DNA from: an uncultured virus (IMG/VR IMGVR_UViG_3300034355_000834)
Taxonomy: Duplodnaviria > Heunggongvirae > Uroviricota > Caudoviricetes
Strand: one strand, 5' to 3'
IMG/VR virus record: IMGVR_UViG_3300034355_000834
DNA length: 64,000 nt
The position numbers and the translations under genes were made by a program. Below, in pieces: positions 1 through 64,000 of this stretch. Below the pieces are notes generated by a model, which saw nothing but the letters and a program-made list of their open reading frames with translations, did no database searches and had not been told where the DNA came from. Numbering within the stretch: position 1 is the first letter of the stretch; each line of letters starts with the position of its first letter.

Positions 1-367
1 GGACAAGGACGCTTGACTTTTCTGTTCAATGTAGTAAAATAGTGTTTTAGAGAAAAACACGATCAGGAGCGCAACACAATGAACCAAAAACAAGTAGATA
101 AGTTTAACGCAAAGACTCGCAGAGATCTAAGATTGTTCTTTCTAGTGATCCTGATCGTAACCGTTGGACCTTATCTCTTACAGTGGATTCAAAAATGAAA
201 AAAATAGTTATACCAATAACCAAAGGCGAAATTGTTCTCAATTTTTCTCAGAACGAGAAACTAGAATGGGAATGTATCCTAACGAACGAGGCTTTCACAG
301 ACATCACCCAATTTATTTCAAGTGGGTATTATTCGCTGGATTGTACAAAAAATATAGAGGTAGACTG

Positions 368-790
368 ATGGAATATCAAAAACCAGCAGAAGGCATAATG
401 CTAACTCACGACTTTAAGGATGCCAAGTTCTATTCAATAAATTGTTCTTGCACCAATCCAGATGACAAGATTAATCTTGAAATAGAAGCCGACGAGTATG
501 GAGAAATCGTAGTATATTTTCATACCACAGCAAAAACGCATTTTTGGAAAACCTTGGCTAAATGGGAAACTCATAAGATTGACAACCCGTTTTTATATCT
601 CATTGTAAATTCCGTTCAATCACTAATCAATGGATTACATCAACGAATTAAACTAACCAAAGAAATTTGGTGGAATGGATACATTTCTCTACAAACTACT
701 ACCATTCTCACAAAGCAGACTGCATTAAATTTTTCAGAAACACTCAATGATGCCATAAAAGAAATAGAAACCCGAAATGATAAACATTAA
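368..790 (+). CDS. hypothetical phage protein
   Basis: ORF; ATG 368 overlaps the upstream stop; no recognisable motif. Confidence 0.6.
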   Translation: MEYQKPAEGIMLTHDFKDAKFYSINCSCTNPDDKINLEIEADEYGEIVVYFHTTAKTHFWKTLAKWETHKIDNPFLYLIVNSVQSLINGLHQRIKLTKEIWWNGYISLQTTTILTKQTALNFSETLNDAIKEIETRNDKH

Positions 791-1046
791 TTTTTCAATC
801 ACCAATCCATTTGCTGATGACCTATCTGATGTTGTTTTTAGTAGATACGGCAAAGTCATAAAAAACAAATATTGGTCTATCACTTTACACAAACACCCAA
901 GAACTATCGTTGATTTCCATCTCGATGTTTCCACAAGAAGAAGTCACGCTGGAATCCTACTTTGGATAGGTTTGCTGGGTTATTTCTTGGAGGTTGAATT
1001 CTATGATCGCAGACATTGGTATTCTGACAAGTGGGAAGACACTTGA
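777..1046 (+). CDS. hypothetical protein
   Basis: ORF overlapping previous stop. Confidence 0.55.
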   Translation: MININFSITNPFADDLSDVVFSRYGKVIKNKYWSITLHKHPRTIVDFHLDVSTRRSHAGILLWIGLLGYFLEVEFYDRRHWYSDKWEDT

Positions 1047-1071
1047 CTTTTTCTGTAGAGTGTAGTAAAAT
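1043..1071 (+). promoter_or_regulatory. sigma70-like early promoter (near-identical copy at 14-41)
   Basis: TTGACT-N17-TAAAAT; repeated string ttgacttt(t)tctgt..gtagtaaaatagt. Confidence 0.6.
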
Positions 1072-1118
1072 AGTCTTGTGGTTGGAACTTTACAGGAGAT
1101 TGAAATGAGGAAACTAAA

Positions 1119-1367
1119 ATGTTTATAAAATTGACAGCGATTCATATTACCGAGTATGGTGAAGAAGTTTGTGGAAAGATAATATTCCACAAAAACCAAG
1201 TTGCTGCGGTCACTGGACCAATGGCATTCAACTTCAATCCAGAAACAGGAGAACGTTTTAAGAATAAAACCTACAGAGGAAATTCTATCGTACATCTGAC
1301 TTCTGGTAAAGTATTTCCTGTACAAGAGAAGTTTACAGAAGTGGAAGCAATGCTATTAGGTGAATAA
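1119..1367 (+). CDS. hypothetical protein
   Basis: ORF with GAGG SD. Confidence 0.6.
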   Translation: MFIKLTAIHITEYGEEVCGKIIFHKNQVAAVTGPMAFNFNPETGERFKNKTYRGNSIVHLTSGKVFPVQEKFTEVEAMLLGE

Positions 1368-1369
1368 AA

Positions 1370-1738
1370 ATGATTATTGTAAAACAAGTTAGTTACGCAT
1401 TTCTCCAGATTGGTGTATTCAATGATAGAGCGGAATCTATTCCTACTTGCTCTCAGTTCAGAATGGATTCTTCTAGGTTTAACTCTTTCGCAGAATTCAT
1501 CAAAAAGAACTTGAACTATGCGAATCATATCCGTGACACATATCACGATGATGCTGGTTCAAAGTCCAAATACAGTATGGGAAATGTTGATTCATTTATA
1601 ACTTATGATCGTATTCCTATTGTTTTGATTACTCTTCCTACGTTTTTACAGTTCCATTTAGTTATTGGAACCGATGTATTGACCGTGGATGCAACTGATC
1701 TTGAAGAAATTGCTAGTCAATTGGTGAAATTAAAATGA
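1370..1738 (+). CDS. hypothetical protein
   Basis: ORF, tightly packed with neighbours. Confidence 0.55.
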   Translation: MIIVKQVSYAFLQIGVFNDRAESIPTCSQFRMDSSRFNSFAEFIKKNLNYANHIRDTYHDDAGSKSKYSMGNVDSFITYDRIPIVLITLPTFLQFHLVIGTDVLTVDATDLEEIASQLVKLK

Positions 1739-2040
1739 TAGAATATACAGTAAAAGTCTTTGATAATGGCGACCGTATTTGGTATTTGAATGGCAAGTAC
1801 CACCGAGAAGACGGTCCCGCTTGTGAATATTATAATGGTGATCGTTATTGGTTTTTGAATGGCAATCTTCACCGAGAAGATGGCCCTGCCATTGAAGGTG
1901 CATATGGCTTTCGTCGTTGGTATTTGCACGACGTAGAATACACAGAAGAAGAATTTCTCAAGAAGACTAGTAAAGTAAAAGAATTAACTGTAGCAGATAT
2001 TGAATCATTATTGGGTCATCCAGTAAAGGTGATAAAGTGA
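1735..2040 (+). CDS. LHREDGPA-repeat phage protein, paralog 1
   Basis: WYLNG-x-x-HREDGPA repeats; tandem duplicate follows. Confidence 0.8.
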   Translation: MIEYTVKVFDNGDRIWYLNGKYHREDGPACEYYNGDRYWFLNGNLHREDGPAIEGAYGFRRWYLHDVEYTEEEFLKKTSKVKELTVADIESLLGHPVKVIK

Positions 2041-2345
2041 TAGAATATACAGTAAAAGTTTTAGATAATGGTTCTCGTATTTGGTATTTGAATGGCAATC
2101 TCCATCGTGAAGATGGTCCCGCTTGTGAATTTACTAATGGCACTCGTTGGTGGGTTTTGAATGACAAACTCCATCGGGAAGATGGCCCTGCTATTGAAAA
2201 TGCTGATGGCACCCGTCAATGGTATTTGAATGATACAGTTTATTATACCGAAGAAGAATTCCTCAAGAAGACTGCCAAAGTAAAAGAACTCACAGTAGCA
2301 GAGATTGAATCTTTGTTGGGTCATCCAGTAAAGGTGGTGAAGTGA
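2037..2345 (+). CDS. LHREDGPA-repeat phage protein, paralog 2
   Basis: near-identical N- and C-termini to 1735..2040. Confidence 0.8.
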   Translation: MIEYTVKVLDNGSRIWYLNGNLHREDGPACEFTNGTRWWVLNDKLHREDGPAIENADGTRQWYLNDTVYYTEEEFLKKTAKVKELTVAEIESLLGHPVKVVK

Positions 2346-2388
2346 TCGTATTTGACCGCAATCAGAAAAAGAAGGAGTTGGAAGAACC

Positions 2389-2778
2389 ATGGCAGAAGTA
2401 ACACGTAATAGACTAAGCAACGCGGCCAACCCATTTCAAGGAGACTTCAAGAAAGTCCTTTGTGTTTGTTCGGCAGGACTACTCCGCTCACCAACAGCAG
2501 CATGGGTATTATCTCGTGATCCGTGGAACTTCAATACCAGAGCCGTTGGGTGCAATGAGGAATATGCTCTCGTAACATTGGATGCTGTTCAATTAGCATG
2601 GGCCGATGAGGTGGTCGTATTTGACCACGCTCAGAAAAAGTTAGTAGAGAATCTACTTGACAAGTATGAATGGAAAAGGCCAGTACATAATCTGAATGTA
2701 CCAGATGAGTTTAACTATCGTGAGGAAGCGTTGGTGAATCACTTAACAGAAAAATTCACTGAACTTTATCCAACATAG
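2389..2778 (+). CDS. low-molecular-weight protein-tyrosine-phosphatase-like protein
   Basis: P-loop VCSAGLLRS (CX5RS), WADEVVV, LNVPDEF. Confidence 0.8.
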   Translation: MAEVTRNRLSNAANPFQGDFKKVLCVCSAGLLRSPTAAWVLSRDPWNFNTRAVGCNEEYALVTLDAVQLAWADEVVVFDHAQKKLVENLLDKYEWKRPVHNLNVPDEFNYREEALVNHLTEKFTELYPT

Positions 2779-2859
2779 TGGTATCAGTATAATGAACTAC
2801 CAGAGGGACCATAATGTCCCTCTTTGCGTATCTGACGAATAAGAATCGCTAAATACGAT

Positions 2860-4119
2860 ATGATCTTCAAGTCCTTCAAATACAGATTGAATCCAACCTC
2901 TGTTCAGGCCGAGCACATCGGTAGAACGTTTGGTTGTAAAAGATTTGTATTCAATAATCTATTGAATCAACAACAATCCAGATACGAATCCGGAGAAGGA
3001 CATTTGACCTTCTTCCAGTGTAATAATCTATTAGTTGATTGGAAAAAACAAGAAGATCGTAATTTTTTAGCAGAAGTCGATAGTCAAGCCCTACAACAAG
3101 CGGCAAAGGACCTACACGAGTCCTACACTAACTTCTTCAAGTCGTGTGCTGGCAAGCGAAAAGGACCAAAAGTTGGTCATCCAAAATACAAAAGCAAATA
3201 CGCCAGGCAAAGTTATCGTACACCGAACAACAACAATGTTATTCGTGTAACCGAAAATGCTATTCATCTACCAAGATTGGGATATGTTCGGGCTAAGATT
3301 GATAGGTCGATTGATGGGAAAATAAAATCTGCCACGATATCAATGGACAGAGATGGCAAGTATTACGTGTCTGTATTAGCAGAAGTAGAGCAGACGTTGA
3401 AACCGATGACCGGAATGGAAGTTGGTATTGATTTAGGGATAAAGGAGTTATTTGTTACCAGTGATGGCAATAGATTCACTAATCCCAAAGATTTGATTCG
3501 TATGACAAAAACCACGCATAGAATCAAAATACTACAAAAACGGCTGGCCAAAAAGGTCGGTGGCAGTAGCAACAGAGAAAAGACTAGGGCAAAATTAGCC
3601 GCAACACACAAGCGACTAACTAATCAACGAAATAATTATTACCACGAGATAAGCACGTGGTTGGTTAATACGTACGATGCCATTTATATGGAAGACTTGA
3701 ATGTCGCTGGTATGATGAAGAATCGTCGGTTATCCAGAACAATCCAAGAATCTGCTTGGGCAATACTGACCGGCATGATTGAATACAAGTGTTCTTGGTA
3801 TGGCAAAACATTCCACAAAATCAGTCGATTTTATCCTAGTACCAAAACCTGTAGTCGTTGTGATTACAAACTAGACACGCTGTCGTTATCTGAGCGTGAA
3901 TGGACCTGTCCTAGTTGTGGCAGCCATCACGACAGGGATCATAACGCAGCCATCAATGTCCTCAAGCAAGGACAGAGAGATTATTATGACACTTCGCTGG
4001 TCCGACGCGAAGCGGGCAACATAGTTGTTGTACCGACGACTCTTATGAAACTGAGTGCTAAAACCGAGAGGTCTGATTTATTGAAATCAGTTATTCAGGG
4101 AATTGAGTTAGTTTATTAA
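2860..4119 (+). CDS. tnpB: TnpB-family RNA-guided endonuclease (no TnpA nearby)
   Basis: N-terminal FKYRLNP..FGCKRFVFN; RuvC GIDLG, EDLNV, DRDHNAA; zinc finger CSRC..CPSC. Confidence 0.92.
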   Translation: MIFKSFKYRLNPTSVQAEHIGRTFGCKRFVFNNLLNQQQSRYESGEGHLTFFQCNNLLVDWKKQEDRNFLAEVDSQALQQAAKDLHESYTNFFKSCAGKRKGPKVGHPKYKSKYARQSYRTPNNNNVIRVTENAIHLPRLGYVRAKIDRSIDGKIKSATISMDRDGKYYVSVLAEVEQTLKPMTGMEVGIDLGIKELFVTSDGNRFTNPKDLIRMTKTTHRIKILQKRLAKKVGGSSNREKTRAKLAATHKRLTNQRNNYYHEISTWLVNTYDAIYMEDLNVAGMMKNRRLSRTIQESAWAILTGMIEYKCSWYGKTFHKISRFYPSTKTCSRCDYKLDTLSLSEREWTCPSCGSHHDRDHNAAINVLKQGQRDYYDTSLVRREAGNIVVVPTTLMKLSAKTERSDLLKSVIQGIELVY

Positions 4120-4158
4120 ACGCGGAATAGTATATGGTACCTAAACAGTGATGGCAAA

Positions 4159-5196
4159 ATGAATATACAAGAACTAGAACAATTCAATCTGAAAAACGCG
4201 GTCAAGTTCAACGACGAACTCAATCCTAACCTATGGGATGAGCATGAACAGTTGAAACCTGAAGTAAGAGAAAAATTACTTCAGGTTGCAGCAGATTTTC
4301 AAGAATACTTGGGAGTGGAAGACCTTGGACTCAAGGATATCACGATATCTGGCTCCAATGCTGCTTACACATTTACTCCAAAATCGGACATTGATTTACA
4401 TTTGGTAGTGGATATGCCAGACGATGAGGTATATCGTGAGTTATTTGATGCCAAAAAGTATGCCTATAACGATCAACATGATGTAAAAATAAAAGGATCG
4501 CCCGTTGAATTGTATGTTCAAGACGCCAACGAAGAGCATTATTCTCAGGGTATCTATTCTGTGATGAATGACGAATGGATTGATGTTCCAAAAAAACGCT
4601 CATTGGACGTTGATGATAGTAGCGTAAAAAACAAGTTTGAGGACGTTAAACGTCACATAACTGATGCCATCAATTCGGATGACTATGATACGCTCTCTGA
4701 TGTTCACAAGCGTATCAAAGCAATGCGCCAATGTGGATTGGAAAAGAATGGCGAGTTTAGTATTGAAAATCTGACGTTCAAGATGCTCAGAAACGAGGGA
4801 TGGATTGAGCAATTGCTCAATGCCAGAAACAAAGCCAAAGACAAAATGCTCAGTCTTGCTGAAAAGAACAAGAAGAAACAAAAAAGAATCTATGGGTTCG
4901 GCACACCGGAATTACTACAATCTGATGTTAGTTCGGAATGGGATGGTGTCAGTCCGAGTACTGAGCAGTACTTAAATGAGAACGATTATTATAACGAAGA
5001 CGTAGCCAGAATAATAGAAGAATCATTCATTCAATTCAGAATTGACATGGCCAAGTATATAGCGGAAAAGAACGAGAAAGAAAAAACCGATTCACTTGAA
5101 GAAGGCGATTTGGTTGGTGACGCGGGACAACAAAGTCCGTTTAGCGGTGGGGTTAATTCGAGCAGTACTAAACAAAAAAAGCGATGCAACACATAG
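4159..5196 (+). CDS. Pol-beta-superfamily nucleotidyltransferase
   Basis: ISGSNAAY..SDIDLH motif, VELYVQD, GEFSIENLTFKMLR. Confidence 0.75.
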   Translation: MNIQELEQFNLKNAVKFNDELNPNLWDEHEQLKPEVREKLLQVAADFQEYLGVEDLGLKDITISGSNAAYTFTPKSDIDLHLVVDMPDDEVYRELFDAKKYAYNDQHDVKIKGSPVELYVQDANEEHYSQGIYSVMNDEWIDVPKKRSLDVDDSSVKNKFEDVKRHITDAINSDDYDTLSDVHKRIKAMRQCGLEKNGEFSIENLTFKMLRNEGWIEQLLNARNKAKDKMLSLAEKNKKKQKRIYGFGTPELLQSDVSSEWDGVSPSTEQYLNENDYYNEDVARIIEESFIQFRIDMAKYIAEKNEKEKTDSLEEGDLVGDAGQQSPFSGGVNSSSTKQKKRCNT

Positions 5197-5368
5197 AAAA
5201 CATGCGTTAAGTTGGTATTTCTCCTCGCAAGCATAAATAAGAATACCGATCACGGGACTGCAATCCCTATCGGTTCTAACGCCTGGAGACGGCATCAGCG
5301 AAACTATTTAGTCATTGATATTGTCATAGTATCAAAAGTCTCTGGGTATATTATTAAGGAGAAATACA

Positions 5369-6565
5369 ATGGCAAAAAGAAAACAACAAATCCCCTACAC
5401 CTATCTGATCGGATGGTCTCATCTTAATATTTGGTATTATGGTTCTAAAACCGGAAAAGATGCCGCCCCCGATACTTTTTGGAAGACATACTTCACTTCA
5501 TCCAAACACGTAAAGAATTTTAGAAAAGAACACGGCGAACCCGATGTAATTGAAGTACGAAAAACATTCAGTTGCCCGCTGAAAGCAAGGGAGTGGGAAC
5601 ACAAAACATTATGGCGACTTAAAGTCGTGCCGGATTCAAAATGGCTCAACAAATCCTATGGCAACGGTAAATTTCATACGAGCGGAATGACCAATATCGT
5701 GACACCAGAAGGCAACATTATCACGGTCCCAACTGATCATCCGATGATAATCGCCGGAGAATACATCAACGTAAATGGCAACAAAAAGTGGTACAACGAC
5801 GGAATAATATGTAAGAAATTCAAAATAGGAACTCAACCTCGTGGATGGACGGAGGGCGATCTGAGAAAACCGTTCAACAATGGCAAAACGGTGAAATATT
5901 TGGTCCCAGGAACGGAACCAGTAGGATGGCAACGTGGTGACCTTCAACATCTTCTTCCAATAACGGTGTTTTATAATAACGGCGTTACTCAAGTGAGAAG
6001 CATAGAGGGAGAGGAACCCGAAGGATTCGTAAGAGGTTGTTTGCCAAAAGATGCGCCGATGAAGTGGTACAACAACGGAACTGATTCGTATCAGTATATC
6101 ATTGATAAACAACCCGAAGGATGGATTGTTGGCAGAATTATATCACAAGACGAAAAAGATAAGCGGCCATATAATAATGGCGAGGTGGAGAAGAAATTTA
6201 TTCCGGGGACAGAACCAGAGGGTTTCGTTCGTGGCAGATTGCCAAAAAACAAAACACCAACACTGGGAACAAAAAGATATAACAACGGAATTATTAATAA
6301 AGGATTCATTCCCGGAACAGAACCAGATGGATGGGTTTTGGGCGAGATTCCTCGAACAGCCGGAACAAAAAAGTATTACAATAACGGAATAGAACAAAAA
6401 GGATTCGTTCCTGGAACAGAACCAAACGGATGGGTTTTGGGTGGATTGCCCAAAGTATATCTGCACGGCAAACGGTGGTATAATCATGGCAACGAGGAAT
6501 CTAAGTTTATTCCTGGAACTGAACCAGAAGGATGGTTGCTTGGTCGCAAAGATTCCGCTAAATAA
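5369..6565 (+). CDS. GIY-YIG homing endonuclease with 8 tandem ~33-aa YNNG..PEGW..GR repeats
   Basis: YTYLIG..WYYG..YFTSS N-terminal domain; repeated C-terminal modules. Confidence 0.8.
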   Translation: MAKRKQQIPYTYLIGWSHLNIWYYGSKTGKDAAPDTFWKTYFTSSKHVKNFRKEHGEPDVIEVRKTFSCPLKAREWEHKTLWRLKVVPDSKWLNKSYGNGKFHTSGMTNIVTPEGNIITVPTDHPMIIAGEYINVNGNKKWYNDGIICKKFKIGTQPRGWTEGDLRKPFNNGKTVKYLVPGTEPVGWQRGDLQHLLPITVFYNNGVTQVRSIEGEEPEGFVRGCLPKDAPMKWYNNGTDSYQYIIDKQPEGWIVGRIISQDEKDKRPYNNGEVEKKFIPGTEPEGFVRGRLPKNKTPTLGTKRYNNGIINKGFIPGTEPDGWVLGEIPRTAGTKKYYNNGIEQKGFVPGTEPNGWVLGGLPKVYLHGKRWYNHGNEESKFIPGTEPEGWLLGRKDSAK

Positions 6566-6572
6566 CAGTACT

Positions 6573-9500
6573 ATGAAATACTCAGAAATAAAAATAAAAA
6601 AAGAAGACGTGTCAAGTAATATGTCTGGTACTAACGACAGTACCGAGATGTTCCTCAATGAGAAAGATTCTCAGTCTCACAAAGAGGTAATCAAGGACTT
6701 CATTTTGTTTTGTAAGAAATACCTAAAGATAGCCAAGTTACCGAAAGTAACACTAAAGAAGGATGCTGAGTGGTCGTCTAAACACAAGACGTTTGGGTAC
6801 TACAATCCAAATGACAATAGCCTGACAATCAACTTAGCTGGCAGAAATCTCATGGATATCTTGAGAACAGTAGGTCACGAATTAGTGCACTGTAAGCAAT
6901 TTGAATCAGTAGATATGCCCATCGATGCCGGAGAAACCGGCAGTGCAGCAGAAAATCATGCTAACAGTGTTGCTGGCATACTGATGAGAGAATACGGACA
7001 ACTCCATCCAGAATTATTTCAAATGCCAGTATTAAGTGAATCCATTGACAAACTTAATGAAATATTGGATAGAAATCTAAAAACCACACGTAACAAAGAA
7101 TTAGAAGCACTAGTTAATCAGATGGATCAAACTGCCAAAGGACACACGGCGGTATTGGCTACTGAAAAAATGGCTGACTTGGGAGTATATGTAGTGAGAT
7201 TTCTTGACAAAACCAGATGTATTCAATATCACATTAGTCGAATAAACGACGATCAAGGAAAATTAAATCCGCTAGAACAAGACAGAGAAATTGGAAGTTC
7301 GGCCTTGAATATCATATTCAACGATGCGCAGCATTATTTGACACATCAACACGCATTTCCTGTAAAAATTCTTTCTCCAAAAGAAAGATTAGGATTGTAT
7401 TTGCAATTGGCTAGAAGACTTGCGAGTAAAGTTAGTTCCGACCTTGAGATATCAGAGCCAGAACCGGCTGTTAATAATGATGGCGAAGACGTGTACGCAT
7501 TTACTATTAGGTATCCAAATTCAAAAGGAAACATACTAGAAAAAATGCTTAATTCTGGGTCAACGGATCAATTTAAAATACAGGACATTAAGGATCGCCA
7601 AGAACTCAAGGAATTCCTGCACAAAAGAGCAGATCAGATTCATTCATTGGTGGGCGATTCTTCTCGCGCAACTCTGATTTCTAAAAAATTCATTGACGTT
7701 ATTCGTGAAAACGACGAACCAGATGAATATGCTAATTGGTTAATTGATTTAATTCAGAAAGAAACCTATCATGGTGAATTAAAGATAGGGGATGAAATAT
7801 GCACTGCTTTTTTGGATATTATTAAACACGCAAAAGAAGCCTACTTTTTTGGATCATCGGAACCACTGGCAATTAAAAAGTTCGTTCATAATTCAGATGG
7901 CTCATTAAACTATCTTATATTGAGTGATGGTAGCCGTTTTCCAAGAGTTGAGCAAGCATCATATCAGGGCAATCATCTGATGCATATGCTAATCACCAAA
8001 GATAAGGATGATTTAACGTCAACCATTATGTTGGCACAACTGAAGAAACCAGAGGATTGGACACTTGAAGTGGTGTTGGATAACAAGGCTATCATGGAAG
8101 CATCTGGATATATTCCAACGGCAGCGCAAGCACATGATCCAAGATTTGAAATGGCATTGAGTTGCGATGTTCATCCGGGCACCTTAGGAAAGGTGGCTAA
8201 TGCGTTTGATTTGAATACTGATTCACAAGGTAAACCACAGATTGCTAATCCTAATGGCCGAGTAGTCAGAGAAAACTGTATCGAAGAGCAAACATTGTTT
8301 GAATCGTGGCAAGAATTCGAGCATCAAGATCAATTGACTGAAATTTTTGACAGAGCCGTCTCTTATGATTCCGACAAGGACATGATTGAAAAATTTCACA
8401 ATCGTAACAAAGAGTATGTTTATTCGCCATTCACTGATGTGGTTCAATCTTCGGCAATGAAGAGTAATAATTTATTTGCAGTACGTGGAAGAAATAAAAA
8501 AGACAAATCAATGGAGTATCATTTGGTCAGCACTCGCCATGAAAACGGCAAGATAGGTGATAGTTCACAATGGAATAATGAGGCCCTAAAAGATGCTATG
8601 AAGTTCGTTATTGAGGACGCAACCAACTTTATCAATAAAGGCTCTCGTATTAAATTAATGACTGATGATGCTGCATTGTATAATCAGTATCTTAGAATTG
8701 CTAAACCGATGACACAACGCATCAATAGAGAAAGGCAACATGGCGGAGAATTTCAAGTAATAGAGGCTGGAAAGACTAATTCAATCGATGGTCAATATTT
8801 AGATACTATTTTGATCAGAGGAACCCCAACGAAAAAAATGGAGTCGCTTCGGAATGACCAAACCAAAACCAGCTACACCCCCAACGATATCAATAAACTA
8901 ACCTTTGAATCGTTTGATCACTATCGCCGTTGGTGTCAATCTCCAAAAACCAATAGCAATAGAAATCCAATGTTTCATCCTAATAGATACCAAGGTATTT
9001 TTATAGACAGTAAAGATTTGCTTGAGGCAAATGATATATTCACGAAAAGAAAGCAACAAGCAAGGGAATTTTCAAATGAATTCCTATCACTTGATGATCG
9101 TGAAAATGTTGCTTTAAAAGTAGGTAATAAGATTTCTGTATTATCGTGTATCGTTGCACCCACTGATAAAATTAGCAGAATTGAGCTATCCGGTTTCGTT
9201 ACTCCTAAAGAGATAGCAAATCTACTGCTATCAAACGATGATAAGATTGATGCCATTGAATTTACCGATGGCACACAATATCCTGAAAAAGCACAAGAAA
9301 CTATTGTAGATAATATAAACCTTGTCAATACTATATTCTTTCCAGACAAACACACAGCAGATTATGCCATGACCGCAATTGAATTACTGTTATGGGGAAT
9401 GGAAGGAAAAGGGTGGAAGATTGAGCGATACATGAGTGAATCTGCTGATAATTTGGAAGAATCGCTGTGGGAAGAGCTTCAGAATCATAAGAGTGGGGAT

Positions 9501-12191
9501 AATGTCAATAACTTCCAAAAATGGTTTGGCAACAGTAAAGTGGTTGACGACAACGGCAATCCTCTCAGAGTTTATCATGGAACAGCCAGTGATTTCCCAT
9601 CTTTTAGTTCAAAATTTCAGGGTAAAACAACCGGTGCTACTAGCTCCAAATCTGGATTCTTTTTCACATCATCGCCAACTACAGCAAAATCTTATGCTGA
9701 CTATGCAGCATTAAATGCAAAAGTGCAACAAATATTGGATCAAGCTGATGCTGCTGAAAAGAAAGGTGATTGGGATTTGTATGATGAAAAGATTCAACAG
9801 GCTGAAGAACTTGACGCCAGTTTTGATGATCCAAAAAACAGAGCGCAAGGGCAATCTACTATTCCGGTATTCTTATCTATTCAGAACCCAATGATACTTG
9901 ATGCTCAGGGTGAAAATCCAGCTGGCATTGGTGGAATTGATCCGTTGATTCGCAAAGCCAAGGCGAGAGGACACGATGGCGTGATCATCAAAAATTTTGA
10001 TGATTCTGCTGGACTTTTTAACGATGTATCCGATCATTACGTTGTATTTAATGCAAATCAGATAAAGTCTGCCATTGGCAACAAAGGCTCTTATAATCCT
10101 GATAGCGATGAAATTGTAGATGAATCAATTTCAATGACTGGTGAATACAACAAGGTATTAAACGTCGTTAAACGCTCAATGACAGAATCAGTTGAAGAAT
10201 TTGTTTCTAATTTCAGAACGCTAAACGAGAACAATCTTAAACCCAGTATTCATTATCAGCAGCAAATATTGGAACAAAAATTGTCCAAAAATTTCTTAGA
10301 CGATTTTAATACCAATGTAAGATTTGAAGAAATGAAGTATGGTGGTTACTATGATAACGCCGGTAACATTGCACTAAGTTTTGATATCGTTAAACGACTT
10401 GCAGAGGCAATGGTAAAATCGTTGCTTGATTGGTCACCAGAACCAGGTAGTTATGACGATGAAGGAAACTTAATCATTGACATATCTGATTTTAACGAGT
10501 ATGATGAATTGGCTCAAGATGTTTATCAAACTCGTCCTCATGCTGTTAAAGAATTGGTTGAAATTTTCATCCATGAATATGTGCATCGTGAGCAACATAA
10601 ACGAATTGGACATAAGAATGCTGCCAAGGGAACCACGCTTCCAAATCAATATCGTTCTTACTTACAACGAAATAAAGAATTGTTTGCCAGAGCTATTCAG
10701 AATCTTGATTCAGACGAGGATTGGCGAGCCTATTTAAGTTCACCCCAAGAAATTACAAGCCACGCACACGATCTCGCTAATAGATTGATTCAAGGTGCAT
10801 TGTTTGGTGAGCAATTAGAAGATGTTGGCCCAGATGCCGCAGAATGGGCAATTAAATCACTAAAGAATACACTAAAGGATGCAAGCAATTATCAATCACA
10901 ACCAAAGTATACTCAATTTAACGTGTTTGATAAGGACAATGCAAAACATAAGAAAATTGTCAATAGATTCTTGAAAACGGTTTATCAAGAGGTAGCTGCC
11001 GCTATTCAAACGCTACAGAATAAAGTTCAATCTGGTAATTTATCAGAATCACTTGGTTCACCTTATCCATTGAATCAAGGATTAAATCTTGATAGTGTTG
11101 TATCATATACATGGAAAGATGAAAATAATCTTAAAGGTAGTATCGGATTCATGCGAGGTGGATATGACGAAGATTGGGAAATAACATTCAACGTAGGTGG
11201 AAAATTTAATATTACCAATAAAGGTGATGCATTCAGAATATTCGCCACGGCTAAGGATGCTGTTAAAAGATTTATGACCGCGCCGCAAGGTAAAGGAGCA
11301 GATAGAGTCTACTTCTCTGCCAAAACATCTGAACCAACCAGAGTGAAGCTGTATGATAAGTTAGCTCAAATGATGGTGAAGAATGGATTCAAATTGCACC
11401 ATACTGAAATGGAAGGCAATCAGAAGTATTATTACTTTGATACACCAAATCAAGGTAAAGAAGTGAAAGAATCACTTGATAATACACTGCTTGAAGTATT
11501 AAAAAATCCAGTGGATCACGATTCATTTAATGATCTATCAGATATGATCAATACACAAAACAAAGGAAAAGCGATGAGCGGTCATACGAATGTTATGGCG
11601 ACTCCAGAAATGAAGGAAGAAAATACATACATTATCAGATTCATGGACAATGATCGTAACATTCAATATCATATCTGCACACTTGGAATGGATGGTGGTC
11701 AACGAAAAAAAGCATCAGATGTAGATCCAAAAATAGGATTGGATGCGTTGAATATCATCTTTCATGATGCTAAGTTTTATCTTGAAAAGAAGATGCCAGT
11801 GTTGATCATAGCACCAGATAATAAACGTAAACACAGTTATCTGAAAATGGCAACATTGTTAAAAAATCAAGTAGACAGTTCATTGAACATAGAAGATGTT
11901 GGGATGATAACAGGTGTTGATGGAGCAAGAGGGCTCGGTTTCAAAATTGTTGAAACTCAGTTTAACAAATTGACTGGAATTGATCCCTCATTGGCAGAAG
12001 CACAAACAGTGGCCAAAATGATGCCGGCGGTCAAGTTGTGGAAGGCACGAGTGAAAATCAAGCAACAAAATTACACGGGATATGTCGAGGCAACCGTTAC
12101 TGCGCCGGATATGAGAACTGCTCGTAATATGCTCAAGGCGCTCTATAATGTTCCGGAGCATGAGGTTGGATCAGTGACGTTGGTAAAATAA
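6573..12191 (+). CDS. giant polyvalent protein (1872 aa): two HExxH metallopeptidase-like domains, an ADP-ribosyltransferase-like domain, a GNAT-like domain and repeated unknown domains
   Basis: start reassigned to MKYSEI behind GCTAAATA; HELVH, HEYVH; FQKWFGNSKVVD..VYHGT..GFFFT..GHDGVII..YVVFNANQIKSA; DAFRIFAT. Confidence 0.8.
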   Translation: MKYSEIKIKKEDVSSNMSGTNDSTEMFLNEKDSQSHKEVIKDFILFCKKYLKIAKLPKVTLKKDAEWSSKHKTFGYYNPNDNSLTINLAGRNLMDILRTVGHELVHCKQFESVDMPIDAGETGSAAENHANSVAGILMREYGQLHPELFQMPVLSESIDKLNEILDRNLKTTRNKELEALVNQMDQTAKGHTAVLATEKMADLGVYVVRFLDKTRCIQYHISRINDDQGKLNPLEQDREIGSSALNIIFNDAQHYLTHQHAFPVKILSPKERLGLYLQLARRLASKVSSDLEISEPEPAVNNDGEDVYAFTIRYPNSKGNILEKMLNSGSTDQFKIQDIKDRQELKEFLHKRADQIHSLVGDSSRATLISKKFIDVIRENDEPDEYANWLIDLIQKETYHGELKIGDEICTAFLDIIKHAKEAYFFGSSEPLAIKKFVHNSDGSLNYLILSDGSRFPRVEQASYQGNHLMHMLITKDKDDLTSTIMLAQLKKPEDWTLEVVLDNKAIMEASGYIPTAAQAHDPRFEMALSCDVHPGTLGKVANAFDLNTDSQGKPQIANPNGRVVRENCIEEQTLFESWQEFEHQDQLTEIFDRAVSYDSDKDMIEKFHNRNKEYVYSPFTDVVQSSAMKSNNLFAVRGRNKKDKSMEYHLVSTRHENGKIGDSSQWNNEALKDAMKFVIEDATNFINKGSRIKLMTDDAALYNQYLRIAKPMTQRINRERQHGGEFQVIEAGKTNSIDGQYLDTILIRGTPTKKMESLRNDQTKTSYTPNDINKLTFESFDHYRRWCQSPKTNSNRNPMFHPNRYQGIFIDSKDLLEANDIFTKRKQQAREFSNEFLSLDDRENVALKVGNKISVLSCIVAPTDKISRIELSGFVTPKEIANLLLSNDDKIDAIEFTDGTQYPEKAQETIVDNINLVNTIFFPDKHTADYAMTAIELLLWGMEGKGWKIERYMSESADNLEESLWEELQNHKSGDNVNNFQKWFGNSKVVDDNGNPLRVYHGTASDFPSFSSKFQGKTTGATSSKSGFFFTSSPTTAKSYADYAALNAKVQQILDQADAAEKKGDWDLYDEKIQQAEELDASFDDPKNRAQGQSTIPVFLSIQNPMILDAQGENPAGIGGIDPLIRKAKARGHDGVIIKNFDDSAGLFNDVSDHYVVFNANQIKSAIGNKGSYNPDSDEIVDESISMTGEYNKVLNVVKRSMTESVEEFVSNFRTLNENNLKPSIHYQQQILEQKLSKNFLDDFNTNVRFEEMKYGGYYDNAGNIALSFDIVKRLAEAMVKSLLDWSPEPGSYDDEGNLIIDISDFNEYDELAQDVYQTRPHAVKELVEIFIHEYVHREQHKRIGHKNAAKGTTLPNQYRSYLQRNKELFARAIQNLDSDEDWRAYLSSPQEITSHAHDLANRLIQGALFGEQLEDVGPDAAEWAIKSLKNTLKDASNYQSQPKYTQFNVFDKDNAKHKKIVNRFLKTVYQEVAAAIQTLQNKVQSGNLSESLGSPYPLNQGLNLDSVVSYTWKDENNLKGSIGFMRGGYDEDWEITFNVGGKFNITNKGDAFRIFATAKDAVKRFMTAPQGKGADRVYFSAKTSEPTRVKLYDKLAQMMVKNGFKLHHTEMEGNQKYYYFDTPNQGKEVKESLDNTLLEVLKNPVDHDSFNDLSDMINTQNKGKAMSGHTNVMATPEMKEENTYIIRFMDNDRNIQYHICTLGMDGGQRKKASDVDPKIGLDALNIIFHDAKFYLEKKMPVLIIAPDNKRKHSYLKMATLLKNQVDSSLNIEDVGMITGVDGARGLGFKIVETQFNKLTGIDPSLAEAQTVAKMMPAVKLWKARVKIKQQNYTGYVEATVTAPDMRTARNMLKALYNVPEHEVGSVTLVK

Positions 12192-12194
12192 TAG

Positions 12195-12249
12195 TTGACA
12201 ACCTCAAATCATTCTGTATAATACCCTCCATACCAACCAACAACGAGGA
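12195..12249 (+). promoter_or_regulatory. repeated early promoter/leader module, copy 1
   Basis: ttgaca..ctcaaatcattctgtataatac.ctccataccaaccaac; also at 47307, 48177 and 48773. Confidence 0.8.
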
Positions 12250-12257
12250 AAAATCAG

Positions 12258-12632
12258 ATGGCAATTCAGGATAATGTTTGGTTCCACGGCGTAAAATCTA
12301 ACTGGGTTGAGCGTGATTGGAATAACGAAGATGATGGCAAAAAGCCAATGATATCATTCTTCAGCGATGCTGAAAACAAGGCATTTCACTTTTACTATGA
12401 TCCAGATTCGTCATCGCTATACGATTTCAATATTGAAATTTTCGGCGAGGATGAGGCTGACGATGATTATCAATGCTTCAACACCTTGGCAGAAGGAATT
12501 GAATTTATGAAGAATTTCAACATTGAAATTCCTCTTGACGTTGCAAAAAAGTTTGATTATGATTGCGCCGTTTATCAGTCTTATGTGGATGATCGTGCAT
12601 CTGATGCATCGCCCGATAGCCTACGTTTTTAA
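12258..12632 (+). CDS. acidic hypothetical early protein
   Basis: ORF with SD behind the repeated promoter. Confidence 0.65.
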   Translation: MAIQDNVWFHGVKSNWVERDWNNEDDGKKPMISFFSDAENKAFHFYYDPDSSSLYDFNIEIFGEDEADDDYQCFNTLAEGIEFMKNFNIEIPLDVAKKFDYDCAVYQSYVDDRASDASPDSLRF

Positions 12633-12659
12633 TTCACCTGAAACAGTTGGAGAAACAAA

Positions 12660-12968
12660 ATGAAAAAGTGGTACGAAGTTCATAATTATGCACAAGGCGA
12701 TGAGTACATCACCGAAGGTTCAGATATCAATAATACCGATAACATTTGGACTACGAAGATTCCATGGGATTTTAAACCAGCAGATGATTATGAGCCACCC
12801 AAGCCCCATCGTTTCTCTACAAAAGTTGAGGCAACACGAATTAAGGATCAGATTAAAGCAGTCAGACTTGATGAGTGGAATAGAAACAGCCATATTTACA
12901 AGATTTACGGCGATAAGAAACCAAGTTGGAAAGTATATTCTTTTTCAGAACAAACAAGAGAACAATGA
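12660..12968 (+). CDS. hypothetical protein
   Basis: ORF with GGAG SD. Confidence 0.6.
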   Translation: MKKWYEVHNYAQGDEYITEGSDINNTDNIWTTKIPWDFKPADDYEPPKPHRFSTKVEATRIKDQIKAVRLDEWNRNSHIYKIYGDKKPSWKVYSFSEQTREQ

Positions 12969-13146
12969 TGAAGCAAGCAATATATGATGAAATGTATGCT
13001 CAGTTTCAAGAGGGCAAAATCACAGCACAAGAATGGTATCGGTTCTGCTATGATGTACTTGATGAAATCATTGAGGAAAACAAGAACTGGTCGAAATTTT
13101 CGACCAGTTCTAATTGCTCAAAAAATCGCTAATCAGGAGAATAATC

Positions 13147-14085
13147 ATGGGCGGTAATGTTTTCGGTGATAAAACCACCTCAATCAAAAAAGAGTGGATT
13201 GAACCCACGTTAAAAGCCTATTTTAACGAGCTATCTGCTATCTTTCCAAACAAGAAACATATTTTCAATCTTGAGAATTTTACCTTGTTGGGATCAGCCG
13301 GCAAAAAATCAATCAGTGGTGATATTGATTTAGGAATTGATCTATCAAAAATTTTTGATGAATCGGTGTCGGACGAATCTATCGTTGAATGGAACATTGA
13401 TCCTATTGCTGTAGTAAAAGAAACTGAATTACTTCAAAAGAGAGCAAAAACAGCCACACCAGAGCAATCCAGAAAAAAAGCGTTCTTTAAGCTGATAACC
13501 AAGTATATCAATGATCACGCAAACCACATTTATTGCGACGAAAAGAAAGTATCAGAAGGAAATATATTCAGTTTATTTCCTCAGTACGATGAACATAATG
13601 TAGTACAGGATAGCGCCGTTCAAATTGATTGGATGGTTGGCAATCTTGATTGGTTAAAATTTAGCTATTATTCTACGGTATATCCGAAAGATTCCAATAT
13701 CAAGGGACTTTGTAGAACACAATTGATTCTCTCTATGTTCCAATCGGTTGGACTATCGTTCAATCATGTTAATGGCGTCAAGGATAAAGAAACAGGTGAA
13801 ATCCTTGCATCAAACTCGTCTGATGCCATCAATCTGCTCAATCATAAATTAAATCTGAATCTGACCGAAGAAATCACTCAGAACTATTATTCACTCTATG
13901 AACAGGTGAACCAGTGCAATCGCCGTGATACTATTCTGAATACATTTTTAAGGATCCTTGATTCAACCAGAGTTGGAGTGCCGGATAATCTGAGAGAAGA
14001 ATGGCGACAACGGAAAGAATCCTTGAATTTAACAGGAAAATTTTTGCCAGAAAATGATCCAATGCGTGAATTTTTAGCGGAGTAA
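13147..14085 (+). CDS. nucleotidyltransferase-like protein
   Basis: MGGNVF start; LGSAGKKSISGDIDL; VQIDWM. Confidence 0.75.
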   Translation: MGGNVFGDKTTSIKKEWIEPTLKAYFNELSAIFPNKKHIFNLENFTLLGSAGKKSISGDIDLGIDLSKIFDESVSDESIVEWNIDPIAVVKETELLQKRAKTATPEQSRKKAFFKLITKYINDHANHIYCDEKKVSEGNIFSLFPQYDEHNVVQDSAVQIDWMVGNLDWLKFSYYSTVYPKDSNIKGLCRTQLILSMFQSVGLSFNHVNGVKDKETGEILASNSSDAINLLNHKLNLNLTEEITQNYYSLYEQVNQCNRRDTILNTFLRILDSTRVGVPDNLREEWRQRKESLNLTGKFLPENDPMREFLAE

Positions 14086-14090
14086 TTTTA

Positions 14091-14957
14091 ATGTCAGGTG
14101 CAACCGGCGCGGAAAGAATCAGAAGTCGTGATGATTATGTTCGCTTTTTGGAATCATATAGCAATATAATCTCAGCTTTTGATGGATTCAGATCACTTCA
14201 ATCATCGGGTAGCTATTGCTCCGATTTATCAAAACAATCGTTTGGTGATATTGATATTGTGGTTCACATTGAATCTGAATTATCAAAAAAAGATTTGAAA
14301 CTACAATTGATTAAATATCTTGAGGGATTGCCATCTGATACTATTGTTGAGTTCGCTTCAGAAAAGTATAAGGGAAAGAGAAGCTATAATTCTGGTGAGA
14401 TTGTTACTGTGAGGTATCATGATGCTGACTTAGGTTACAGTGTTCAGATTGACAACATTATCGCATTGTCGGAAAACGAAGCTGAATTTAAGGTATCGTT
14501 CTTGAATATGCCAGCCGCAAAACAAGGATTGATTTTAGGTTTAGTTAAAACCGCTCTGCTAGAAAACGATGCGAAGGAAATCTTTGATATTCTGAATATT
14601 CAAATAGAACCATTAAATGATAATCAGGAATATGAATTTAATCTGAGTTCATCTGAGCTTCAATTAAGGAAGGTAACCTATATTCCTAATACATTCACTC
14701 AGAGTGATCGTGAAGTGATTTGGCGCTCTGTTGACTTTGATGATGTTCTTAGCGTGTTGCCTCAGTATAACTTGAATCAGGGATTTGAAACATTATTAAA
14801 TGTTGCTAAATACACTATACAGCATCCTCGCAGTTTTAATAGAGTTCGTGGTGTTTTTTCTTCAATGATAAGTGTAAAATCAGGTGAGAAAAATACTCCT
14901 AAAGGAAATGAAAAGCTACATTCACTTATGTTGGTTGAGGAGGCATTTTTACTATGA
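14091..14957 (+). CDS. nucleotidyltransferase-like protein
   Basis: SGSY..SFGDIDIVV; VQIDNI. Confidence 0.7.
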   Translation: MSGATGAERIRSRDDYVRFLESYSNIISAFDGFRSLQSSGSYCSDLSKQSFGDIDIVVHIESELSKKDLKLQLIKYLEGLPSDTIVEFASEKYKGKRSYNSGEIVTVRYHDADLGYSVQIDNIIALSENEAEFKVSFLNMPAAKQGLILGLVKTALLENDAKEIFDILNIQIEPLNDNQEYEFNLSSSELQLRKVTYIPNTFTQSDREVIWRSVDFDDVLSVLPQYNLNQGFETLLNVAKYTIQHPRSFNRVRGVFSSMISVKSGEKNTPKGNEKLHSLMLVEEAFLL

Positions 14958-14965
14958 GTTAATCA

Positions 14966-16486
14966 ATGAAAATCAATGATATTATTAAAGAAGATGTATC
15001 GCAACAAGAGCTATCACAAATAGAAGTTTTTGCTAATAGATTATGGCATAAGTATGGCATAGATATTGCATTTACAAAGCACTTTTTAGATAGAGTAAAC
15101 GACTCAAGAAATAAAAAACCAATCTCAGCCGCAGAATTGGTTCGCCTATTCAAAAAAGAATACGAACGGAATGGCAAGAAAATAGCTTCGTTGGACAATG
15201 GCGAACAAGGCGTATTTAAAGACACCTCCACGGATATCAACATTCCATTTGCTGTGAGTGATCGGAATAACGATCACGAATTATTTGCAAAAACAATAAT
15301 GCGAAAAAAGAACTTCGCATCCTCAAGTCCTGAATTTGTCGTCACAGAAATAGAACAAATTCCGCCGCAAGATTTTCCAAAAAAGAACGTTGAGGAAATT
15401 CTGTCTTTGTGTAGTCCTGCTGGAAGAATTGATGAATATATGCTCAACTTAGGACAATCTGGACCAGAACGGTTTATCATTCTAACCGAGGGCAAGGATA
15501 TTGCTGCTTATACTGGTTTCACTGAATTAAGAAACAACCGATGGCAAGCTAAAAATGCTCAAACATTTGAGGGACACAAAGGACAACACTTGATTGGAAA
15601 AACATATAAATTCCTAAAAGAGAACGGAATTTCCTTGGTATCTGATATATTCCAAACACCTGGTGCCAGAGCCATTTGGTCTAAATCATTACCCTCACTG
15701 GGATTAAATCCAAAAATATTTGATCTTGATAGCGAGGAAATCTACGACAGGAATCAAGTGAGCCTGAATGACGTTTATTCTGATGATCCTGAAATTATGC
15801 ACAAATACTGTTGGATAATTGAATCATCTGACAAATATCCGACTCAAAATTTAGTCTATGAAAACAAGTCACTGATGCCAGTCAAGGGATTATGGTACAC
15901 CGACATCAAACGCAATCGGTTATCAGAAGAAGAAGATCCATGTTGGAAAGGCTACAAACAATATGGAACCAAGAAGAAGGGCAAGCGCACGGTTCCAAAT
16001 TGCGTTCCCGTTAGTGAAGATTATGATGAATACAATGATGAAGCGGGAATGGCAGATAATAATCTAGAGACCATCAAGCGAGCCGTAGAGGGGTTGGATG
16101 ACATTATTACCGGCGACAAAAATCTACCAGAGTGGTGTCAAGAAAAAATCGCAGTAGCCAAGTATATTTTGGTGTCCGTTTGGGATTATATGCTCAGTGA
16201 AGAAAATCAAGAGATTGATGAAGATTGGCAAAAAACCAACAAAAAAGACAAAACTGATGGCATGAGCAAAAAAGCGGTAAATGCTTACCGAAGAGAAAAT
16301 CCCGGTTCAAAATTAAAAACAGCGGTGACCACGAAGCCGAGCAAACTAAAGAAGGGTAGCAAAGATGCCAATAGAAGAAAAAGTTTTTGTGCTCGCTCAA
16401 ATGGTCAAAGAAAACAGCATAACATAGATTGCTCTAAGACGCCGGACAAACCAATTTGTAAGGCGAGGAAACGGTGGAATTGTTAG
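14966..16486 (+). CDS. multidomain tagged protein (MKINDIIKED) with a GNAT-like domain and basic virion-type modules
   Basis: FTKHFLDRVND domain; LVSDIFQTPGARAIW; PCWKGYKQYG..VPNCVP; NPGSKLKTAVT..RRKSFCAR..RKRWNC. Confidence 0.7.
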   Translation: MKINDIIKEDVSQQELSQIEVFANRLWHKYGIDIAFTKHFLDRVNDSRNKKPISAAELVRLFKKEYERNGKKIASLDNGEQGVFKDTSTDINIPFAVSDRNNDHELFAKTIMRKKNFASSSPEFVVTEIEQIPPQDFPKKNVEEILSLCSPAGRIDEYMLNLGQSGPERFIILTEGKDIAAYTGFTELRNNRWQAKNAQTFEGHKGQHLIGKTYKFLKENGISLVSDIFQTPGARAIWSKSLPSLGLNPKIFDLDSEEIYDRNQVSLNDVYSDDPEIMHKYCWIIESSDKYPTQNLVYENKSLMPVKGLWYTDIKRNRLSEEEDPCWKGYKQYGTKKKGKRTVPNCVPVSEDYDEYNDEAGMADNNLETIKRAVEGLDDIITGDKNLPEWCQEKIAVAKYILVSVWDYMLSEENQEIDEDWQKTNKKDKTDGMSKKAVNAYRRENPGSKLKTAVTTKPSKLKKGSKDANRRKSFCARSNGQRKQHNIDCSKTPDKPICKARKRWNC

Positions 16487-16498
16487 GAATAATATCAA

Positions 16499-17506
16499 AT
16501 GAGAGCAAAACAGTTTGTTTTTGAATCCAAGGAACAAGAGTGGCGATATATCTGGAATCTTAAAAATTCAGAATCCCTGACTACTGAAGAATGGTGCAGA
16601 GTAGTTGAACGACATCACTGCGGAACCCTGATTGAGAATGACGTGAGTGATAACATGAGAATATTTGAAATGCTCAAAGATTTCGGAGTGGCCAAGCCCG
16701 AGGTAGGCGAGCATTATATTCCAGTCACCGTTATGGCAGCGTCTAGCTTGATGATTTACGACGTTGACGGGCGTTGTCCCCCAGAGAGTAAGCCCCGTCT
16801 GTTGGAGTTGGTGAAAATTAAAAACGGCGATTATTATTTTGACAACAACGGCAGAATTCAACGTTATCCACAAGAGTGGCAATCTAAGGTAATGGTAGCA
16901 GAGACTCTGTGCATTCCAAACCTTGAACAGTACAGGGAAATGGTTACCATGCTGCGGTTGGCCACTGACTCGGATAAGTTCAATAACTTATTGACCGAAT
17001 CCTTGACCAGTCCATATCCTCTGAAACTGGAATATGCTGATAGAAGCAAGATTGATTATTCGTTCAGAACTGATTCTGATGCCAAAGGCGATATTGAATT
17101 CTGGTCAAAAGGTCAAAATTCAGAATGGGAAATGGCCTTTACTATCGACGGCAAGGTTGAACACCAAAATAGAAATACGGGTGAGGTTTTCAGAATATTC
17201 GCCACCGCCGCTAAAAGCGTTCAAATGTTCTTGAATACACCCGAAGGTTATAATATGTCCACTCTGAACATAGAGGCCAGTACTCACGAATTGTCAAGAG
17301 TAAAACTTTATGACCGAATGGTTCCTATACTATCTAAGCTGGGATTGAAGTTTGCCGGCACGGACAATGTCGGACAATACAAAAACTACCACTTTGTCAA
17401 TCCTGATAATCCACCTCAAGCAATATCTGAACCCAATAAAAACTGGCGAGATAGTGCTGACTGGGAATTTATCGAAAATATCCGATCTGAACGGAGAAAA
17501 CAATGA
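16499..17506 (+). CDS. two-domain tagged protein (MRAKQFVFES)
   Basis: second domain LTESLTSPYPL..VFRIFATA is homologous to a domain of the giant protein. Confidence 0.7.
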   Translation: MRAKQFVFESKEQEWRYIWNLKNSESLTTEEWCRVVERHHCGTLIENDVSDNMRIFEMLKDFGVAKPEVGEHYIPVTVMAASSLMIYDVDGRCPPESKPRLLELVKIKNGDYYFDNNGRIQRYPQEWQSKVMVAETLCIPNLEQYREMVTMLRLATDSDKFNNLLTESLTSPYPLKLEYADRSKIDYSFRTDSDAKGDIEFWSKGQNSEWEMAFTIDGKVEHQNRNTGEVFRIFATAAKSVQMFLNTPEGYNMSTLNIEASTHELSRVKLYDRMVPILSKLGLKFAGTDNVGQYKNYHFVNPDNPPQAISEPNKNWRDSADWEFIENIRSERRKQ

Positions 17507-17721
17507 GAGCAAAAGAATTTATTACAGGTTTGACAGAAAATGCCAGCGTTGGTGGCACAAGTAGCGGCTCTGTGGCTACCGTTAGTATGCCATTAGGTGG
17601 CACTATTAGCAGAGGCGGATCATTATTGTCAGGTCAGTCCACCGATGAAGAATTTCCAAATACTCCTGAGCATATTCGCAAAATGGCCAAGCAATGGAAG
17701 TCAAGTAACAAAAACAAATAA
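17503..17721 (+). CDS. small tagged protein (MRAKEF..LTENAS)
   Basis: ORF; ATGA overlap with previous gene. Confidence 0.65.
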   Translation: MRAKEFITGLTENASVGGTSSGSVATVSMPLGGTISRGGSLLSGQSTDEEFPNTPEHIRKMAKQWKSSNKNK

Positions 17722-17756
17722 TTTTTTGCTAAATACTCCATTACACAGGATTCATT

Positions 17757-18194
17757 ATGTTAGCAGAACATCTAAAAATACTATTAGCCAGTACATTCTC
17801 GTACTATATTAAGGCGAGCTTTTTCCACTGGAACTGCTCAGGAATGGCATTTCCAAGTTATCACAAGTTGTTCGGTGATATCTACGAAGGAGCACAAGAC
17901 ACGATTGATACGATTGCCGAAGAGATTCGCACTCTTAGAAGCCATGCACCAGGATCATTGATTAGATATTCTGAATTGACGGTCATACAGGATCAAACAA
18001 AAATACCAAAATTGGAGCTAATGATCTCTGAGTTATTGGCTGATACCGAGATGATGATTGAACTGGTTAATGAATGTTTGCAATATGCAAAAGCCGAGGA
18101 GAAGGCCGACATAGAAAATTACATGGCTGAGTTGATTGCTTTTTATAGTAAGTATCGTTGGCAACTTGAAAGCTGTCTTGAAATAGAGGAATAA
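17757..18194 (+). CDS. dps: Dps/ferritin-like protein
   Basis: FHWNCSG..F..YHKLF..IY..IDTIAEEIRTL. Confidence 0.85.
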   Translation: MLAEHLKILLASTFSYYIKASFFHWNCSGMAFPSYHKLFGDIYEGAQDTIDTIAEEIRTLRSHAPGSLIRYSELTVIQDQTKIPKLELMISELLADTEMMIELVNECLQYAKAEEKADIENYMAELIAFYSKYRWQLESCLEIEE

Positions 18195-18197
18195 GTC

Positions 18198-19469
18198 ATG
18201 TACGATCCATTAATGAATGACATCCTCGCCAAGCTCAATTCAGTTGAATCTGCTGCTTCAAAAAGAAACAACACACCCAATCAACATTCTGGTAACGAAA
18301 TGTTGGATATTCTAAAAAGGTTTGATTTGGCAGAATCCGGCAATAGCAAACTCACACCGGTCAATGTCAAGCATGGACTGAATAAACAACAAAAAGCAGT
18401 TGGACAAGTAGGACCAGAGTTCAAGCCGAAGACTACTAAGGTGCTTACTGCGCCAACTGACCCGAAAAATCCGTTCGCTGGTAAGTTAGTCGGCGGCAGT
18501 GAATCTCGGCGCAATACCAAGCCAATGATTGACGAGGCAGAAGTATCAGAAGATTTATTATCAGATATCAAGAAGAGTCTATCGGATTATATAAAGCAAA
18601 TTGATAGCATTGAGAAAAAAGACACGGACCTGAAAAAGAAGGACAACCGAGATACCGATCTAAAAAAGAAGGACAAACGAGACAGAGATTTTATTGTTCG
18701 GAAGGTAAAAGAAGACCCCACTCAGGAAAATCCGATTATTCAACCTAAGCCGGCCTCATTGGTCAATCCAACTGTTGCTGATACCGGTGCCAATCAGACT
18801 CCCACAGTAGATACTGATTCTTCAAAAGGTGTTCAACCAGTTGGCGAGACGCTAAACGATCCTTACAAAGTAGTATTGCGTGAGAACAGTTCTAGGTTTG
18901 TGTCATTCGTTGGGCATACCGACACAGGTGCAGAAATAGATGTTTACTTTACGAAACACGAAGACGATGAAGAATATAACACATGGGAAGTGGAATTTGG
19001 TGTAAATGGGTCGTTTAACATCACTAACAAGGGCGACGCCTTTAGAGTGTTTTCCACTGTTTCGTATGCATTGCAAACGTTTCTCGGTATGCGCCAAGGT
19101 CTAAAGGCAGATCGTATTTATTTTACAGCAAAAGAACCATCAAGAATCAAGCTATATCAGCGTCTTTCTAAAATGATCGTTGATTACGGGTTCAAGCGTG
19201 TACCACTATCTGAGCCGTGGAAGTTTCTATTTGATCTTAATGAAGATGGCAGTAGTCAAGATAGATCATTTACCGCTGAATCAATCAAATCTCACGAATG
19301 CAACGGCAAGGTATTTGAAATCGTAGAGGGTGAGCATGGTGGATTTCATATTCGCCACAATAATAAATTATCACCATCTAAATTCAAGACATTTTTAGAG
19401 GCTGATACCGCACTTCAATTATTCACGCATCGTTTATCCACTACCGGTGATTATAGAGAAGAACAATGA
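18198..19469 (+). CDS. multidomain virion-type protein with a GNAT-like module and KKDTDL repeats
   Basis: NITNKGDAFRVFSTV..KEPSRIKLY shared with the giant protein. Confidence 0.65.
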   Translation: MYDPLMNDILAKLNSVESAASKRNNTPNQHSGNEMLDILKRFDLAESGNSKLTPVNVKHGLNKQQKAVGQVGPEFKPKTTKVLTAPTDPKNPFAGKLVGGSESRRNTKPMIDEAEVSEDLLSDIKKSLSDYIKQIDSIEKKDTDLKKKDNRDTDLKKKDKRDRDFIVRKVKEDPTQENPIIQPKPASLVNPTVADTGANQTPTVDTDSSKGVQPVGETLNDPYKVVLRENSSRFVSFVGHTDTGAEIDVYFTKHEDDEEYNTWEVEFGVNGSFNITNKGDAFRVFSTVSYALQTFLGMRQGLKADRIYFTAKEPSRIKLYQRLSKMIVDYGFKRVPLSEPWKFLFDLNEDGSSQDRSFTAESIKSHECNGKVFEIVEGEHGGFHIRHNNKLSPSKFKTFLEADTALQLFTHRLSTTGDYREEQ

Positions 19470-19787
19470 GAGCACATGAGTTCATAAGAGAATCCGGCAA
19501 TGATACGGTAATAATACACGATGCACATGGTGGATTCATTTCTAATATCCAAATTTAATAAAGACATGAAAAATGACGGAAATTAATTTCATAAAAATAA
19601 CGGACGGCATTGGAAAAATCACACCAAAAAAAGGTCAATTAACATTGAAGGATTTTTCTCATAATACCAAAATTTACGAATCATATTTAATGATGATTCA
19701 ATGGGCCAAAGAAATGGATGAGCATCTCCAATCAGAAATATATGAACACAAAACGGGGAAGAACAATGAGAGCACATGAGTTCATAA
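19458..19787 (+). repeat. exact 30-bp direct repeat, 300 bp apart, encoding the MRAHEFI tag
   Basis: gaagaacaatgagagcacatgagttcataa at 19458-19487 and 19758-19787. Confidence 0.9.
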
Positions 19788-20245
19788 CGCCAGAATCAGA
19801 TAATTTAGTATGGTTCCACATAGAGGGAAAACCGGCTATTGGTATCATAAAAAAGAAATTCGGCAAGGTAATTCGTGAATGCGGTGGTGTATTAAATGTT
19901 CCCGGCAAATACTGGACTCTTATTCAGAATTTAGCTTATACTGCTGGTGGATTGGCTGAACTCACTGATATGCCAAAGAAATGCGCCAAAAAAACTAAAG
20001 TCAAGTATAATGATAATACTGTAAACATAAATACTGCTACGAAAACAATCACATTTGAATCATTGGATGATGAGGATGATTTGGAAGAAGAGGAACAAGA
20101 AAATGTTCTTACTCCACAATTTGATTTAGCAACTGATAAAATCAATGATGCTGGCGCTGGAGTGCAAGCTCATACTCAAATAGATAATTACGTGCAAAGT
20201 GCATCTGCTACCCAAAAGCCCATCAAGAATGTACCATCACCATAG
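19766..20245 (+). CDS. tagged hypothetical protein (MRAHEFITPES)
   Basis: ORF from the second repeat copy. Confidence 0.65.
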   Translation: MRAHEFITPESDNLVWFHIEGKPAIGIIKKKFGKVIRECGGVLNVPGKYWTLIQNLAYTAGGLAELTDMPKKCAKKTKVKYNDNTVNINTATKTITFESLDDEDDLEEEEQENVLTPQFDLATDKINDAGAGVQAHTQIDNYVQSASATQKPIKNVPSP

Positions 20246-20495
20246 AACACCAAGGACCGTTAGCCGTTGTGGTTAACATAGGCGTCGGGCTTAGAATTGT
20301 GCCTGATATCAGAGAGACTCGCTACCTTTTTCTGATTAAAAACAATTCACCTTTACGGCAGGGAAGAACAATGGACTATGAAAATTTTGTTGGATTTGTG
20401 ATGACTATCATCGTGGCTCTATACTTCATAGGGGCAACCACTTCAATTTTACTCAGTGAGTTTGGTGTCTTCCAATGATTGTTATATTCACCTAA

Positions 20496-20899
20496 GCCAA
20501 TGCTAAAACCCCGTGCTTTAGTTCGGGGATAAGGCCGGCGTAAAATAATGCTTGACATCTAGGTTCTCCTATATTATAATTTCTACATCAGTTGAAATAC
20601 TGATAAGTAAAACAGTTGAATGAGATCGGCGAGAACCAAGTCTATCAATAATCATTCAACTATTTGCCGGTGGTTTCAAGACCACGGGTCGTCATTGCTT
20701 GATGCACTTGACGAGTATAGGCCAGGAACTGGCCGAATCGACGCCTGTGGAGATCATGTTAGACTACCGGGGTCCAATGATATAAGGTTGCAAGTCCGAG
20801 CTAATTGGCTGCGTAAAATCATTGGTCTTTTAAAGTAATACCGAAGTAGCTGTGATCGTTGAAGCAGGAAGCTCCGTCCTTTAGGTCGGAGTAGTTCAC
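20496..20899 (+). mobile_element. non-autonomous IS200/IS605-type element (omegaRNA-like RNA, no protein), copy 1
   Basis: left hairpin aaaccccgtgctttagttcgggga; right end gaagcaggaagctccgtcctttaggtcggagtagttcac; close inverted copy at 51041-51446. Confidence 0.8.
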
Positions 20900-20964
20900 A
20901 CTAACTCAGACGATGAGAAATCCTTCACATCAATTTTTAACCACCACTCATATAAGGAGTAAAA

Positions 20965-21228
20965 ATGTCCGCAAATAAAGTCTTTAACGCAAACGAAAAG
21001 GTTAAGCTGCAACAAATCATCAACGAAGGCATGAATGTCATGTCGGAAATTGAGGTTCTTAACGAGGGGCTAAAGGATACTATTAAAAATATCGCAGAAG
21101 AAATGGATATTAAGCCAGCGGTGCTTAAAAAGGCCATCAAAATCGCCCATAAAGCTGGGTTTACACGTGAATCAGAAAATCACGAACTACTTGAAACGAT
21201 CTTAGTAACAGTAGGAAAAACTATTTGA
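20965..21228 (+). CDS. T4 DsbA-like dsDNA-binding protein
   Basis: short helical LKDTIKNIAEEMDIKPAVLKKAIKIAHK; directly upstream of polB. Confidence 0.55.
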   Translation: MSANKVFNANEKVKLQQIINEGMNVMSEIEVLNEGLKDTIKNIAEEMDIKPAVLKKAIKIAHKAGFTRESENHELLETILVTVGKTI

Positions 21229-21229
21229 T

Positions 21230-22864
21230 ATGTATGTAGATGCTTTTCTAGAAAAAGAAAAGAATACAGTCTACGTCGTTGAACGATCTACTCACGGTAA
21301 AAGGATATACCGTGAGTATCCCGTAGAGTATGTATTCTATTACCCAAACCAATACGGGAATCATCAGAGTATTTTTGGTACTCCCGTATCAAAATTTAAA
21401 ACAAACAATCATAAAGAGTTCAGAAAAGAACTATCGGTTCATTCTGGTGCAAAATTATTTGAATCAGATATTAACCCGGTATTCCGATGTTTGGAGAACA
21501 ATTATCTTGATGCTGCACCACCCAAACTGAATGTAGCGTTCTTTGACATCGAGGTGGCGTTTGATCATGACCGAGGCTTTGCGCCAACCGAAGACCCATT
21601 TAATGAAGTAACAGCAATCACTGTTTATCTTGATTGGATGGATCAGCTTATCACATTAGCCATTCCACCAAAAAATCTCACGATAGATACTGCCACTGAT
21701 TTAGTAAAGGATTTTAGCAACACTTATCTATTTGATACAGAAAAACAAATGTTATCTGTATTTTTGGATATGTTGGATGATGCTGACGTTATCACGGGTT
21801 GGAACAGCGGTGGATTTGATATTCCATATCTTGTAAACAGAATTGCCAAAGTATTAACAAGAGATGACAATAGAAAATGGTGCTTATGGGATCAATCCCC
21901 GAAAAGAAGAATCTATGAGCGATTTGGAAGCGAGATTTTAACTTATGATTTAGTGGGCAGAGTTCATATGGACTACTATGATCTATATCGTAAATTTACT
22001 TACGAAGAGCGACATAGTTATTCATTAGATGCTATTGGCGAATATGAGTTGGGTGATCGTAAAGTATCCTATGAAGGTTCACTTGACCAGCTTTATCATA
22101 GAGACTTCAAAAAGTTTATTGATTACAATAGACAAGACGTTATGTTGGTATTCAAGCTGGACCAAAAGCTAAAATTCATGGAACTGGCTAATACGTTGGC
22201 TCATAAAAACACGGTATTACTACCGACCGCATTGGGTTCAGTTACCATGATTGAGCAAGCGATTATCAACGAAGCTCACAAACAAGGAGTTGTTGTACCG
22301 GACAAGGCACGATCAGATGGATCAGACACTCAGGCAGCGGGCGCATATGTTGCCGTGCCAGTGAAGGGAATGCACGAATATATCGGTTCTATTGATATTA
22401 ACTCACTATATCCTTCTACTCTTCGCGCATTGAATATGGGTCAGGAAACCATTGTTGGTCAAATTAGACCGACAATAACCGATGAGCATATTGCTAATTT
22501 AATGGAGCAAGGCAAGAAGGGTGGAGAACTGTGGGATGGATTGTTCGCTACATTAGAGTATACCGCTGTTATGGAAATGCGAGATATACCTCTGATATTG
22601 GATTGGAACGATGGTAAATCAGAAGAATTATCTGCCAAGCTAATTTGGAAATTGATATTTGACAGTGATTTGCCGTGGGGATTATCAGCTAATGGTACTA
22701 TTTTTACATTCCAAAAAGAAGCAATTGTTCCCGGTCTTCTGAAAAAATGGTATTCTCAGAGGAAAGAATTTCAAGCTAAATTGAATAAACTGATTGAGTA
22801 CAATAATTCAAAGATTGAACTTCCTGATGATATCATTGAAAAATTATCAATGATAGATGATTAG
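21230..22864 (+). CDS. polB: family B DNA polymerase, N-terminal subunit (3'-5' exonuclease and palm motif A)
   Basis: FFDIEV, GWNSGGFDIPY, YSLDAI, YNRQDV, GAYV, DINSLYPS; ends in the fingers after RKEFQ. Confidence 0.92.
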   Translation: MYVDAFLEKEKNTVYVVERSTHGKRIYREYPVEYVFYYPNQYGNHQSIFGTPVSKFKTNNHKEFRKELSVHSGAKLFESDINPVFRCLENNYLDAAPPKLNVAFFDIEVAFDHDRGFAPTEDPFNEVTAITVYLDWMDQLITLAIPPKNLTIDTATDLVKDFSNTYLFDTEKQMLSVFLDMLDDADVITGWNSGGFDIPYLVNRIAKVLTRDDNRKWCLWDQSPKRRIYERFGSEILTYDLVGRVHMDYYDLYRKFTYEERHSYSLDAIGEYELGDRKVSYEGSLDQLYHRDFKKFIDYNRQDVMLVFKLDQKLKFMELANTLAHKNTVLLPTALGSVTMIEQAIINEAHKQGVVVPDKARSDGSDTQAAGAYVAVPVKGMHEYIGSIDINSLYPSTLRALNMGQETIVGQIRPTITDEHIANLMEQGKKGGELWDGLFATLEYTAVMEMRDIPLILDWNDGKSEELSAKLIWKLIFDSDLPWGLSANGTIFTFQKEAIVPGLLKKWYSQRKEFQAKLNKLIEYNNSKIELPDDIIEKLSMIDD

Positions 22865-22898
22865 TGCTAAATAGCTCCATATAGAGAGAACACAGAGT

Positions 22899-24092
22899 AT
22901 GGAACTACAACAGATATTTAGGATAATTGAGAATGACTCTTTGGCCAATATAAAAAGTCATCATTATTTCAATAGATATAAGAAAATAATTTCAATTTAT
23001 GTAAATAGAATCATTGATCTGGAAAAAACAGGTGATTTGGGAGAATTTGAAAGTCATCATATTCTCCCAAAATCAATGTATCCTGATTTAAAAAAGGAAA
23101 AATGGAACTTAGTTCGCTTGCCAACGAGAGTTCATTATTTGGTGCATTATCTACTATTTAAGTCTTTTTCTGATGATGGATTGACGTTTGCATTCAATCA
23201 GATGCGTCGTATAACAAAAACAAAAAGACCAAATTGTAAATTATATGAATCAGTGCGAAAGGATTTCGCACAAACTATAAGCAAAAACAATAAAGGAAAA
23301 CAAAGAGATGCAATTTTTAAAAATGCTTGCGCAGAACGAACTAAAAATACAAATGTTTACAGATCACCAGATGGAGAACTACGGAGATTTACTATAGGAT
23401 CGGAACCTTATGATTGGGTATCATTTCAAAATGGTAGAGTGAGAACCAATGATTCCAAAAAATTGATTAAAGACATAATGAAAGAACGAGTTTGGCAATA
23501 TAATCAGATAACAAGAGAGGTAAAATTTGAACATACTATTTTGGATGGATTTTTAAAAGGATTTCCGCCTTGGTTTGAAATCAATGGGAAAAAGTGCAAG
23601 GATTCTATCTGGATACATCACGCTATAGAAAAAACCAATAAAAGACTTAAAGTGAATGAGCAAATACCAAAGGGCTATGTTTTTGGTAGATTCTTTGAAT
23701 CTAATCCTGGGTTAGACCGATTGAATAATGGACACGAAACTCTTGTATTAGACCTAATGAATAAAGAATATATATTAGTAGATAAATCGTTATTACCAAA
23801 TGCACGATACAAAAAGCACGGAACCTCTCTTGACAAAGTGTTCCTATTCAAATACAATAATACTGTCTACACTTCAATGAAGGATATGTGTGACCATTTG
23901 GGCATATCACGATTTCCTTCCAATCCATCTTTTTTACAAAAAATCATACCAAAGAAACATTGGAACCAGACAAAAAACATGCAAAAAATAAGCGAAAAAT
24001 TTGGCGGCAAAACTTATAACCAAGCAGGATTTAGTGCAATTTCATTATTGGAATACGAATTCAAAGAGGAAGAGATATATGTTAGATATTGA
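22899..24092 (+). CDS. free-standing HNH homing endonuclease between the two polB genes
   Basis: ESHHILPKS..NLVRLPTRVHYLVHYLL; GCTAAATA upstream. Confidence 0.8.
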   Translation: MELQQIFRIIENDSLANIKSHHYFNRYKKIISIYVNRIIDLEKTGDLGEFESHHILPKSMYPDLKKEKWNLVRLPTRVHYLVHYLLFKSFSDDGLTFAFNQMRRITKTKRPNCKLYESVRKDFAQTISKNNKGKQRDAIFKNACAERTKNTNVYRSPDGELRRFTIGSEPYDWVSFQNGRVRTNDSKKLIKDIMKERVWQYNQITREVKFEHTILDGFLKGFPPWFEINGKKCKDSIWIHHAIEKTNKRLKVNEQIPKGYVFGRFFESNPGLDRLNNGHETLVLDLMNKEYILVDKSLLPNARYKKHGTSLDKVFLFKYNNTVYTSMKDMCDHLGISRFPSNPSFLQKIIPKKHWNQTKNMQKISEKFGGKTYNQAGFSAISLLEYEFKEEEIYVRY

Positions 24093-26541
24093 TAGACTTC
24101 GTGATATAGTTAAATCTAAGGATACGAAGGAAATAAGAGATTATATGAAAAAATATAATCTCTATGTAGAAAACGGAAAAATAATAATCCCGAAAGACAA
24201 ATTAACAGAAGCTAAGGAATATTGGGATAGACAACAGCACTCTATCAAAATTTTCATTAATTCGCTTAAATGTAGGGCGCATTTGGTGGCGACATCAAAT
24301 TGAAAATCTCGTGAATTCGGTGAACATCCAGAATCTGAAAGGATTCCACCGAGGAGTGATAAATAATTGCATGTAAACGGCAAGATGGAGTTAAAACATG
24401 CAATACAAGAAATGCACAAGATGTCACAATGACCTTCCGCTCACAGACTTCCACAAGGACAGAAAAGGCAAATGGGGCCTCAGGTCTTGGTGCAAAAAGT
24501 GTGAGAGTAAACGATGCAAACATTCTACTATTGCTGACAAACGCAAAGCACATAGAGAAAATAAAACAGTCGTGTACTACAATGGAAGAGCCGGCAAGTT
24601 GAAGCAACGAGCTCCTGGCAACGTTACAGGAGAAGACTTAATGGAACTAATGTCAGTGTGTGGTCACAAATGTGTATACTGCGGTAGTGAAGAAAGTCTA
24701 CAGTTTGACCATGTGATAAGCGTGGAAAGCGGTGGAACTAGTGATTTGTGTAACATCTCTGTTCTGTGCGCTGATTGCAACAGAATGAAGGGAAGAAGAA
24801 ATCACCGCGACTTTATTGCCCTCCTTGTAAAAATTATATCAAACCTCGGAACGGACAATACCGAGCCAAGCCTCATCAATGGGGAAGGTGTAACGACTAT
24901 CCCGAAAGGGAGTACTGCCAAGTGGCAGGAAGCGCGAGACATCTGATAGTATCAGAAGAAGAGATAGTCTAATCTTTATAGGAATATAAAGCGGCCAATT
25001 GTTGGCGGCAATGAATTAACGAATCATTGTGAATATACTGTTACGGCGCAATTCTCAACCAGCATTGCAAGTTTTTTGATAAAAGAATAGGCCAATCTAC
25101 CACATTAACAGGTAGATCAATATGTAAGCATATGGCGGCAAAGGTAAATGAACTAATATGCGAAGAATACAATCATGAAGGCAAGTCAATAATTTATGGT
25201 GATACTGACAGTCATTTGGGTTCTACTGTTATTAGAACAAATAAAGGAAATGTTGCCGTAGAAGAACTGTTTGAGTCATGTACGGAGTTTTGGAACAATG
25301 GTGATAAGGAATACGCGAACGATTCTACTTTGAAGGTTCTATCTTATGATCCAAGTGATAATACACTAATGTATGATAGTATCAATTATATATATCGTCA
25401 CAAAGTAACTAAGGATTTATATGAGATCGAGGATGAATTGGGAAATATTGTAACGGTAACAGAGGATCATTCTGTTATGGTGGAACGCGAAGGCATATTG
25501 TGCGAAGTTAAACCAATGGATATCCAGGAAAACGATATACTAATATCTGTTCATGATTGTATGAATGAAATCAAGGTATTTAAGGGCCGCGTGAAATCAG
25601 TGAGAAAGATTGAAGCGGCCAAAAACGAGTATGTTTATGACATTGGCATGAAACACGACGTAAATCAATGGTATTTTGGAAACAACATTCTAATTCACAA
25701 TAGTTGTTATTTCTCAGCGTGGCCGATAGTAAGAGACTCAAATGCAAAATGGGACAAGGAAATAGCCATTCGTGTATATGATTCAATTGCAGATCAAGTT
25801 AATGAATCATTTCCGTCCTTTATGGAACAAGCATTTCATTGTCCACGATCTTTTGGGGAGATTATCAGGGGTGGTAGAGAAATTGTAGCAAGGCGTGGGA
25901 TTTTCATAACCAAAAAGCGTTATGCAGTGATGTATTATGACAAGGATGGACACCGATATGACAATGATGGCAAAGTAGGTAAACTAAAAGCGATGGGATT
26001 AGACTTAAAGCGATCTGATACCCCAAAATTCGTTCAAAAGTTTTTAGTAGAGATACTTGAAGACGTGCTAAATGGCGGTAACAAAGAAGACGTTATTGAG
26101 AAAATTCTTGCATTCAAACTTCAATTTATGGAGATGCCATCATGGGAGAAAGGAACTCCAAAGAGAGTGAATAATCTTACCAAGTTCACTGTAATGTATG
26201 ATAAAAACGCAAGGTCCAATCTTCCCGGTCATGTGAGAGCGGCAGTCAATTGGAATATCTTGCGAGAAATTAACAAAGACAACAAGGTCATGAAAATAAA
26301 TGATGGTCAAAAAACTATCGTATGCAAGCTAAGAAATAACGCCTTAAATTGGACATCTATTGCATATCCGATTGACGAACAACATCTACCAAAATGGTTT
26401 CTTGAATTGCCGTTTGATGATAATCTGATGATGACCACAATCGTAGATAAAAAGATTGACAATGTCATTGGAGTATTGGATTGGAATTTAAGAGAATCCA
26501 CTGAACTAACAAACACTTTTCAAAGCCTATTTGACTTCTGA
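24079..26541 (+). CDS. polB: family B DNA polymerase, C-terminal subunit; join(24079..24266,25041..26541), contains an intein
   Basis: SD GAGGA + ATG 24079; splicing restores KIFINSLYGA..GQSTTLTGR; YGDTD/S; KKRYA; GLDLKRSDTP. Confidence 0.88.
24267..25040 (+). ncRNA. group I self-splicing intron in polB motif B
   Basis: 5' exon ends in U (P1 cgcu/gggcg); intron ends in G; core strings gaattcggtgaa, aataccgagccaagc, aacgactat, aagagatagtcta; removal restores the frame. Confidence 0.88.
24398..24946 (+). CDS. intron-encoded HNH endonuclease
   Basis: CxxC zinc motifs; CVYCG..FDHVI..GG..CNI..LCADCN; 3' end runs into the ribozyme core. Confidence 0.85.
   Translation: MQYKKCTRCHNDLPLTDFHKDRKGKWGLRSWCKKCESKRCKHSTIADKRKAHRENKTVVYYNGRAGKLKQRAPGNVTGEDLMELMSVCGHKCVYCGSEESLQFDHVISVESGGTSDLCNISVLCADCNRMKGRRNHRDFIALLVKIISNLGTDNTEPSLINGEGVTTIPKGSTAKWQEARDI
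25210..25701 (+). mobile_element. mini-intein (164 aa, no endonuclease) at polB YGDTD|S
   Basis: starts SHLGST; block B VTEDHS; block F VYDIG; ends IHN followed by Ser. Confidence 0.92.
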
Positions 26542-26616
26542 TTTAACCTTTTTCCTTGACACATTTTACCATAAACAGTAAAGTTAAACAGCAATCAACA
26601 ACAATATGGAGAAATA

Positions 26617-27339
26617 ATGAAAGACTATCTTCACGATTTAGTGAGTCACACATTTGATTTAGGTGGTATCGGCTTAATTAAAATTACCGGAACTGATACA
26701 GAAACTCTTATCAATGCTGTTGCAGACGATAAATCAGTCGTGGTAGAGGGAAAGTTTCTGAAGCCATCTGCTGATTTTATAGGCACGTTTGGTATGCCAA
26801 ATCTTAGCAAGCTAAAGATTCTTCTCAATCTACCTGAGTATAAAGAGAATGCCAAGCTAACATTGACTCATAAAGAAGAAAATGTTCCTGATGGCATTGA
26901 TTTTGAAAATGCCGCAGGGGATTTTCATAATAACTACCGATTTATGGCGCGAGCGGTAGTTGACGAGGCTTTGCGTGTTCCTCGGTTTAAGGGCGTCAAT
27001 TGGCATGTTGAATTTCAACCCACCGTAGTTGGTATTCAGAGATTAAAGATGCAAGCACAAGCACATAGCGAGGAAACCAGTTTTCAAGCTAAGACTGAAG
27101 AGAACGATCTTAAATTCTATTTTGGAGATCATTCTACTCATGCCGGTGATTTTACATTCCATCATGGTATATCCGGCAATCTGAAGAAACCTTGGTCATG
27201 GCCAATTAAATCAATCATCTCCATTCTTGATCTTACTGGAGATAAGATTTTTAAAATCAGCGACGATGGCGCGGCAATGATTACGGTTGACACGGGTCTT
27301 GCCACCTATAATTACATTTTACCAGCACAAACAAAGTAA
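26617..27339 (+). CDS. putative sliding clamp (gp45-like)
   Basis: 240 aa directly after polB; ends YNYILPA; beta-rich pattern. Confidence 0.55.
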   Translation: MKDYLHDLVSHTFDLGGIGLIKITGTDTETLINAVADDKSVVVEGKFLKPSADFIGTFGMPNLSKLKILLNLPEYKENAKLTLTHKEENVPDGIDFENAAGDFHNNYRFMARAVVDEALRVPRFKGVNWHVEFQPTVVGIQRLKMQAQAHSEETSFQAKTEENDLKFYFGDHSTHAGDFTFHHGISGNLKKPWSWPIKSIISILDLTGDKIFKISDDGAAMITVDTGLATYNYILPAQTK

Positions 27340-27347
27340 CTAAGAAA

Positions 27348-27611
27348 ATGGCTAAAGTAAAAAACCAACCAAACCCAGCAGTAGCAAAGATTTTTGATGA
27401 TCTTGCTAAATTTTTGAACTTTTGCAGAGATTATGGATATCGGTTTAACGAATCCGATCTATACAACTTCAAGAGCTACCCTTGGCAACAATATAACAAG
27501 TTCATCAATGGAAAGAACGCCAAGGATATGTGGGCAGAAGACATCAGGCGGTTAGGAGGAAGATTCTCCAAACCAGTATTCACTTCAAGTGATCCAAGCA
27601 CCACTGCTTAA
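27348..27611 (+). CDS. hypothetical phage protein
   Basis: ORF; FLNFCRDYGYRFNE. Confidence 0.6.
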   Translation: MAKVKNQPNPAVAKIFDDLAKFLNFCRDYGYRFNESDLYNFKSYPWQQYNKFINGKNAKDMWAEDIRRLGGRFSKPVFTSSDPSTTA

Positions 27612-27623
27612 AATCACTACATG

Positions 27624-27657
27624 ACTCTTGGGTAATCAGATTACCCAAGAGTTTTTC
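27624..27657 (+). terminator. 13-bp perfect hairpin plus T-run (intrinsic terminator or operator)
   Basis: actcttgggtaat-cag-attacccaagagt-tttt. Confidence 0.55.
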
Positions 27658-27672
27658 TATAACAAGTATAAT

Positions 27673-27957
27673 ATGACAGAAAAAATATCTTCTCCAAACC
27701 ACTATCAAGGATTAAATGACCTTGAAGTTATTGATGTTATTGATATATTCAATCTGAATTTTTCACGCGGGTGTGCTGTTAAATACGTTCTTAGAGCAGG
27801 ACACAAGTTAGAAGAAGGATATACCAAGGAAGAAAAAGAAATAGAAGATTTAGAAAAAGCGATTTGGTATATTACGCACGAAGTAAATTTAATAAAGGAA
27901 AGGTCGTCCATTGCCGATACGGAAATTTTCACCATACCAACATCTCAGTCTAAATAG
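27673..27957 (+). CDS. DUF3310-like protein
   Basis: PNHY..EVIDVI..F..G.AVKY..RAG.K..EDLEKAIWY. Confidence 0.8.
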   Translation: MTEKISSPNHYQGLNDLEVIDVIDIFNLNFSRGCAVKYVLRAGHKLEEGYTKEEKEIEDLEKAIWYITHEVNLIKERSSIADTEIFTIPTSQSK

Positions 27958-27983
27958 TTTCGGCATGTAACACAGGTAATTTA

Positions 27984-28808
27984 ATGAAAAATTCAAAAAA
28001 TCACAAATATAATATTGCTATTCTTCTTCCAACAAGAGGAAGAACTGATGCTTTAAATCGTAGTATTGTTAGTCTGGTAAATCGGGCATTAGATAAAGAT
28101 AAAATTCAATTACTATTGGCATTTGACAACGACGATAACATTGGATATGATTACTTTGAGAAGGAAATTGTTCCTTATCTTGAATCCAAGGGCGTAGATT
28201 ATGAAGCATTTGAGTTTGATTCATTGGGATACGAAGGATTGAATCAATATTACAACTCTCTTGCGAAGAATGCTGACGCAGATTGGTTCTTCATTTGGAA
28301 CGATGATGCCATCATGGAATCAACCGGATGGGATAGAACTATCGCCTCTCATACTGGAAACTTCAAGCTACTAGCAGTTAGAACTCATCGCGATCATCCT
28401 TACAGTATTTTCCCAATTATTCCAACCGAGTGGCACGATGTAATGGGCTATCTAAGTCGTCATCAGATGATTGATGCCGAGGTAAGTCATATTGCCTATA
28501 TGCTGGATATATTTGAACGTATTCCCGTATATGTAACTCATGATCGGTTTGACTTGACTGGAAATAATTTGGATGAAACCGAAATAAACCGAGTCAGATT
28601 TGAGGGTAATCCTGATAACCCATTAGATTACTCTAATATTCATAACATTCAGGGAAGAGTAAAAGATGCTGAATTTTTATCAAAATATCTTCAGTCTAAA
28701 GACATGGATATGTCTTGGTGGGAAAATGTAAAAACAGGTAAACAAGATCCATGGGAAAAATTAGCAGCTAATGATCCTAATGGCCAAACAGTGAGAACAT
28801 CAAAATAA
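27984..28808 (+). CDS. GT-A (GT2-like) glycosyltransferase
   Basis: ILLPTRGR, FDNDD, WNDDA, GWD. Confidence 0.8.
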   Translation: MKNSKNHKYNIAILLPTRGRTDALNRSIVSLVNRALDKDKIQLLLAFDNDDNIGYDYFEKEIVPYLESKGVDYEAFEFDSLGYEGLNQYYNSLAKNADADWFFIWNDDAIMESTGWDRTIASHTGNFKLLAVRTHRDHPYSIFPIIPTEWHDVMGYLSRHQMIDAEVSHIAYMLDIFERIPVYVTHDRFDLTGNNLDETEINRVRFEGNPDNPLDYSNIHNIQGRVKDAEFLSKYLQSKDMDMSWWENVKTGKQDPWEKLAANDPNGQTVRTSK

Positions 28809-30037
28809 TGAGTGATATAAACGTAAGTACAAAAATAGATAAGTGTATTATTACCGGCGAATCGGTTGTTTCAGTTTTAGATTTGGGTCAACACTCTTAT
28901 GCGGATACATTTATCAATGAAGATCAATTGAATCTATCTGAGCCTGTGTTTCCGTTGCAAGTAAATTTATGCCCATCTTCTGGTCATTTACAACTCGCTT
29001 ATGTAAGTCACGCTGAAGAGCGATACAATTTGTATAGCTATAGCTATACGTCAAGCAATTCTGCATTCTCGCGAAATCATTGGGATAACTATGCTCGCGA
29101 GGTTAAGAATCGGTTTAGCCCAACATCATTGGTAGTAGAAGTTGGTAGTAACGATGGTTACTTGGTTGGCCAATTTTCTGATAGTTGCAAAAAAGTATTA
29201 GGCGTGGATATTTCAGGGACGATGTGTTCAATCGCCGAAGATCGTGGTGTACCATCAGTTCAGGGTGCGTTTAATAGCAATTTAGGAAAAGAATTACAAG
29301 AACTTCATGGTTATGCTGATGTAGTTATTGCTAACAATGTATTAAATCATGCCAATGATCCTGTGGATTTTTCAAAAGGAGCAGCTACCTTAATTGGAAT
29401 CAACGGAACATTCGTTTTTGAAATGCCCTATTGGGTAAGTATGTTAGAAAGCGGTCGTTTTGTAGATCAGGTATATCATGAGCATATTAGCTATTTTACA
29501 ATGAAGAGCATTGTAGCAATGTTAAGTAAGGCAGATTTGGTAGTATCTGATGTCGAGGTTGTAGACTATCATGGTGGAAGTATTCGCGTATATGCGCGAT
29601 ATAAAACATCGGCAACTCAGTCTCCATTAGTGGATTCTTATATCAAGCATGAAGAAGAAAGTGGATATTTTACCAGTGAGTTTTATGACGCACTTGTTAA
29701 AAAGTTTTCACAACAACGCTCAGAATGGTTAGCTAATTTTTACAGAATTAAAAATGAAAACCCAAATGCCATTATCATTGGAGTCGGTGCTGCCGCTAAG
29801 GCAATGACATGGCTGAATTATCATGGAATCAATAAAAATGATCTTTGTTACATCACGGATTCCAGTGAATTTAAGCAAGGAAAATATACCGCGCTAAGTA
29901 GAATTCCTATAGTGTCCGACAATATATTCGCTGAATATCATGATCCCTATGCGCTCGTATTGAGTTGGAACATTGGTGATCGGCTAAAAGAAATCTTACT
30001 TAGTATTAACCCAAATATCAAATTTATCTCACAATGA
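28808..30037 (+). CDS. NDP-hexose C-methyltransferase (NovU/EryBIII/TcaB9-like)
   Basis: VLDLG..ADTF, EVGSNDG, ANNVLNH, YHEHISYF, HGGSIR, GAAAKA, KQGKY..IPIV. Confidence 0.88.
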   Translation: MSDINVSTKIDKCIITGESVVSVLDLGQHSYADTFINEDQLNLSEPVFPLQVNLCPSSGHLQLAYVSHAEERYNLYSYSYTSSNSAFSRNHWDNYAREVKNRFSPTSLVVEVGSNDGYLVGQFSDSCKKVLGVDISGTMCSIAEDRGVPSVQGAFNSNLGKELQELHGYADVVIANNVLNHANDPVDFSKGAATLIGINGTFVFEMPYWVSMLESGRFVDQVYHEHISYFTMKSIVAMLSKADLVVSDVEVVDYHGGSIRVYARYKTSATQSPLVDSYIKHEEESGYFTSEFYDALVKKFSQQRSEWLANFYRIKNENPNAIIIGVGAAAKAMTWLNYHGINKNDLCYITDSSEFKQGKYTALSRIPIVSDNIFAEYHDPYALVLSWNIGDRLKEILLSINPNIKFISQ

Positions 30038-30444
30038 AACGAATCAATATTTATAAACCCATTCCAGATTCTGGATTAGAAGTTCACGGTGATGACCGAG
30101 GATGGATTGCTGATGTATTTTATGGCACCAGCATCAATCATGTCTGTATTCTCAAAAACAACCCAAATGCCGTTCGTGGTAATCATTACCATAAAAACAC
30201 TGTTCAGCACACGCTATTAACTAAAGGAAAAATGCGCTATTGGTGGCAAGTATCCGATAAAAGTCAAGCAGCGAATTTTATTGACGTTGAGGTTGGTGAT
30301 CTTATTACCAGCGAACCTAATGAGATTCATACTCTACAGTTTTTAGATGAAGATTCTGAGTGTGTGGTTTTCACCGAAGGTCCGCGTGGTGGCGTAGATT
30401 ACGAGTCTGATACGTATAGAGTAGAGTCTATTATTTCAGAATGA
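30034..30444 (+). CDS. cupin sugar epimerase/isomerase (RmlC/FdtA-like)
   Basis: DDRG, RGNHYH, EIH. Confidence 0.8.
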   Translation: MKRINIYKPIPDSGLEVHGDDRGWIADVFYGTSINHVCILKNNPNAVRGNHYHKNTVQHTLLTKGKMRYWWQVSDKSQAANFIDVEVGDLITSEPNEIHTLQFLDEDSECVVFTEGPRGGVDYESDTYRVESIISE

Positions 30445-31034
30445 AAGCATTAGTATTTGGAGCCTCTGGTGGCATAGGCAATGCAACCACTGATCTTCTT
30501 AAAGACAAGGACTATCAGGTAATCGGATTATCCAGCGCCAATGTTGATTTTACCGATATTGATAGTGGTGATGTTATATATTATTACTTGAAAAAGAACG
30601 ACCCTGATGTTATAATCAATTGTGCCGGATATTTAGCGGACAATTATGATTCTGGTCATAATACGCTCTATATTAACATAGAATCAAATTGGTCTATCAT
30701 TAGGTATTATATTGACAATCCGCCCATCAAGCCTGTTCATATTGTTTTAGTGGGTAGCAGTGCTTATAGAGAAGGAAAAAAACAGTACATGATGTATTCG
30801 GCCAGTAAAGCTGCCCTTCATAATTTGTGGGAGGGTGCTGCCGACTACTTTAAAAACACCAATGTTACCATAAGCATCATTCATCCTGTGAGAACAAGGT
30901 CTAAGATGACAATCAATAGATTTTCGCCTGATTTGGATTATTTTGAGCCAGAAGAAGTGGCAGAAAGAATACTATCAATGATTGATGACAACGAAAGTAA
31001 ATGTATTAAAATATCATTTGAGGAAAAACAATGA
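30441..31034 (+). CDS. short-chain dehydrogenase/reductase
   Basis: GASGGIG, INCAG, YSASK. Confidence 0.85.
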   Translation: MKALVFGASGGIGNATTDLLKDKDYQVIGLSSANVDFTDIDSGDVIYYYLKKNDPDVIINCAGYLADNYDSGHNTLYINIESNWSIIRYYIDNPPIKPVHIVLVGSSAYREGKKQYMMYSASKAALHNLWEGAADYFKNTNVTISIIHPVRTRSKMTINRFSPDLDYFEPEEVAERILSMIDDNESKCIKISFEEKQ

Positions 31035-31801
31035 AAAAATTAGGACTATTAGGTAAAGGAACTGTGGGTTCCGCAGTATATGAGGGGCTGAAATCAATTG
31101 GGCATAATATGTCTTTTTATGATCCATCCTATCCAGAAACGAAATTTGAAGACATTCTTGATACTGAATGCGTATTCATTTGTGTACCAACTGATCAAGC
31201 TGACAACGGTGATTGTGATGTATCCATTGTGAACTCAGTGGTTGCTCAACTTAGCGATGTTGGCTACAAGGGGCTTGTTGCTATCAAGAGCACTGTTGTT
31301 CCTGGAACTTCGGCAAGGCTACAAGAAGAATATCCTTCGTTACGAATGGCATCTGTTCCAGAATTTTTAAGGGCAAAAACCGCATTGGCTGATTTTGTAT
31401 ACAACCATGATGTATTGGTCATTGGGACATTCAATGAAGCAGATGCTAATTTGGTTGAAGAAATTCATGGAAGCCTTCCGAAAGCGGTGAGCAAGATTTC
31501 TCCCACTGAAGCAGAGATCATTAAGTATTTTAACAATGTACATCATTCTGTATCTATTATCTTCGCAAATATTGCATACGAAGTCTGCAAGCGGCTTGGT
31601 GTAAATTACAATAATGTTTATGAAACTATTATCAAGCGAGAATGCTTCAATCCTGCCTATCTGAAGTGTAATGACAATATGCGTGGATTTGGCGGTCATT
31701 GTTTGCCCAAAGATACCAGCGCATGGAATAATCTGATTAAAAATCTTGGTCTTGAATTTGAATTGATTCAAGCTGCTCTTAACGATAATAAGAGGGTATA
31801 A
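31031..31801 (+). CDS. UDP-glucose/GDP-mannose dehydrogenase family (C-terminal domain absent)
   Basis: GKGTVG, FICVPT, IKSTVVPG, PEFL, GFGGHCLPKD. Confidence 0.88.
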   Translation: MKKLGLLGKGTVGSAVYEGLKSIGHNMSFYDPSYPETKFEDILDTECVFICVPTDQADNGDCDVSIVNSVVAQLSDVGYKGLVAIKSTVVPGTSARLQEEYPSLRMASVPEFLRAKTALADFVYNHDVLVIGTFNEADANLVEEIHGSLPKAVSKISPTEAEIIKYFNNVHHSVSIIFANIAYEVCKRLGVNYNNVYETIIKRECFNPAYLKCNDNMRGFGGHCLPKDTSAWNNLIKNLGLEFELIQAALNDNKRV

Positions 31802-32706
31802 TGGCAAAAATTCTTGTAACAGGAGCCAGTGGTCTGCTAGGAACAGAGATATGCAGGCAGCTAAAGGAATCAACAAATCATGTGGTTACTGCACTTGATA
31901 ATCATTCTCGTTCATCATCTATTCCACCGTGTGATCAGTGGGTAAGAGCAGATTTGAGAAATAAGGATACATTAGATCATCTTGGGTTTGATTGGGATTA
32001 TATCTATCATTACTCTGCTATCAATGGCACCACCAACTTCTACGAACGCCCAAATGAAGTGTTGACCAATAACTTTATTAGCGATGTATCAGTTTTTGAG
32101 TTTGCATCCAAGTGTAAAAATCTAAAAAAGATTATTTACGCAAGCACCAGTGAAATGGTTAGCGACGAGCCGCTATGTCCAACCCCAGAACTCAGTGATA
32201 TCACTATAAAAGATATTCATAATGCTCGTTGGAGTTATCGTATCGCTAAATTAGCCAGTGAAAACTACTTAGCCAATAGCAAATTACCTTATGTCACTAT
32301 TCGGTATTTTAATATCTATGGTCCCGGTAGCAAGGCTGGTCATTTTGTTGCAGATCAGATTGCCAAGATTAAGCGAGGAATCTTTGAAATTGTCGGCGGC
32401 GATGAGTCTCGCAGTTTTTGCTATATTGAGGATGCTATTCAAGCAACTATCTATTGTGGCGAACATGTCGGCGGCATCGTCATCAATGTTGGCAACGATC
32501 AGGAAACGAATATCGGAGAGGCGTGTAAAATTATTGGAACGCTCATGGGTTATGAAAATGCGCAATGGACCACCATTCCAGGCAGAGATGGCAGCACCAA
32601 GCGGCGTTTACCTGATATTAACCGATTACGATCTATTATGCCTTCATATTCTCCGAGAACCTTTACAGAAGGGATGATTGATATTGTAAGAGAATTGTCA
32701 CTTTAA
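31801..32706 (+). CDS. NAD-dependent sugar epimerase/decarboxylase (UDP-glucuronate decarboxylase-like)
   Basis: TGASGLLG, YASTSE, YRIAK, RYFNIYGP, RSFCYI.D. Confidence 0.85.
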   Translation: MAKILVTGASGLLGTEICRQLKESTNHVVTALDNHSRSSSIPPCDQWVRADLRNKDTLDHLGFDWDYIYHYSAINGTTNFYERPNEVLTNNFISDVSVFEFASKCKNLKKIIYASTSEMVSDEPLCPTPELSDITIKDIHNARWSYRIAKLASENYLANSKLPYVTIRYFNIYGPGSKAGHFVADQIAKIKRGIFEIVGGDESRSFCYIEDAIQATIYCGEHVGGIVINVGNDQETNIGEACKIIGTLMGYENAQWTTIPGRDGSTKRRLPDINRLRSIMPSYSPRTFTEGMIDIVRELSL

Positions 32707-32767
32707 TCATTGACAGTGTTGAGTGTTTCTGATATAGTTAGACACTCAACACTATGAGATAACCAGT

Positions 32768-33280
32768 ATGAAAAATGTGTTAATTGATTGGAAAACTATT
32801 GAGAATTATACACTTGAAATTGCTCGACAGATTTCAAGTAGTCGTTGGCAACCTGACTATGTCGTAGGCGTAACACGTGGTGGATTGATGTCTGCCACGT
32901 TGTTGAGCGAATGGTTTGATTGCCCAATGCACACATTGGAAGTTCATTTTAAAAATACCGTACCAGACAATTGCCAATCTGTTCTTTGGATGGCAGAAGA
33001 TGCTTTTGGTGAGTATGAAGATAAGAAAAACATTCTTGTCATTGATGATATAAACAAGGCAGGGAATGTCATCAATTGGATAATAAATGATTGGCAAAAT
33101 TCTTGTCACCCAAATGATCCTCGTTGGGAAGATGTATGGGGAAAAAATGTAAGATTCTCGGCATTATTTGACAAGCCTTGCGGAAAAATTCTACATCACG
33201 TAGATTACAGCGCAACGTCAATGGACCTTGATGATGATCGTTGGATACATATGCCTTGGCAAAATTGGTGGATGAGGTAA
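32768..33280 (+). CDS. phosphoribosyltransferase (Gpt-like)
   Basis: PDYVVGVTRGGL, ILVIDDIN, W..MPW. Confidence 0.8.
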   Translation: MKNVLIDWKTIENYTLEIARQISSSRWQPDYVVGVTRGGLMSATLLSEWFDCPMHTLEVHFKNTVPDNCQSVLWMAEDAFGEYEDKKNILVIDDINKAGNVINWIINDWQNSCHPNDPRWEDVWGKNVRFSALFDKPCGKILHHVDYSATSMDLDDDRWIHMPWQNWWMR

Positions 33281-33285
33281 TTATT

Positions 33286-33711
33286 ATGAGAGCAGGAGAT
33301 TTTCACAACATGGTTGGTCAACGAAGATACGTCACTCGCCCTAATCGCGAGTGGGAGTGTTTTAAATCGGCCAACAGTCATTTACACAGAAGCAGGGATG
33401 CCTCACTGACAGCAGGATTAACATTCTGCACGTCTGGTTATACTTCTGGTGGACAACAACCCATTTATCATACTCCGGTATACGAACTAGGGGTGATAGA
33501 TAAGTCTACGAATCGGGCTATTCGTTGGTTGCATCCTGATTTTAAAGAGGATTTCATCAAGGAATGCGAGAGTAAAGGAATTGATTGGACAAATGCAATT
33601 GATGATCTATCATTTGTTACTATTGACGATTATGATGAAGCTCGTTCAAAAGTAAGAGAATTGATATCGGAATTTTACAAATCCCACCCAGGATATGACA
33701 TATACGATTAG
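33286..33711 (+). CDS. hypothetical protein (paralog of 42089..42562)
   Basis: shared AIRW..P..K..F..EC..K.ID...A motif. Confidence 0.6.
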   Translation: MRAGDFHNMVGQRRYVTRPNREWECFKSANSHLHRSRDASLTAGLTFCTSGYTSGGQQPIYHTPVYELGVIDKSTNRAIRWLHPDFKEDFIKECESKGIDWTNAIDDLSFVTIDDYDEARSKVRELISEFYKSHPGYDIYD

Positions 33712-33744
33712 GTCTAATTAGATTATCAACAGGGAAATTATTTT

Positions 33745-34854
33745 ATGTATTTTTTTACAAGTGAAAGCGTAAGCGAAGGTCATCCGGATAAGGTGGCTGA
33801 TGCTATTAGTGATGCTATCTTAGATTTAGCATTATCAGTAAAAACAACCGAAGCAAAACAAGCTACAAGAGTGGCTTGCGAAACCATGGTCACAACCAAT
33901 AGAGTTATTGTGGCCGGTGAATACAAGGGTGTATTAAATGACACCGATGTAGAGGCTACCATTAAACAGGTGGTCAAAGATATAGGATATGAACAAGATG
34001 GATTTAATTGGAAGACCTTAAAGATTAGTAATTATCTTCATGGTCAAAGTGCTGATATTGCCTTGGGAACAGATAATCTTGGTGCCGGTGATCAGGGAAT
34101 TATGTTTGGTTTCGCAAACGATGATACCGAAGAGTATATGCCAGCAGCCATTTATTACAGTCACAAGATAGTAAAGCGATTGGCCGAGATTAGAAAAGCA
34201 GGTGAGTCTATGCTTGGACCCGATACAAAGTCTCAGGTCACTATTGAATACACTGTTGACAATCGTGTTGATAACATACCAAAAATTGTATGTTCAACCC
34301 AACATTCTTCAGATAGCGAAATTAAGCAAGTCAAAGAATTGGTACTGAATACTATTCATGAAGTTATTCCTAGCCATTTGCTTACCAATAACACCGAGTA
34401 TCTTATTAACCCTACTGGAAGATTTGTAATTGGTGGACCAGATGGAGATTGTGGTCTCACTGGCAGGAAGATTATCGTTGACACTTATGGTGGATATTCA
34501 CCACATGGCGGTGGTGCATTCTCTGGCAAGGATCCATCCAAGGTTGATAGGTCGGCGGCATATATGTCTCGCTATCTTGCTAAAAACATTGTCAGCCATT
34601 ATGGTGGTAGATCAGCAACAGTTCAATTATCATACGCTATTGGCGTAAAAGAACCCACATCAATCTTTGTTATGTTGGATGGTAAAGTGAGAGAAGACAT
34701 TGCATCAAGAATTAAATGTTTGGTAGATTTAACGCCGAAGGGTATCATTGACAGGTTTGATCTATTCAGGCCGATTTACAGAAAAACAACCAACTATGGA
34801 CATTTTGGCAAACCCGACAATGATCTGGCTTGGGAAAACATCAATCTATTTTAA
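33745..34854 (+). CDS. metK: S-adenosylmethionine synthetase
   Basis: FTSESVSEGHPDK, GAGDQG, GRKIIVDTYGG, GGGAFSGKDPSKVDRS. Confidence 0.97.
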   Translation: MYFFTSESVSEGHPDKVADAISDAILDLALSVKTTEAKQATRVACETMVTTNRVIVAGEYKGVLNDTDVEATIKQVVKDIGYEQDGFNWKTLKISNYLHGQSADIALGTDNLGAGDQGIMFGFANDDTEEYMPAAIYYSHKIVKRLAEIRKAGESMLGPDTKSQVTIEYTVDNRVDNIPKIVCSTQHSSDSEIKQVKELVLNTIHEVIPSHLLTNNTEYLINPTGRFVIGGPDGDCGLTGRKIIVDTYGGYSPHGGGAFSGKDPSKVDRSAAYMSRYLAKNIVSHYGGRSATVQLSYAIGVKEPTSIFVMLDGKVREDIASRIKCLVDLTPKGIIDRFDLFRPIYRKTTNYGHFGKPDNDLAWENINLF

Positions 34855-34863
34855 TTAAGTAAA

Positions 34864-35238
34864 ATGAAATGGTTCAGTAATCTTTTCAAAAGAAAGAAAA
34901 AACAAGTTAAGAAAAAAGAAGCGTTAAGTGAGATAGAGGTAGCCACTCAACGAGGCGAACCCTATGTTGCTATTTTAAGCATGGACATTGATCCAAATAA
35001 CCCGCACGAAGGTTCGTTTGAATTAGAATGGAATGATAAATTTCTCACGACCTTGATTCGTCATGGATATCAAAAATCGGAGAATGACACGGATGCTGAT
35101 ATTGTGGATCGGTGGTTTGTTACTTTGTGTAGGCATGTAGTATTAGAGACATTTGAACAATATGAGGCTATGTTGCCTGATGTTCACCGAGTAATTAAAC
35201 AAAAAAATATTGGGGACGGATTTTCAGAAGCCTCTTGA
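34864..35238 (+). CDS. hypothetical phage protein
   Basis: ORF; GEPYV..FELEWN. Confidence 0.65.
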   Translation: MKWFSNLFKRKKKQVKKKEALSEIEVATQRGEPYVAILSMDIDPNNPHEGSFELEWNDKFLTTLIRHGYQKSENDTDADIVDRWFVTLCRHVVLETFEQYEAMLPDVHRVIKQKNIGDGFSEAS

Positions 35239-35289
35239 CTCATTGACGACGATATGACATAATAATCATATCGTCACAGGAGAAATTAA

Positions 35290-36303
35290 ATGCGTTTTTT
35301 GTTAGTGGATTTGGCCAATACTTTTTTCAGAAGTAGGCATGCTGCGTTTAGATCATCATCTATTGATGAAAAAATTGGTATGGCTCTTCATATCACCATA
35401 TCATCGGTCAATTCATTGGCCAAAAAATTTGATCCAGATCATGTCGTTTTCGCTCTCGAAGGAAGATCATGGAGGAAGGATTTTTATGAACCTTATAAAA
35501 GAAATAGGCAAGTTGCCAGAAATGCTCTCACAACGAAAGAACAAGAAGAAGAGCAATTATTTTGGGAAATTTACGAAGAACTTGTAAATTACCTTACCAC
35601 AAAAACAAATTGTAGTGTAATCCGATGTCCTACAGCAGAAGGTGACGATGTTATTGCCCGATGGATTGCCATGCATCCAAATGATCATCATACTATAATC
35701 AGTTCAGATTCGGACTTCGCCCAATTATTATCTGAGAATGTAAATCAATATAATGGTATTGCCGATGAATTGATTACCCTTGATGGCATCACAACCATTG
35801 ATGGCAAACCAATTCTTGATAAGAAAACCAAGGAACCAAAAGCAGCACCGAATCCAGAATGGTTGCTATTTGAGAAAATTATTCGCGGAGATACCTCGGA
35901 CAATATCTTTTCTGCTTATCCTGGCGTAAGAACAAATGGCTCTAAGAACAAAGTTGGACTGAGAGAAGCATTTGATGATAGGCAGAAAAAAGGATGGGCA
36001 TGGAATAACCTACAATTGCAACGATGGACTGATCATAATGGCGATGAGCACAAAGTTCTTGATGATTACAATAGAAATAAAATCCTCATAGACTTGACAT
36101 GCCAACCAGAAGATATTAAACTTCAAATAGACACATCCATCAGAGAGGGCATTACTGAGGAATCTGTATCACAAGTAGGGGTAAAATTCCTTAAATTCTG
36201 TGGCAAACATTCTTTAATAAAGCTCGGTGATCAGGCGGAATCGATAGGAAGATGGATGTCTAAAGTATATTGCGGAGAAGTAAAAAATGACAGTGATTGC
36301 TAA
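35290..36303 (+). CDS. rnh: T4 RNase H-like 5'-3' exonuclease/flap nuclease
   Basis: LVDLAN, SWRK..YK.NR, EGDDVI, SSDSDFAQL, RGDTSDNI. Confidence 0.9.
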   Translation: MRFLLVDLANTFFRSRHAAFRSSSIDEKIGMALHITISSVNSLAKKFDPDHVVFALEGRSWRKDFYEPYKRNRQVARNALTTKEQEEEQLFWEIYEELVNYLTTKTNCSVIRCPTAEGDDVIARWIAMHPNDHHTIISSDSDFAQLLSENVNQYNGIADELITLDGITTIDGKPILDKKTKEPKAAPNPEWLLFEKIIRGDTSDNIFSAYPGVRTNGSKNKVGLREAFDDRQKKGWAWNNLQLQRWTDHNGDEHKVLDDYNRNKILIDLTCQPEDIKLQIDTSIREGITEESVSQVGVKFLKFCGKHSLIKLGDQAESIGRWMSKVYCGEVKNDSDC

Positions 36304-36712
36304 ACCGATTGTTGACAAAAAATTCTGGATTCTAACTGAAAACGACGTTAAGGTTGGAAATGTAGAGGCAGATAACACTGGTTATCAGATTAAAATCAAC
36401 AATCAGGTAACTCATGTAAAGTCAATAAAAAACATTGAAAAAATCATTGATGTAACATTTCAACCAGCTATCGGAGTCAAACACAGAAAGGATACGGTTC
36501 ATGGGTATCCTGCTGGAAAAAATATTCATAATGCTGTGTGGGATTTGACTCAAAATCTACCATTGTTTACAAAAACAAAAAGAAGTAAGTGTTGGTTTGC
36601 GGCTGGTTGGTACAAAGTAACTCGTGAGGACGCAACATCCAGTATTTACTGCCCAAAATTGATTATTTTACGAAGATATCCCTACGAGGGACCATTTTAT
36701 CAGGAGACATAA
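36287..36712 (+). CDS. hypothetical phage protein
   Basis: ORF; AAGWY..CPKLI..RYPYEGP. Confidence 0.65.
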   Translation: MTVIAKPIVDKKFWILTENDVKVGNVEADNTGYQIKINNQVTHVKSIKNIEKIIDVTFQPAIGVKHRKDTVHGYPAGKNIHNAVWDLTQNLPLFTKTKRSKCWFAAGWYKVTREDATSSIYCPKLIILRRYPYEGPFYQET

Positions 36713-37074
36713 TGAGCGTATTTTTAGATCATGAAAAATTCATGACAGCATGTGATCAGAGCGTAGGTATTTTAAATGAGGATCAATTCAATCTATATAA
36801 GCGATTGATTGATGAAGAGGTAGAAGAACTGAATGAGGCTATTGATGCTAAAGATCGTGTAGAACAACTTGACGCATTGTTGGATATTTTAGTCGTGTCT
36901 ATCGGCGCAATACACTCACTTGGTGTAGATAGCGAAGGTGCATGGAACGAGGTTGTTCGTAGTAACATGAGTAAGATTGATAAAGAATCTGGCAAGGTAT
37001 TAAAGCGAGATGATGGCAAGGTATTAAAGCCGGCCTCATTTAGTCCACCCAATCTTGTTCCATTTGTGAAATGA
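36712..37074 (+). CDS. MazG-like/PRA-PH-like NTP pyrophosphohydrolase
   Basis: LIDEEVEEL..DALLD..EVVRSNMSK..DGKVLKP. Confidence 0.85.
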   Translation: MSVFLDHEKFMTACDQSVGILNEDQFNLYKRLIDEEVEELNEAIDAKDRVEQLDALLDILVVSIGAIHSLGVDSEGAWNEVVRSNMSKIDKESGKVLKRDDGKVLKPASFSPPNLVPFVK

Positions 37075-37301
37075 CCAAGGAATACAAAATAAAATCAGAA
37101 GATATCGTTGGCGTTGGACAAGATGATTGCTATCTTGATCCAAGCGATCCCGCCTATGCGCTATTAGGCAATGATAATCTATTGCATAAGCACAGGATTA
37201 TTGAGGAAGAAAAGAAGATAGAATCATGGGAAGACAAGTATGCTCGCGAGCATAACATCAAGCCAGGTTCACCGGCATGGTTTGCACTGAGGGGAAAATG
37301 A
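37071..37301 (+). CDS. hypothetical protein
   Basis: ORF; NIKPGSPAWF. Confidence 0.6.
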   Translation: MTKEYKIKSEDIVGVGQDDCYLDPSDPAYALLGNDNLLHKHRIIEEEKKIESWEDKYAREHNIKPGSPAWFALRGK

Positions 37302-37525
37302 TTCAAATTCAAAAATTTATCAATAAAATTCGGTCATTTGATGCCAGAGGTGTTCGTGACTTCACGATGCCACTATCTGATGCGAAAGACTTGCATACAG
37401 AAATAACATCACTGTTGCTACAGATGGAAGATATGCGATCAAAACTTATTGAACAGGTAGAAAGTCAAGAGACCACTGACACCATTATGTCGGGTGGCTC
37501 GTTTAAGGAAAGCAATTCAGGATGA
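37298..37525 (+). CDS. hypothetical protein
   Basis: ORF; ATGA overlap. Confidence 0.6.
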   Translation: MIQIQKFINKIRSFDARGVRDFTMPLSDAKDLHTEITSLLLQMEDMRSKLIEQVESQETTDTIMSGGSFKESNSG

Positions 37526-37528
37526 AGT

Positions 37529-37810
37529 ATGACAAAACAAACCATTATTTTAGAGCACGTAGATAAGAAAACATTTAACTCTGATCAAATTGTAACCTCT
37601 GATGGTTTGTTTACTATTTGCTATGATGATAAGCCCATAAATTATCGTAAATGCAATATACTATCTGATTTAGTGAAAACCCAGTATAAGAATACGACAT
37701 TTACCAATAAAACAAGGGCTATTACTCAAGCAAAAAAATTGAATAAGTTGTTTAAAACAAACAAGTTTACAGTAGCGATTCTCACAAAAAGTGACCAGGT
37801 CTATCCTTAA
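37529..37810 (+). CDS. hypothetical protein
   Basis: ORF. Confidence 0.6.
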   Translation: MTKQTIILEHVDKKTFNSDQIVTSDGLFTICYDDKPINYRKCNILSDLVKTQYKNTTFTNKTRAITQAKKLNKLFKTNKFTVAILTKSDQVYP

Positions 37811-38168
37811 ACAAGCACTCACGGCTCAGATATTAGAGAAAATTACTGAATACGACGAGTTAGCCGATAAAACCAGCTTTTATGATATATGGATAAATCC
37901 ACAAAAACATCGTGGGTTTAGGCTAACGAACACTGGTTATTTTATATTCAGAGACATAATAAAGGTAAGCGGATTTGAGTTCAAGTTAAAAAACACAAAA
38001 ATAGACACGAGAATGCTTTTTGCGCTTGACAAACATCTAAAAATGCCCTATTATATAGAGAGTGATAAAAAGATGCCGTGTAAATTGATTTTATTTGGCA
38101 GCGATGAAGCCATGATGATGTCTTTGTATAATGATTTACATGACTTTTTGGAATCATATAGATTATGA
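37791..38168 (+). CDS. hypothetical protein
   Basis: ORF; GFRLT..G, PYYI. Confidence 0.6.
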   Translation: MTRSILKQALTAQILEKITEYDELADKTSFYDIWINPQKHRGFRLTNTGYFIFRDIIKVSGFEFKLKNTKIDTRMLFALDKHLKMPYYIESDKKMPCKLILFGSDEAMMMSLYNDLHDFLESYRL

Positions 38169-38335
38169 TCGTTTGTAGTTGTCGTGTGATATCTACAACC
38201 GATTATGAAAATATCGGTGAATTGAAGGATAGAATCATGTCCGATGATGCGGATTGTGGTAGCTGTCAAGCCGATATTGAAACCTTACTCAACTACGTTG
38301 AGTTTTTAAAACACAATGAGGAAAATAAAAAATGA
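38165..38335 (+). CDS. BFD-like [2Fe-2S] small protein (not in the ORF track)
   Basis: hand translation MIVCSCRVIS...DCGSC, 56 aa; ATGA overlaps at both ends. Confidence 0.75.
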   Translation: MIVCSCRVISTTDYENIGELKDRIMSDDADCGSCQADIETLLNYVEFLKHNEENKK

Positions 38336-38553
38336 AATTTGTAACTATTATTGCAGCAATGCTTCTTACTGTTGGTTGTGCGAGCAAGGGCGATCTAGCT
38401 GCGCTGAGTGGTCGTGTAGATGCACTTGAAGGTCAACATAAGGTCATTGAGTCCGAACACGCTGACGTAAAGGCAAATCAAGAATCATTCAAGGCCGAAC
38501 TTGATGAGCAGAATGCAAAGCTGGATCGTATCTTTGCAAAAGGTCGCAAGTAA
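38332..38553 (+). CDS. Lpp/OprI-like lipoprotein
   Basis: signal peptide with lipobox TVGC; coiled coil ending LDRIFAK. Confidence 0.7.
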   Translation: MKFVTIIAAMLLTVGCASKGDLAALSGRVDALEGQHKVIESEHADVKANQESFKAELDEQNAKLDRIFAKGRK

Positions 38554-38639
38554 AAGCTAAATAGAATATGAGGACTGCTCCATTGCGATTGCGATGGTGA
38601 ACAGACTGGCCCAGTAGCAGTCCTCGTTTTATCGTGAAT

Positions 38640-39227
38640 ATGAAAATTTCAGAAATTATTAAACCATTAACTGAGGCGATCAACAATCCTTATCCTATAG
38701 TCAAGTTACGACCGACTGCTTGGGAAATTCACATCACTGATGACAAAAGCGACTCAAATAAAATAACCTATACTATAATAGTTAATGTCGCAGTATCTTC
38801 TGTAAAGAACTTTAAGATGCTATCTCTGTTATTCCGAGACACTAATTCCGCAAATATGAATTTAGTCAATCATTTTAAAGGCGCGGGAGCATCCAGAGTA
38901 TTAGCCTCAATAAAAGAAATAATTTCAAGATATCGTGGAATTGATTTAATGGTGTTTATACCTTCAGACACAAACGTGGAAGTAGAAGGAAAAAAGGCTA
39001 GACTATACATGATAGTGTTGAATATGCTGAAAAATTCAGGATTCTTCGCAGAGATCGGTCAAACTTCAATAAACGAAGTTGATGTATGTTACGCTATTCC
39101 GAATGGATCACCAATATGGAAAATGAATCAAAAGCAAATCGATGATTTAATTTTTGATTTTGGAATAGCTAAACAACAAGGTTCAGTCATTGGACCAAAA
39201 CAAGACGCTGATAACATTGAATACTGA
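38640..39227 (+). CDS. tagged protein (MKISEII..LTEA), possibly GNAT-like
   Basis: EAINNPYP..GASRVLASI..KARLY resembles the DAFRIF module. Confidence 0.6.
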   Translation: MKISEIIKPLTEAINNPYPIVKLRPTAWEIHITDDKSDSNKITYTIIVNVAVSSVKNFKMLSLLFRDTNSANMNLVNHFKGAGASRVLASIKEIISRYRGIDLMVFIPSDTNVEVEGKKARLYMIVLNMLKNSGFFAEIGQTSINEVDVCYAIPNGSPIWKMNQKQIDDLIFDFGIAKQQGSVIGPKQDADNIEY

Positions 39228-39259
39228 TTGGCTTACTCAGCCAGTATCTGAAAACGAAT

Positions 39260-39718
39260 ATGAAAATTTTTGAAATAATATTGGATCAAGTGAGCAACAC
39301 TGCTCTATTTGAGATGGCTTTTGAAAGAAAAAATGCCATCAATGCTGTAAGAGGCAAAGCAAAGCCTATAGTAGATCATTTAATTTACTTATTGATTTAC
39401 AAAAACTCAAAAGCAAGAAATCACTGGAAAAGTGAGTTATCAGCATTTATTGATAGCATTGATTATTTGTATTTGAAACCTAGCAAAAGAAAACTGTCGG
39501 GAAATGATTATTATAATCTTTTGTTTGAAGAACCGTTGGGCGGAGATATAATTCAAACTGAAAAACTAATAAATCAGGCTATTAGAAAAGAAGACAATCC
39601 TGATATAAAAGTAAACCCATATATACTCAAGGAATCCCTTGAAAAAATCATACATAAATTAAGTTTTGATTTAGCAAACGATCAATACATATCTATAGAT
39701 GATTATGAGAATTTCTGA
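39260..39718 (+). CDS. DUF29-like helical protein, paralog 1
   Basis: MKIFEI..LFEMAFERK; HL..L..HWKSEL. Confidence 0.6.
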   Translation: MKIFEIILDQVSNTALFEMAFERKNAINAVRGKAKPIVDHLIYLLIYKNSKARNHWKSELSAFIDSIDYLYLKPSKRKLSGNDYYNLLFEEPLGGDIIQTEKLINQAIRKEDNPDIKVNPYILKESLEKIIHKLSFDLANDQYISIDDYENF

Positions 39719-40190
39719 AGTTATTCTTGACAAACTAAACGAAACTGCTCTATTTGAGATGGCTTTTGATAGGAAAGAAGCCATAAAAAAGTTTCAGAAT
39801 CTTGACTACCAGATTCAAAGACATCTTATTAAAATAACAGCGTTCAAAGATGGGTTAAATTACCAACATCATTGCGGAGAAATCAACGGTTGGTTAGGTC
39901 ATCTAAATGATGTAAAATGGAACCGAACTCAACATCTTAGCAAATATATCATCATGAAATGCTTATGGGAGGGTCCATTGGGTCATGGTGCTATTGCTAT
40001 TGAAGATGGCGTGAAAACTCTGATCAGAGTACATCGGTACAGTGTGCCGCGAAACGACTTATCCATTCACAGAATATATGAACTGCTATTCAAAATTTAC
40101 GATGAAATGTCATTTGATTTGAGTAATGGAAACGTAAACAACATTCAGCATTACTTGACAAAAAACGGCTATTACGTACAGAATCCCTGA
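39705..40190 (+). CDS. DUF29-like helical protein, paralog 2
   Basis: MRISEV..LFEMAFDRK; HLIKI..HHCGEINGW. Confidence 0.6.
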   Translation: MRISEVILDKLNETALFEMAFDRKEAIKKFQNLDYQIQRHLIKITAFKDGLNYQHHCGEINGWLGHLNDVKWNRTQHLSKYIIMKCLWEGPLGHGAIAIEDGVKTLIRVHRYSVPRNDLSIHRIYELLFKIYDEMSFDLSNGNVNNIQHYLTKNGYYVQNP

Positions 40191-40505
40191 CAAACTTTCA
40201 CTATCCTTTGGTAAATACAGTATTACTCAGAGGATAATATGGAAAAAACTGTAACCGTTATTTTAAAAACTACTTTGTCAATATTTCTTTTATCGCTTGC
40301 TTTTTCTATTGGGTGGTTTCTGAATCAAGTGATGAAAAATATTATTACATAAGCGACGTGTGATAAATAAAAGAGTGGGAAGGCAACACCCGACTAGCCT
40401 ATCAAAAAGTATACTGTCTACTGGCGTATGAGACAACACTGCTCATAATAAAGGTCCAAACAGTATACTTTTTGATAGACGAGAAAGGATTTGAATAAAT
40501 AAAAA

Positions 40506-40860
40506 TGTACTACAAGGAATTATTCTGAATCAGTCGTTTAGTCGACAAATCGTGTAGTGTAGTCGTGGCGGACCCGGGAGAATTCCCCGGCACCTCCACC
40601 ATATCTCGTAAAGAACTTTGTATAAGAGTGTTTTGCGGGGGTGACCATAATTCGACGGCGTGATGAATCTACATAGATGATCGGTAAGGGGAAAGCCGTG
40701 ATAGACCCAAAAGCCTACAAATGGCAAAACAACAAAAACTTCTGGAACTGTTACTGTATCCGGTAAGGGCATGAAATTTTCTGCTCGCACTGCTGTACGT
40801 GGAGTTGCGCTAGCCTAAGAAACTAGCACCAGCGGAGTTGATCACTCTGTTACAAGAACG
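40506..40860 (+). ncRNA. ssrA: circularly permuted (two-piece) tmRNA; outer boundaries approximate
   Basis: T-arm plus CACCTCC-A-CCA (40591-40601) lies upstream of GGGGGTG (40637-40643), G3:U70 pair; tag frame 40723-40818 ends VALA-stop. Confidence 0.88.
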
Positions 40861-40863
40861 ATT

Positions 40864-40888
40864 AAAAGCCCCTTTATCGGGGCTTTTT
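40864..40888. terminator. bidirectional intrinsic terminator
   Basis: aaaagcccc-tttatc-ggggctttt between convergent units. Confidence 0.75.
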
Positions 40889-41457
40889 CATGTTTGGCCA
40901 ATCTTCATAAACCTGTCATACTCTTTTCCATTTACATCAACTAATCTCAATTGCTCAACGAATAGAGTAGACTCCATAGGATATGCTTTATTAAATTCAT
41001 TTAACGATTCTATGCCATTAGAAACTTCTTGCTTGTTTTTTCCCTGAATAGCAACCACAGAATTCATTGGTATTCTTTTCAACCATTCAATTCCTACCAT
41101 ATCGTTCGTAGATGTATTGATAACCAATATATTATCGCCTTGATATTCAATCTCATTTGCGTCTTCGCATACTACAGTTACATCGGAGTAATTTTTTCCC
41201 TTCACAAGTTTATCAAAGTAGCGAGTCTTCTCAAGGTCGTTATCTACACAGATAATATTATCATAATGAATAGATGATCTTTTAAGCACTATGGCGGTTG
41301 CACCATACCATGATCCTAATACATAGATGTTATCAAACTTGTTGAGACCTATTGTAACTAGGGTCTGGCATAGCCACATTTTGGAAATCAATAGATCACG
41401 CGATACGGAGCCTTTAGGGGTATCTGGTGATGATTCAATAATATCTTTAATTTTCAT
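40888..41457 (-). CDS. SAM-dependent methyltransferase-like protein with MKIKDIIES tag
   Basis: SKMWL, VLGSWYG, ICVDND, EDAN, VINTS. Confidence 0.7.
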   Translation of the reverse strand: MKIKDIIESSPDTPKGSVSRDLLISKMWLCQTLVTIGLNKFDNIYVLGSWYGATAIVLKRSSIHYDNIICVDNDLEKTRYFDKLVKGKNYSDVTVVCEDANEIEYQGDNILVINTSTNDMVGIEWLKRIPMNSVVAIQGKNKQEVSNGIESLNEFNKAYPMESTLFVEQLRLVDVNGKEYDRFMKIGQT

Positions 41458-41465
41458 GCAAATGA

Positions 41466-42038
41466 TTAGAGAGAAGCTGCCTCTGCTTTGAGTTCATTCA
41501 ACTGAGCATCATAGGAATCACACCAACGATATACCCATTTCTTAATCTTAGCAAACACACTTGAGAACATACCTTCTTTGATTGGTTCAATTTTTAGACT
41601 TGGTGCTTTTTGCGTAACGGTAACCATTTCCTTCTTTAATCCTTCGAGAACTGTGATAAGTTCTGGCGTAAGATGATTGGTCAATTTATCAAGAATATCT
41701 TTATATTTTGGTGTCACCGTAGGAGCCGGATCCTTGCTCAATGTAATGATAAAGCTCACCGTTTCAATCACTCTGGTTCTTATTGCATCTTCAGCATCAA
41801 ATAGATCAGCCACATCTTCTCTGGATGCTTGTTTTACCTCTTCTTTTAGTTGCTTTATTTCTGCTTCCAGTTCTTGAATTTTGCTGACACGCTGAGATAA
41901 CTTGGTAAAAGATTGACTTTTGTAGCTTTTTAGTGAGGCTGTTACCTTCTTATCATCGCCCGCATATGATACATCTGGGTTATCGGTGATTCTGCCTTCA
42001 CATAGATTGATTAGTTTTCTAAAATCTGTTGGGTTCAT
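41466..42038 (-). CDS. coiled-coil virion-type hypothetical protein
   Basis: MNPTDFRKLINLCEG; GCTAAATA upstream on the minus strand. Confidence 0.65.
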   Translation of the reverse strand: MNPTDFRKLINLCEGRITDNPDVSYAGDDKKVTASLKSYKSQSFTKLSQRVSKIQELEAEIKQLKEEVKQASREDVADLFDAEDAIRTRVIETVSFIITLSKDPAPTVTPKYKDILDKLTNHLTPELITVLEGLKKEMVTVTQKAPSLKIEPIKEGMFSSVFAKIKKWVYRWCDSYDAQLNELKAEAASL

Positions 42039-42088
42039 ATTATCCTCAATAAATATCGTTTTAGTATTTAGCAGGAATTTTAAAACAC

Positions 42089-42562
42089 ATGATTACTCCA
42101 TTTAAGCATCCATTAACAAAAGACACACCAACAAGAGAAGATTTCTTCAATTTGGTTGACGTTACGTCCGATGACATGAACGAAACTCTTAATCAGATTA
42201 TGAAATCAAGATCAATAGATCATAGCTGGAAATGCTTTGACGGGCCTATTCATGTTTATGCCACAAACAGAAGCACCGATAATTTATTTGTGGGAGCGAG
42301 TACAAAAACGATGTTTGTTCCGAATTATGAGGGTTCTCGTTTATACAATGGCTCTGAATTTGAAATGATTTTAGAAACGGCAGTCATCAATGTTATTTCT
42401 GTGAAAGCTATTCGTTGGATCAATCCGTTGTATAAGGATATGTTCGTAGAAGAATGTAGAGAAAAGAACATTGATATCAATCAGGCATTTGGCACGTTGA
42501 CCTATGACACATTTGATCGGTTCAATAGCTTTAAAGAAGCTGCATTGTTGTTGATGAGGTAA
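42089..42562 (+). CDS. hypothetical protein
   Basis: paralog of 33286..33711. Confidence 0.6.
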   Translation: MITPFKHPLTKDTPTREDFFNLVDVTSDDMNETLNQIMKSRSIDHSWKCFDGPIHVYATNRSTDNLFVGASTKTMFVPNYEGSRLYNGSEFEMILETAVINVISVKAIRWINPLYKDMFVEECREKNIDINQAFGTLTYDTFDRFNSFKEAALLLMR

Positions 42563-42566
42563 GGTT

Positions 42567-43262
42567 ATGAATTTTTCCTTTGCCTTTGATGTTGATGGCA
42601 CTTTGACGTTAAGTCGTCAAAAAATTGATTCGGATTTTGCAGAGTGGTTTCTCAATTGGGTCAAGAAGCATAAGGTATACATTGTTACTGGCAGTGATTA
42701 TGAAAAAACTGTAGAACAATTGGGACAAGAGATATGTGATTCGGTGGCTGGTATCTTCAATTGTTCTGGTAATGCTTTTTATATAAAGGGCGAATTACAA
42801 TCATCCAATGAATTTAAGCTAAACGACAGCCAAATGGAGATATTAAATCGTTATTTGTCTAAGAGTCCATTTCCTCTGAGAACCGGAAATCACTTTGAAC
42901 AACGACAAGGAATGTGTAATTTTAGCGTGGTGGGAAGAAATGCCACCATAGAAGAGCGGCAACAATATTCTGATTATGATGGTCAGGTTGCGGAACGTCA
43001 GCGTATTGTTACTCAATTTAAGCATTGTTTTCCTGAGTTGGACGCAGTTCTTGGTGGTGATATTAGTATTGATATTTTTCCGAAGGGCAATGATAAGAGT
43101 CAAGTTGCTGAAAAATTGAAGCCATTTGTTTATTTTGGTGATCGTGTATTTCCGGGTGGAAATGATTACACTATTGCTAAGGAAGCAGAGGCTCATTATA
43201 ACGTGAAAGATTGGCAAGAAACTCGGAGGATTATAGAATTGTATTACAATGAAAGTGTATGA
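42567..43262 (+). CDS. HAD-IIB phosphomannomutase-like protein
   Basis: FDVDGTLT, VTGSD, NFSVVGR, GGDISIDIFPKG.DK, FGDR..GGND. Confidence 0.85.
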   Translation: MNFSFAFDVDGTLTLSRQKIDSDFAEWFLNWVKKHKVYIVTGSDYEKTVEQLGQEICDSVAGIFNCSGNAFYIKGELQSSNEFKLNDSQMEILNRYLSKSPFPLRTGNHFEQRQGMCNFSVVGRNATIEERQQYSDYDGQVAERQRIVTQFKHCFPELDAVLGGDISIDIFPKGNDKSQVAEKLKPFVYFGDRVFPGGNDYTIAKEAEAHYNVKDWQETRRIIELYYNESV

Positions 43263-43797
43263 ATTTCTCAATGAGGTTTTAAATTCCGATGTACCCACAA
43301 CAACCGATGATTGTTTAAGAAAATCAATTATTCAAACGTATGGTAAGAATATCATCTCTGGTCATACTTCTGTTTGGCAATCTGAAATAATGAAAAAAAC
43401 CGGCGTGTGGGTTGTGAAAATAATGGATCGCTCTCGGCAGATTCAATATCATATTATGTCAGATGATGTTGAAGCAGGAGAGGTAAAAACCGCAGATCAA
43501 ATTGATTCCAAAATAGGATTAGATTGTATGAACATTATTGCCAAGGATGCCTTGAGGTCCTTGAAAAACGGATATCCTGTGATTATTCTTGCACCAACCG
43601 AAGATAAAATAATGTCATATAGTCAAATGGCAAAAATGCTATTGAGGTCAAAGAAAAGCGAGTTTAAACTGACCGAGCCATTTACTACATTGGGACTTGA
43701 TAATATCCAAAGATGGGGCATTAAGATTTTTGAAAACTATATTCCTAAATTGTCTGATGTGAATTATTTGCTGACAACATCTAAATGTAAAAAATGA
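43249..43797 (+). CDS. tagged protein (MKVYEFLNEV); stand-alone copy of a domain repeated in the giant protein
   Basis: SGHT.V..M..RQIQYHI..KIGLD..NII..DA..PVIILAP. Confidence 0.7.
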   Translation: MKVYEFLNEVLNSDVPTTTDDCLRKSIIQTYGKNIISGHTSVWQSEIMKKTGVWVVKIMDRSRQIQYHIMSDDVEAGEVKTADQIDSKIGLDCMNIIAKDALRSLKNGYPVIILAPTEDKIMSYSQMAKMLLRSKKSEFKLTEPFTTLGLDNIQRWGIKIFENYIPKLSDVNYLLTTSKCKK

Positions 43798-43821
43798 TAA
43801 ATATATCAAGAGGACATTGCA

Positions 43822-44076
43822 ATGCGAGCATATGAATTTATAACTGAACTAACTTTTTTTGGCAGTCAATGCAAAGAAATTTGTGCCGGACATTTAGCTG
43901 GGTATAGATGGGCACGTAGGAACAATATAACCAATCCCCCACAAACCAATAGTCCATCTTTTAACAAAGGCGCAACTATTGCAATTCAACACATGCGTCA
44001 AGGACGAAACCCCATTGGACCAAGTGGCGTGAGAGGCGAACGTGGTAGATTTCATCCTATGCCCAAAGGAAGATAA
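43822..44076 (+). CDS. small tagged protein (MRAYEFITEL)
   Basis: C..GHLAGYRWA..SPSFNKG; TGATAAATA upstream. Confidence 0.65.
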   Translation: MRAYEFITELTFFGSQCKEICAGHLAGYRWARRNNITNPPQTNSPSFNKGATIAIQHMRQGRNPIGPSGVRGERGRFHPMPKGR

Positions 44077-44166
44077 TTGCCGATTGCATTAACAGTAAAC
44101 AATCTATTTTCTCAATTTTCACCCACTGTCATAATATTGTAACACTAACAGTGTTAAATAGTTACT

Positions 44167-45006
44167 ATGGAAACCAAACACTATAGAACTATATTCTTGT
44201 CCGACATTCATCTTGGATCAAAAGATTCAAAGGCAGAATTATTGTTGGACTTCTTAAAACACAACACAGCGAACACCTATTATCTTGTTGGCGATATCAT
44301 AGACCTATGGAAAGTCAAGCAAAATAAGTGGAAGTGGAAAAAGTCTCATACCGAGGTTGTCAGAAAATTTCTGAAAATCTCAAAACACGCCAGAGTAATC
44401 TACGTTATCGGAAACCACGATGAGGCAATCAGACCGTTTATCACCCATGGAATCGGTATAGGAAAAATTGAATTTGTCAACAAAATAGATCATATCGGTT
44501 CAAACGGAAAACGCTATCTGGTCATTCATGGTGATATGTTTGATGGCATAGGTGACATTGCTCCATGGTTGGGATTTTTAGGAGACAAGGCGTATGATTT
44601 ACTGCTTGATCTCAATACAAAATATAACTGGATTCGGCATAAATTTGGCTTTGGCTATTGGTCATTCAGCAAGGTTATAAAGAAAAAGGTGAAAAATGCT
44701 GTTGACTTTATCTTCAAATTTGAGCATAATTTAGTAGATTACTGTAGAAGAAAATTTTACGACGGGGTGGTGGCAGGTCATACGCATTCACCGACAATTA
44801 AACTTGTTGATGATATTATTGTGATTAATGACGGAGATTTTGTCGAAAGCGTTTCTGCTGTTGTTGAAGATTTTAATGGAAACTTTATTTTATTGGAACA
44901 TCTTGAAGAGAAATGGACGGAAACAAAAATATTATTGAGCGATTATAATAAAATATTAGATAAAAACTCTTGCAATTCTTTTAATTATGAAGAACCTATA
45001 GAATAA
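44167..45006 (+). CDS. LpxH/PlcP-like metallophosphoesterase
   Basis: SDIHLG, GDIID, GNHD, HGDMFD, GHTH, NDGDFVES. Confidence 0.88.
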   Translation: METKHYRTIFLSDIHLGSKDSKAELLLDFLKHNTANTYYLVGDIIDLWKVKQNKWKWKKSHTEVVRKFLKISKHARVIYVIGNHDEAIRPFITHGIGIGKIEFVNKIDHIGSNGKRYLVIHGDMFDGIGDIAPWLGFLGDKAYDLLLDLNTKYNWIRHKFGFGYWSFSKVIKKKVKNAVDFIFKFEHNLVDYCRRKFYDGVVAGHTHSPTIKLVDDIIVINDGDFVESVSAVVEDFNGNFILLEHLEEKWTETKILLSDYNKILDKNSCNSFNYEEPIE

Positions 45007-45008
45007 TT

Positions 45009-46001
45009 TTATATTTCTGTATAATGTTCGGGAATATTGTCGGATTGGTGTAATAATTCTCCGGAATCGGAAAAAATTAATAGAAGAAATTTATATCCAA
45101 AGTTAATTGTTGAATTATACTTTAATTTAAGAACCTCAAAATCTTTTTTATAAGTATATTTGCTTTTTACTTCTACTACTAGATTATTTTTATTTACGTA
45201 AAAGTCGGAATAATACCTCCGTTCTCTGTTTTCGAGTACATAATATATTTTAGGAACATCTTTCTTTTTATATGAAATTTCTTCTTCTTTGAATTGTAAT
45301 TTTAAAAAATCAAACCCAAAATTTTCATATCCTTGTAATAAAATCATTTCTCCGGTTTCTAAAAAATATTCTTTTCTAGATTTAAATCTGTTTGTGCAAA
45401 GTATTTCTGCTATATCTGGTATATGTGAAGGATTTCTAACACCATGTTTGATAAACATATATTCTTCTGCTTTTTCAAAATTATGCTTTATCCCATGCCT
45501 TTCCAGCATAGTTTTTTCTTTTTTCTTTTTTGTTTCGTCGGATTTTGAAATGTTTTCTACGCCATACCTTTCCAGTATAGTTTCTTTAGATTTTTGTTTA
45601 GTTGATTCCAATTGAAATACGTTTTCCACTCCGTATTTTTTTATTACAGCATTTTTACTAGTTTCTCCCGCTTGCGATCTGGATACTTTTATGTTAGCAA
45701 ATGTACTATATCCTTCTGATGATCCATTCAGTTCTAACATTTCTGTTGATCTTCCTCCCCGCCATTTCCTTTCCAAACCGCTTATTGGACATTTTGGGAT
45801 TTCTATTGTATAATACCACCAATGCCACAATTTTCTTTGTAAACTCCAATCTTTTGGTAATTTTAATTCACAAAATTCTTTTTCCAATTGATCAAACCAT
45901 TCTTCTTTCATAATAGAAAATATTATTTTTTTCTTTAATTTTGAAGAATTTGTGTGATTTAACATTAATTGTTTCAGTTCTTTTCTGGTATAAATAATCA
46001 T
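45009..46001 (-). CDS. PD-(D/E)XK-type putative homing endonuclease with YGVEN repeats
   Basis: KKYGVEN/ERYGVEN repeats; RRYYSDFY..VVEVKS; SD GAGGTG before ATG 46001; very AT-rich and inverted. Confidence 0.7.
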   Translation of the reverse strand: MIIYTRKELKQLMLNHTNSSKLKKKIIFSIMKEEWFDQLEKEFCELKLPKDWSLQRKLWHWWYYTIEIPKCPISGLERKWRGGRSTEMLELNGSSEGYSTFANIKVSRSQAGETSKNAVIKKYGVENVFQLESTKQKSKETILERYGVENISKSDETKKKKEKTMLERHGIKHNFEKAEEYMFIKHGVRNPSHIPDIAEILCTNRFKSRKEYFLETGEMILLQGYENFGFDFLKLQFKEEEISYKKKDVPKIYYVLENRERRYYSDFYVNKNNLVVEVKSKYTYKKDFEVLKLKYNSTINFGYKFLLLIFSDSGELLHQSDNIPEHYTEI

Positions 46002-46085
46002 GCTGAAGCACCTCTTTTGCGTTAGAGTCCTTGGGAACGCCAATTCCGCGAAGGACATTAAATATATTTATACAATATGCTAATC

Positions 46086-47102
46086 ATGAAAAAACTCTTA
46101 ATTATAACAGATACGACGAGCAAACAAACCAATGGTGTCGTGAGAACACTATCAAAAACAGTTGATTGTCTTTCAAACGACTTTGAAATTACGATCATTG
46201 ATCCAAGTAAATTCAATGGAATATCTCTGCCATTCTATAAAGAAATAGATGTTGCGTTAAACACTTGGAAAATTGGAAAAATGATTGAATCGGTCAACGC
46301 TGATTTCGTTCATATTTCCACGGAAGGACCAGTTGGACTTGCTGGTAAACTATACTGTGATAGTAAAAAGTACCGATACACCACATCGTATCATTCAATG
46401 TTCCCTGAATTTATGCGAGATATGTTGAACATACCAGAAAATTTCACTTACTGGTATTTTAGGTGGTTCCATCTAAAGTCACACAATGTATTAGTGCCTA
46501 CTTATAAAATAAAACATTTGCTTGAGGATAAGGGATTCAAGAATCTGGTAGTATGGAAAAGAGGCGTTGATAGAACAACATTCAACTCCACTTATAGAAG
46601 CAAGCCCGTTGATTCTCATCTTAAAGTCATTTTATGTGTGAGTAGGGTTTCAAAAGAAAAAGGACTTGATGATTTTTGTAAAATTCCTGTAACAGATGGT
46701 TATCTAAAAGTGTTGGTTGGTGATGGCCCGTATCTACAAGAATTGATGCACAAATATCATTCAGAAGCAGTAGCATTTGTTGGGAAAAAGACTGGAAAAG
46801 AACTGTCCGAATTGTATGCTAATGCTGATGTTTTTGTATTCCCTTCAAAAAATGATACATTCGGTCTCACGCAATTGGAAGCAATCGCATCTGGAACACC
46901 AGTATTGGCATATAAAAATACTGTATCAGATGAAATTATTGTGTCTGGAAAAAGTGGATACTTAGTTGAAAAATTCGGGATGGTCGCTATTGGGGCTGCG
47001 ATAGAATTGCCAAGGGAATACGTAGAAGAAGAATCTCACAATTGGACATGGAAAAAGTGTTCGGATATTTTCGCTAATAGCTTAATTACCAAGAAAAAAT
47101 GA
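46086..47102 (+). CDS. GT4 glycosyltransferase (Agt-like)
   Basis: QTNGVVRTL, HISTEGPVG, RGVD, SRVSKEK, ADVFVFPS..DTFGL..LEA.ASGTPV. Confidence 0.88.
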   Translation: MKKLLIITDTTSKQTNGVVRTLSKTVDCLSNDFEITIIDPSKFNGISLPFYKEIDVALNTWKIGKMIESVNADFVHISTEGPVGLAGKLYCDSKKYRYTTSYHSMFPEFMRDMLNIPENFTYWYFRWFHLKSHNVLVPTYKIKHLLEDKGFKNLVVWKRGVDRTTFNSTYRSKPVDSHLKVILCVSRVSKEKGLDDFCKIPVTDGYLKVLVGDGPYLQELMHKYHSEAVAFVGKKTGKELSELYANADVFVFPSKNDTFGLTQLEAIASGTPVLAYKNTVSDEIIVSGKSGYLVEKFGMVAIGAAIELPREYVEEESHNWTWKKCSDIFANSLITKKK

Positions 47103-47296
47103 AAAAAACAATCACTGATATTGCAGCTAAACACTCATGGGCGCTTCAGCTGACTCGTCCCTGGGAAATTGAAAGATATGCTCATGCAAATTCACCCGTT
47201 GCTGATATAAATCGTCGTTCTTTGCTTGCCAAAACGAAGGCGGTCGTTGCTTATGATAGGATTATCAATGACTTGCCACCCGGAATAAAATTTTGA
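47099..47296 (+). CDS. hypothetical protein
   Basis: ORF; ATGA overlap. Confidence 0.45.
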   Translation: MKKTITDIAAKHSWALQLTRPWEIERYAHANSPVADINRRSLLAKTKAVVAYDRIINDLPPGIKF

Positions 47297-47306
47297 TTTA
47301 AAACGG

Positions 47307-47365
47307 TTGACATCCTCAAATCTTTCTGTATAATACTCTCCATACCAACCAACACGGAGAGAACA
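47307..47365 (+). promoter_or_regulatory. repeated early promoter/leader module, copy 2
   Basis: TTGACA..TATAAT plus ccataccaaccaacacggaga. Confidence 0.8.
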
Positions 47366-47779
47366 ATGAGCTACATGAACCAAGAAAAGAAGGCTGAACT
47401 CGCAACCGGCATCAAGGCTGTATTGAAGAAGTATGGCGTAAAGGGAACAATCGGTGTTCGCCATCATTCTGTATTGGTAGTAAATCTGAAGGGTGGCAAG
47501 CAGGACATCATCGGCAATTGGTTTCAGAATGCTACCAAGTATGGCTCCACTGACCGCTGCGGTGTTGAAATCAATCGCCCCGAGTATCTTGATGTAAATC
47601 ACTTCTGGATTGACGAACACTATACTGGTGAAGTCAAGGAATTTCTGACTGAACTCAAGGCTGCTATGAACGTTGGCAACTATGACAATAGCGACATTCA
47701 AACTGATTATTTTTCAGTTGGTTGGTACATTGATATCAACGTAGGCAAGTGGAACAAACCATACGAGTATGCTGCTTAA
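47366..47779 (+). CDS. early protein, possibly large-polyvalent-associated domain-like
   Basis: YDNSDIQTDYF motif. Confidence 0.6.
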   Translation: MSYMNQEKKAELATGIKAVLKKYGVKGTIGVRHHSVLVVNLKGGKQDIIGNWFQNATKYGSTDRCGVEINRPEYLDVNHFWIDEHYTGEVKEFLTELKAAMNVGNYDNSDIQTDYFSVGWYIDINVGKWNKPYEYAA

Positions 47780-47796
47780 CACAATATAGAACCAAA

Positions 47797-48180
47797 ATGG
47801 TTACAGAAGAGCTTCGAAAATACATCAACATGGTTGATCATGAATGGGAAAATGATCAACTATTTGAAATGGCGAATGTTTTTGAGAAAAGACATGGTAT
47901 ACATAATGTTGTTATTTGGGTGGGTGCAGCTAACAAACAGCATGGATTAAGAATTAAAGTATCAAATGTCCCAAACAAAATGGACATGGCTGATAGTTTT
48001 GTGATACAGATACCAAGTCTTGATTATGATCCTTCGCAAGTGGCACGATGGATAGATTCAAAAACCATGGCAAAAATTTTAAGTTGGATTAAACTTAATC
48101 AAAAATTGTTGTATGACTATGAGCTAGGAATTCTCACTGACACCGACGAGTTCTTAGACAAAATTTCAAAAATTAGTTGA
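47797..48180 (+). CDS. DUF4160-like protein, paralog 1
   Basis: LFEMAN..HGI.NVVIW.G..HGLRIKVS; close paralog at 63582. Confidence 0.6.
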   Translation: MVTEELRKYINMVDHEWENDQLFEMANVFEKRHGIHNVVIWVGAANKQHGLRIKVSNVPNKMDMADSFVIQIPSLDYDPSQVARWIDSKTMAKILSWIKLNQKLLYDYELGILTDTDEFLDKISKIS

Positions 48181-48223
48181 CATTCTCAAATCATTCGCCA
48201 TGCCAACCAACACGGAGAGAACA

Positions 48224-48754
48224 ATGAGCTACATGAACCAAGAAAAGAAGGCTGAATTCGCAACCGGCATCAATGATGCAAATTACGAAGATTATAAAAA
48301 TACTGTTAGTCAAGATGGCAGGGCGTTGCAGTACGTACCAGAAGGATTAAGAACACCAGAACTATGCCAGATTGCAATCAGTCAAGATGGTGTGGCATTG
48401 CAGTACGTACCAAAAGAACTGATAACACCAGAGATATGCAAAATCGCTGTTGGCCAAAATGGTTGGGCGTTGCAATATGTTCCAGAAGAATTTATAATTC
48501 CAGAAATATACAAAATCGCTGTTAGTCAAACTGGTTGGGCGTTAGATTTTGTACCAAAAGAACTAAAAACACCAGAACTATGCCAGATTGCAGTTAGCCA
48601 AGATGGCGTGGCATTGGTATATGTGCCAAGAGAATTGAGAACACCAGAATTGTGCAAAATCGCTGTTAGTCAAGATGGTGTGGCATTGGTATATGCGCCA
48701 GAAGAATTACGAGATGAAGTACTCAGAGCGGTAGAACAAGAAAAACAACAATAA
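48224..48754 (+). CDS. DUF4116-like repeat protein with a borrowed N-terminus
   Basis: ~6 repeats of AVSQDG.AL.YVP.EL.TPE.C; first ~16 codons match 47366. Confidence 0.8.
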   Translation: MSYMNQEKKAEFATGINDANYEDYKNTVSQDGRALQYVPEGLRTPELCQIAISQDGVALQYVPKELITPEICKIAVGQNGWALQYVPEEFIIPEIYKIAVSQTGWALDFVPKELKTPELCQIAVSQDGVALVYVPRELRTPELCKIAVSQDGVALVYAPEELRDEVLRAVEQEKQQ

Positions 48755-48772
48755 TTCTTTTCTGAAAATTAG

Positions 48773-48826
48773 TTGACATTCTCAAATCATTCTGTATAAT
48801 ACTCTCCATACCAACCAACACGGAGA
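48773..48826 (+). promoter_or_regulatory. repeated early promoter/leader module, copy 4
   Basis: same string as 12195 and 47307. Confidence 0.8.
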
Positions 48827-48832
48827 CAATCA

Positions 48833-49057
48833 ATGAAATACAAAATCCTTCTCACCGTTGACAACGTTTCTTTTTATACGACGGCATCTGCCATCAAGAA
48901 TGGTGTAGGGCAGTCTCAATCCATCAATGATGCTGCTCGTGCGGTATACAAGGAACTGATGGGCTACCGAAAGGGAGAATCAAATATTCTCCGCAAAACC
49001 ATAGGATGCGGTGGCACCGGATATTTTGGGCATAACGCTCAAATTAATTTGGTCTAA
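48833..49057 (+). CDS. hypothetical early protein
   Basis: ORF behind the repeated promoter. Confidence 0.6.
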   Translation: MKYKILLTVDNVSFYTTASAIKNGVGQSQSINDAARAVYKELMGYRKGESNILRKTIGCGGTGYFGHNAQINLV

Positions 49058-49122
49058 CGCTTGACAACCACCAAAAAACACTGTACAATTTACTTTCACT
49101 TCAACTCTCAGGAGATAATATC

Positions 49123-49314
49123 ATGACTTGGCTACTTGTTCTGTCTATGTTTTCCAACCCAGATGGCAACTATGTTCGTGCGTTCAACACCGAAGCTGAA
49201 TGTACAAAAGAAATGAAGGCATTTATCAAAAAGAATGATGGCAACACCGATGTTAAATATATCGGTTGCACCTCAACGCAATCAGCAATGGCTTCAGTTG
49301 GTGACGACGAGTGA
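49123..49314 (+). CDS. small hypothetical protein
   Basis: sigma70-like promoter and AGGAG SD upstream. Confidence 0.55.
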   Translation: MTWLLVLSMFSNPDGNYVRAFNTEAECTKEMKAFIKKNDGNTDVKYIGCTSTQSAMASVGDDE

Positions 49315-49509
49315 GCCAATCAATATGGATGGTGAACATCGCAGTCGGATGTTCACCCTCATTATCAAACGATGAACTCATCAACCGAATCCAAAGAGCA
49401 TTAGATTCAGAGTTCAATGATGATTCATTTGCTGTAGTAAAAAATTCATCTATCGTAGACGGACCAGAAAAGGTATTTTTAACCATGATTCACAACAAGG
49501 AAAACAAAA

Positions 49510-49896
49510 ATGTCTGATATTGATTATTCAAAATTCCCAATCATATCCACCCACGATTTTGAGTATGTAGAAATTGATGCACTCAAAATCGAGGATGATG
49601 TTTATGTCGCAATGCTAAACTTCTTCAAAGAAAACGAGCAAGAAGATAATTCGGTAGATGGTTTTTCACTAGATACTGCAATCTACGGAGAAACACTAAA
49701 GGAATTGTTTGACAAAATAGGATTTCTGTTTAGTTCAGGTTTATTTGATAATATCAATGTTGGAACTCACGGCAGTCTTTGGGGCATTGATGGAGAACGA
49801 ATTGATTCAATTTGCTGGATGCACGAAGGTGGCATAGATGTTGATCACGATCATGATGAATCCATTTCAGAAGAAGTGAAGCCCACACTACATTAA
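49510..49896 (+). CDS. acidic hypothetical protein
   Basis: ORF with SD. Confidence 0.6.
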   Translation: MSDIDYSKFPIISTHDFEYVEIDALKIEDDVYVAMLNFFKENEQEDNSVDGFSLDTAIYGETLKELFDKIGFLFSSGLFDNINVGTHGSLWGIDGERIDSICWMHEGGIDVDHDHDESISEEVKPTLH

Positions 49897-49900
49897 AACA

Positions 49901-50131
49901 ATGAAAATATTTTTAATTCTATTCGCACTTTTGTCCACAAACATTAGTGCAAATCAACCGGGTGTAATCAACCCACCCAACACGTTTACTGCTCTTGTGC
50001 GTTTTAACAATGGCACGACAACGACCTTAACCATTAACGCGATCAATATGTCAATCGCTCGGGATTTAGCACAAGCACAATGTGGTGGACCCAGTAATTG
50101 CACCATAATGGTCGTAAGTTCAAAAAATTAA
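49901..50131 (+). CDS. small secreted hypothetical protein
   Basis: signal-peptide-like N-terminus. Confidence 0.5.
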   Translation: MKIFLILFALLSTNISANQPGVINPPNTFTALVRFNNGTTTTLTINAINMSIARDLAQAQCGGPSNCTIMVVSSKN

Positions 50132-50148
50132 CCAAAAGGAAACACACA

Positions 50149-50352
50149 ATGAAAATCAATATGATGATGGTAATTATCGCAGTAGCGTTTTTCTCGCTAG
50201 CTGGCTATATGGGCGGTCAAATGTATAATGATCATCAAGCAATTAAGGCAGGGCTACAACAATGCTTGGTTCAAACAAAGGAAGGCACCTATTATAAAGT
50301 ATGGGCTACCACTTGTGATAATCTTATTGTTGAGATTGAATCGGAACAATGA
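50149..50352 (+). CDS. small membrane protein
   Basis: hydrophobic N-terminal helix. Confidence 0.5.
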   Translation: MKINMMMVIIAVAFFSLAGYMGGQMYNDHQAIKAGLQQCLVQTKEGTYYKVWATTCDNLIVEIESEQ

Positions 50353-50924
50353 AATTAAATCAAGCCATCGCCACGTGGGACTATGCAATCACCAATAGTG
50401 ATTGCCAAAATGTAATTAAATATTTTGAAAAAATGAATTCTATGGGCATGGCTATTTCTCGCCAAGATGAAGGAGAATCGGCTCTTGTCAAAAAAGATAG
50501 AGCCGTGTTTCTTAGTCCATCTATGCTCATCAATTCAATTGACGACTCTTTTTGGACACCGATTCTCTCCAAAGTATGGGATTGTTATCTTGAATACGTA
50601 TCGCATTATGAGATACTAAAGAAATATGATTCAAACAGAATCGTATCATTTAAAATTCAAAAAACAGTGGAAGAAGAAGGATATCATGTTTGGCACTCAG
50701 AAAACATGAGTGTAAATTGTAGTCGTAGATTATTAGCATGGGCGGTCTATCTGAACACCGTAAATCAAGGTGGCGAGACAGAATTTTTACATCAACGGCT
50801 TAGGGTAGAAGCGATAACCGGTCGTGTTGTTATGTGGCCTGCCACGTTTACTCATGTTCATAGAGGTAATCCGCCATTGAGTGGTGAAAAATACCTTCTC
50901 ACAGGATGGATAGAACTTGCTTGA
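50349..50924 (+). CDS. 2OG-Fe(II) oxygenase
   Basis: YHVWHSE, YLN..GGETEF, WPA.FTHVHRG, KY..TGW. Confidence 0.88.
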   Translation: MKLNQAIATWDYAITNSDCQNVIKYFEKMNSMGMAISRQDEGESALVKKDRAVFLSPSMLINSIDDSFWTPILSKVWDCYLEYVSHYEILKKYDSNRIVSFKIQKTVEEEGYHVWHSENMSVNCSRRLLAWAVYLNTVNQGGETEFLHQRLRVEAITGRVVMWPATFTHVHRGNPPLSGEKYLLTGWIELA

Positions 50925-50978
50925 CATCTTCGCGCTACTAAGATAAAATGATTCATTGCCCACACACGGAGACTTAAC

Positions 50979-51569
50979 ATGAAATTTGAAAAGCGCAAGG
51001 GTCTCGAAGGTCCGTTTACCTATTCAAATGGCAGAACGCTGTGAACTACTCCGACCTAAGGGACGGAGCTTCCTGCTTCAACGATCACAGCTACCTCGGT
51101 ATTACTTCAAAAGACCAATGATTTTACGCACCCGATTGGCTCGGAATTGCAACTGCATATCATTGGACCCTGGTAGTCTAACATGATCTCCACAGGCGTC
51201 GATTCGGCCAGTTCCTGGCCTATACTCGTCAAGTGCATCGAGCAATGACGACCCGTAGTCTTGAAACCACCGGCAATAGTTGAATGATTATTGATAGACT
51301 TGGTTTTCGCCTATCTCATTCAACTATTTTTATTTATCAGTTCTTCAACTGATGTAAAATTTTTTTATTAGGAGAAAGTATAGATGTCAAGCATTATTTT
51401 ACGCCGGCCTTATTCTCGAGCTAAAGCACGGGGTTTTGGCATTGGCGAAGAAACTGACAACAAGGAAGGTCAATATTGGGATCCGTTATCGGATTTTTAC
51501 ATTGATCATGAAGAAATTGCAATGTTACAACAGCAAATATTTGACAAGATTTCTGGTAGTTTTTCATAA
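50979..51569 (+). pseudogene. small phage gene interrupted by the IS200/IS605-type element
   Basis: MKFEKRKGLEGPFTYSNGRTL / element / ..DNKEGQYWDPLSDFY; removing 51041-51442 gives one frame. Confidence 0.65.
51041..51446 (-). mobile_element. non-autonomous IS200/IS605-type element, copy 2
   Basis: reverse complement of 20496-20899 with scattered substitutions. Confidence 0.85.
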
Positions 51570-51581
51570 AGGGTTTACAGT

Positions 51582-52121
51582 ATGAGAGCAAAGGAACTGT
51601 TTGAAAAGTTGAATCATTACAACGACGGCACAAGAACTTTGTTTGAAAGCATTGCTGTACCAGAAGTCAATCAAGCTCTTATAGATTGGAACAAACATCA
51701 ACACAACGGAGTGTTGATAGGCGGTTGTGCTCTTAGCTTTTACGTCAGACCAAGGACTACAATGGACGTTGATGTTCTTTTTTTAACGGACGATTCGATA
51801 CCAAAAGAAGTCAGTGGTTTTAAAAGAACAAGACCTTCTGCATTTCAACATAACAAAACACATGTTGAGATTGAACTCGTCACTTCACTGTTGATAGGAA
51901 TATCACAAGAATTAACTCAAAAAGTTTTTGATACTGCGATGATCTCCGACAATGTTAAAATCGCAAGTCCATCCGCTCTTGTTGCATTGAAGCTACATAG
52001 ATTTAATCGCCAAGATCAAGCTGACATAGAAGAATTGATGAATCATTATAACATCGATTTACAAGATTGGCCACTGTCCGAAAAGGCCAAGGCGCATTAC
52101 GAAAAAGTACTGACTTGGTAA
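51582..52121 (+). CDS. AbiEii-like nucleotidyltransferase with MRAKELFE tag
   Basis: IGGCALSFY..PRTTMDVDVL; LVALKL..R.QD.ADI. Confidence 0.75.
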   Translation: MRAKELFEKLNHYNDGTRTLFESIAVPEVNQALIDWNKHQHNGVLIGGCALSFYVRPRTTMDVDVLFLTDDSIPKEVSGFKRTRPSAFQHNKTHVEIELVTSLLIGISQELTQKVFDTAMISDNVKIASPSALVALKLHRFNRQDQADIEELMNHYNIDLQDWPLSEKAKAHYEKVLTW

Positions 52122-52687
52122 TGAAAATCAACGAAATCATAACCAGCGAAACAATGCGCGGGTCAAACGTTGATAAAATTGCAACTAAGTTCGCAAATGA
52201 ACAATATGATTATTTAAAGTCTGGCAATCACATAGGCGATATTGAGGAATACAAAGTTATTCGAAAAAGTAATTTTTACTCAATTTGGAAAGAATCAACT
52301 CTGGTAGGTTTTGCTTCACTGACCGACGAATCAGTTGTTGACGATGTTTGGATAAATCCGGAGTATCGAGGGAAAAAGTTATTTTCAAAATTACTTTGGT
52401 TTTTCAAAACAAGATTGAATCACCCAATGCTTTTAATTGGGAAAATGCATTCGCCAATGATGCAAGAGGTAATTCATGGACTATCAAGATTCAAGAAATA
52501 CTGGTATAATATAGAAACAGGGCAAACAACAGAATTTGATCCAAGTACAACAGATCAATACTATGATCATATGTCACCCACTCAGTGGAGATTAATCTTA
52601 GAAAATACTGGTGATTTTTCGGATTGGCCAAGGTACACAGAAGGCAAATCATACATTTATGAAAATTATTCCGAGTTTGTGAAATGA
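52121..52687 (+). CDS. GNAT-like tagged protein (MKINEII)
   Basis: VWINPEYRGKKLFSKLL. Confidence 0.65.
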   Translation: MKINEIITSETMRGSNVDKIATKFANEQYDYLKSGNHIGDIEEYKVIRKSNFYSIWKESTLVGFASLTDESVVDDVWINPEYRGKKLFSKLLWFFKTRLNHPMLLIGKMHSPMMQEVIHGLSRFKKYWYNIETGQTTEFDPSTTDQYYDHMSPTQWRLILENTGDFSDWPRYTEGKSYIYENYSEFVK

Positions 52688-53283
52688 AAATTTCAGAAAT
52701 AATTACCAATCCGCCCAGAGATGAATATATTGATCAATATCAGTATCATTTTTCCGATTGCCCAACAGTTGCTACCATTAAAAATTCACAGCTAAAAAAA
52801 TGCGAATCACAGGATGAAATTGAATATGGTCTGATTGATTCCAAGGACCATATAGTAGGCTATTTTTCATTAGATCGGTACGATGACGACATTTGGTCAG
52901 TTAATTTAGTTCAATTAGCACAGGCATACAAAGGAATGGGATATGGAACATTCTTTTATGATTATGCTATCATGAACGATAAGCTAAAAATCTTATCGGA
53001 TGCAACAAACACTGAAGGACAATTTGGCTCAAGAGCATTATGGGAAAGGCTAATAAATAATCGTCGCTACGAGATAGTAGGATATGATACAAACACTGAT
53101 TCAGTCATTCCTAATGCCACTTCTGAAATGATTCATAATAATAAACCAAATACAAGATGGTTAGCCATTCCTCCATCAGAGACCATAAACGAATCAATTC
53201 AACGAATTCAGTCTCACATGAAAAAGAGATATGTGGTGTGGTATGGTCCAGGTACCACATCTGAGACCTATTTTAATTACTGA
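52684..53283 (+). CDS. GNAT-like tagged protein (MKISEII)
   Basis: VQLAQAYKGMGYG..FY; ILSD..GSRALWERL. Confidence 0.7.
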   Translation: MKISEIITNPPRDEYIDQYQYHFSDCPTVATIKNSQLKKCESQDEIEYGLIDSKDHIVGYFSLDRYDDDIWSVNLVQLAQAYKGMGYGTFFYDYAIMNDKLKILSDATNTEGQFGSRALWERLINNRRYEIVGYDTNTDSVIPNATSEMIHNNKPNTRWLAIPPSETINESIQRIQSHMKKRYVVWYGPGTTSETYFNY

Positions 53284-53357
53284 CGCCCGATAAATATGAG
53301 TAATCGAGTAGGAAAGATCAACCCACAGACTCTATCGGTTGATTATGCGCGAGGGAT

Positions 53358-53822
53358 ATGAGAATCTACGAAATATTGATAGATAAGCTGATTGAAACCA
53401 GTTTATTTGAAATGGCATTTGATAGAAAAACTGCCAAAAATAAAATAACCGATTTGTCTCCTCTCATATTTGAACACTTATTGAAATTATTCGTATTCAA
53501 TTATCCTCAAGGCCGAGATCATTGGATCACCGAACTAAATGATTGGTTCAAAAGTATCAATAAAATATACTTGAAATCAACAAACAAAAAACCAAGCGGA
53601 ACCAATATCTATAATTGGTTGATTTTTGAATCCGCTCCACACTATGATGTAAATTATCTTGAAGATCAAGTACAGATCATGATTTACGAAGATTATAAAA
53701 ATATACCTATTCATAATTATGACCCAAGTTGGACCTTGAACAAAATTCTGAGTATCATTCAGAATGTTTCGTCGGATATTAGCAAAAACAAATTCAGATC
53801 AATACGAGACTACCTTCCATGA
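53358..53822 (+). CDS. DUF29-like helical protein, paralog 3
   Basis: MRIYEI..LFEMAFDRK; EHLLKL..HWITELNDW. Confidence 0.6.
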   Translation: MRIYEILIDKLIETSLFEMAFDRKTAKNKITDLSPLIFEHLLKLFVFNYPQGRDHWITELNDWFKSINKIYLKSTNKKPSGTNIYNWLIFESAPHYDVNYLEDQVQIMIYEDYKNIPIHNYDPSWTLNKILSIIQNVSSDISKNKFRSIRDYLP

Positions 53823-54169
53823 AACTTGATGAGATTGATCCATTGTATGAAATGTCCGGATTCAAATCCAAGACTACCGGACTACCCGCCAACATAGAAA
53901 TATGGACAAGAACTGAACCACGTAATCATGGACATTCAAGATACCGAGTCAAAGTGAAGAAAGATCGTGAATGGGCAGCTACTTTTTTAGTAGGATCAAA
54001 TCCTAAAATGATAGACAATTACAACCATTCGTTACTCGGAAGAGAGATTGCACAGATACAACAGTTCATCATTCAACATAAATCTGCACTAATCAACCTA
54101 ATTGATGATAAAATAGATTCTGCTGAATGCGGTATCGCCATCATGAAACGACGTGGAGAAGTTATATGA
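53819..54169 (+). CDS. DUF4160-like protein, paralog 2
   Basis: LYEMS..TGLP..IW..HGHSRYRVKV. Confidence 0.6.
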   Translation: MKLDEIDPLYEMSGFKSKTTGLPANIEIWTRTEPRNHGHSRYRVKVKKDREWAATFLVGSNPKMIDNYNHSLLGREIAQIQQFIIQHKSALINLIDDKIDSAECGIAIMKRRGEVI

Positions 54170-54546
54170 TATTTGATGAGATTGATCCATTGTATGAAAT
54201 GTCATGGTTTGATTCCGATGACACTGGATTGCCCATTGGATTGAGTATTTGGCTCAGGGCTGATCCTATGGATCATGGTCACTCTCGCTATCGTCTAAAA
54301 GTAAAAAAGAATAATATACCAGCTGGTATATTTTTGATTAGTTCGCAACCAATTCAAGTAAAACAAATTAGACAAAAATTGTCACCAAAGGAAATAAAAG
54401 CGATTCAAGAGTTCATTCAAGACAACCTGAGTATTTTAATCAATCACATAGATTCAAAAATATCATCTGCAAAATGTGGTATGGATATTCAGAAAAATAG
54501 AGGCGAACTTGGTATCAATGATCAGATGAAAAATTATACTGGTTGA
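54166..54546 (+). CDS. DUF4160-like protein, paralog 3
   Basis: LYEMS..TGLP..IW..HGHSRYRLKV. Confidence 0.6.
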   Translation: MIFDEIDPLYEMSWFDSDDTGLPIGLSIWLRADPMDHGHSRYRLKVKKNNIPAGIFLISSQPIQVKQIRQKLSPKEIKAIQEFIQDNLSILINHIDSKISSAKCGMDIQKNRGELGINDQMKNYTG

Positions 54547-54570
54547 TTTGTTGATGATAAATAATCAATA

Positions 54571-54644
54571 CGGCCTTGACGAGATTCGAACTCGTAACCT
54601 TCCCATTAGTCAAGCAGGCGCTCTGTCCATTGAGCTACAAGGCC
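54571..54644 (-). tRNA. tRNA-like gene with an Arg-like body and aberrant anticodon arm (loop TTGACTA); possible pseudo-tRNA
   Basis: acceptor GGCCTTG/CAAGGCC; D arm GCTC-AATGGACA-GAGC; T arm ACGAG-TTCGAAT-CTCGT; weak anticodon stem. Confidence 0.65.
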
Positions 54645-54732
54645 GTGTCTATATTACACAATTATCATCCGGCAGTCAAGGTAAATTTTTATGGCAGATT
54701 TCGGCGTAGATAAATAGAGTTGAAAATCATTC

Positions 54733-54818
54733 GCTGATGTCCCGTAGTAGCGATCGGAACGGTTTTGTAATCCGTTGGAGAAATCCCATCGTCGGTGCAA
54801 GTCCGACCATCAGCTCCA
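54733..54818 (+). tRNA. tRNA-Thr(UGU) with a long extra arm
   Basis: GCTGATG/CATCAGC-T-CCA; loop TTTGTAA; T arm GTCGG-TGCAAGT-CCGAC. Confidence 0.75.
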
Positions 54819-54825
54819 TTTAAGA

Positions 54826-54850
54826 AAAAGCGCATTTATTGCGCTTTTTT
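54826..54850 (+). terminator. intrinsic terminator
   Basis: aaaagcgca-tttat-tgcgctttttt. Confidence 0.7.
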
Positions 54851-54967
54851 GTTGTCTCTTAAAAAGGTGATAAATAGATGTAGGTAATCGGAGACGTGAG
54901 ACTCTCTGAAACCGGTCTGGAGGACAACGGCTGTCCCTACGACACTATTTATTAACTGGAGGACTCT

Positions 54968-55672
54968 ATGAAAATAATTGCTCTATACGTAAAAACTCAC
55001 AAAAAAACCGGGCTAAAATACCTGGGAAAAACAACGGCAGATCCCTATAACTATACAGGATCAGGAACATATTGGAAGCGACATCTAAAAAAGCACGGCA
55101 GTGACGTTGATACCGAGGTGATAAGATGGTGCACGACCGAATCTATTGAATACTGGGGAATATATTATAGCAACTTATATAATGTCGTGGCAGATCGTAA
55201 ATGGGCCAACTTGAAACAAGAGCAAGGTGATGGAGGATGGGATTATATCCATTCAACAGGACGCAATCGTTATCCAAGAAAAGGCAACGAAAGAGTACTA
55301 AAGAGTTTACAAAAAGCCCAGGAAATATTAAAAGATTTAAAGAAGAATGCCGAATGGGCACATAACTTTTCAAAATCTGTATCCGATGGTGTAAATAACT
55401 ATTACGACAATGGCGGAAAGGGATCGTTCACTGGTAAAAAACACAAGACAGAGACGATAAACAAAATGCATGACACGCATGTTATTAATAAACATCAGCA
55501 AGGAGAGAAAAATTCACAGCACGGCACGATGTGGATAAATAACAATATCGCAAATACAAAATGGGGAAAACATGAGCCTCTTCCTTATGGATGGCAGCAT
55601 GGCAGAAATATGAGTTTGCGATCTTTATCAAAAGAAGAAAAATTAGCATTGCAATCAATCTCAGATAAGTAA
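54968..55672 (+). CDS. GIY-YIG (Seg-like) homing endonuclease in the tRNA cluster
   Basis: LYVKTH..YLGKT..YTGSG.YW; GKKH and GEKNSQHG NUMOD-type motifs. Confidence 0.82.
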   Translation: MKIIALYVKTHKKTGLKYLGKTTADPYNYTGSGTYWKRHLKKHGSDVDTEVIRWCTTESIEYWGIYYSNLYNVVADRKWANLKQEQGDGGWDYIHSTGRNRYPRKGNERVLKSLQKAQEILKDLKKNAEWAHNFSKSVSDGVNNYYDNGGKGSFTGKKHKTETINKMHDTHVINKHQQGEKNSQHGTMWINNNIANTKWGKHEPLPYGWQHGRNMSLRSLSKEEKLALQSISDK

Positions 55673-55687
55673 CATAACAATTTATAT

Positions 55688-55765
55688 TCCGGGTTAGCAA
55701 TCATGGAGAATGCGCTTGCCTGTTAAGCAAGAATGAGGCTGGATCGTTACCAGCACCCGGAGCCA
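55688..55765 (+). tRNA. tRNA-Asn(GUU)
   Basis: TCCGGGT/ACCCGGA-G-CCA; CTTGC-CTGTTAA-GCAAG. Confidence 0.85.
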
Positions 55766-55918
55766 ATTTTCACGTTGTAGATCAACGACTTAAAACCCCG
55801 CATCATAGGGGTTTTATTTTGCCCAAAATTTATCAGCCTTGAAATTCACCCAACACTCACCGATCCCAAAATTCATCTATTGACATTTATGCCACAACAT
55901 GTTACACTGTATTTGAGT

Positions 55919-56001
55919 CGGGTTGTGGCGGAATTGGTAGACGCAGTTACCTACCAAGTAACTATCACCACGGTGTGCAAGTTCAAATCTTGTCAACCCG
56001 A
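55919..56001 (+). tRNA. class II Leu-type tRNA body with anticodon ACC (Gly)
   Basis: CGGGTTG/CAACCCG-A; TGGCGGAATTGGTAGACGC; GTTAC-CTACCAA-GTAAC; long variable arm; upstream TTGACA-N17-TACACT. Confidence 0.7.
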
Positions 56002-56291
56002 TATCACTTAGATAAATAATAGTAGCATCGTGGTATCACGCTACAACACGTTTGGCTATTGGTACGCTGAACATCTTAGAAGCCTCAACATCGGGGCTTT
56101 TATTTTGCCTGTATTTTGCAGCTTGACATCTACCGCAACATAGCGTACAATGGTCTATAAATACATAAAGAGGTATATGATCATGAACAACGAATTATCA
56201 CTAAAAGAAAAGATTATCATAGCAAACAGCATGGTGACACGTCTTAAAAAACTGAATAAGTTATTTGAAAAGTACGAAAATAAGAATAAAA

Positions 56292-56567
56292 ATGAAAATC
56301 ACAGAGATAGTAATATCAGACGAACTAAAGATATTTGAGTACATCAAAGATCAGCAGATTGCTAGTGAGATATACGCTCTTTACCATAGCCTTGGTCGAG
56401 TAACAGATAATTTTATATACGAGCACTACGAGGTATTCGCTCACAGCGACGTATTCGATACATTAAACGACCTTGATCACTTAACTCGTGAAGCAGCAAA
56501 TATATTTGATCCAAACGATCAGGTGATGGAAGTGCTGAGATTTCTAACAGACTATTTTGAACGATAA
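56292..56567 (+). CDS. tagged hypothetical protein (MKITEIV)
   Basis: ORF. Confidence 0.55.
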   Translation: MKITEIVISDELKIFEYIKDQQIASEIYALYHSLGRVTDNFIYEHYEVFAHSDVFDTLNDLDHLTREAANIFDPNDQVMEVLRFLTDYFER

Positions 56568-56740
56568 GCCCTCATCATAGGGGTTTTATTTTACCCTCAT
56601 TTTACCCCCCACGCTCCACCACAATCACCACACACTCCAATGCCACAATCATTCAACATTCCTCACTCACCCACCACAACTCACATCATATTTGACATTG
56701 ACTTCATCATGATGTACAATAAATACCAAGAAGGTTTACT

Positions 56741-56962
56741 ATGACACCATCAATAGAAAAAATAAAAGAAATGTTAGCTACAAATGGACTATATCCCAAA
56801 GCAGGAAAGTCGGATGAAGAAATAATTGATGCAGCAAAAAAGATAATCCAATGGACTTTAGGAATGCAAGTGATGCAAAATAAGCGAGAATTGAATGAAA
56901 ATAAAAGAAATAATCGTGAGTTGGTTGGCTGGATCAAACTTGATGGAGATGGCGTATCGTAG
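56741..56962 (+). CDS. hypothetical protein
   Basis: ORF after a sigma70-like promoter; overlaps the next gene. Confidence 0.4.
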   Translation: MTPSIEKIKEMLATNGLYPKAGKSDEEIIDAAKKIIQWTLGMQVMQNKRELNENKRNNRELVGWIKLDGDGVS

Positions 56963-57524
56963 GAACGAAATTGAATCCAAAATTACTGCATTAAGTGATC
57001 CTATCACCGATCATCTTATCAAAATACTGAAATGGAATGACCCAATCAACTACAAAAAACATTGTAATGACATTGACAAGTGGTTATTCAAAATCCAAGC
57101 ATTCAAATTAAAACAAAATAGACGGCCCTCACAATCAGATTATTTCCAATGGATGTTCAGTGATGTTGCCGCAAATGAATTGACTGTTAAGAGATTTATT
57201 CGCGGATTACACGAATATCATCATTTGCCTATTATTCGCGATGATTTTGAAGTATACGATATGCTTAAAGCAATTTTTTACCAATTGAGTTATGATCTGC
57301 ATCTAAATAGGTTTGAAACAATCTTAGATTATCTACCAAAAATGAACAAATTTGAAATTGATACCACGCTTATAGATCGTCTTGATTATTTTAATGATGA
57401 TCCAGAATCACTTATTACATTATTGCCAAATACTTTGCCTATTACCAAAAAAGAGCTTAAACAGATTATTAAACACATTCTGATAGAAGATAAGGAATTG
57501 ATTGAGGAACTCAAGTATGTCTAA
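56895..57524 (+). CDS. DUF29-like helical protein, paralog 4, with C-terminal extension
   Basis: MKIKEII..LMEMAYRR; DHLIKIL..KHCNDIDKW. Confidence 0.6.
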   Translation: MKIKEIIVSWLAGSNLMEMAYRRNEIESKITALSDPITDHLIKILKWNDPINYKKHCNDIDKWLFKIQAFKLKQNRRPSQSDYFQWMFSDVAANELTVKRFIRGLHEYHHLPIIRDDFEVYDMLKAIFYQLSYDLHLNRFETILDYLPKMNKFEIDTTLIDRLDYFNDDPESLITLLPNTLPITKKELKQIIKHILIEDKELIEELKYV

Positions 57525-57691
57525 TGTTACTGAGTCTATGAAGGAGTACAAGGATGTACGACGACCCCTCAAACGCATATTCGGCGAGTCATTGCGTAGC
57601 AGGACGTTTTGGGGCTAATGGGTGATTATCCCCGCTGTTTCTCAGATAAAAAACACTTGACTTCTTGGTCAGGTAATGATATAAATAAAGT

Positions 57692-59041
57692 ATGTTGATT
57701 AATAAATCATACAAAATCAGAGCATATCCCACTTACGAGCAAAAAAGATTATTTGCTCGGACCGAAGGCGCTTGCCGGTGGGTATATAATCGCGGTCTGT
57801 ATGAGATGTCTGAATCATATCGACAAAAGAAACGAGGCGAACGAGAAAAATCACTATCAATCAATGATATCAGCAAAGCACTAACTAATTGGAAGAAAGA
57901 AGAAGATACCGCTTGGTTGGGTGAAGTATCAAGTGTTGCATTATCGCAATCACTCCAAAACCTTAAAACTGCTTTTGATCGCTTTTATAAAAAAATCAGT
58001 GGATACCCGAAATATCATAAAAGATTCACTGCTTGCGCAATAAGATTTCATTTAGCGGGCAACAGATGTCCAAAAATGGTGACTAAATGGCACAATAAAC
58101 AAGTCCAACTTCCATCAATTGGCAACATTAAAATTGCTCAACCGGAACGATTACCAAATCAATACCCCAAAATGATCACGATGAGTCGTGATGCATGTGG
58201 CAGATATTTTATATCTTTTATGGTAGAAGTGGAACAACAAACATTATCACCTAACGATTCAATTGTTGGCGTTGATTTAGGAGTAAAAACCTTAGCAGTT
58301 TACTCAACCGGTGAGCAAGTAAAAGCACACCAAGCACTGAAGAAATTACAAAGAAGATTGAAGCACTTGCAGAGATGTTTAAGTCGCAAAGTTGGTAGTA
58401 AAAAAGGTCAAGTAAAATCAAATAGATATAAAAAGCAACAAGCACGAGTAAACCGAGTTCATTGCAGAATAAGCGACTCCCGACATGATAGCCAACACAA
58501 ATTAACACATGATTTAACTTATCGCTTCGGCATAATATGTCTTGAGGACTTGAACGTCAAAGGTATGATGACTCGTGCCAAGAACAAAAATGTTGCGCAA
58601 AAGCGAGGATTAAATAGAGGCATCGCTAATGCCGGCTTTGGTGAAATACGCAGACAAATAGAATACAAAGCTAAATGGCGTGGTCGTGAAGTATTTTATG
58701 CTAACAGATGGGCACCAACAAGTCGGACTTGCAATGAATGCGGTACCTATCAACAAGAATTTAATTTATCCATGCGTGAATGGACGTGTCCAGATTGCGG
58801 CACACATCACGATAGAGATTTGAACGCGACAAAAAATATTGTTGTGTTCGCTACGGGGCTTGCTCCGGAAGCTATGGTCGGGCAGACCAAAAGTAATGCA
58901 CGTGGAGGTATAAAAAGACTCAATGCCAGTGGTAATTTTACCACTGAAACAACTGAGATATCTATGAAGCGTGAACCCAAGAAGTTTTATCAAATCAACG
59001 AGGTCTTACCAAACGAGGTAGGACACCGAGGCTTGGTATGA
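57692..59041 (+). CDS. tnpB: TnpB-family RNA-guided endonuclease (no TnpA nearby)
   Basis: YKIRAYPT..GACRWVYN; GVDLG, EDLNV, DRDLNA; CNEC..CPDC; omegaRNA-like 3' strings aatgcacgtggag..atgaagcgtgaa. Confidence 0.92.
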   Translation: MLINKSYKIRAYPTYEQKRLFARTEGACRWVYNRGLYEMSESYRQKKRGEREKSLSINDISKALTNWKKEEDTAWLGEVSSVALSQSLQNLKTAFDRFYKKISGYPKYHKRFTACAIRFHLAGNRCPKMVTKWHNKQVQLPSIGNIKIAQPERLPNQYPKMITMSRDACGRYFISFMVEVEQQTLSPNDSIVGVDLGVKTLAVYSTGEQVKAHQALKKLQRRLKHLQRCLSRKVGSKKGQVKSNRYKKQQARVNRVHCRISDSRHDSQHKLTHDLTYRFGIICLEDLNVKGMMTRAKNKNVAQKRGLNRGIANAGFGEIRRQIEYKAKWRGREVFYANRWAPTSRTCNECGTYQQEFNLSMREWTCPDCGTHHDRDLNATKNIVVFATGLAPEAMVGQTKSNARGGIKRLNASGNFTTETTEISMKREPKKFYQINEVLPNEVGHRGLV

Positions 59042-59454
59042 CAGGCGGGGATGCCATTAGTTCTAAATCATTTTCTGATTTGGCTATAGGATTGAACGTA
59101 TTGGCTGGCGAGAGCGGCATGGTTGATATTGGAAAACTCGAAAGTGCTATCGCATCGTCAGATTATTATTCTTCGTTTGAAGACAAAGTTGCTTCCATTA
59201 TCAGAAGCATGATAAAAAATCATGCCTTTAGGGACGGCAACAAAAGAACTGCGGTTATTGTGTTTAGATTGTTGGTGGCTCATTCCAGGAGAATGATGAA
59301 TTTTAGTAACAAGGAATTAATTGATTTGTTTGCTGACATAGCGGCGAACCATTATTCTGTTGAGGAAATACGAGATAAAATTTTCAAAAACATATCGGAA
59401 GATTGTATACGACATTGGCTTGATGTAATTAAGAGGGGAGAACACCAATCATGA
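59038..59454 (+). CDS. Fic/Doc family protein
   Basis: HAFRDGNKRTA motif. Confidence 0.85.
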   Translation: MTGGDAISSKSFSDLAIGLNVLAGESGMVDIGKLESAIASSDYYSSFEDKVASIIRSMIKNHAFRDGNKRTAVIVFRLLVAHSRRMMNFSNKELIDLFADIAANHYSVEEIRDKIFKNISEDCIRHWLDVIKRGEHQS

Positions 59455-59656
59455 AAACCATAGTCGCATTATTATTGACAGTAGCATTGACTGCTTGCAC
59501 CATTGGACGCGCACCGTGTCTACACAATAAGAATTTGCCGAAAGGTCGGCAATGTGATGAATTTTTACTTTGAACTTTTTTCTTGAATACAAGGCAAAAA
59601 TGATAGATAATAGTCACTCTACCTAGCGTAGAGTTTTTAATAATAAAGGAGATTAA

Positions 59657-60211
59657 ATGAAAAAGAGTGTATACGTAATGCTAGCTATGTTTGTTGCCAG
59701 TTCGGTATCTGCTGCGGAAAATCCTGCGAAGCAGATTAAGAAGCAAATGTGTTTTGAGAGCTATCCTCGTGTGACCTATGATGCGAATGGTACTCATGAG
59801 TGGACAATCAATGAAGTAATCAGTACGCCAGAGGTTTACAAGACCTATAAGTTTATTACTGCTAATAAGATTAAGACAGGCGAGGAGGTTATCTTTGACT
59901 TCAATGGTATTTCTCGGCAATACACCAAGGTTATTAACGTCAGTGGTTCTGGTTTTTACAATGCAGAAGATGGTTGGACTCTGAATGTAAATGGTTCTAC
60001 CAAGTTGAGCCCTCGTTATTCTGTGAACAACAGTGTTTACGCTACTACATTAGCTACTTGGGATATGTACTCCAACATCAATCAACCAGGTGTGGGTGGA
60101 GGTTTTCTTAAATTTGAGAATAGTGCCAACAATGATGAATCTTATGAAGTCAGTGTAGTCAAGGTTATTGATTGCAAGGATTTCAATCGCAATACACCTT
60201 CTGTTCAATAA
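59657..60211 (+). CDS. secreted hypothetical protein
   Basis: signal peptide; AAGGAG SD. Confidence 0.65.
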   Translation: MKKSVYVMLAMFVASSVSAAENPAKQIKKQMCFESYPRVTYDANGTHEWTINEVISTPEVYKTYKFITANKIKTGEEVIFDFNGISRQYTKVINVSGSGFYNAEDGWTLNVNGSTKLSPRYSVNNSVYATTLATWDMYSNINQPGVGGGFLKFENSANNDESYEVSVVKVIDCKDFNRNTPSVQ

Positions 60212-60223
60212 TAGGAGTTTACA

Positions 60224-60436
60224 ATGAACGTATATACATTATTTGGTTCAACGCCGGCGCAAGGCGTGAACACTCTATTGGGTGTTTTTGATAGTCAGAC
60301 TAAGGCTGTTGAGGCTTCATCTACTATTCCGAAAGGCACTTATGCTCAATATTATGTTGCGCCTTATGTGCTTAATCAATTGAAAGCAACCTATTCTCAC
60401 TCAGATTTGGTATTCTTTACACCAGAAGGTCATTGA
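60224..60436 (+). CDS. hypothetical protein
   Basis: AGGAG SD; LLGVFDS..KA. Confidence 0.6.
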   Translation: MNVYTLFGSTPAQGVNTLLGVFDSQTKAVEASSTIPKGTYAQYYVAPYVLNQLKATYSHSDLVFFTPEGH

Positions 60437-60445
60437 GATTAAAAT

Positions 60446-60622
60446 ATGAAAGGAAGTAAACATCGTGATCCGTTGAAAACCAAGACGGGAAAGACTCGGC
60501 TTGGTCCATTGTCAATCACTCAGCTTGAAGACCTGATTGAAAAAACTTCTTCTAAGAAGATTAAGGGTAAGTTCAATCAACGATTGGATCAGCTAAAAAG
60601 TCGGTTGACAGTAGTAAAATAA
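60446..60622 (+). CDS. small basic protein (not in the ORF track)
   Basis: hand translation MKGSKHRDPLKTKTGKTRLGPLS.. Confidence 0.5.
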   Translation: MKGSKHRDPLKTKTGKTRLGPLSITQLEDLIEKTSSKKIKGKFNQRLDQLKSRLTVVK

Positions 60623-60689
60623 TGTGATATAGTATGATACGCATAAATTGTGCGTATCATATTTAATCTTAACTAAGAGGGAAAGTAAC

Positions 60690-60851
60690 ATGTCAGGAAC
60701 AGTGATTAAGAAATGTGGTTGCAAGGGTGATCCGTCTCATGCAAGCGATTATCAGAATAAGAAATACGGAGAAGGTATGCGAGTAATGTCTTTGGATCAA
60801 AAGAAGACTTCAGCAACGTGTAGTGTTTGTGGCAAAAATATTAAGGTATAA
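60690..60851 (+). CDS. small Cys-containing protein
   Basis: CGC..H..YQ..YG.G.RV..CSVCG. Confidence 0.6.
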   Translation: MSGTVIKKCGCKGDPSHASDYQNKKYGEGMRVMSLDQKKTSATCSVCGKNIKV

Positions 60852-60855
60852 CATT

Positions 60856-61149
60856 ATGGAAATTCGTAGGCCAAGTAGAACTGAATCGGTTGACATTGAA
60901 CAATGTTTGGAACGGTTTGAAAATATGTATGAACTGATCTTAACTGCCGCTCGTCGTACTCGGTCACTGCAACGACATTCTGATCCATGGGGATTGCCAG
61001 TTACTCCGATTGATGCGTTGCTTGAAGCTCAAGAGGGTAGACTCAAGAGCGAAGATTATTTGGACAAGAAGGACTCTATTTCTCCTGAAGAATGGTATCG
61101 TCGTCGTATGATGAATGTAAAAAATCGTCATACTTTTAGTTTTGGTTAA
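60856..61149 (+). CDS. RNA polymerase omega subunit-like protein
   Basis: NMYELILTAARR.R.L..P..ALLE..EG. Confidence 0.65.
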   Translation: MEIRRPSRTESVDIEQCLERFENMYELILTAARRTRSLQRHSDPWGLPVTPIDALLEAQEGRLKSEDYLDKKDSISPEEWYRRRMMNVKNRHTFSFG

Positions 61150-61259
61150 GAATTGAATGGTCGCCTCGTTCTTTATTGAGCGGGGCGATTTGCTTTTTAA
61201 AAAAGTTTACGCTTGAGGAGTGATTGCGTAAATAGATTTGCGAATCATAGGAGAAATGA

Positions 61260-61877
61260 ATGAGTCATTGTAAAATAACAAACAATTCTACGGAACGTGA
61301 TAGAGTTGTACATCCATTTTGCTTTATTAAAGAATTATTCAATAAAGAAGAAATTGGAAAGATTTTTGAATACACTAAGACATTAGAAACAGAAGATTCT
61401 TATGTCGGTAGTGGTGCCGGTGGGGAAGTAAATGTTGGAATTAGAAATTCCAAAACACGGTTTTTTATGCCGAACGAAGAGTCCGGTTGGATTTTTGAGA
61501 AGATCAATAATGGTGTAGAATACATCAATGATCACTTTTATAATTTTGATTTATATGGTTATGACAGCATTCAATATACCGCTTATTCTGGCGAACGGAG
61601 TTCATTTTATAATTGGCACGTGGATGCCTTTTTTGGTGGTCTCACTGAACATCACAGAAAATTATCTATTGTCGTAATGCTATCTGAGCAAGATAAAGAT
61701 TTCTTTGGTGGTGATTTTCAAATTACACAAGGAGATCAAGACGATCCTCAGACAATTAAATTTCAACCGGGCATGATGATTGCATTCCCATCGTATACCA
61801 TGCATCGGGTTACGCCAGTTGTTAGAGGTATGCGTCAAACACTGGTTACTTGGGTAACTGGTCCAAAATTTAGGTAA
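61260..61877 (+). CDS. 2OG-Fe(II) oxygenase
   Basis: YNWHVD, RKLS, GGDF, FPSY..HRVTPV.RG.R..LVTW. Confidence 0.9.
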   Translation: MSHCKITNNSTERDRVVHPFCFIKELFNKEEIGKIFEYTKTLETEDSYVGSGAGGEVNVGIRNSKTRFFMPNEESGWIFEKINNGVEYINDHFYNFDLYGYDSIQYTAYSGERSSFYNWHVDAFFGGLTEHHRKLSIVVMLSEQDKDFFGGDFQITQGDQDDPQTIKFQPGMMIAFPSYTMHRVTPVVRGMRQTLVTWVTGPKFR

Positions 61878-61882
61878 TCATT

Positions 61883-62539
61883 ATGTCATCATTAGAAGAA
61901 AAAGGCTATTTAGAAGTAAAACAAATTATTCCAGTTGAGATTTGTCAACTGTTTACGCAATATGCGTTGATGCGTGAGCGATTCAATTTTAAGCCAGAGA
62001 AAAAAGATCAGCAGATTCCTGGTCAGCATTCTGTTTATGGTGATTCATTTGCGGAAACATTAGCGATGTTTTTACAACCGCATATTGAAAGGGAAACCGA
62101 ATTAGAATTGGCTCCGACTTATACCTATTATAGAGTATATCGTCCTGGTGCAAATCTTAAACGGCACAAAGATCGTCCGAGTTGTCAGATATCTGCCACT
62201 GTGTGTTTTGGATTTGAATACTTCGGAATGGACGAAGATTATAGTTGGGAAGTGTTCGTTGATCCTGAATCAGTTAATAAGAAGAAGCCAGACGATGAAT
62301 TTAATCGGATTGGTGAATATTTATCTTATGGCAATCCCGGAATTGGCTATCGTCAGTCGCCGGGTGATGCTATCATTTATAAGGGATGCGAAATTGAGCA
62401 TTGGAGAGAACCGTTCAATGCTGGAGAAGGTAGCTATCAAGTGCAAGTATTCTTCCATTATATTGATAAGAATGGTCCATTCTATCCACAGCATCAATAC
62501 GATGGTAGAATCTTTATGGGGTCGGGCAGCAAGATATAG
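61883..62539 (+). CDS. 2OG-Fe(II) oxygenase-like protein
   Basis: [28 protein letters not shown]. Confidence 0.8.
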
Positions 62540-62550
62540 GAGAAAACAGT

Positions 62551-62832
62551 ATGTCAGAAAATCAAATAATCAGAGCCAGCCATATTTTGGTTGATACAGC
62601 TAAACAAGCTGAAGCGATTAAAGAAAAATTGGCAGCGGGCCAAGATTTTGCTGCATTGGCGCGAACAAGTAGTTTATGCCCAAGTAAGGCGAATGGCGGT
62701 GATTTGGGTCAATTTGGTCCTGGTCGTATGGTTAAGCCATTTGAAGATGCGGTATTCAAATTGAAAGTGGGTGATATTAGCGAACCGATCCCAACAGGGT
62801 TTGGTTATCATATTGTCCTTAGAACAGAATGA
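62551..62832 (+). CDS. ppiC: parvulin peptidyl-prolyl isomerase
   Basis: RASHILV, FAALA..S.CPS..GGDLG.F..G.MV.PFE, T.FGYHI. Confidence 0.92.
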
Positions 62833-63437
62833 AAATCGTTGATATTATTAGAAAAAATTTTTTGGTAGAAGAACGAGTCTTAAAACAATCAAGACTGCCA
62901 GCATGGTTGGGCGGAGGAACAATTAAATTGTCATATGAGATAGACGACAAAGATGGATCATTGATAAAATTTTCATATGTTTATGCCAACACTCGTTTTT
63001 GCAACGTAGATAATGGAAGAGTTGTTGGAGTTGATTCGGCTCATCCTTCTCATCGTTCTTCTCCTCATATTCATTTATGTGGGATTACAAAAGATTTGCC
63101 TTCTAACCTAACATTGTTTCAAATAAAAGACATTTTTTTCAACGAGGTAGAAAAAGTGATGCTTGAAAAAGTAATAAAGCCCAAAATAGAGCAAGATGGA
63201 GTATTATACGAATCTATCATAGATGTTCCCGAAATCATGAAATTTTCTCAAGATACAGAAATTCTATTAAAACGTGCTGAACAAGCAAGAATAAAAGGAG
63301 AAAAATTATATTCTGGGTTGCCTCTTACAATTGACGACATAGGAAACAATGAATTGTATAATATGTATGTTAAGTTAGGAGATTATAAAAAAGCAAAACT
63401 AGAATATGATCGGTTAAATGGAGAAAATCATGACTAA
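62829..63437 (+). CDS. tagged protein (MKIVDII..LVEE), possibly DUF6516/TumE-like
   Basis: [17 protein letters not shown]. Confidence 0.5.
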
Positions 63438-63581
63438 ATTAACAGATGTATTGAAAGCTGCATTGGTTCAGAAAGAAAGCAAGTCAGCACCAAAGGCTAA
63501 AAAATCTTCCGAAGAGAAGGTAAAAGATAAATCAGTAATTAGCACCAAACCTGTTAAAAAAGCGGCTGGTCGTGGTCGTTG

Positions 63582-63962
63582 ATGAAGTTTGAAGATTATC
63601 GTTCAATGGTCTTAACTGAATCATTGAACGATCAAATCAACGAGATGGCTCGAATTGGGCCACAACACCATGGTATTCCTAATGTAGTAATATATGCTGG
63701 TGAAACAAATAAGCGGCATGGATTGCGAGTAAAGATTTCAAAATTCAAGAACAAATGGGTAAAAGGCGATGAAAATAATTTCATCATTCAAATGCCCAGT
63801 CTTGATTATGATCCACAAGATGTTCCGCGTTGGATTGATAAAAACACCATGGCAAAAATTTTAGGTTGGATTAAATTGAATCAACAACAATTATATGATT
63901 TTGAAATTGGTAAAATAATGTATGCCGATGATTTTTATGCTAAAATCTCAAAGTATTCATAA
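63582..63962 (+). CDS. DUF4160-like protein, paralog 4
   Basis: INEMAR..HGIPNVVIY.G..HGLRVKIS; C-terminal half nearly matches 47797. Confidence 0.6.
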   Translation: MKFEDYRSMVLTESLNDQINEMARIGPQHHGIPNVVIYAGETNKRHGLRVKISKFKNKWVKGDENNFIIQMPSLDYDPQDVPRWIDKNTMAKILGWIKLNQQQLYDFEIGKIMYADDFYAKISKYS

Positions 63963-64000
63963 TCAGTCAGATTTAGCAACTGGCTCTACTTGGTTCAAGG

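Follow-up and report, generated by a model that had tools for sequence, protein, structure and literature searches.

Phages that carry 7-deazaguanines in place of G in their DNA are represented by Cellulophaga phage phiST (dDG) and Campylobacter phage CP220 (dADG), and in the sections of the source drawn on here, every phage with such DNA encodes DpdA (PMC10516641). Glycosylated pyrimidines form a second group, with glucosyl-hmC in T4, arabinosyl-5hoC in RB69 and DLP3, and the TET-type phages. Some phages are known to glycosylate their DNA with nucleotide sugars that they make themselves (PMC13326640), and in the parts of the literature cited all the pyrimidine systems begin with a ThyA homologue, or with a C5-methyltransferase plus TET (PMC13326640; 10.1101/2023.12.21.572611). 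In the QueC-less tubercidin clusters a phosphoribosyltransferase (PRT) acts on CDG, and in huimycin a glycosyltransferase (GT) glycosylates the 7-deazapurine base, as given in the part of 10.64898/2026.04.15.718813 used here.

The window, that is the whole stretch of 64,000 nucleotides that was analysed, belongs to a giant lake-water phage. Six abutting genes were found at 27984-32706, all on the plus strand and overlapping by 1 or 4 nt (Table 1). The ORF list and the family matches bore out the first-pass annotation, in which these genes had been described as abutting or overlapping, and profile matches agreed with its flank labels for split polB, DUF3310, 5'-3' exonuclease/RNase H and a MazG-like gene. 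Its label of "clamp" for the 240-aa ORF at 26617-27339 was dropped, as this ORF had no Pfam match, a PHROG without function and no PDB match below E 0.06. The upstream polB was interrupted by a homing endonuclease, an HNH gene and an intein.

Table 1. Features of the sugar cassette and its flanks in the window.
Feature	Coordinates	Strand	Basis
Split polB, 240-aa conserved ORF, 87-aa ORF, DUF3310 (upstream flank)	21230..27957	+	
GT-A fold glycosyltransferase (GT), 274 aa	27984..28808	+	phrog_14945; AF2 model/Foldseek
NDP-4-keto-sugar 3-C-methyltransferase (CMT), TylC3/TcaB9/KijD1 type, 409 aa	28808..30037	+	Pfam, PDB
Metal-type small cupin, 136 aa, CapF-cupin-like sugar epimerase candidate	30034..30444	+	Weak Cupin_2, model
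Short SDR, 197 aa, candidate 4-ketoreductase	30441..31034	+	Pfam, position after cupin
Two-domain UGDH-like dehydrogenase, 256 aa	31031..31801	+	Pfam, TIGR03026
Extended SDR (Epim), 301 aa, UDP-GlcA-acting group (decarboxylase or 4-epimerase like)	31801..32706	+	Pfam, PDB, NCBIfam
Purine (6-oxopurine type) phosphoribosyltransferase (PRT), 170 aa	32768..33280	+	Pfam, NCBIfam, PDB
ORF without assigned family, 156 aa	33241..33711	+	Window's own lineage only
S-adenosylmethionine synthetase MetK, 369 aa	33745..34854	+	S-AdoMet_synt, TIGR01034
Conserved 124-aa ORF	34864..35238	+	phrog_13349 1.8e-9; module end in most relatives
5'-3' exonuclease / RNase H, 337 aa	35290..36303	+	5_3_exonuc_N 1.4e-18
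MazG-like (PRA-PH family) nucleotide pyrophosphohydrolase, 120 aa	36712..37074	+	PRA-PH 3e-10, MazG 4e-3

The GT had no Pfam or NCBIfam match and was recognized by PHROGs (phrog_14945 glycosyltransferase, 8e-8). Its AF2 model (pLDDT 91.1) adopted a GT-A fold, with TarP, RmlT and TarS as the best Foldseek matches in the PDB (E around 1e-9), and the DxD-type motifs FDNDD and WNDDA were present. A total of 2732 homologues were collected, with 47 invariant columns in alignment A1, and the family was acidic (pI 4.5-6.0 in 29/29 sequences).

The surroundings of the GT were surveyed in 106 distinct loci, the counts being limited to loci with enough flank. QueD was located no more than 4 kb upstream of the GT in 72/83 loci, FolE upstream in 45/54, and QueE downstream in 40/46. 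The order in relatives was FolE-HIT-QueD-GT-[variable sugar genes]-PRT-QueE...RNase H-MazG, among replication genes, and QueC was absent from this module. In L183-L187 the order was QueD-GT-QueE with no gene in between. The QueD-like gene kept the QueD cysteine (CxxxHGY), and the ORF after PRT was QueE-like, matching annotated phage QueE in 137 records; in the cultured cyanophage BUCT-ZZ01, QueE-XGPRT-hyp-QueD-FolE were consecutive. The search for other modification cassettes at the relatives' locus, which had been proposed earlier, revealed a QueC-less 7-deazapurine module with varied sugar genes. Judged by this comparison, the GT is a fixed member of that module in the phage family, and the sugar genes form a tailoring arm that is exchanged from lineage to lineage.

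In relatives the genes immediately before the GT encode FolE and a PTPS-family enzyme, and short SDRs are close by. The product might then be a pterin glycoside like cyanobacterial biopterin glucoside, made by FolE and the PTPS-like enzyme together with an SDR and the GT. Pterin glycosides occur in cyanobacteria. This route was considered very improbable: QueE accompanies the set in those 40 loci and the PTPS-like protein has the QueD-type cysteine motif, which together indicate CDG rather than biopterin. Moreover, the window has neither FolE nor PTPS, and the pterin glucosyltransferase structure 5zfk is a match to the phage arabinosyltransferases of GT-B type in the portion of PMC13326640 cited.

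The window lineage and a second, independent clade were without FolE, QueD and QueE, while the GT, the sugar genes and PRT were intact. Between the 87-aa ORF and the GT, the window had DUF3310 alone, compared with FolE-HIT-QueD in relatives. No FolE, HIT, QueD, QueE or related ORF was found in the window or in its 75.8-kb sister record G003 (best HMM E-value 0.098), and none of the four in the 177-kb G007 of the second clade, a record that is 51% complete. In most of the mapped loci the 124-aa ORF had QueE or PRT on one side and the 5'-3' exonuclease on the other, and the stretch from PRT to this ORF, the site of QueE in relatives, was occupied in the window by the ORF at 33241-33711, which had no match in Pfam, PHROGs, NCBIfam or PADLOC and no homologue in G002. 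The GTs of the two lineages kept 63/65 and 65/65 of the columns that were at least 95% conserved in GTs with the deazapurine genes, and no convergent change was found in this comparison. These results suggested that the GT does the same job in lineages without FolE, QueD and QueE. No TGT/DpdA family match was detected at E<=1 in four records, including the 100%-complete G011 (the control matched 14/14 genomes), a negative of limited weight because DpdA3 is very remote and may be missed by Pfam.

As for the sugar enzymes, CMT matched Methyltransf_14 (1e-28), Methyltransf_13 (7e-12) and class-I methyltransferase domains, and its best solved relative was the D-mycarose 3-C-methyltransferase 4rv9 (3e-51), with 5t6b and 3ndi also found. 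Its zinc site was degenerate, C13 and C55 being kept and T16 and S58 standing in place of the other two Cys, just as the remark that two of four zinc Cys remain had stated. The Cupin_2 match of the cupin was weak by sequence; H51, H53, E97 and H99 were invariant (alignment A5), and its model (pLDDT 82.7) was closest in the PDB to the CapF cupin domain (4yrd/3st7) by Foldseek. In CapF, according to the excerpted PMC5393024, the cupin domain epimerises and the SDR domain reduces. The short SDR had an SDR-type N-terminus (adh_short 2e-14, Epimerase 2e-11, RmlD_sub_bind 8e-8) and generic SDR matches only in the PDB, and its position after the cupin makes it a candidate 4-ketoreductase. The UGDH-like protein matched the central (3e-18) and N-terminal (5e-14) domains of UDPG_MGDP_dh and TIGR03026 (2.5e-40, model positions 68-295 of 413) and retained the GFGGHCLPKD motif; PF03720, the C-terminal UDP-binding domain, was absent by Pfam. 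The best 120 of its 665 homologues all carried only the N-terminal and central domains, 119 being 256-268 aa and one a 190-aa fragment. Epim, which resembles UXS, ArnA and UDP-GlcA epimerases, was assigned by Pfam Epimerase (3.5e-38), by PDB matches to 6zl6 (2.6e-21), the UDP-glucuronate decarboxylases 4gll/2b69 (2e-16), MoeE5 and UAXS, and by PRK11908 UDP-4-keto-pentose/UDP-xylose synthase (9e-13).

The CMT-cupin-SDR triple was accompanied by UGDH-like and Epim in most loci, and its supply came from this pair in some relatives and from GDP-mannose 4,6-dehydratase (GMD) in others. Of the four loci combining GMD with CMT, only L105/L010 had both the cupin and a short SDR alongside GMD; in this comparison L009 was without the short SDR and L078/L082/L159 without both. 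A role for UGDH-like and Epim as the NDP-4-keto sugar source fits these data, because the triple takes GMD instead in other relatives. The full five-gene sugar set recurred in 20/46 informative related loci, and dN/dS between two strains (the window and L003) was 0-0.25 across the seven genes from GT to PRT: 0 for CMT (seven differences, all synonymous), 0.017 for the cupin, 0.05 for SDR and UGDH-like, 0.13 for Epim and 0.24 for PRT. This recurrence and these ratios place the cassette beyond chance, and on such sequence grounds the six genes make up a working operon, which is conserved and shows purifying selection.

PRT matched Pribosyltran (7e-10), xanthine PRT PRK09177 (2e-9) and the purine PRT 1vdm (2e-8), and was downstream of the GT in 33/46 loci, usually adjoining QueE. 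MetK carried three S-AdoMet_synt domains (TIGR01034, 4.8e-130) and was present at 3/46 loci (the window, L003 and L049), each with CMT. In L083, L160, L162, L166, L169 and L170 a MazG-like gene had PRT and QueE, or FolE and HIT, as its immediate neighbours. The earlier proposal that MetK and MazG serve as helpers is plausible, given that MetK follows QueE in another lineage and that the position of MazG shifts within the module.

Our preferred reading, with a probability of about 0.4, is that the cassette may supply the branched sugar for a system that modifies purine/7-deazapurine nucleotides or DNA. The most likely acceptor would be a purine base or nucleotide, of the 7-carboxy-7-deazaguanine type or another, that becomes part of phage DNA. 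UGDH-like and Epim would convert UDP-glucose via UDP-glucuronate to an NDP-4-keto sugar, CMT would add the C-methyl branch with SAM replenished by phage MetK, the CapF-like cupin would epimerise, the short SDR would reduce the 4-keto group and the GT-A enzyme would transfer the finished sugar. This outline, already drawn in the first-pass annotation, is supported by family membership, and its first step is uncertain given the missing UDP-binding domain. PRT would make the purine nucleotide, and its normal competitor would be removed by MazG. The window lineage has lost FolE, QueD and QueE at the locus and would have to rely on precursors from the host, or on genes beyond the 76 kb covered here.

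The sugar had also been proposed to be transferred to a DNA base. If DNA is the target, a purine is the likelier base, since in relatives QueD and QueE flank the GT in a QueC-less module that also encodes a purine PRT; in the window, which is without the core genes, DNA modification is only a possibility. Besides these missing genes and the negative DpdA/TGT search, the preferred reading has against it that CDG/7-deazaguanine offers no obvious hydroxyl acceptor and, as weak evidence, that an acidic GT is unusual for a DNA-binding enzyme. All members of the group are uncultured. If true, a methyl-branched sugar on a modified purine would be a DNA decoration not yet described.

Transfer of the sugar to a DNA pyrimidine that bears a 5-hydroxymethyl (or 5-hydroxy) group, the route of T4, RB69 and TET-type phages, had been suggested at first and could draw on the known use of phage-made sugars, on the existence of GT-A DNA glycosyltransferases (10.1101/2023.12.21.572611, in the part cited) and on the MazG-like enzyme. 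The starting enzymes of those systems were missing. A ThyA homologue was found in 0/8 related records (control 10/14) and a C5-methyltransferase in 0/4 (control 9/14), both sets including the 100%-complete G011 with the same cassette, and no ThyA or C5-methyltransferase domain was found in any window ORF scanned, in line with the earlier observation that no base hydroxymethylase was visible. Furthermore, G002 has the usual route to dTMP, with ThyX and dCMP deaminase, and both 2OG oxygenases of the window belong to PF13640 rather than Tet_JBP; in the genome search with the Tet_JBP profile the control itself gave no match. The pyrimidine version is accordingly close to refuted, and we give it hardly any chance.

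The product of the module might instead be a glycosylated 7-deazapurine nucleoside or nucleotide that stays free and is never built into DNA, acting as an antimetabolite, decoy or signal during infection. FolE-QueD-QueE plus PRT without QueC is the logic of the tubercidin cluster, the huimycin and dapiramicin pathways also have a GT and decorate the deazapurine base with tailored sugars (both from the cited part of 10.64898/2026.04.15.718813), the complete relative G011 has no DpdA/TGT match, and the GT is acidic. Against this, no phage was reported to make such a metabolite in the literature searched, the module lies within replication genes with a MazG-like enzyme shifting inside it, the phage 7-deazaguanine pathways in the cited sections of PMC10516641 all end in DNA, and the window has no core genes. 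We regard a free product as improbable.

An auxiliary glycan pathway, with the sugar decorating either a protein of the virion or the envelope of the host (LPS, capsule, S-layer) and the deazapurine link reflecting a shared hyperplastic island, is also unlikely, yet has several observations in its favour. The top structural matches of the GT are wall-teichoic-acid/polysaccharide GT-A enzymes and giant-virus or phage GT2s. The window has other glycan genes (PMM at 42567-43262 and GT4 at 46077-47102), and G002 has DegT, a carbamoyltransferase, GT8, a ManC-like gene and FkbM. In L013, CMT and cupin lie in a large glycan cluster (GT2, GT7, GT29) without deazapurine genes, in HTVC008M a 26%-identical GT has a methyltransferase, a carbamoyltransferase and UGDH as neighbours, and the window lineage works without FolE, QueD and QueE. 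However, with QueD and QueE at the frequencies given above around GTs down to 54% identity, a chance neighbourhood is hard to credit; replication rather than structural genes surround the locus, and the cassette has no flippase, polymerase or lipid-carrier GT.

The purine/7-deazapurine reading can be set against the systems described at the outset. Like phiST, as far as the excerpted source goes, the window's relatives have FolE, QueD and QueE without QueC, near polymerase genes and with a MazG-like gene, and the CP220 locus likewise pairs QueE, found here in the relatives, with a 256-aa two-domain UGDH-like protein (26% identical). Unlike the phage 7-deazaguanine systems, DpdA/TGT was not detected, the QueD-like gene is not of DpdL type, and the window itself is without FolE, QueD and QueE. 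The module here also incorporates a purine PRT, a glycosyltransferase of GT-A fold and genes for sugar tailoring; the text of PMC10516641 uses neither the word glycosyltransferase nor the word phosphoribosyltransferase.

The glycosylated-pyrimidine phages share with this locus a phage GT and a phage-made nucleotide sugar among replication and nucleotide genes, with sugars that vary between relatives. The GT resembles the TET-associated GT-A enzymes, for which TarP was the top PDB match in the part of 10.1101/2023.12.21.572611 cited and is among the best here, whereas the RB69, DLP3 and RL38J1 enzymes match the GT-B type (BshA, sucrose-phosphate synthase; PMC13326640, in part). The pyrimidine phages differ in their ThyA homologue, C5-methyltransferase or TET; the first two were missing from the records searched here and neither 2OG oxygenase of the window was of Tet_JBP type. 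The sugar here is predicted to be C-methyl branched. By gene content, the CDG core without QueC and the PF00156 PRT are like those of tubercidin clusters, and the GT with tailored deoxysugars on a deazapurine base is like huimycin and dapiramicin (10.64898/2026.04.15.718813, in the sections cited); those clusters belong to actinomycete secondary metabolism and include regulators and transporters, whereas here the genes form an island in a phage replication module. Compared with the TylC3/TcaB9/KijD1 pathways, CMT matches 4rv9, 5t6b and 3ndi over its full length, its zinc Cys4 site is cut to two of four, or fewer in relatives, and the UGDH-like enzyme differs from the usual UGDH by its missing UDP-binding domain. 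The donor appears to be a pentose derived from UDP-GlcA, or in relatives a product of GMD, rather than the dTDP-6-deoxyhexose of TylC3-type pathways. The cupin, with the CapF cupin domain as the nearest match to its model, resembles a split CapF together with the SDR that follows it.

The six genes of the cassette at 27984-32706, encoding a glycosyltransferase (GT), a C-methyltransferase (CMT), a cupin, a short-chain dehydrogenase/reductase (SDR197), a UDP-glucose-dehydrogenase-like protein (UGDH-like) and a UXS/UDP-GlcA-epimerase-like SDR (Epim301), were all located on the plus strand in the ORF list with overlaps of 1 or 4 nt, which confirmed the abutting order described in the first-pass annotation. 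The 5' flank consisted of the split family-B polymerase, a conserved 240-aa ORF, an 87-aa ORF and DUF3310, and the label "clamp" previously given to the 240-aa ORF was not upheld by database comparison. The polymerase of the sister strain L003 was free of intervening endonuclease genes, its two parts lying directly side by side. The G+C content of the phage genome ranged from 0.32 to 0.41 and that of the cassette from 0.37 to 0.395, and the composition of the window was unbroken there. Near-identical copies were carried by four IMG/VR contigs, and more distant relatives (45-80% protein identity) by others, among them the 317-kb record G002. A DNA-level search of 50,697 phage records returned only short matches to MetK; they came from 25 records and covered no more than 4% of the query. 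Of the 22 sequencing runs listed for freshwater, lake, wetland or soil, 20 contained the window stretch in whole or in part. The features of the window were collected in the table; the two transposase ORFs are presumably TnpB/IS200-605-like.

Features of the window, with the basis of each assignment or a remark
Feature	Coordinates	Strand	Basis or remark
Transposase ORFs (419 and 449 aa)	2860-4119, 57692-59041		phrog_506 (annotated transposase)
1916-aa protein with polyvalent-protein-type ADP-ribosyltransferase domain	6441-12191		ART-PolyVal, 1.9e-18
Family-B DNA polymerase, split	21230-26541		N-terminal part 544 aa; C-terminal part with intein splicing domain
Homing endonuclease	22899-24092		within polymerase locus
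HNH gene	24398-24946		within polymerase locus
GT	27984-28808	+	ORF list
CMT	28808-30037	+	ORF list, Pfam
Cupin	30034-30444	+	ORF list, weak sequence match
SDR197	30441-31034	+	ORF list, Pfam
UGDH-like	31031-31801	+	ORF list, Pfam
Epim301	31801-32706	+	ORF list, Pfam
Purine phosphoribosyltransferase (PRT)	32768-33280		61-nt gap after Epim301
ORF of no assigned family	33241-33711		between PRT and MetK
MetK	33745-34854
Conserved 124-aa ORF			between MetK and 5'-3' exonuclease/RNase H
5'-3' exonuclease/RNase H	35290-36303
141-aa ORF			between 5'-3' exonuclease/RNase H and MazG-like gene
MazG-like PRA-PH protein	36712-37074
Eukaryotic-type phosphomannomutase (PMM)	42567-43262		second sugar-related set
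Metallophosphoesterase	44167-45006		second sugar-related set
Homing endonuclease	45009-46058	-
GT4 glycosyltransferase	46077-47102		second sugar-related set
Two PF13640-type 2OG-Fe(II) oxygenases, ferrochelatase-like PHROG match, parvulin-type PPIase, Fic/Doc-like ORF	50349-50924, 59038-59454, 61260-62832
tRNA genes Val(GAC), Asn(GTT), Gly(ACC)	54570-56002	Val(GAC) on -	three genes

A branched-sugar pathway had been proposed for these genes; the family-level gene identities were sustained, and the steps to the product are predicted from those families. The CMT displayed the full architecture of TylC3/TcaB9/KijD1, with an N-terminal zinc domain (residues 13-73), a class-I SAM domain (99-246) and a C-terminal Methyltransf_14 domain (254-394) in Pfam, and its residues 19-393 were aligned to the best solved match 4rv9 (3e-51). 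Four zinc-binding cysteines are expected in NDP-sugar 3-C-methyltransferases according to the family description; the earlier remark that only two of the four positions were left proved correct (C13 and C55), and the CMTs of relatives kept 0 to 2. PADLOC gave only a weak generic methyltransferase match, of the CMT to mad2 (1.4e-5). The cupin was weakly recognisable by sequence, and the top Foldseek match of its model (pLDDT 83) was the cupin domain of Staphylococcus aureus CapF (E 4e-7, TM 0.66 on the query), although oxalate decarboxylase and other cupins scored nearly as well. A metal-type His/Glu set was invariant in the cupin, and SDR197 adjoined it. For CapF, epimerisation of a UDP-4-keto sugar by the cupin domain and subsequent reduction of the product by the SDR domain are described (PMC5393024). 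Because the cupin model was closest to the CapF cupin domain and an SDR lay adjacent, the cupin and SDR197 look like a split CapF at the level of the predicted fold.

The UGDH-like protein retained the NAD-binding N domain (PF03721), the central domain (PF00984) and the catalytic motif GFGGHCLPKD; it ended at residue 256, after the central domain, and no C-terminal UDP-binding domain (PF03720) was detected. Among the best 120 of its 665 homologues, all at 66% identity or more, PF03720 was found in none, 119 were 256-268 aa long and one was a 190-aa fragment, so that the short two-domain form is a tight family. Epim301 was nearest in the PDB to 6zl6, which we take to be a UDP-GlcA 4-epimerase, to UDP-glucuronate decarboxylases and to other UDP-GlcA-acting SDRs. 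Comparison of loci revealed that the CMT was partnered either by UGDH-like and Epim301 or by a GDP-mannose dehydratase (GMD), and a cupin and a short SDR accompanied the CMT in most loci, among the GMD loci only in L105/L010. Since the CMT is served by either source, we infer that UGDH-like, although it lacks the UDP-binding domain, works with Epim301 to supply an NDP-4-keto sugar; this locus swap is the best evidence for it. The synonymous divergence (dS) between the window and L003 was mosaic across 28808-33280 (GT 0.006, CMT 0.03, cupin 0.54, SDR 0.50, UGDH-like 0.29, PRT 0.21), which suggests recombination inside the cassette.

The GT had no Pfam and no NCBIfam match, and the ESM Atlas returned only "GT2 family, viruses". 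Its model, built on an alignment with 29 homologues, was a single-domain GT-A fold with pLDDT 91; the best solved structural matches were TarP, RmlT and TarS, and the best viral ones were giant-virus and phage GT2s. Residues R20, the D48/D50/D51 group and D107/D108 were present, as candidate counterparts of the published R...DDD...EDY/F motifs. The GT family was acidic (pI 4.5-6.0 in 29/29 sequences).

Relatives of the cassette were collected as 80 metagenome loci (best of 437 confirmed) and 80 viral loci (best of 425 confirmed; 73 new), and 171 sequences were laid out by tblastn, of which 168 contained the GT, representing 106 distinct GT sequences. In Pfam analysis of the ORFs not shared with the window, the genes immediately preceding the GT were identified as FolE, a HIT protein and a member of the PTPS family. 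The PTPS-like protein carried the QueD-type CxxxHGY in 5/5 sequences, not the LxxxHRHxF of DpdL, which is described as a QueD-like protein in which LxxxHRHxF replaces CxxxHGH (PMC10516641). A pterin glycoside as the product of such loci is very improbable. The ORF of about 285 aa after the PRT was QueE-like, with matches in 137 records to phage genes annotated as QueE. Families were tallied by tblastn with one or two queries each over loci with enough flank; matches had to reach E<=1e-6 and cover 40% or more of the query, so some divergent copies may have escaped the tally. QueD was located within 4 kb upstream of the GT in 72/83 loci, FolE upstream in 45/54 and QueE downstream in 40/46. Among the same number of loci, 46, PRT was present in 33, CMT in 24, the full five-gene sugar set in 20, GMD in 7 (4 of these with CMT) and MetK in 3, and 7 had no recognised sugar gene. 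A plain QueD-GT-QueE order was found in L183-L187. From these counts and the plain loci, the GT is a fixed part of a putative QueC-less deazapurine module, in which the sugar genes are a variable arm.

The cultured cyanophage BUCT-ZZ01 carried QueE-XGPRT-hyp-QueD-FolE consecutively and without the GT. In one sub-lineage of relatives (L070, L074, L144, L153, L154, L157 and L158), the position of the PRT, between Epim301 and QueE, was occupied by a HIT-domain gene, and none was observed upstream of QueD. The transglycosylase family of DpdA (TGT/DpdA, PF01702) was matched at E<=1 in 0/4 records, including the 100%-complete relative G011 (control 14/14), a search that a remote DpdA3 could escape; DpdA3 itself was found only through HHpred (PMC10516641). 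DUF6071 was considered as a hidden DpdA and rejected, because its N-terminal LYVNGDSH reads as what we take to be an SGNH/GDSL-hydrolase-like block.

In the DNA of Campylobacter phage CP220, dG is fully replaced by dADG (PMC10516641). Two genes after its QueE, CP220 (NC_027997.1, L197:10011-10781) encodes a "UDP-glucose dehydrogenase" of 256 aa and two domains that shares 26% identity with UGDH-like of the window. When the ORFs beside CP220 QueE were searched for a DpdA3 candidate, only QueE and the UGDH-like protein were common to CP220 and the phage group of the window. With a homologue near QueE in a dADG phage, UGDH-like may, by analogy, act on the base and not on the sugar.

The deazapurine core was not present in every lineage. 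Searched with HMMs of the relatives against six-frame translations of the window and its 75.8-kb sister record G003, FolE, HIT, QueD, QueE and four further module ORFs gave a best E of 0.098. The full cassette without the core genes was found in nine distinct loci (the window, L003, L005, L040, L044, L046, L048, L121 and L122), and QueD was likewise not seen in L068, a 2.9-kb contig. In a quick IQ-TREE analysis of 105 GTs, the GTs of these lineages formed two or more distinct clades with good support, each lying among loci with the core: one of the window, L003, L005 and L040 (SH-aLRT 99) and one of L044, L046, L048 and L122 (SH-aLRT 100). The 177-kb record G007 (51% complete) of the second clade, examined as the viral-collection copy of the contig behind the metagenome loci L044-L049, contained no FolE, PTPS or QueE, and the control G011 had one of each at the GT locus. 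Upstream of the GT, the second clade carried unrelated genes, including an AMP-binding enzyme and an N6/N4 DNA methylase.

Both clades retained the GT and the PRT together with the complete set of five sugar genes, and selection on these genes was indicated by a dN/dS of 0-0.25 between the window and L003. Of the columns at least 95% conserved in the GTs of loci with the core, 63/65 were kept in the clade of the window, where Q169 was changed to H and H217 to S, and 65/65 in the second clade; the same comparison found no convergent change between the two. The role of the GT seems unchanged where the phage makes no 7-carboxy-7-deazaguanine (CDG), which would leave three options: a precursor supplied by the host, genes located in another part of the genome, or a non-deazapurine acceptor. 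These lineages are a clean natural test of deazapurine as acceptor.

The phage group was assessed from the 317-kb relative G002 (CheckV 89%), in which 299 of 344 ORFs were analyzed by Pfam; the 45 left out were 40 of less than 112 aa and five cassette homologues known by BLAST. The matches to gp23, gp20, gp15, gp25, T4 baseplate proteins and TerL show G002, on predicted gene content, to be a T4-like jumbo myovirus. Its nucleotide genes included ThyX, dCMP deaminase, RNR and dNMP kinase, and glycan and radical-SAM genes were scattered over the genome. At least 10 radical-SAM ORFs, several with a SPASM domain, were counted in G002 (L019-L031), a carbamoyltransferase and DegT lay beside baseplate/tail genes, and ClpXP, ClpB, GroEL, DnaJ, CsgG and a CHASE2 cyclase were also encoded.

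To our knowledge, the sugar-bearing DNA bases known so far are all pyrimidines glycosylated on a hydroxyl made by ThyA- or TET-type enzymes. Of the two published sources of such bases, one is a ThyA homologue (PMC13326640) and the other a C5-methyltransferase with a TET-like oxygenase (10.1101/2023.12.21.572611). The first-pass annotation had proposed transfer of the sugar to a DNA base, citing the hydroxymethyl-pyrimidines of T4-like phages, and the searches did not bear out such a pyrimidine acceptor. The ThyA family (PF00303) was found in 0/8 related records (G001-G007 and G011; control 10/14) and C5-methyltransferase (PF00145) in 0/4 (control 9/14), both sets including G011, which is complete and has the same cassette, and no ThyA-type, C5-methyltransferase or TET/JBP domain was detected among the window ORFs scanned. 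The genome search for Tet_JBP was 0/3, and its control was also without any match. Sugar on a hydroxylated pyrimidine is therefore a highly improbable outcome.

As the acceptor we tentatively propose a purine or a 7-deazapurine, as base or nucleotide, which would finally be incorporated into DNA. UDP-Glc would be converted to UDP-GlcA and then to a 4-keto sugar, which the CMT would methylate at C3 with SAM, MetK helping; epimerisation and 4-reduction would follow, and the GT would transfer the sugar. The PRT would turn the base into a nucleotide and MazG would remove the normal nucleotide, and the presence of both suggests a putatively pre-replicative route. The acidity of the GT family argues against DNA as its direct substrate, as does the fact that CDG and 7-deazaguanine have no known hydroxyl. 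In its full form, the reading is that freshwater T4-like jumbo phages may replace or decorate DNA guanine with a 7-deazapurine bearing a lineage-specific sugar, here a C-methyl-branched pentose; no DNA has so far been known to contain a glycosylated purine. A dedicated purine PRT and a dGTP-clearing MazG, rather than DpdA, would accomplish this ahead of replication, the swappable sugars would reflect an arms race with modification-dependent nucleases, and lineages without FolE, QueD and QueE would use host queuosine precursors. We give this tentative reading a probability of about 0.22.

Two other destinations of the sugar were weighed. Delivery to a virion or host-envelope glycan is unlikely. 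In its favour, CMT and cupin occurred within a large ordinary glycan cluster in L013, the distant GT of HTVC008M adjoined other sugar genes, and the window had a further PMM and GT4; against it, the linkage of the GT to QueD and QueE in relatives is difficult to explain by chance. The L013 cluster (L013:104-13898) belonged to a different phage and lacked both deazapurine genes and any homologue of the GT of the window; besides CMT and cupin it contained GMD, two aminotransferases, GT2, GT7, GT29 (sialyltransferase-like), a CMP-sugar synthetase, a sulfotransferase and a DHQ-synthase-like gene. In the second sugar-related set of the window (42567-47102), the phosphoesterase and GT4 were adjacent in G002 too. 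A free glycosylated deazapurine, for which the clusters of tubercidin, huimycin and dapiramicin offer an analogy in gene content (10.64898/2026.04.15.718813), is quite unlikely; the tubercidin-type pattern of a CDG core without QueC plus a PRT was present in relatives, and the window had the PRT only.

With a GT fixed between QueD and QueE in far more than 100 phage loci, and with a PRT and sugar pathways that can be exchanged, the prediction is either a novel class of purine hypermodification or a phage-made deazapurine glycoside, and there is a real chance of a new DNA base class. Either outcome would touch restriction/CRISPR evasion, would matter for sequencing and cloning DNA of this kind, and would extend the set of enzymes available to glycosylate nucleic acids. 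The phage 7-deazaguanines known to us all lack a sugar, and their insertion is attributed to DpdA. No description of a GT or PRT inside a phage deazaguanine module was found in the literature searched, where bioRxiv supplements could bear on the point, and the words "glycosyltransferase" and "phosphoribosyltransferase" were absent from PMC10516641.

The closest known systems are the 7-deazaguanine DNA modification of phiST/CP220, glycosylation of the T4/RB69/TET type, the actinomycete deazapurine glycoside clusters and TylC3/CapF chemistry. By their defining features, the cassette belongs neither to the phiST/CP220 nor to the T4/RB69/TET-type systems. T4/RB69-type pyrimidine glycosylation has a ThyA homologue, unlike the records searched here, and the T4 alpha/beta-GT or Aat type is GT-B, whereas the GT of the window was modelled as GT-A; with the C5-MT + 5mYOX/TET + GT systems it shared the GT-A fold and TarP as top match. 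The phiST dDG type encodes FolE, QueD and QueE in the phage, which were present in relatives but not in the window and G003. The DpdL of Dpd-type systems was not in the window, and the relatives had a single PTPS-like gene with CxxxHGY. With TylC3/TcaB9/KijD1 the CMT shared the three-part architecture but not the four-Cys zinc site, and with UDP-glucose/GDP-mannose dehydrogenases UGDH-like shared the N and central domains but not the UDP-binding domain. New here are the complete branched-sugar line, which includes a minimal UGDH and a putative split CapF, and the lineages in which the GT, the PRT and the sugar genes persist although the deazapurine core is missing.
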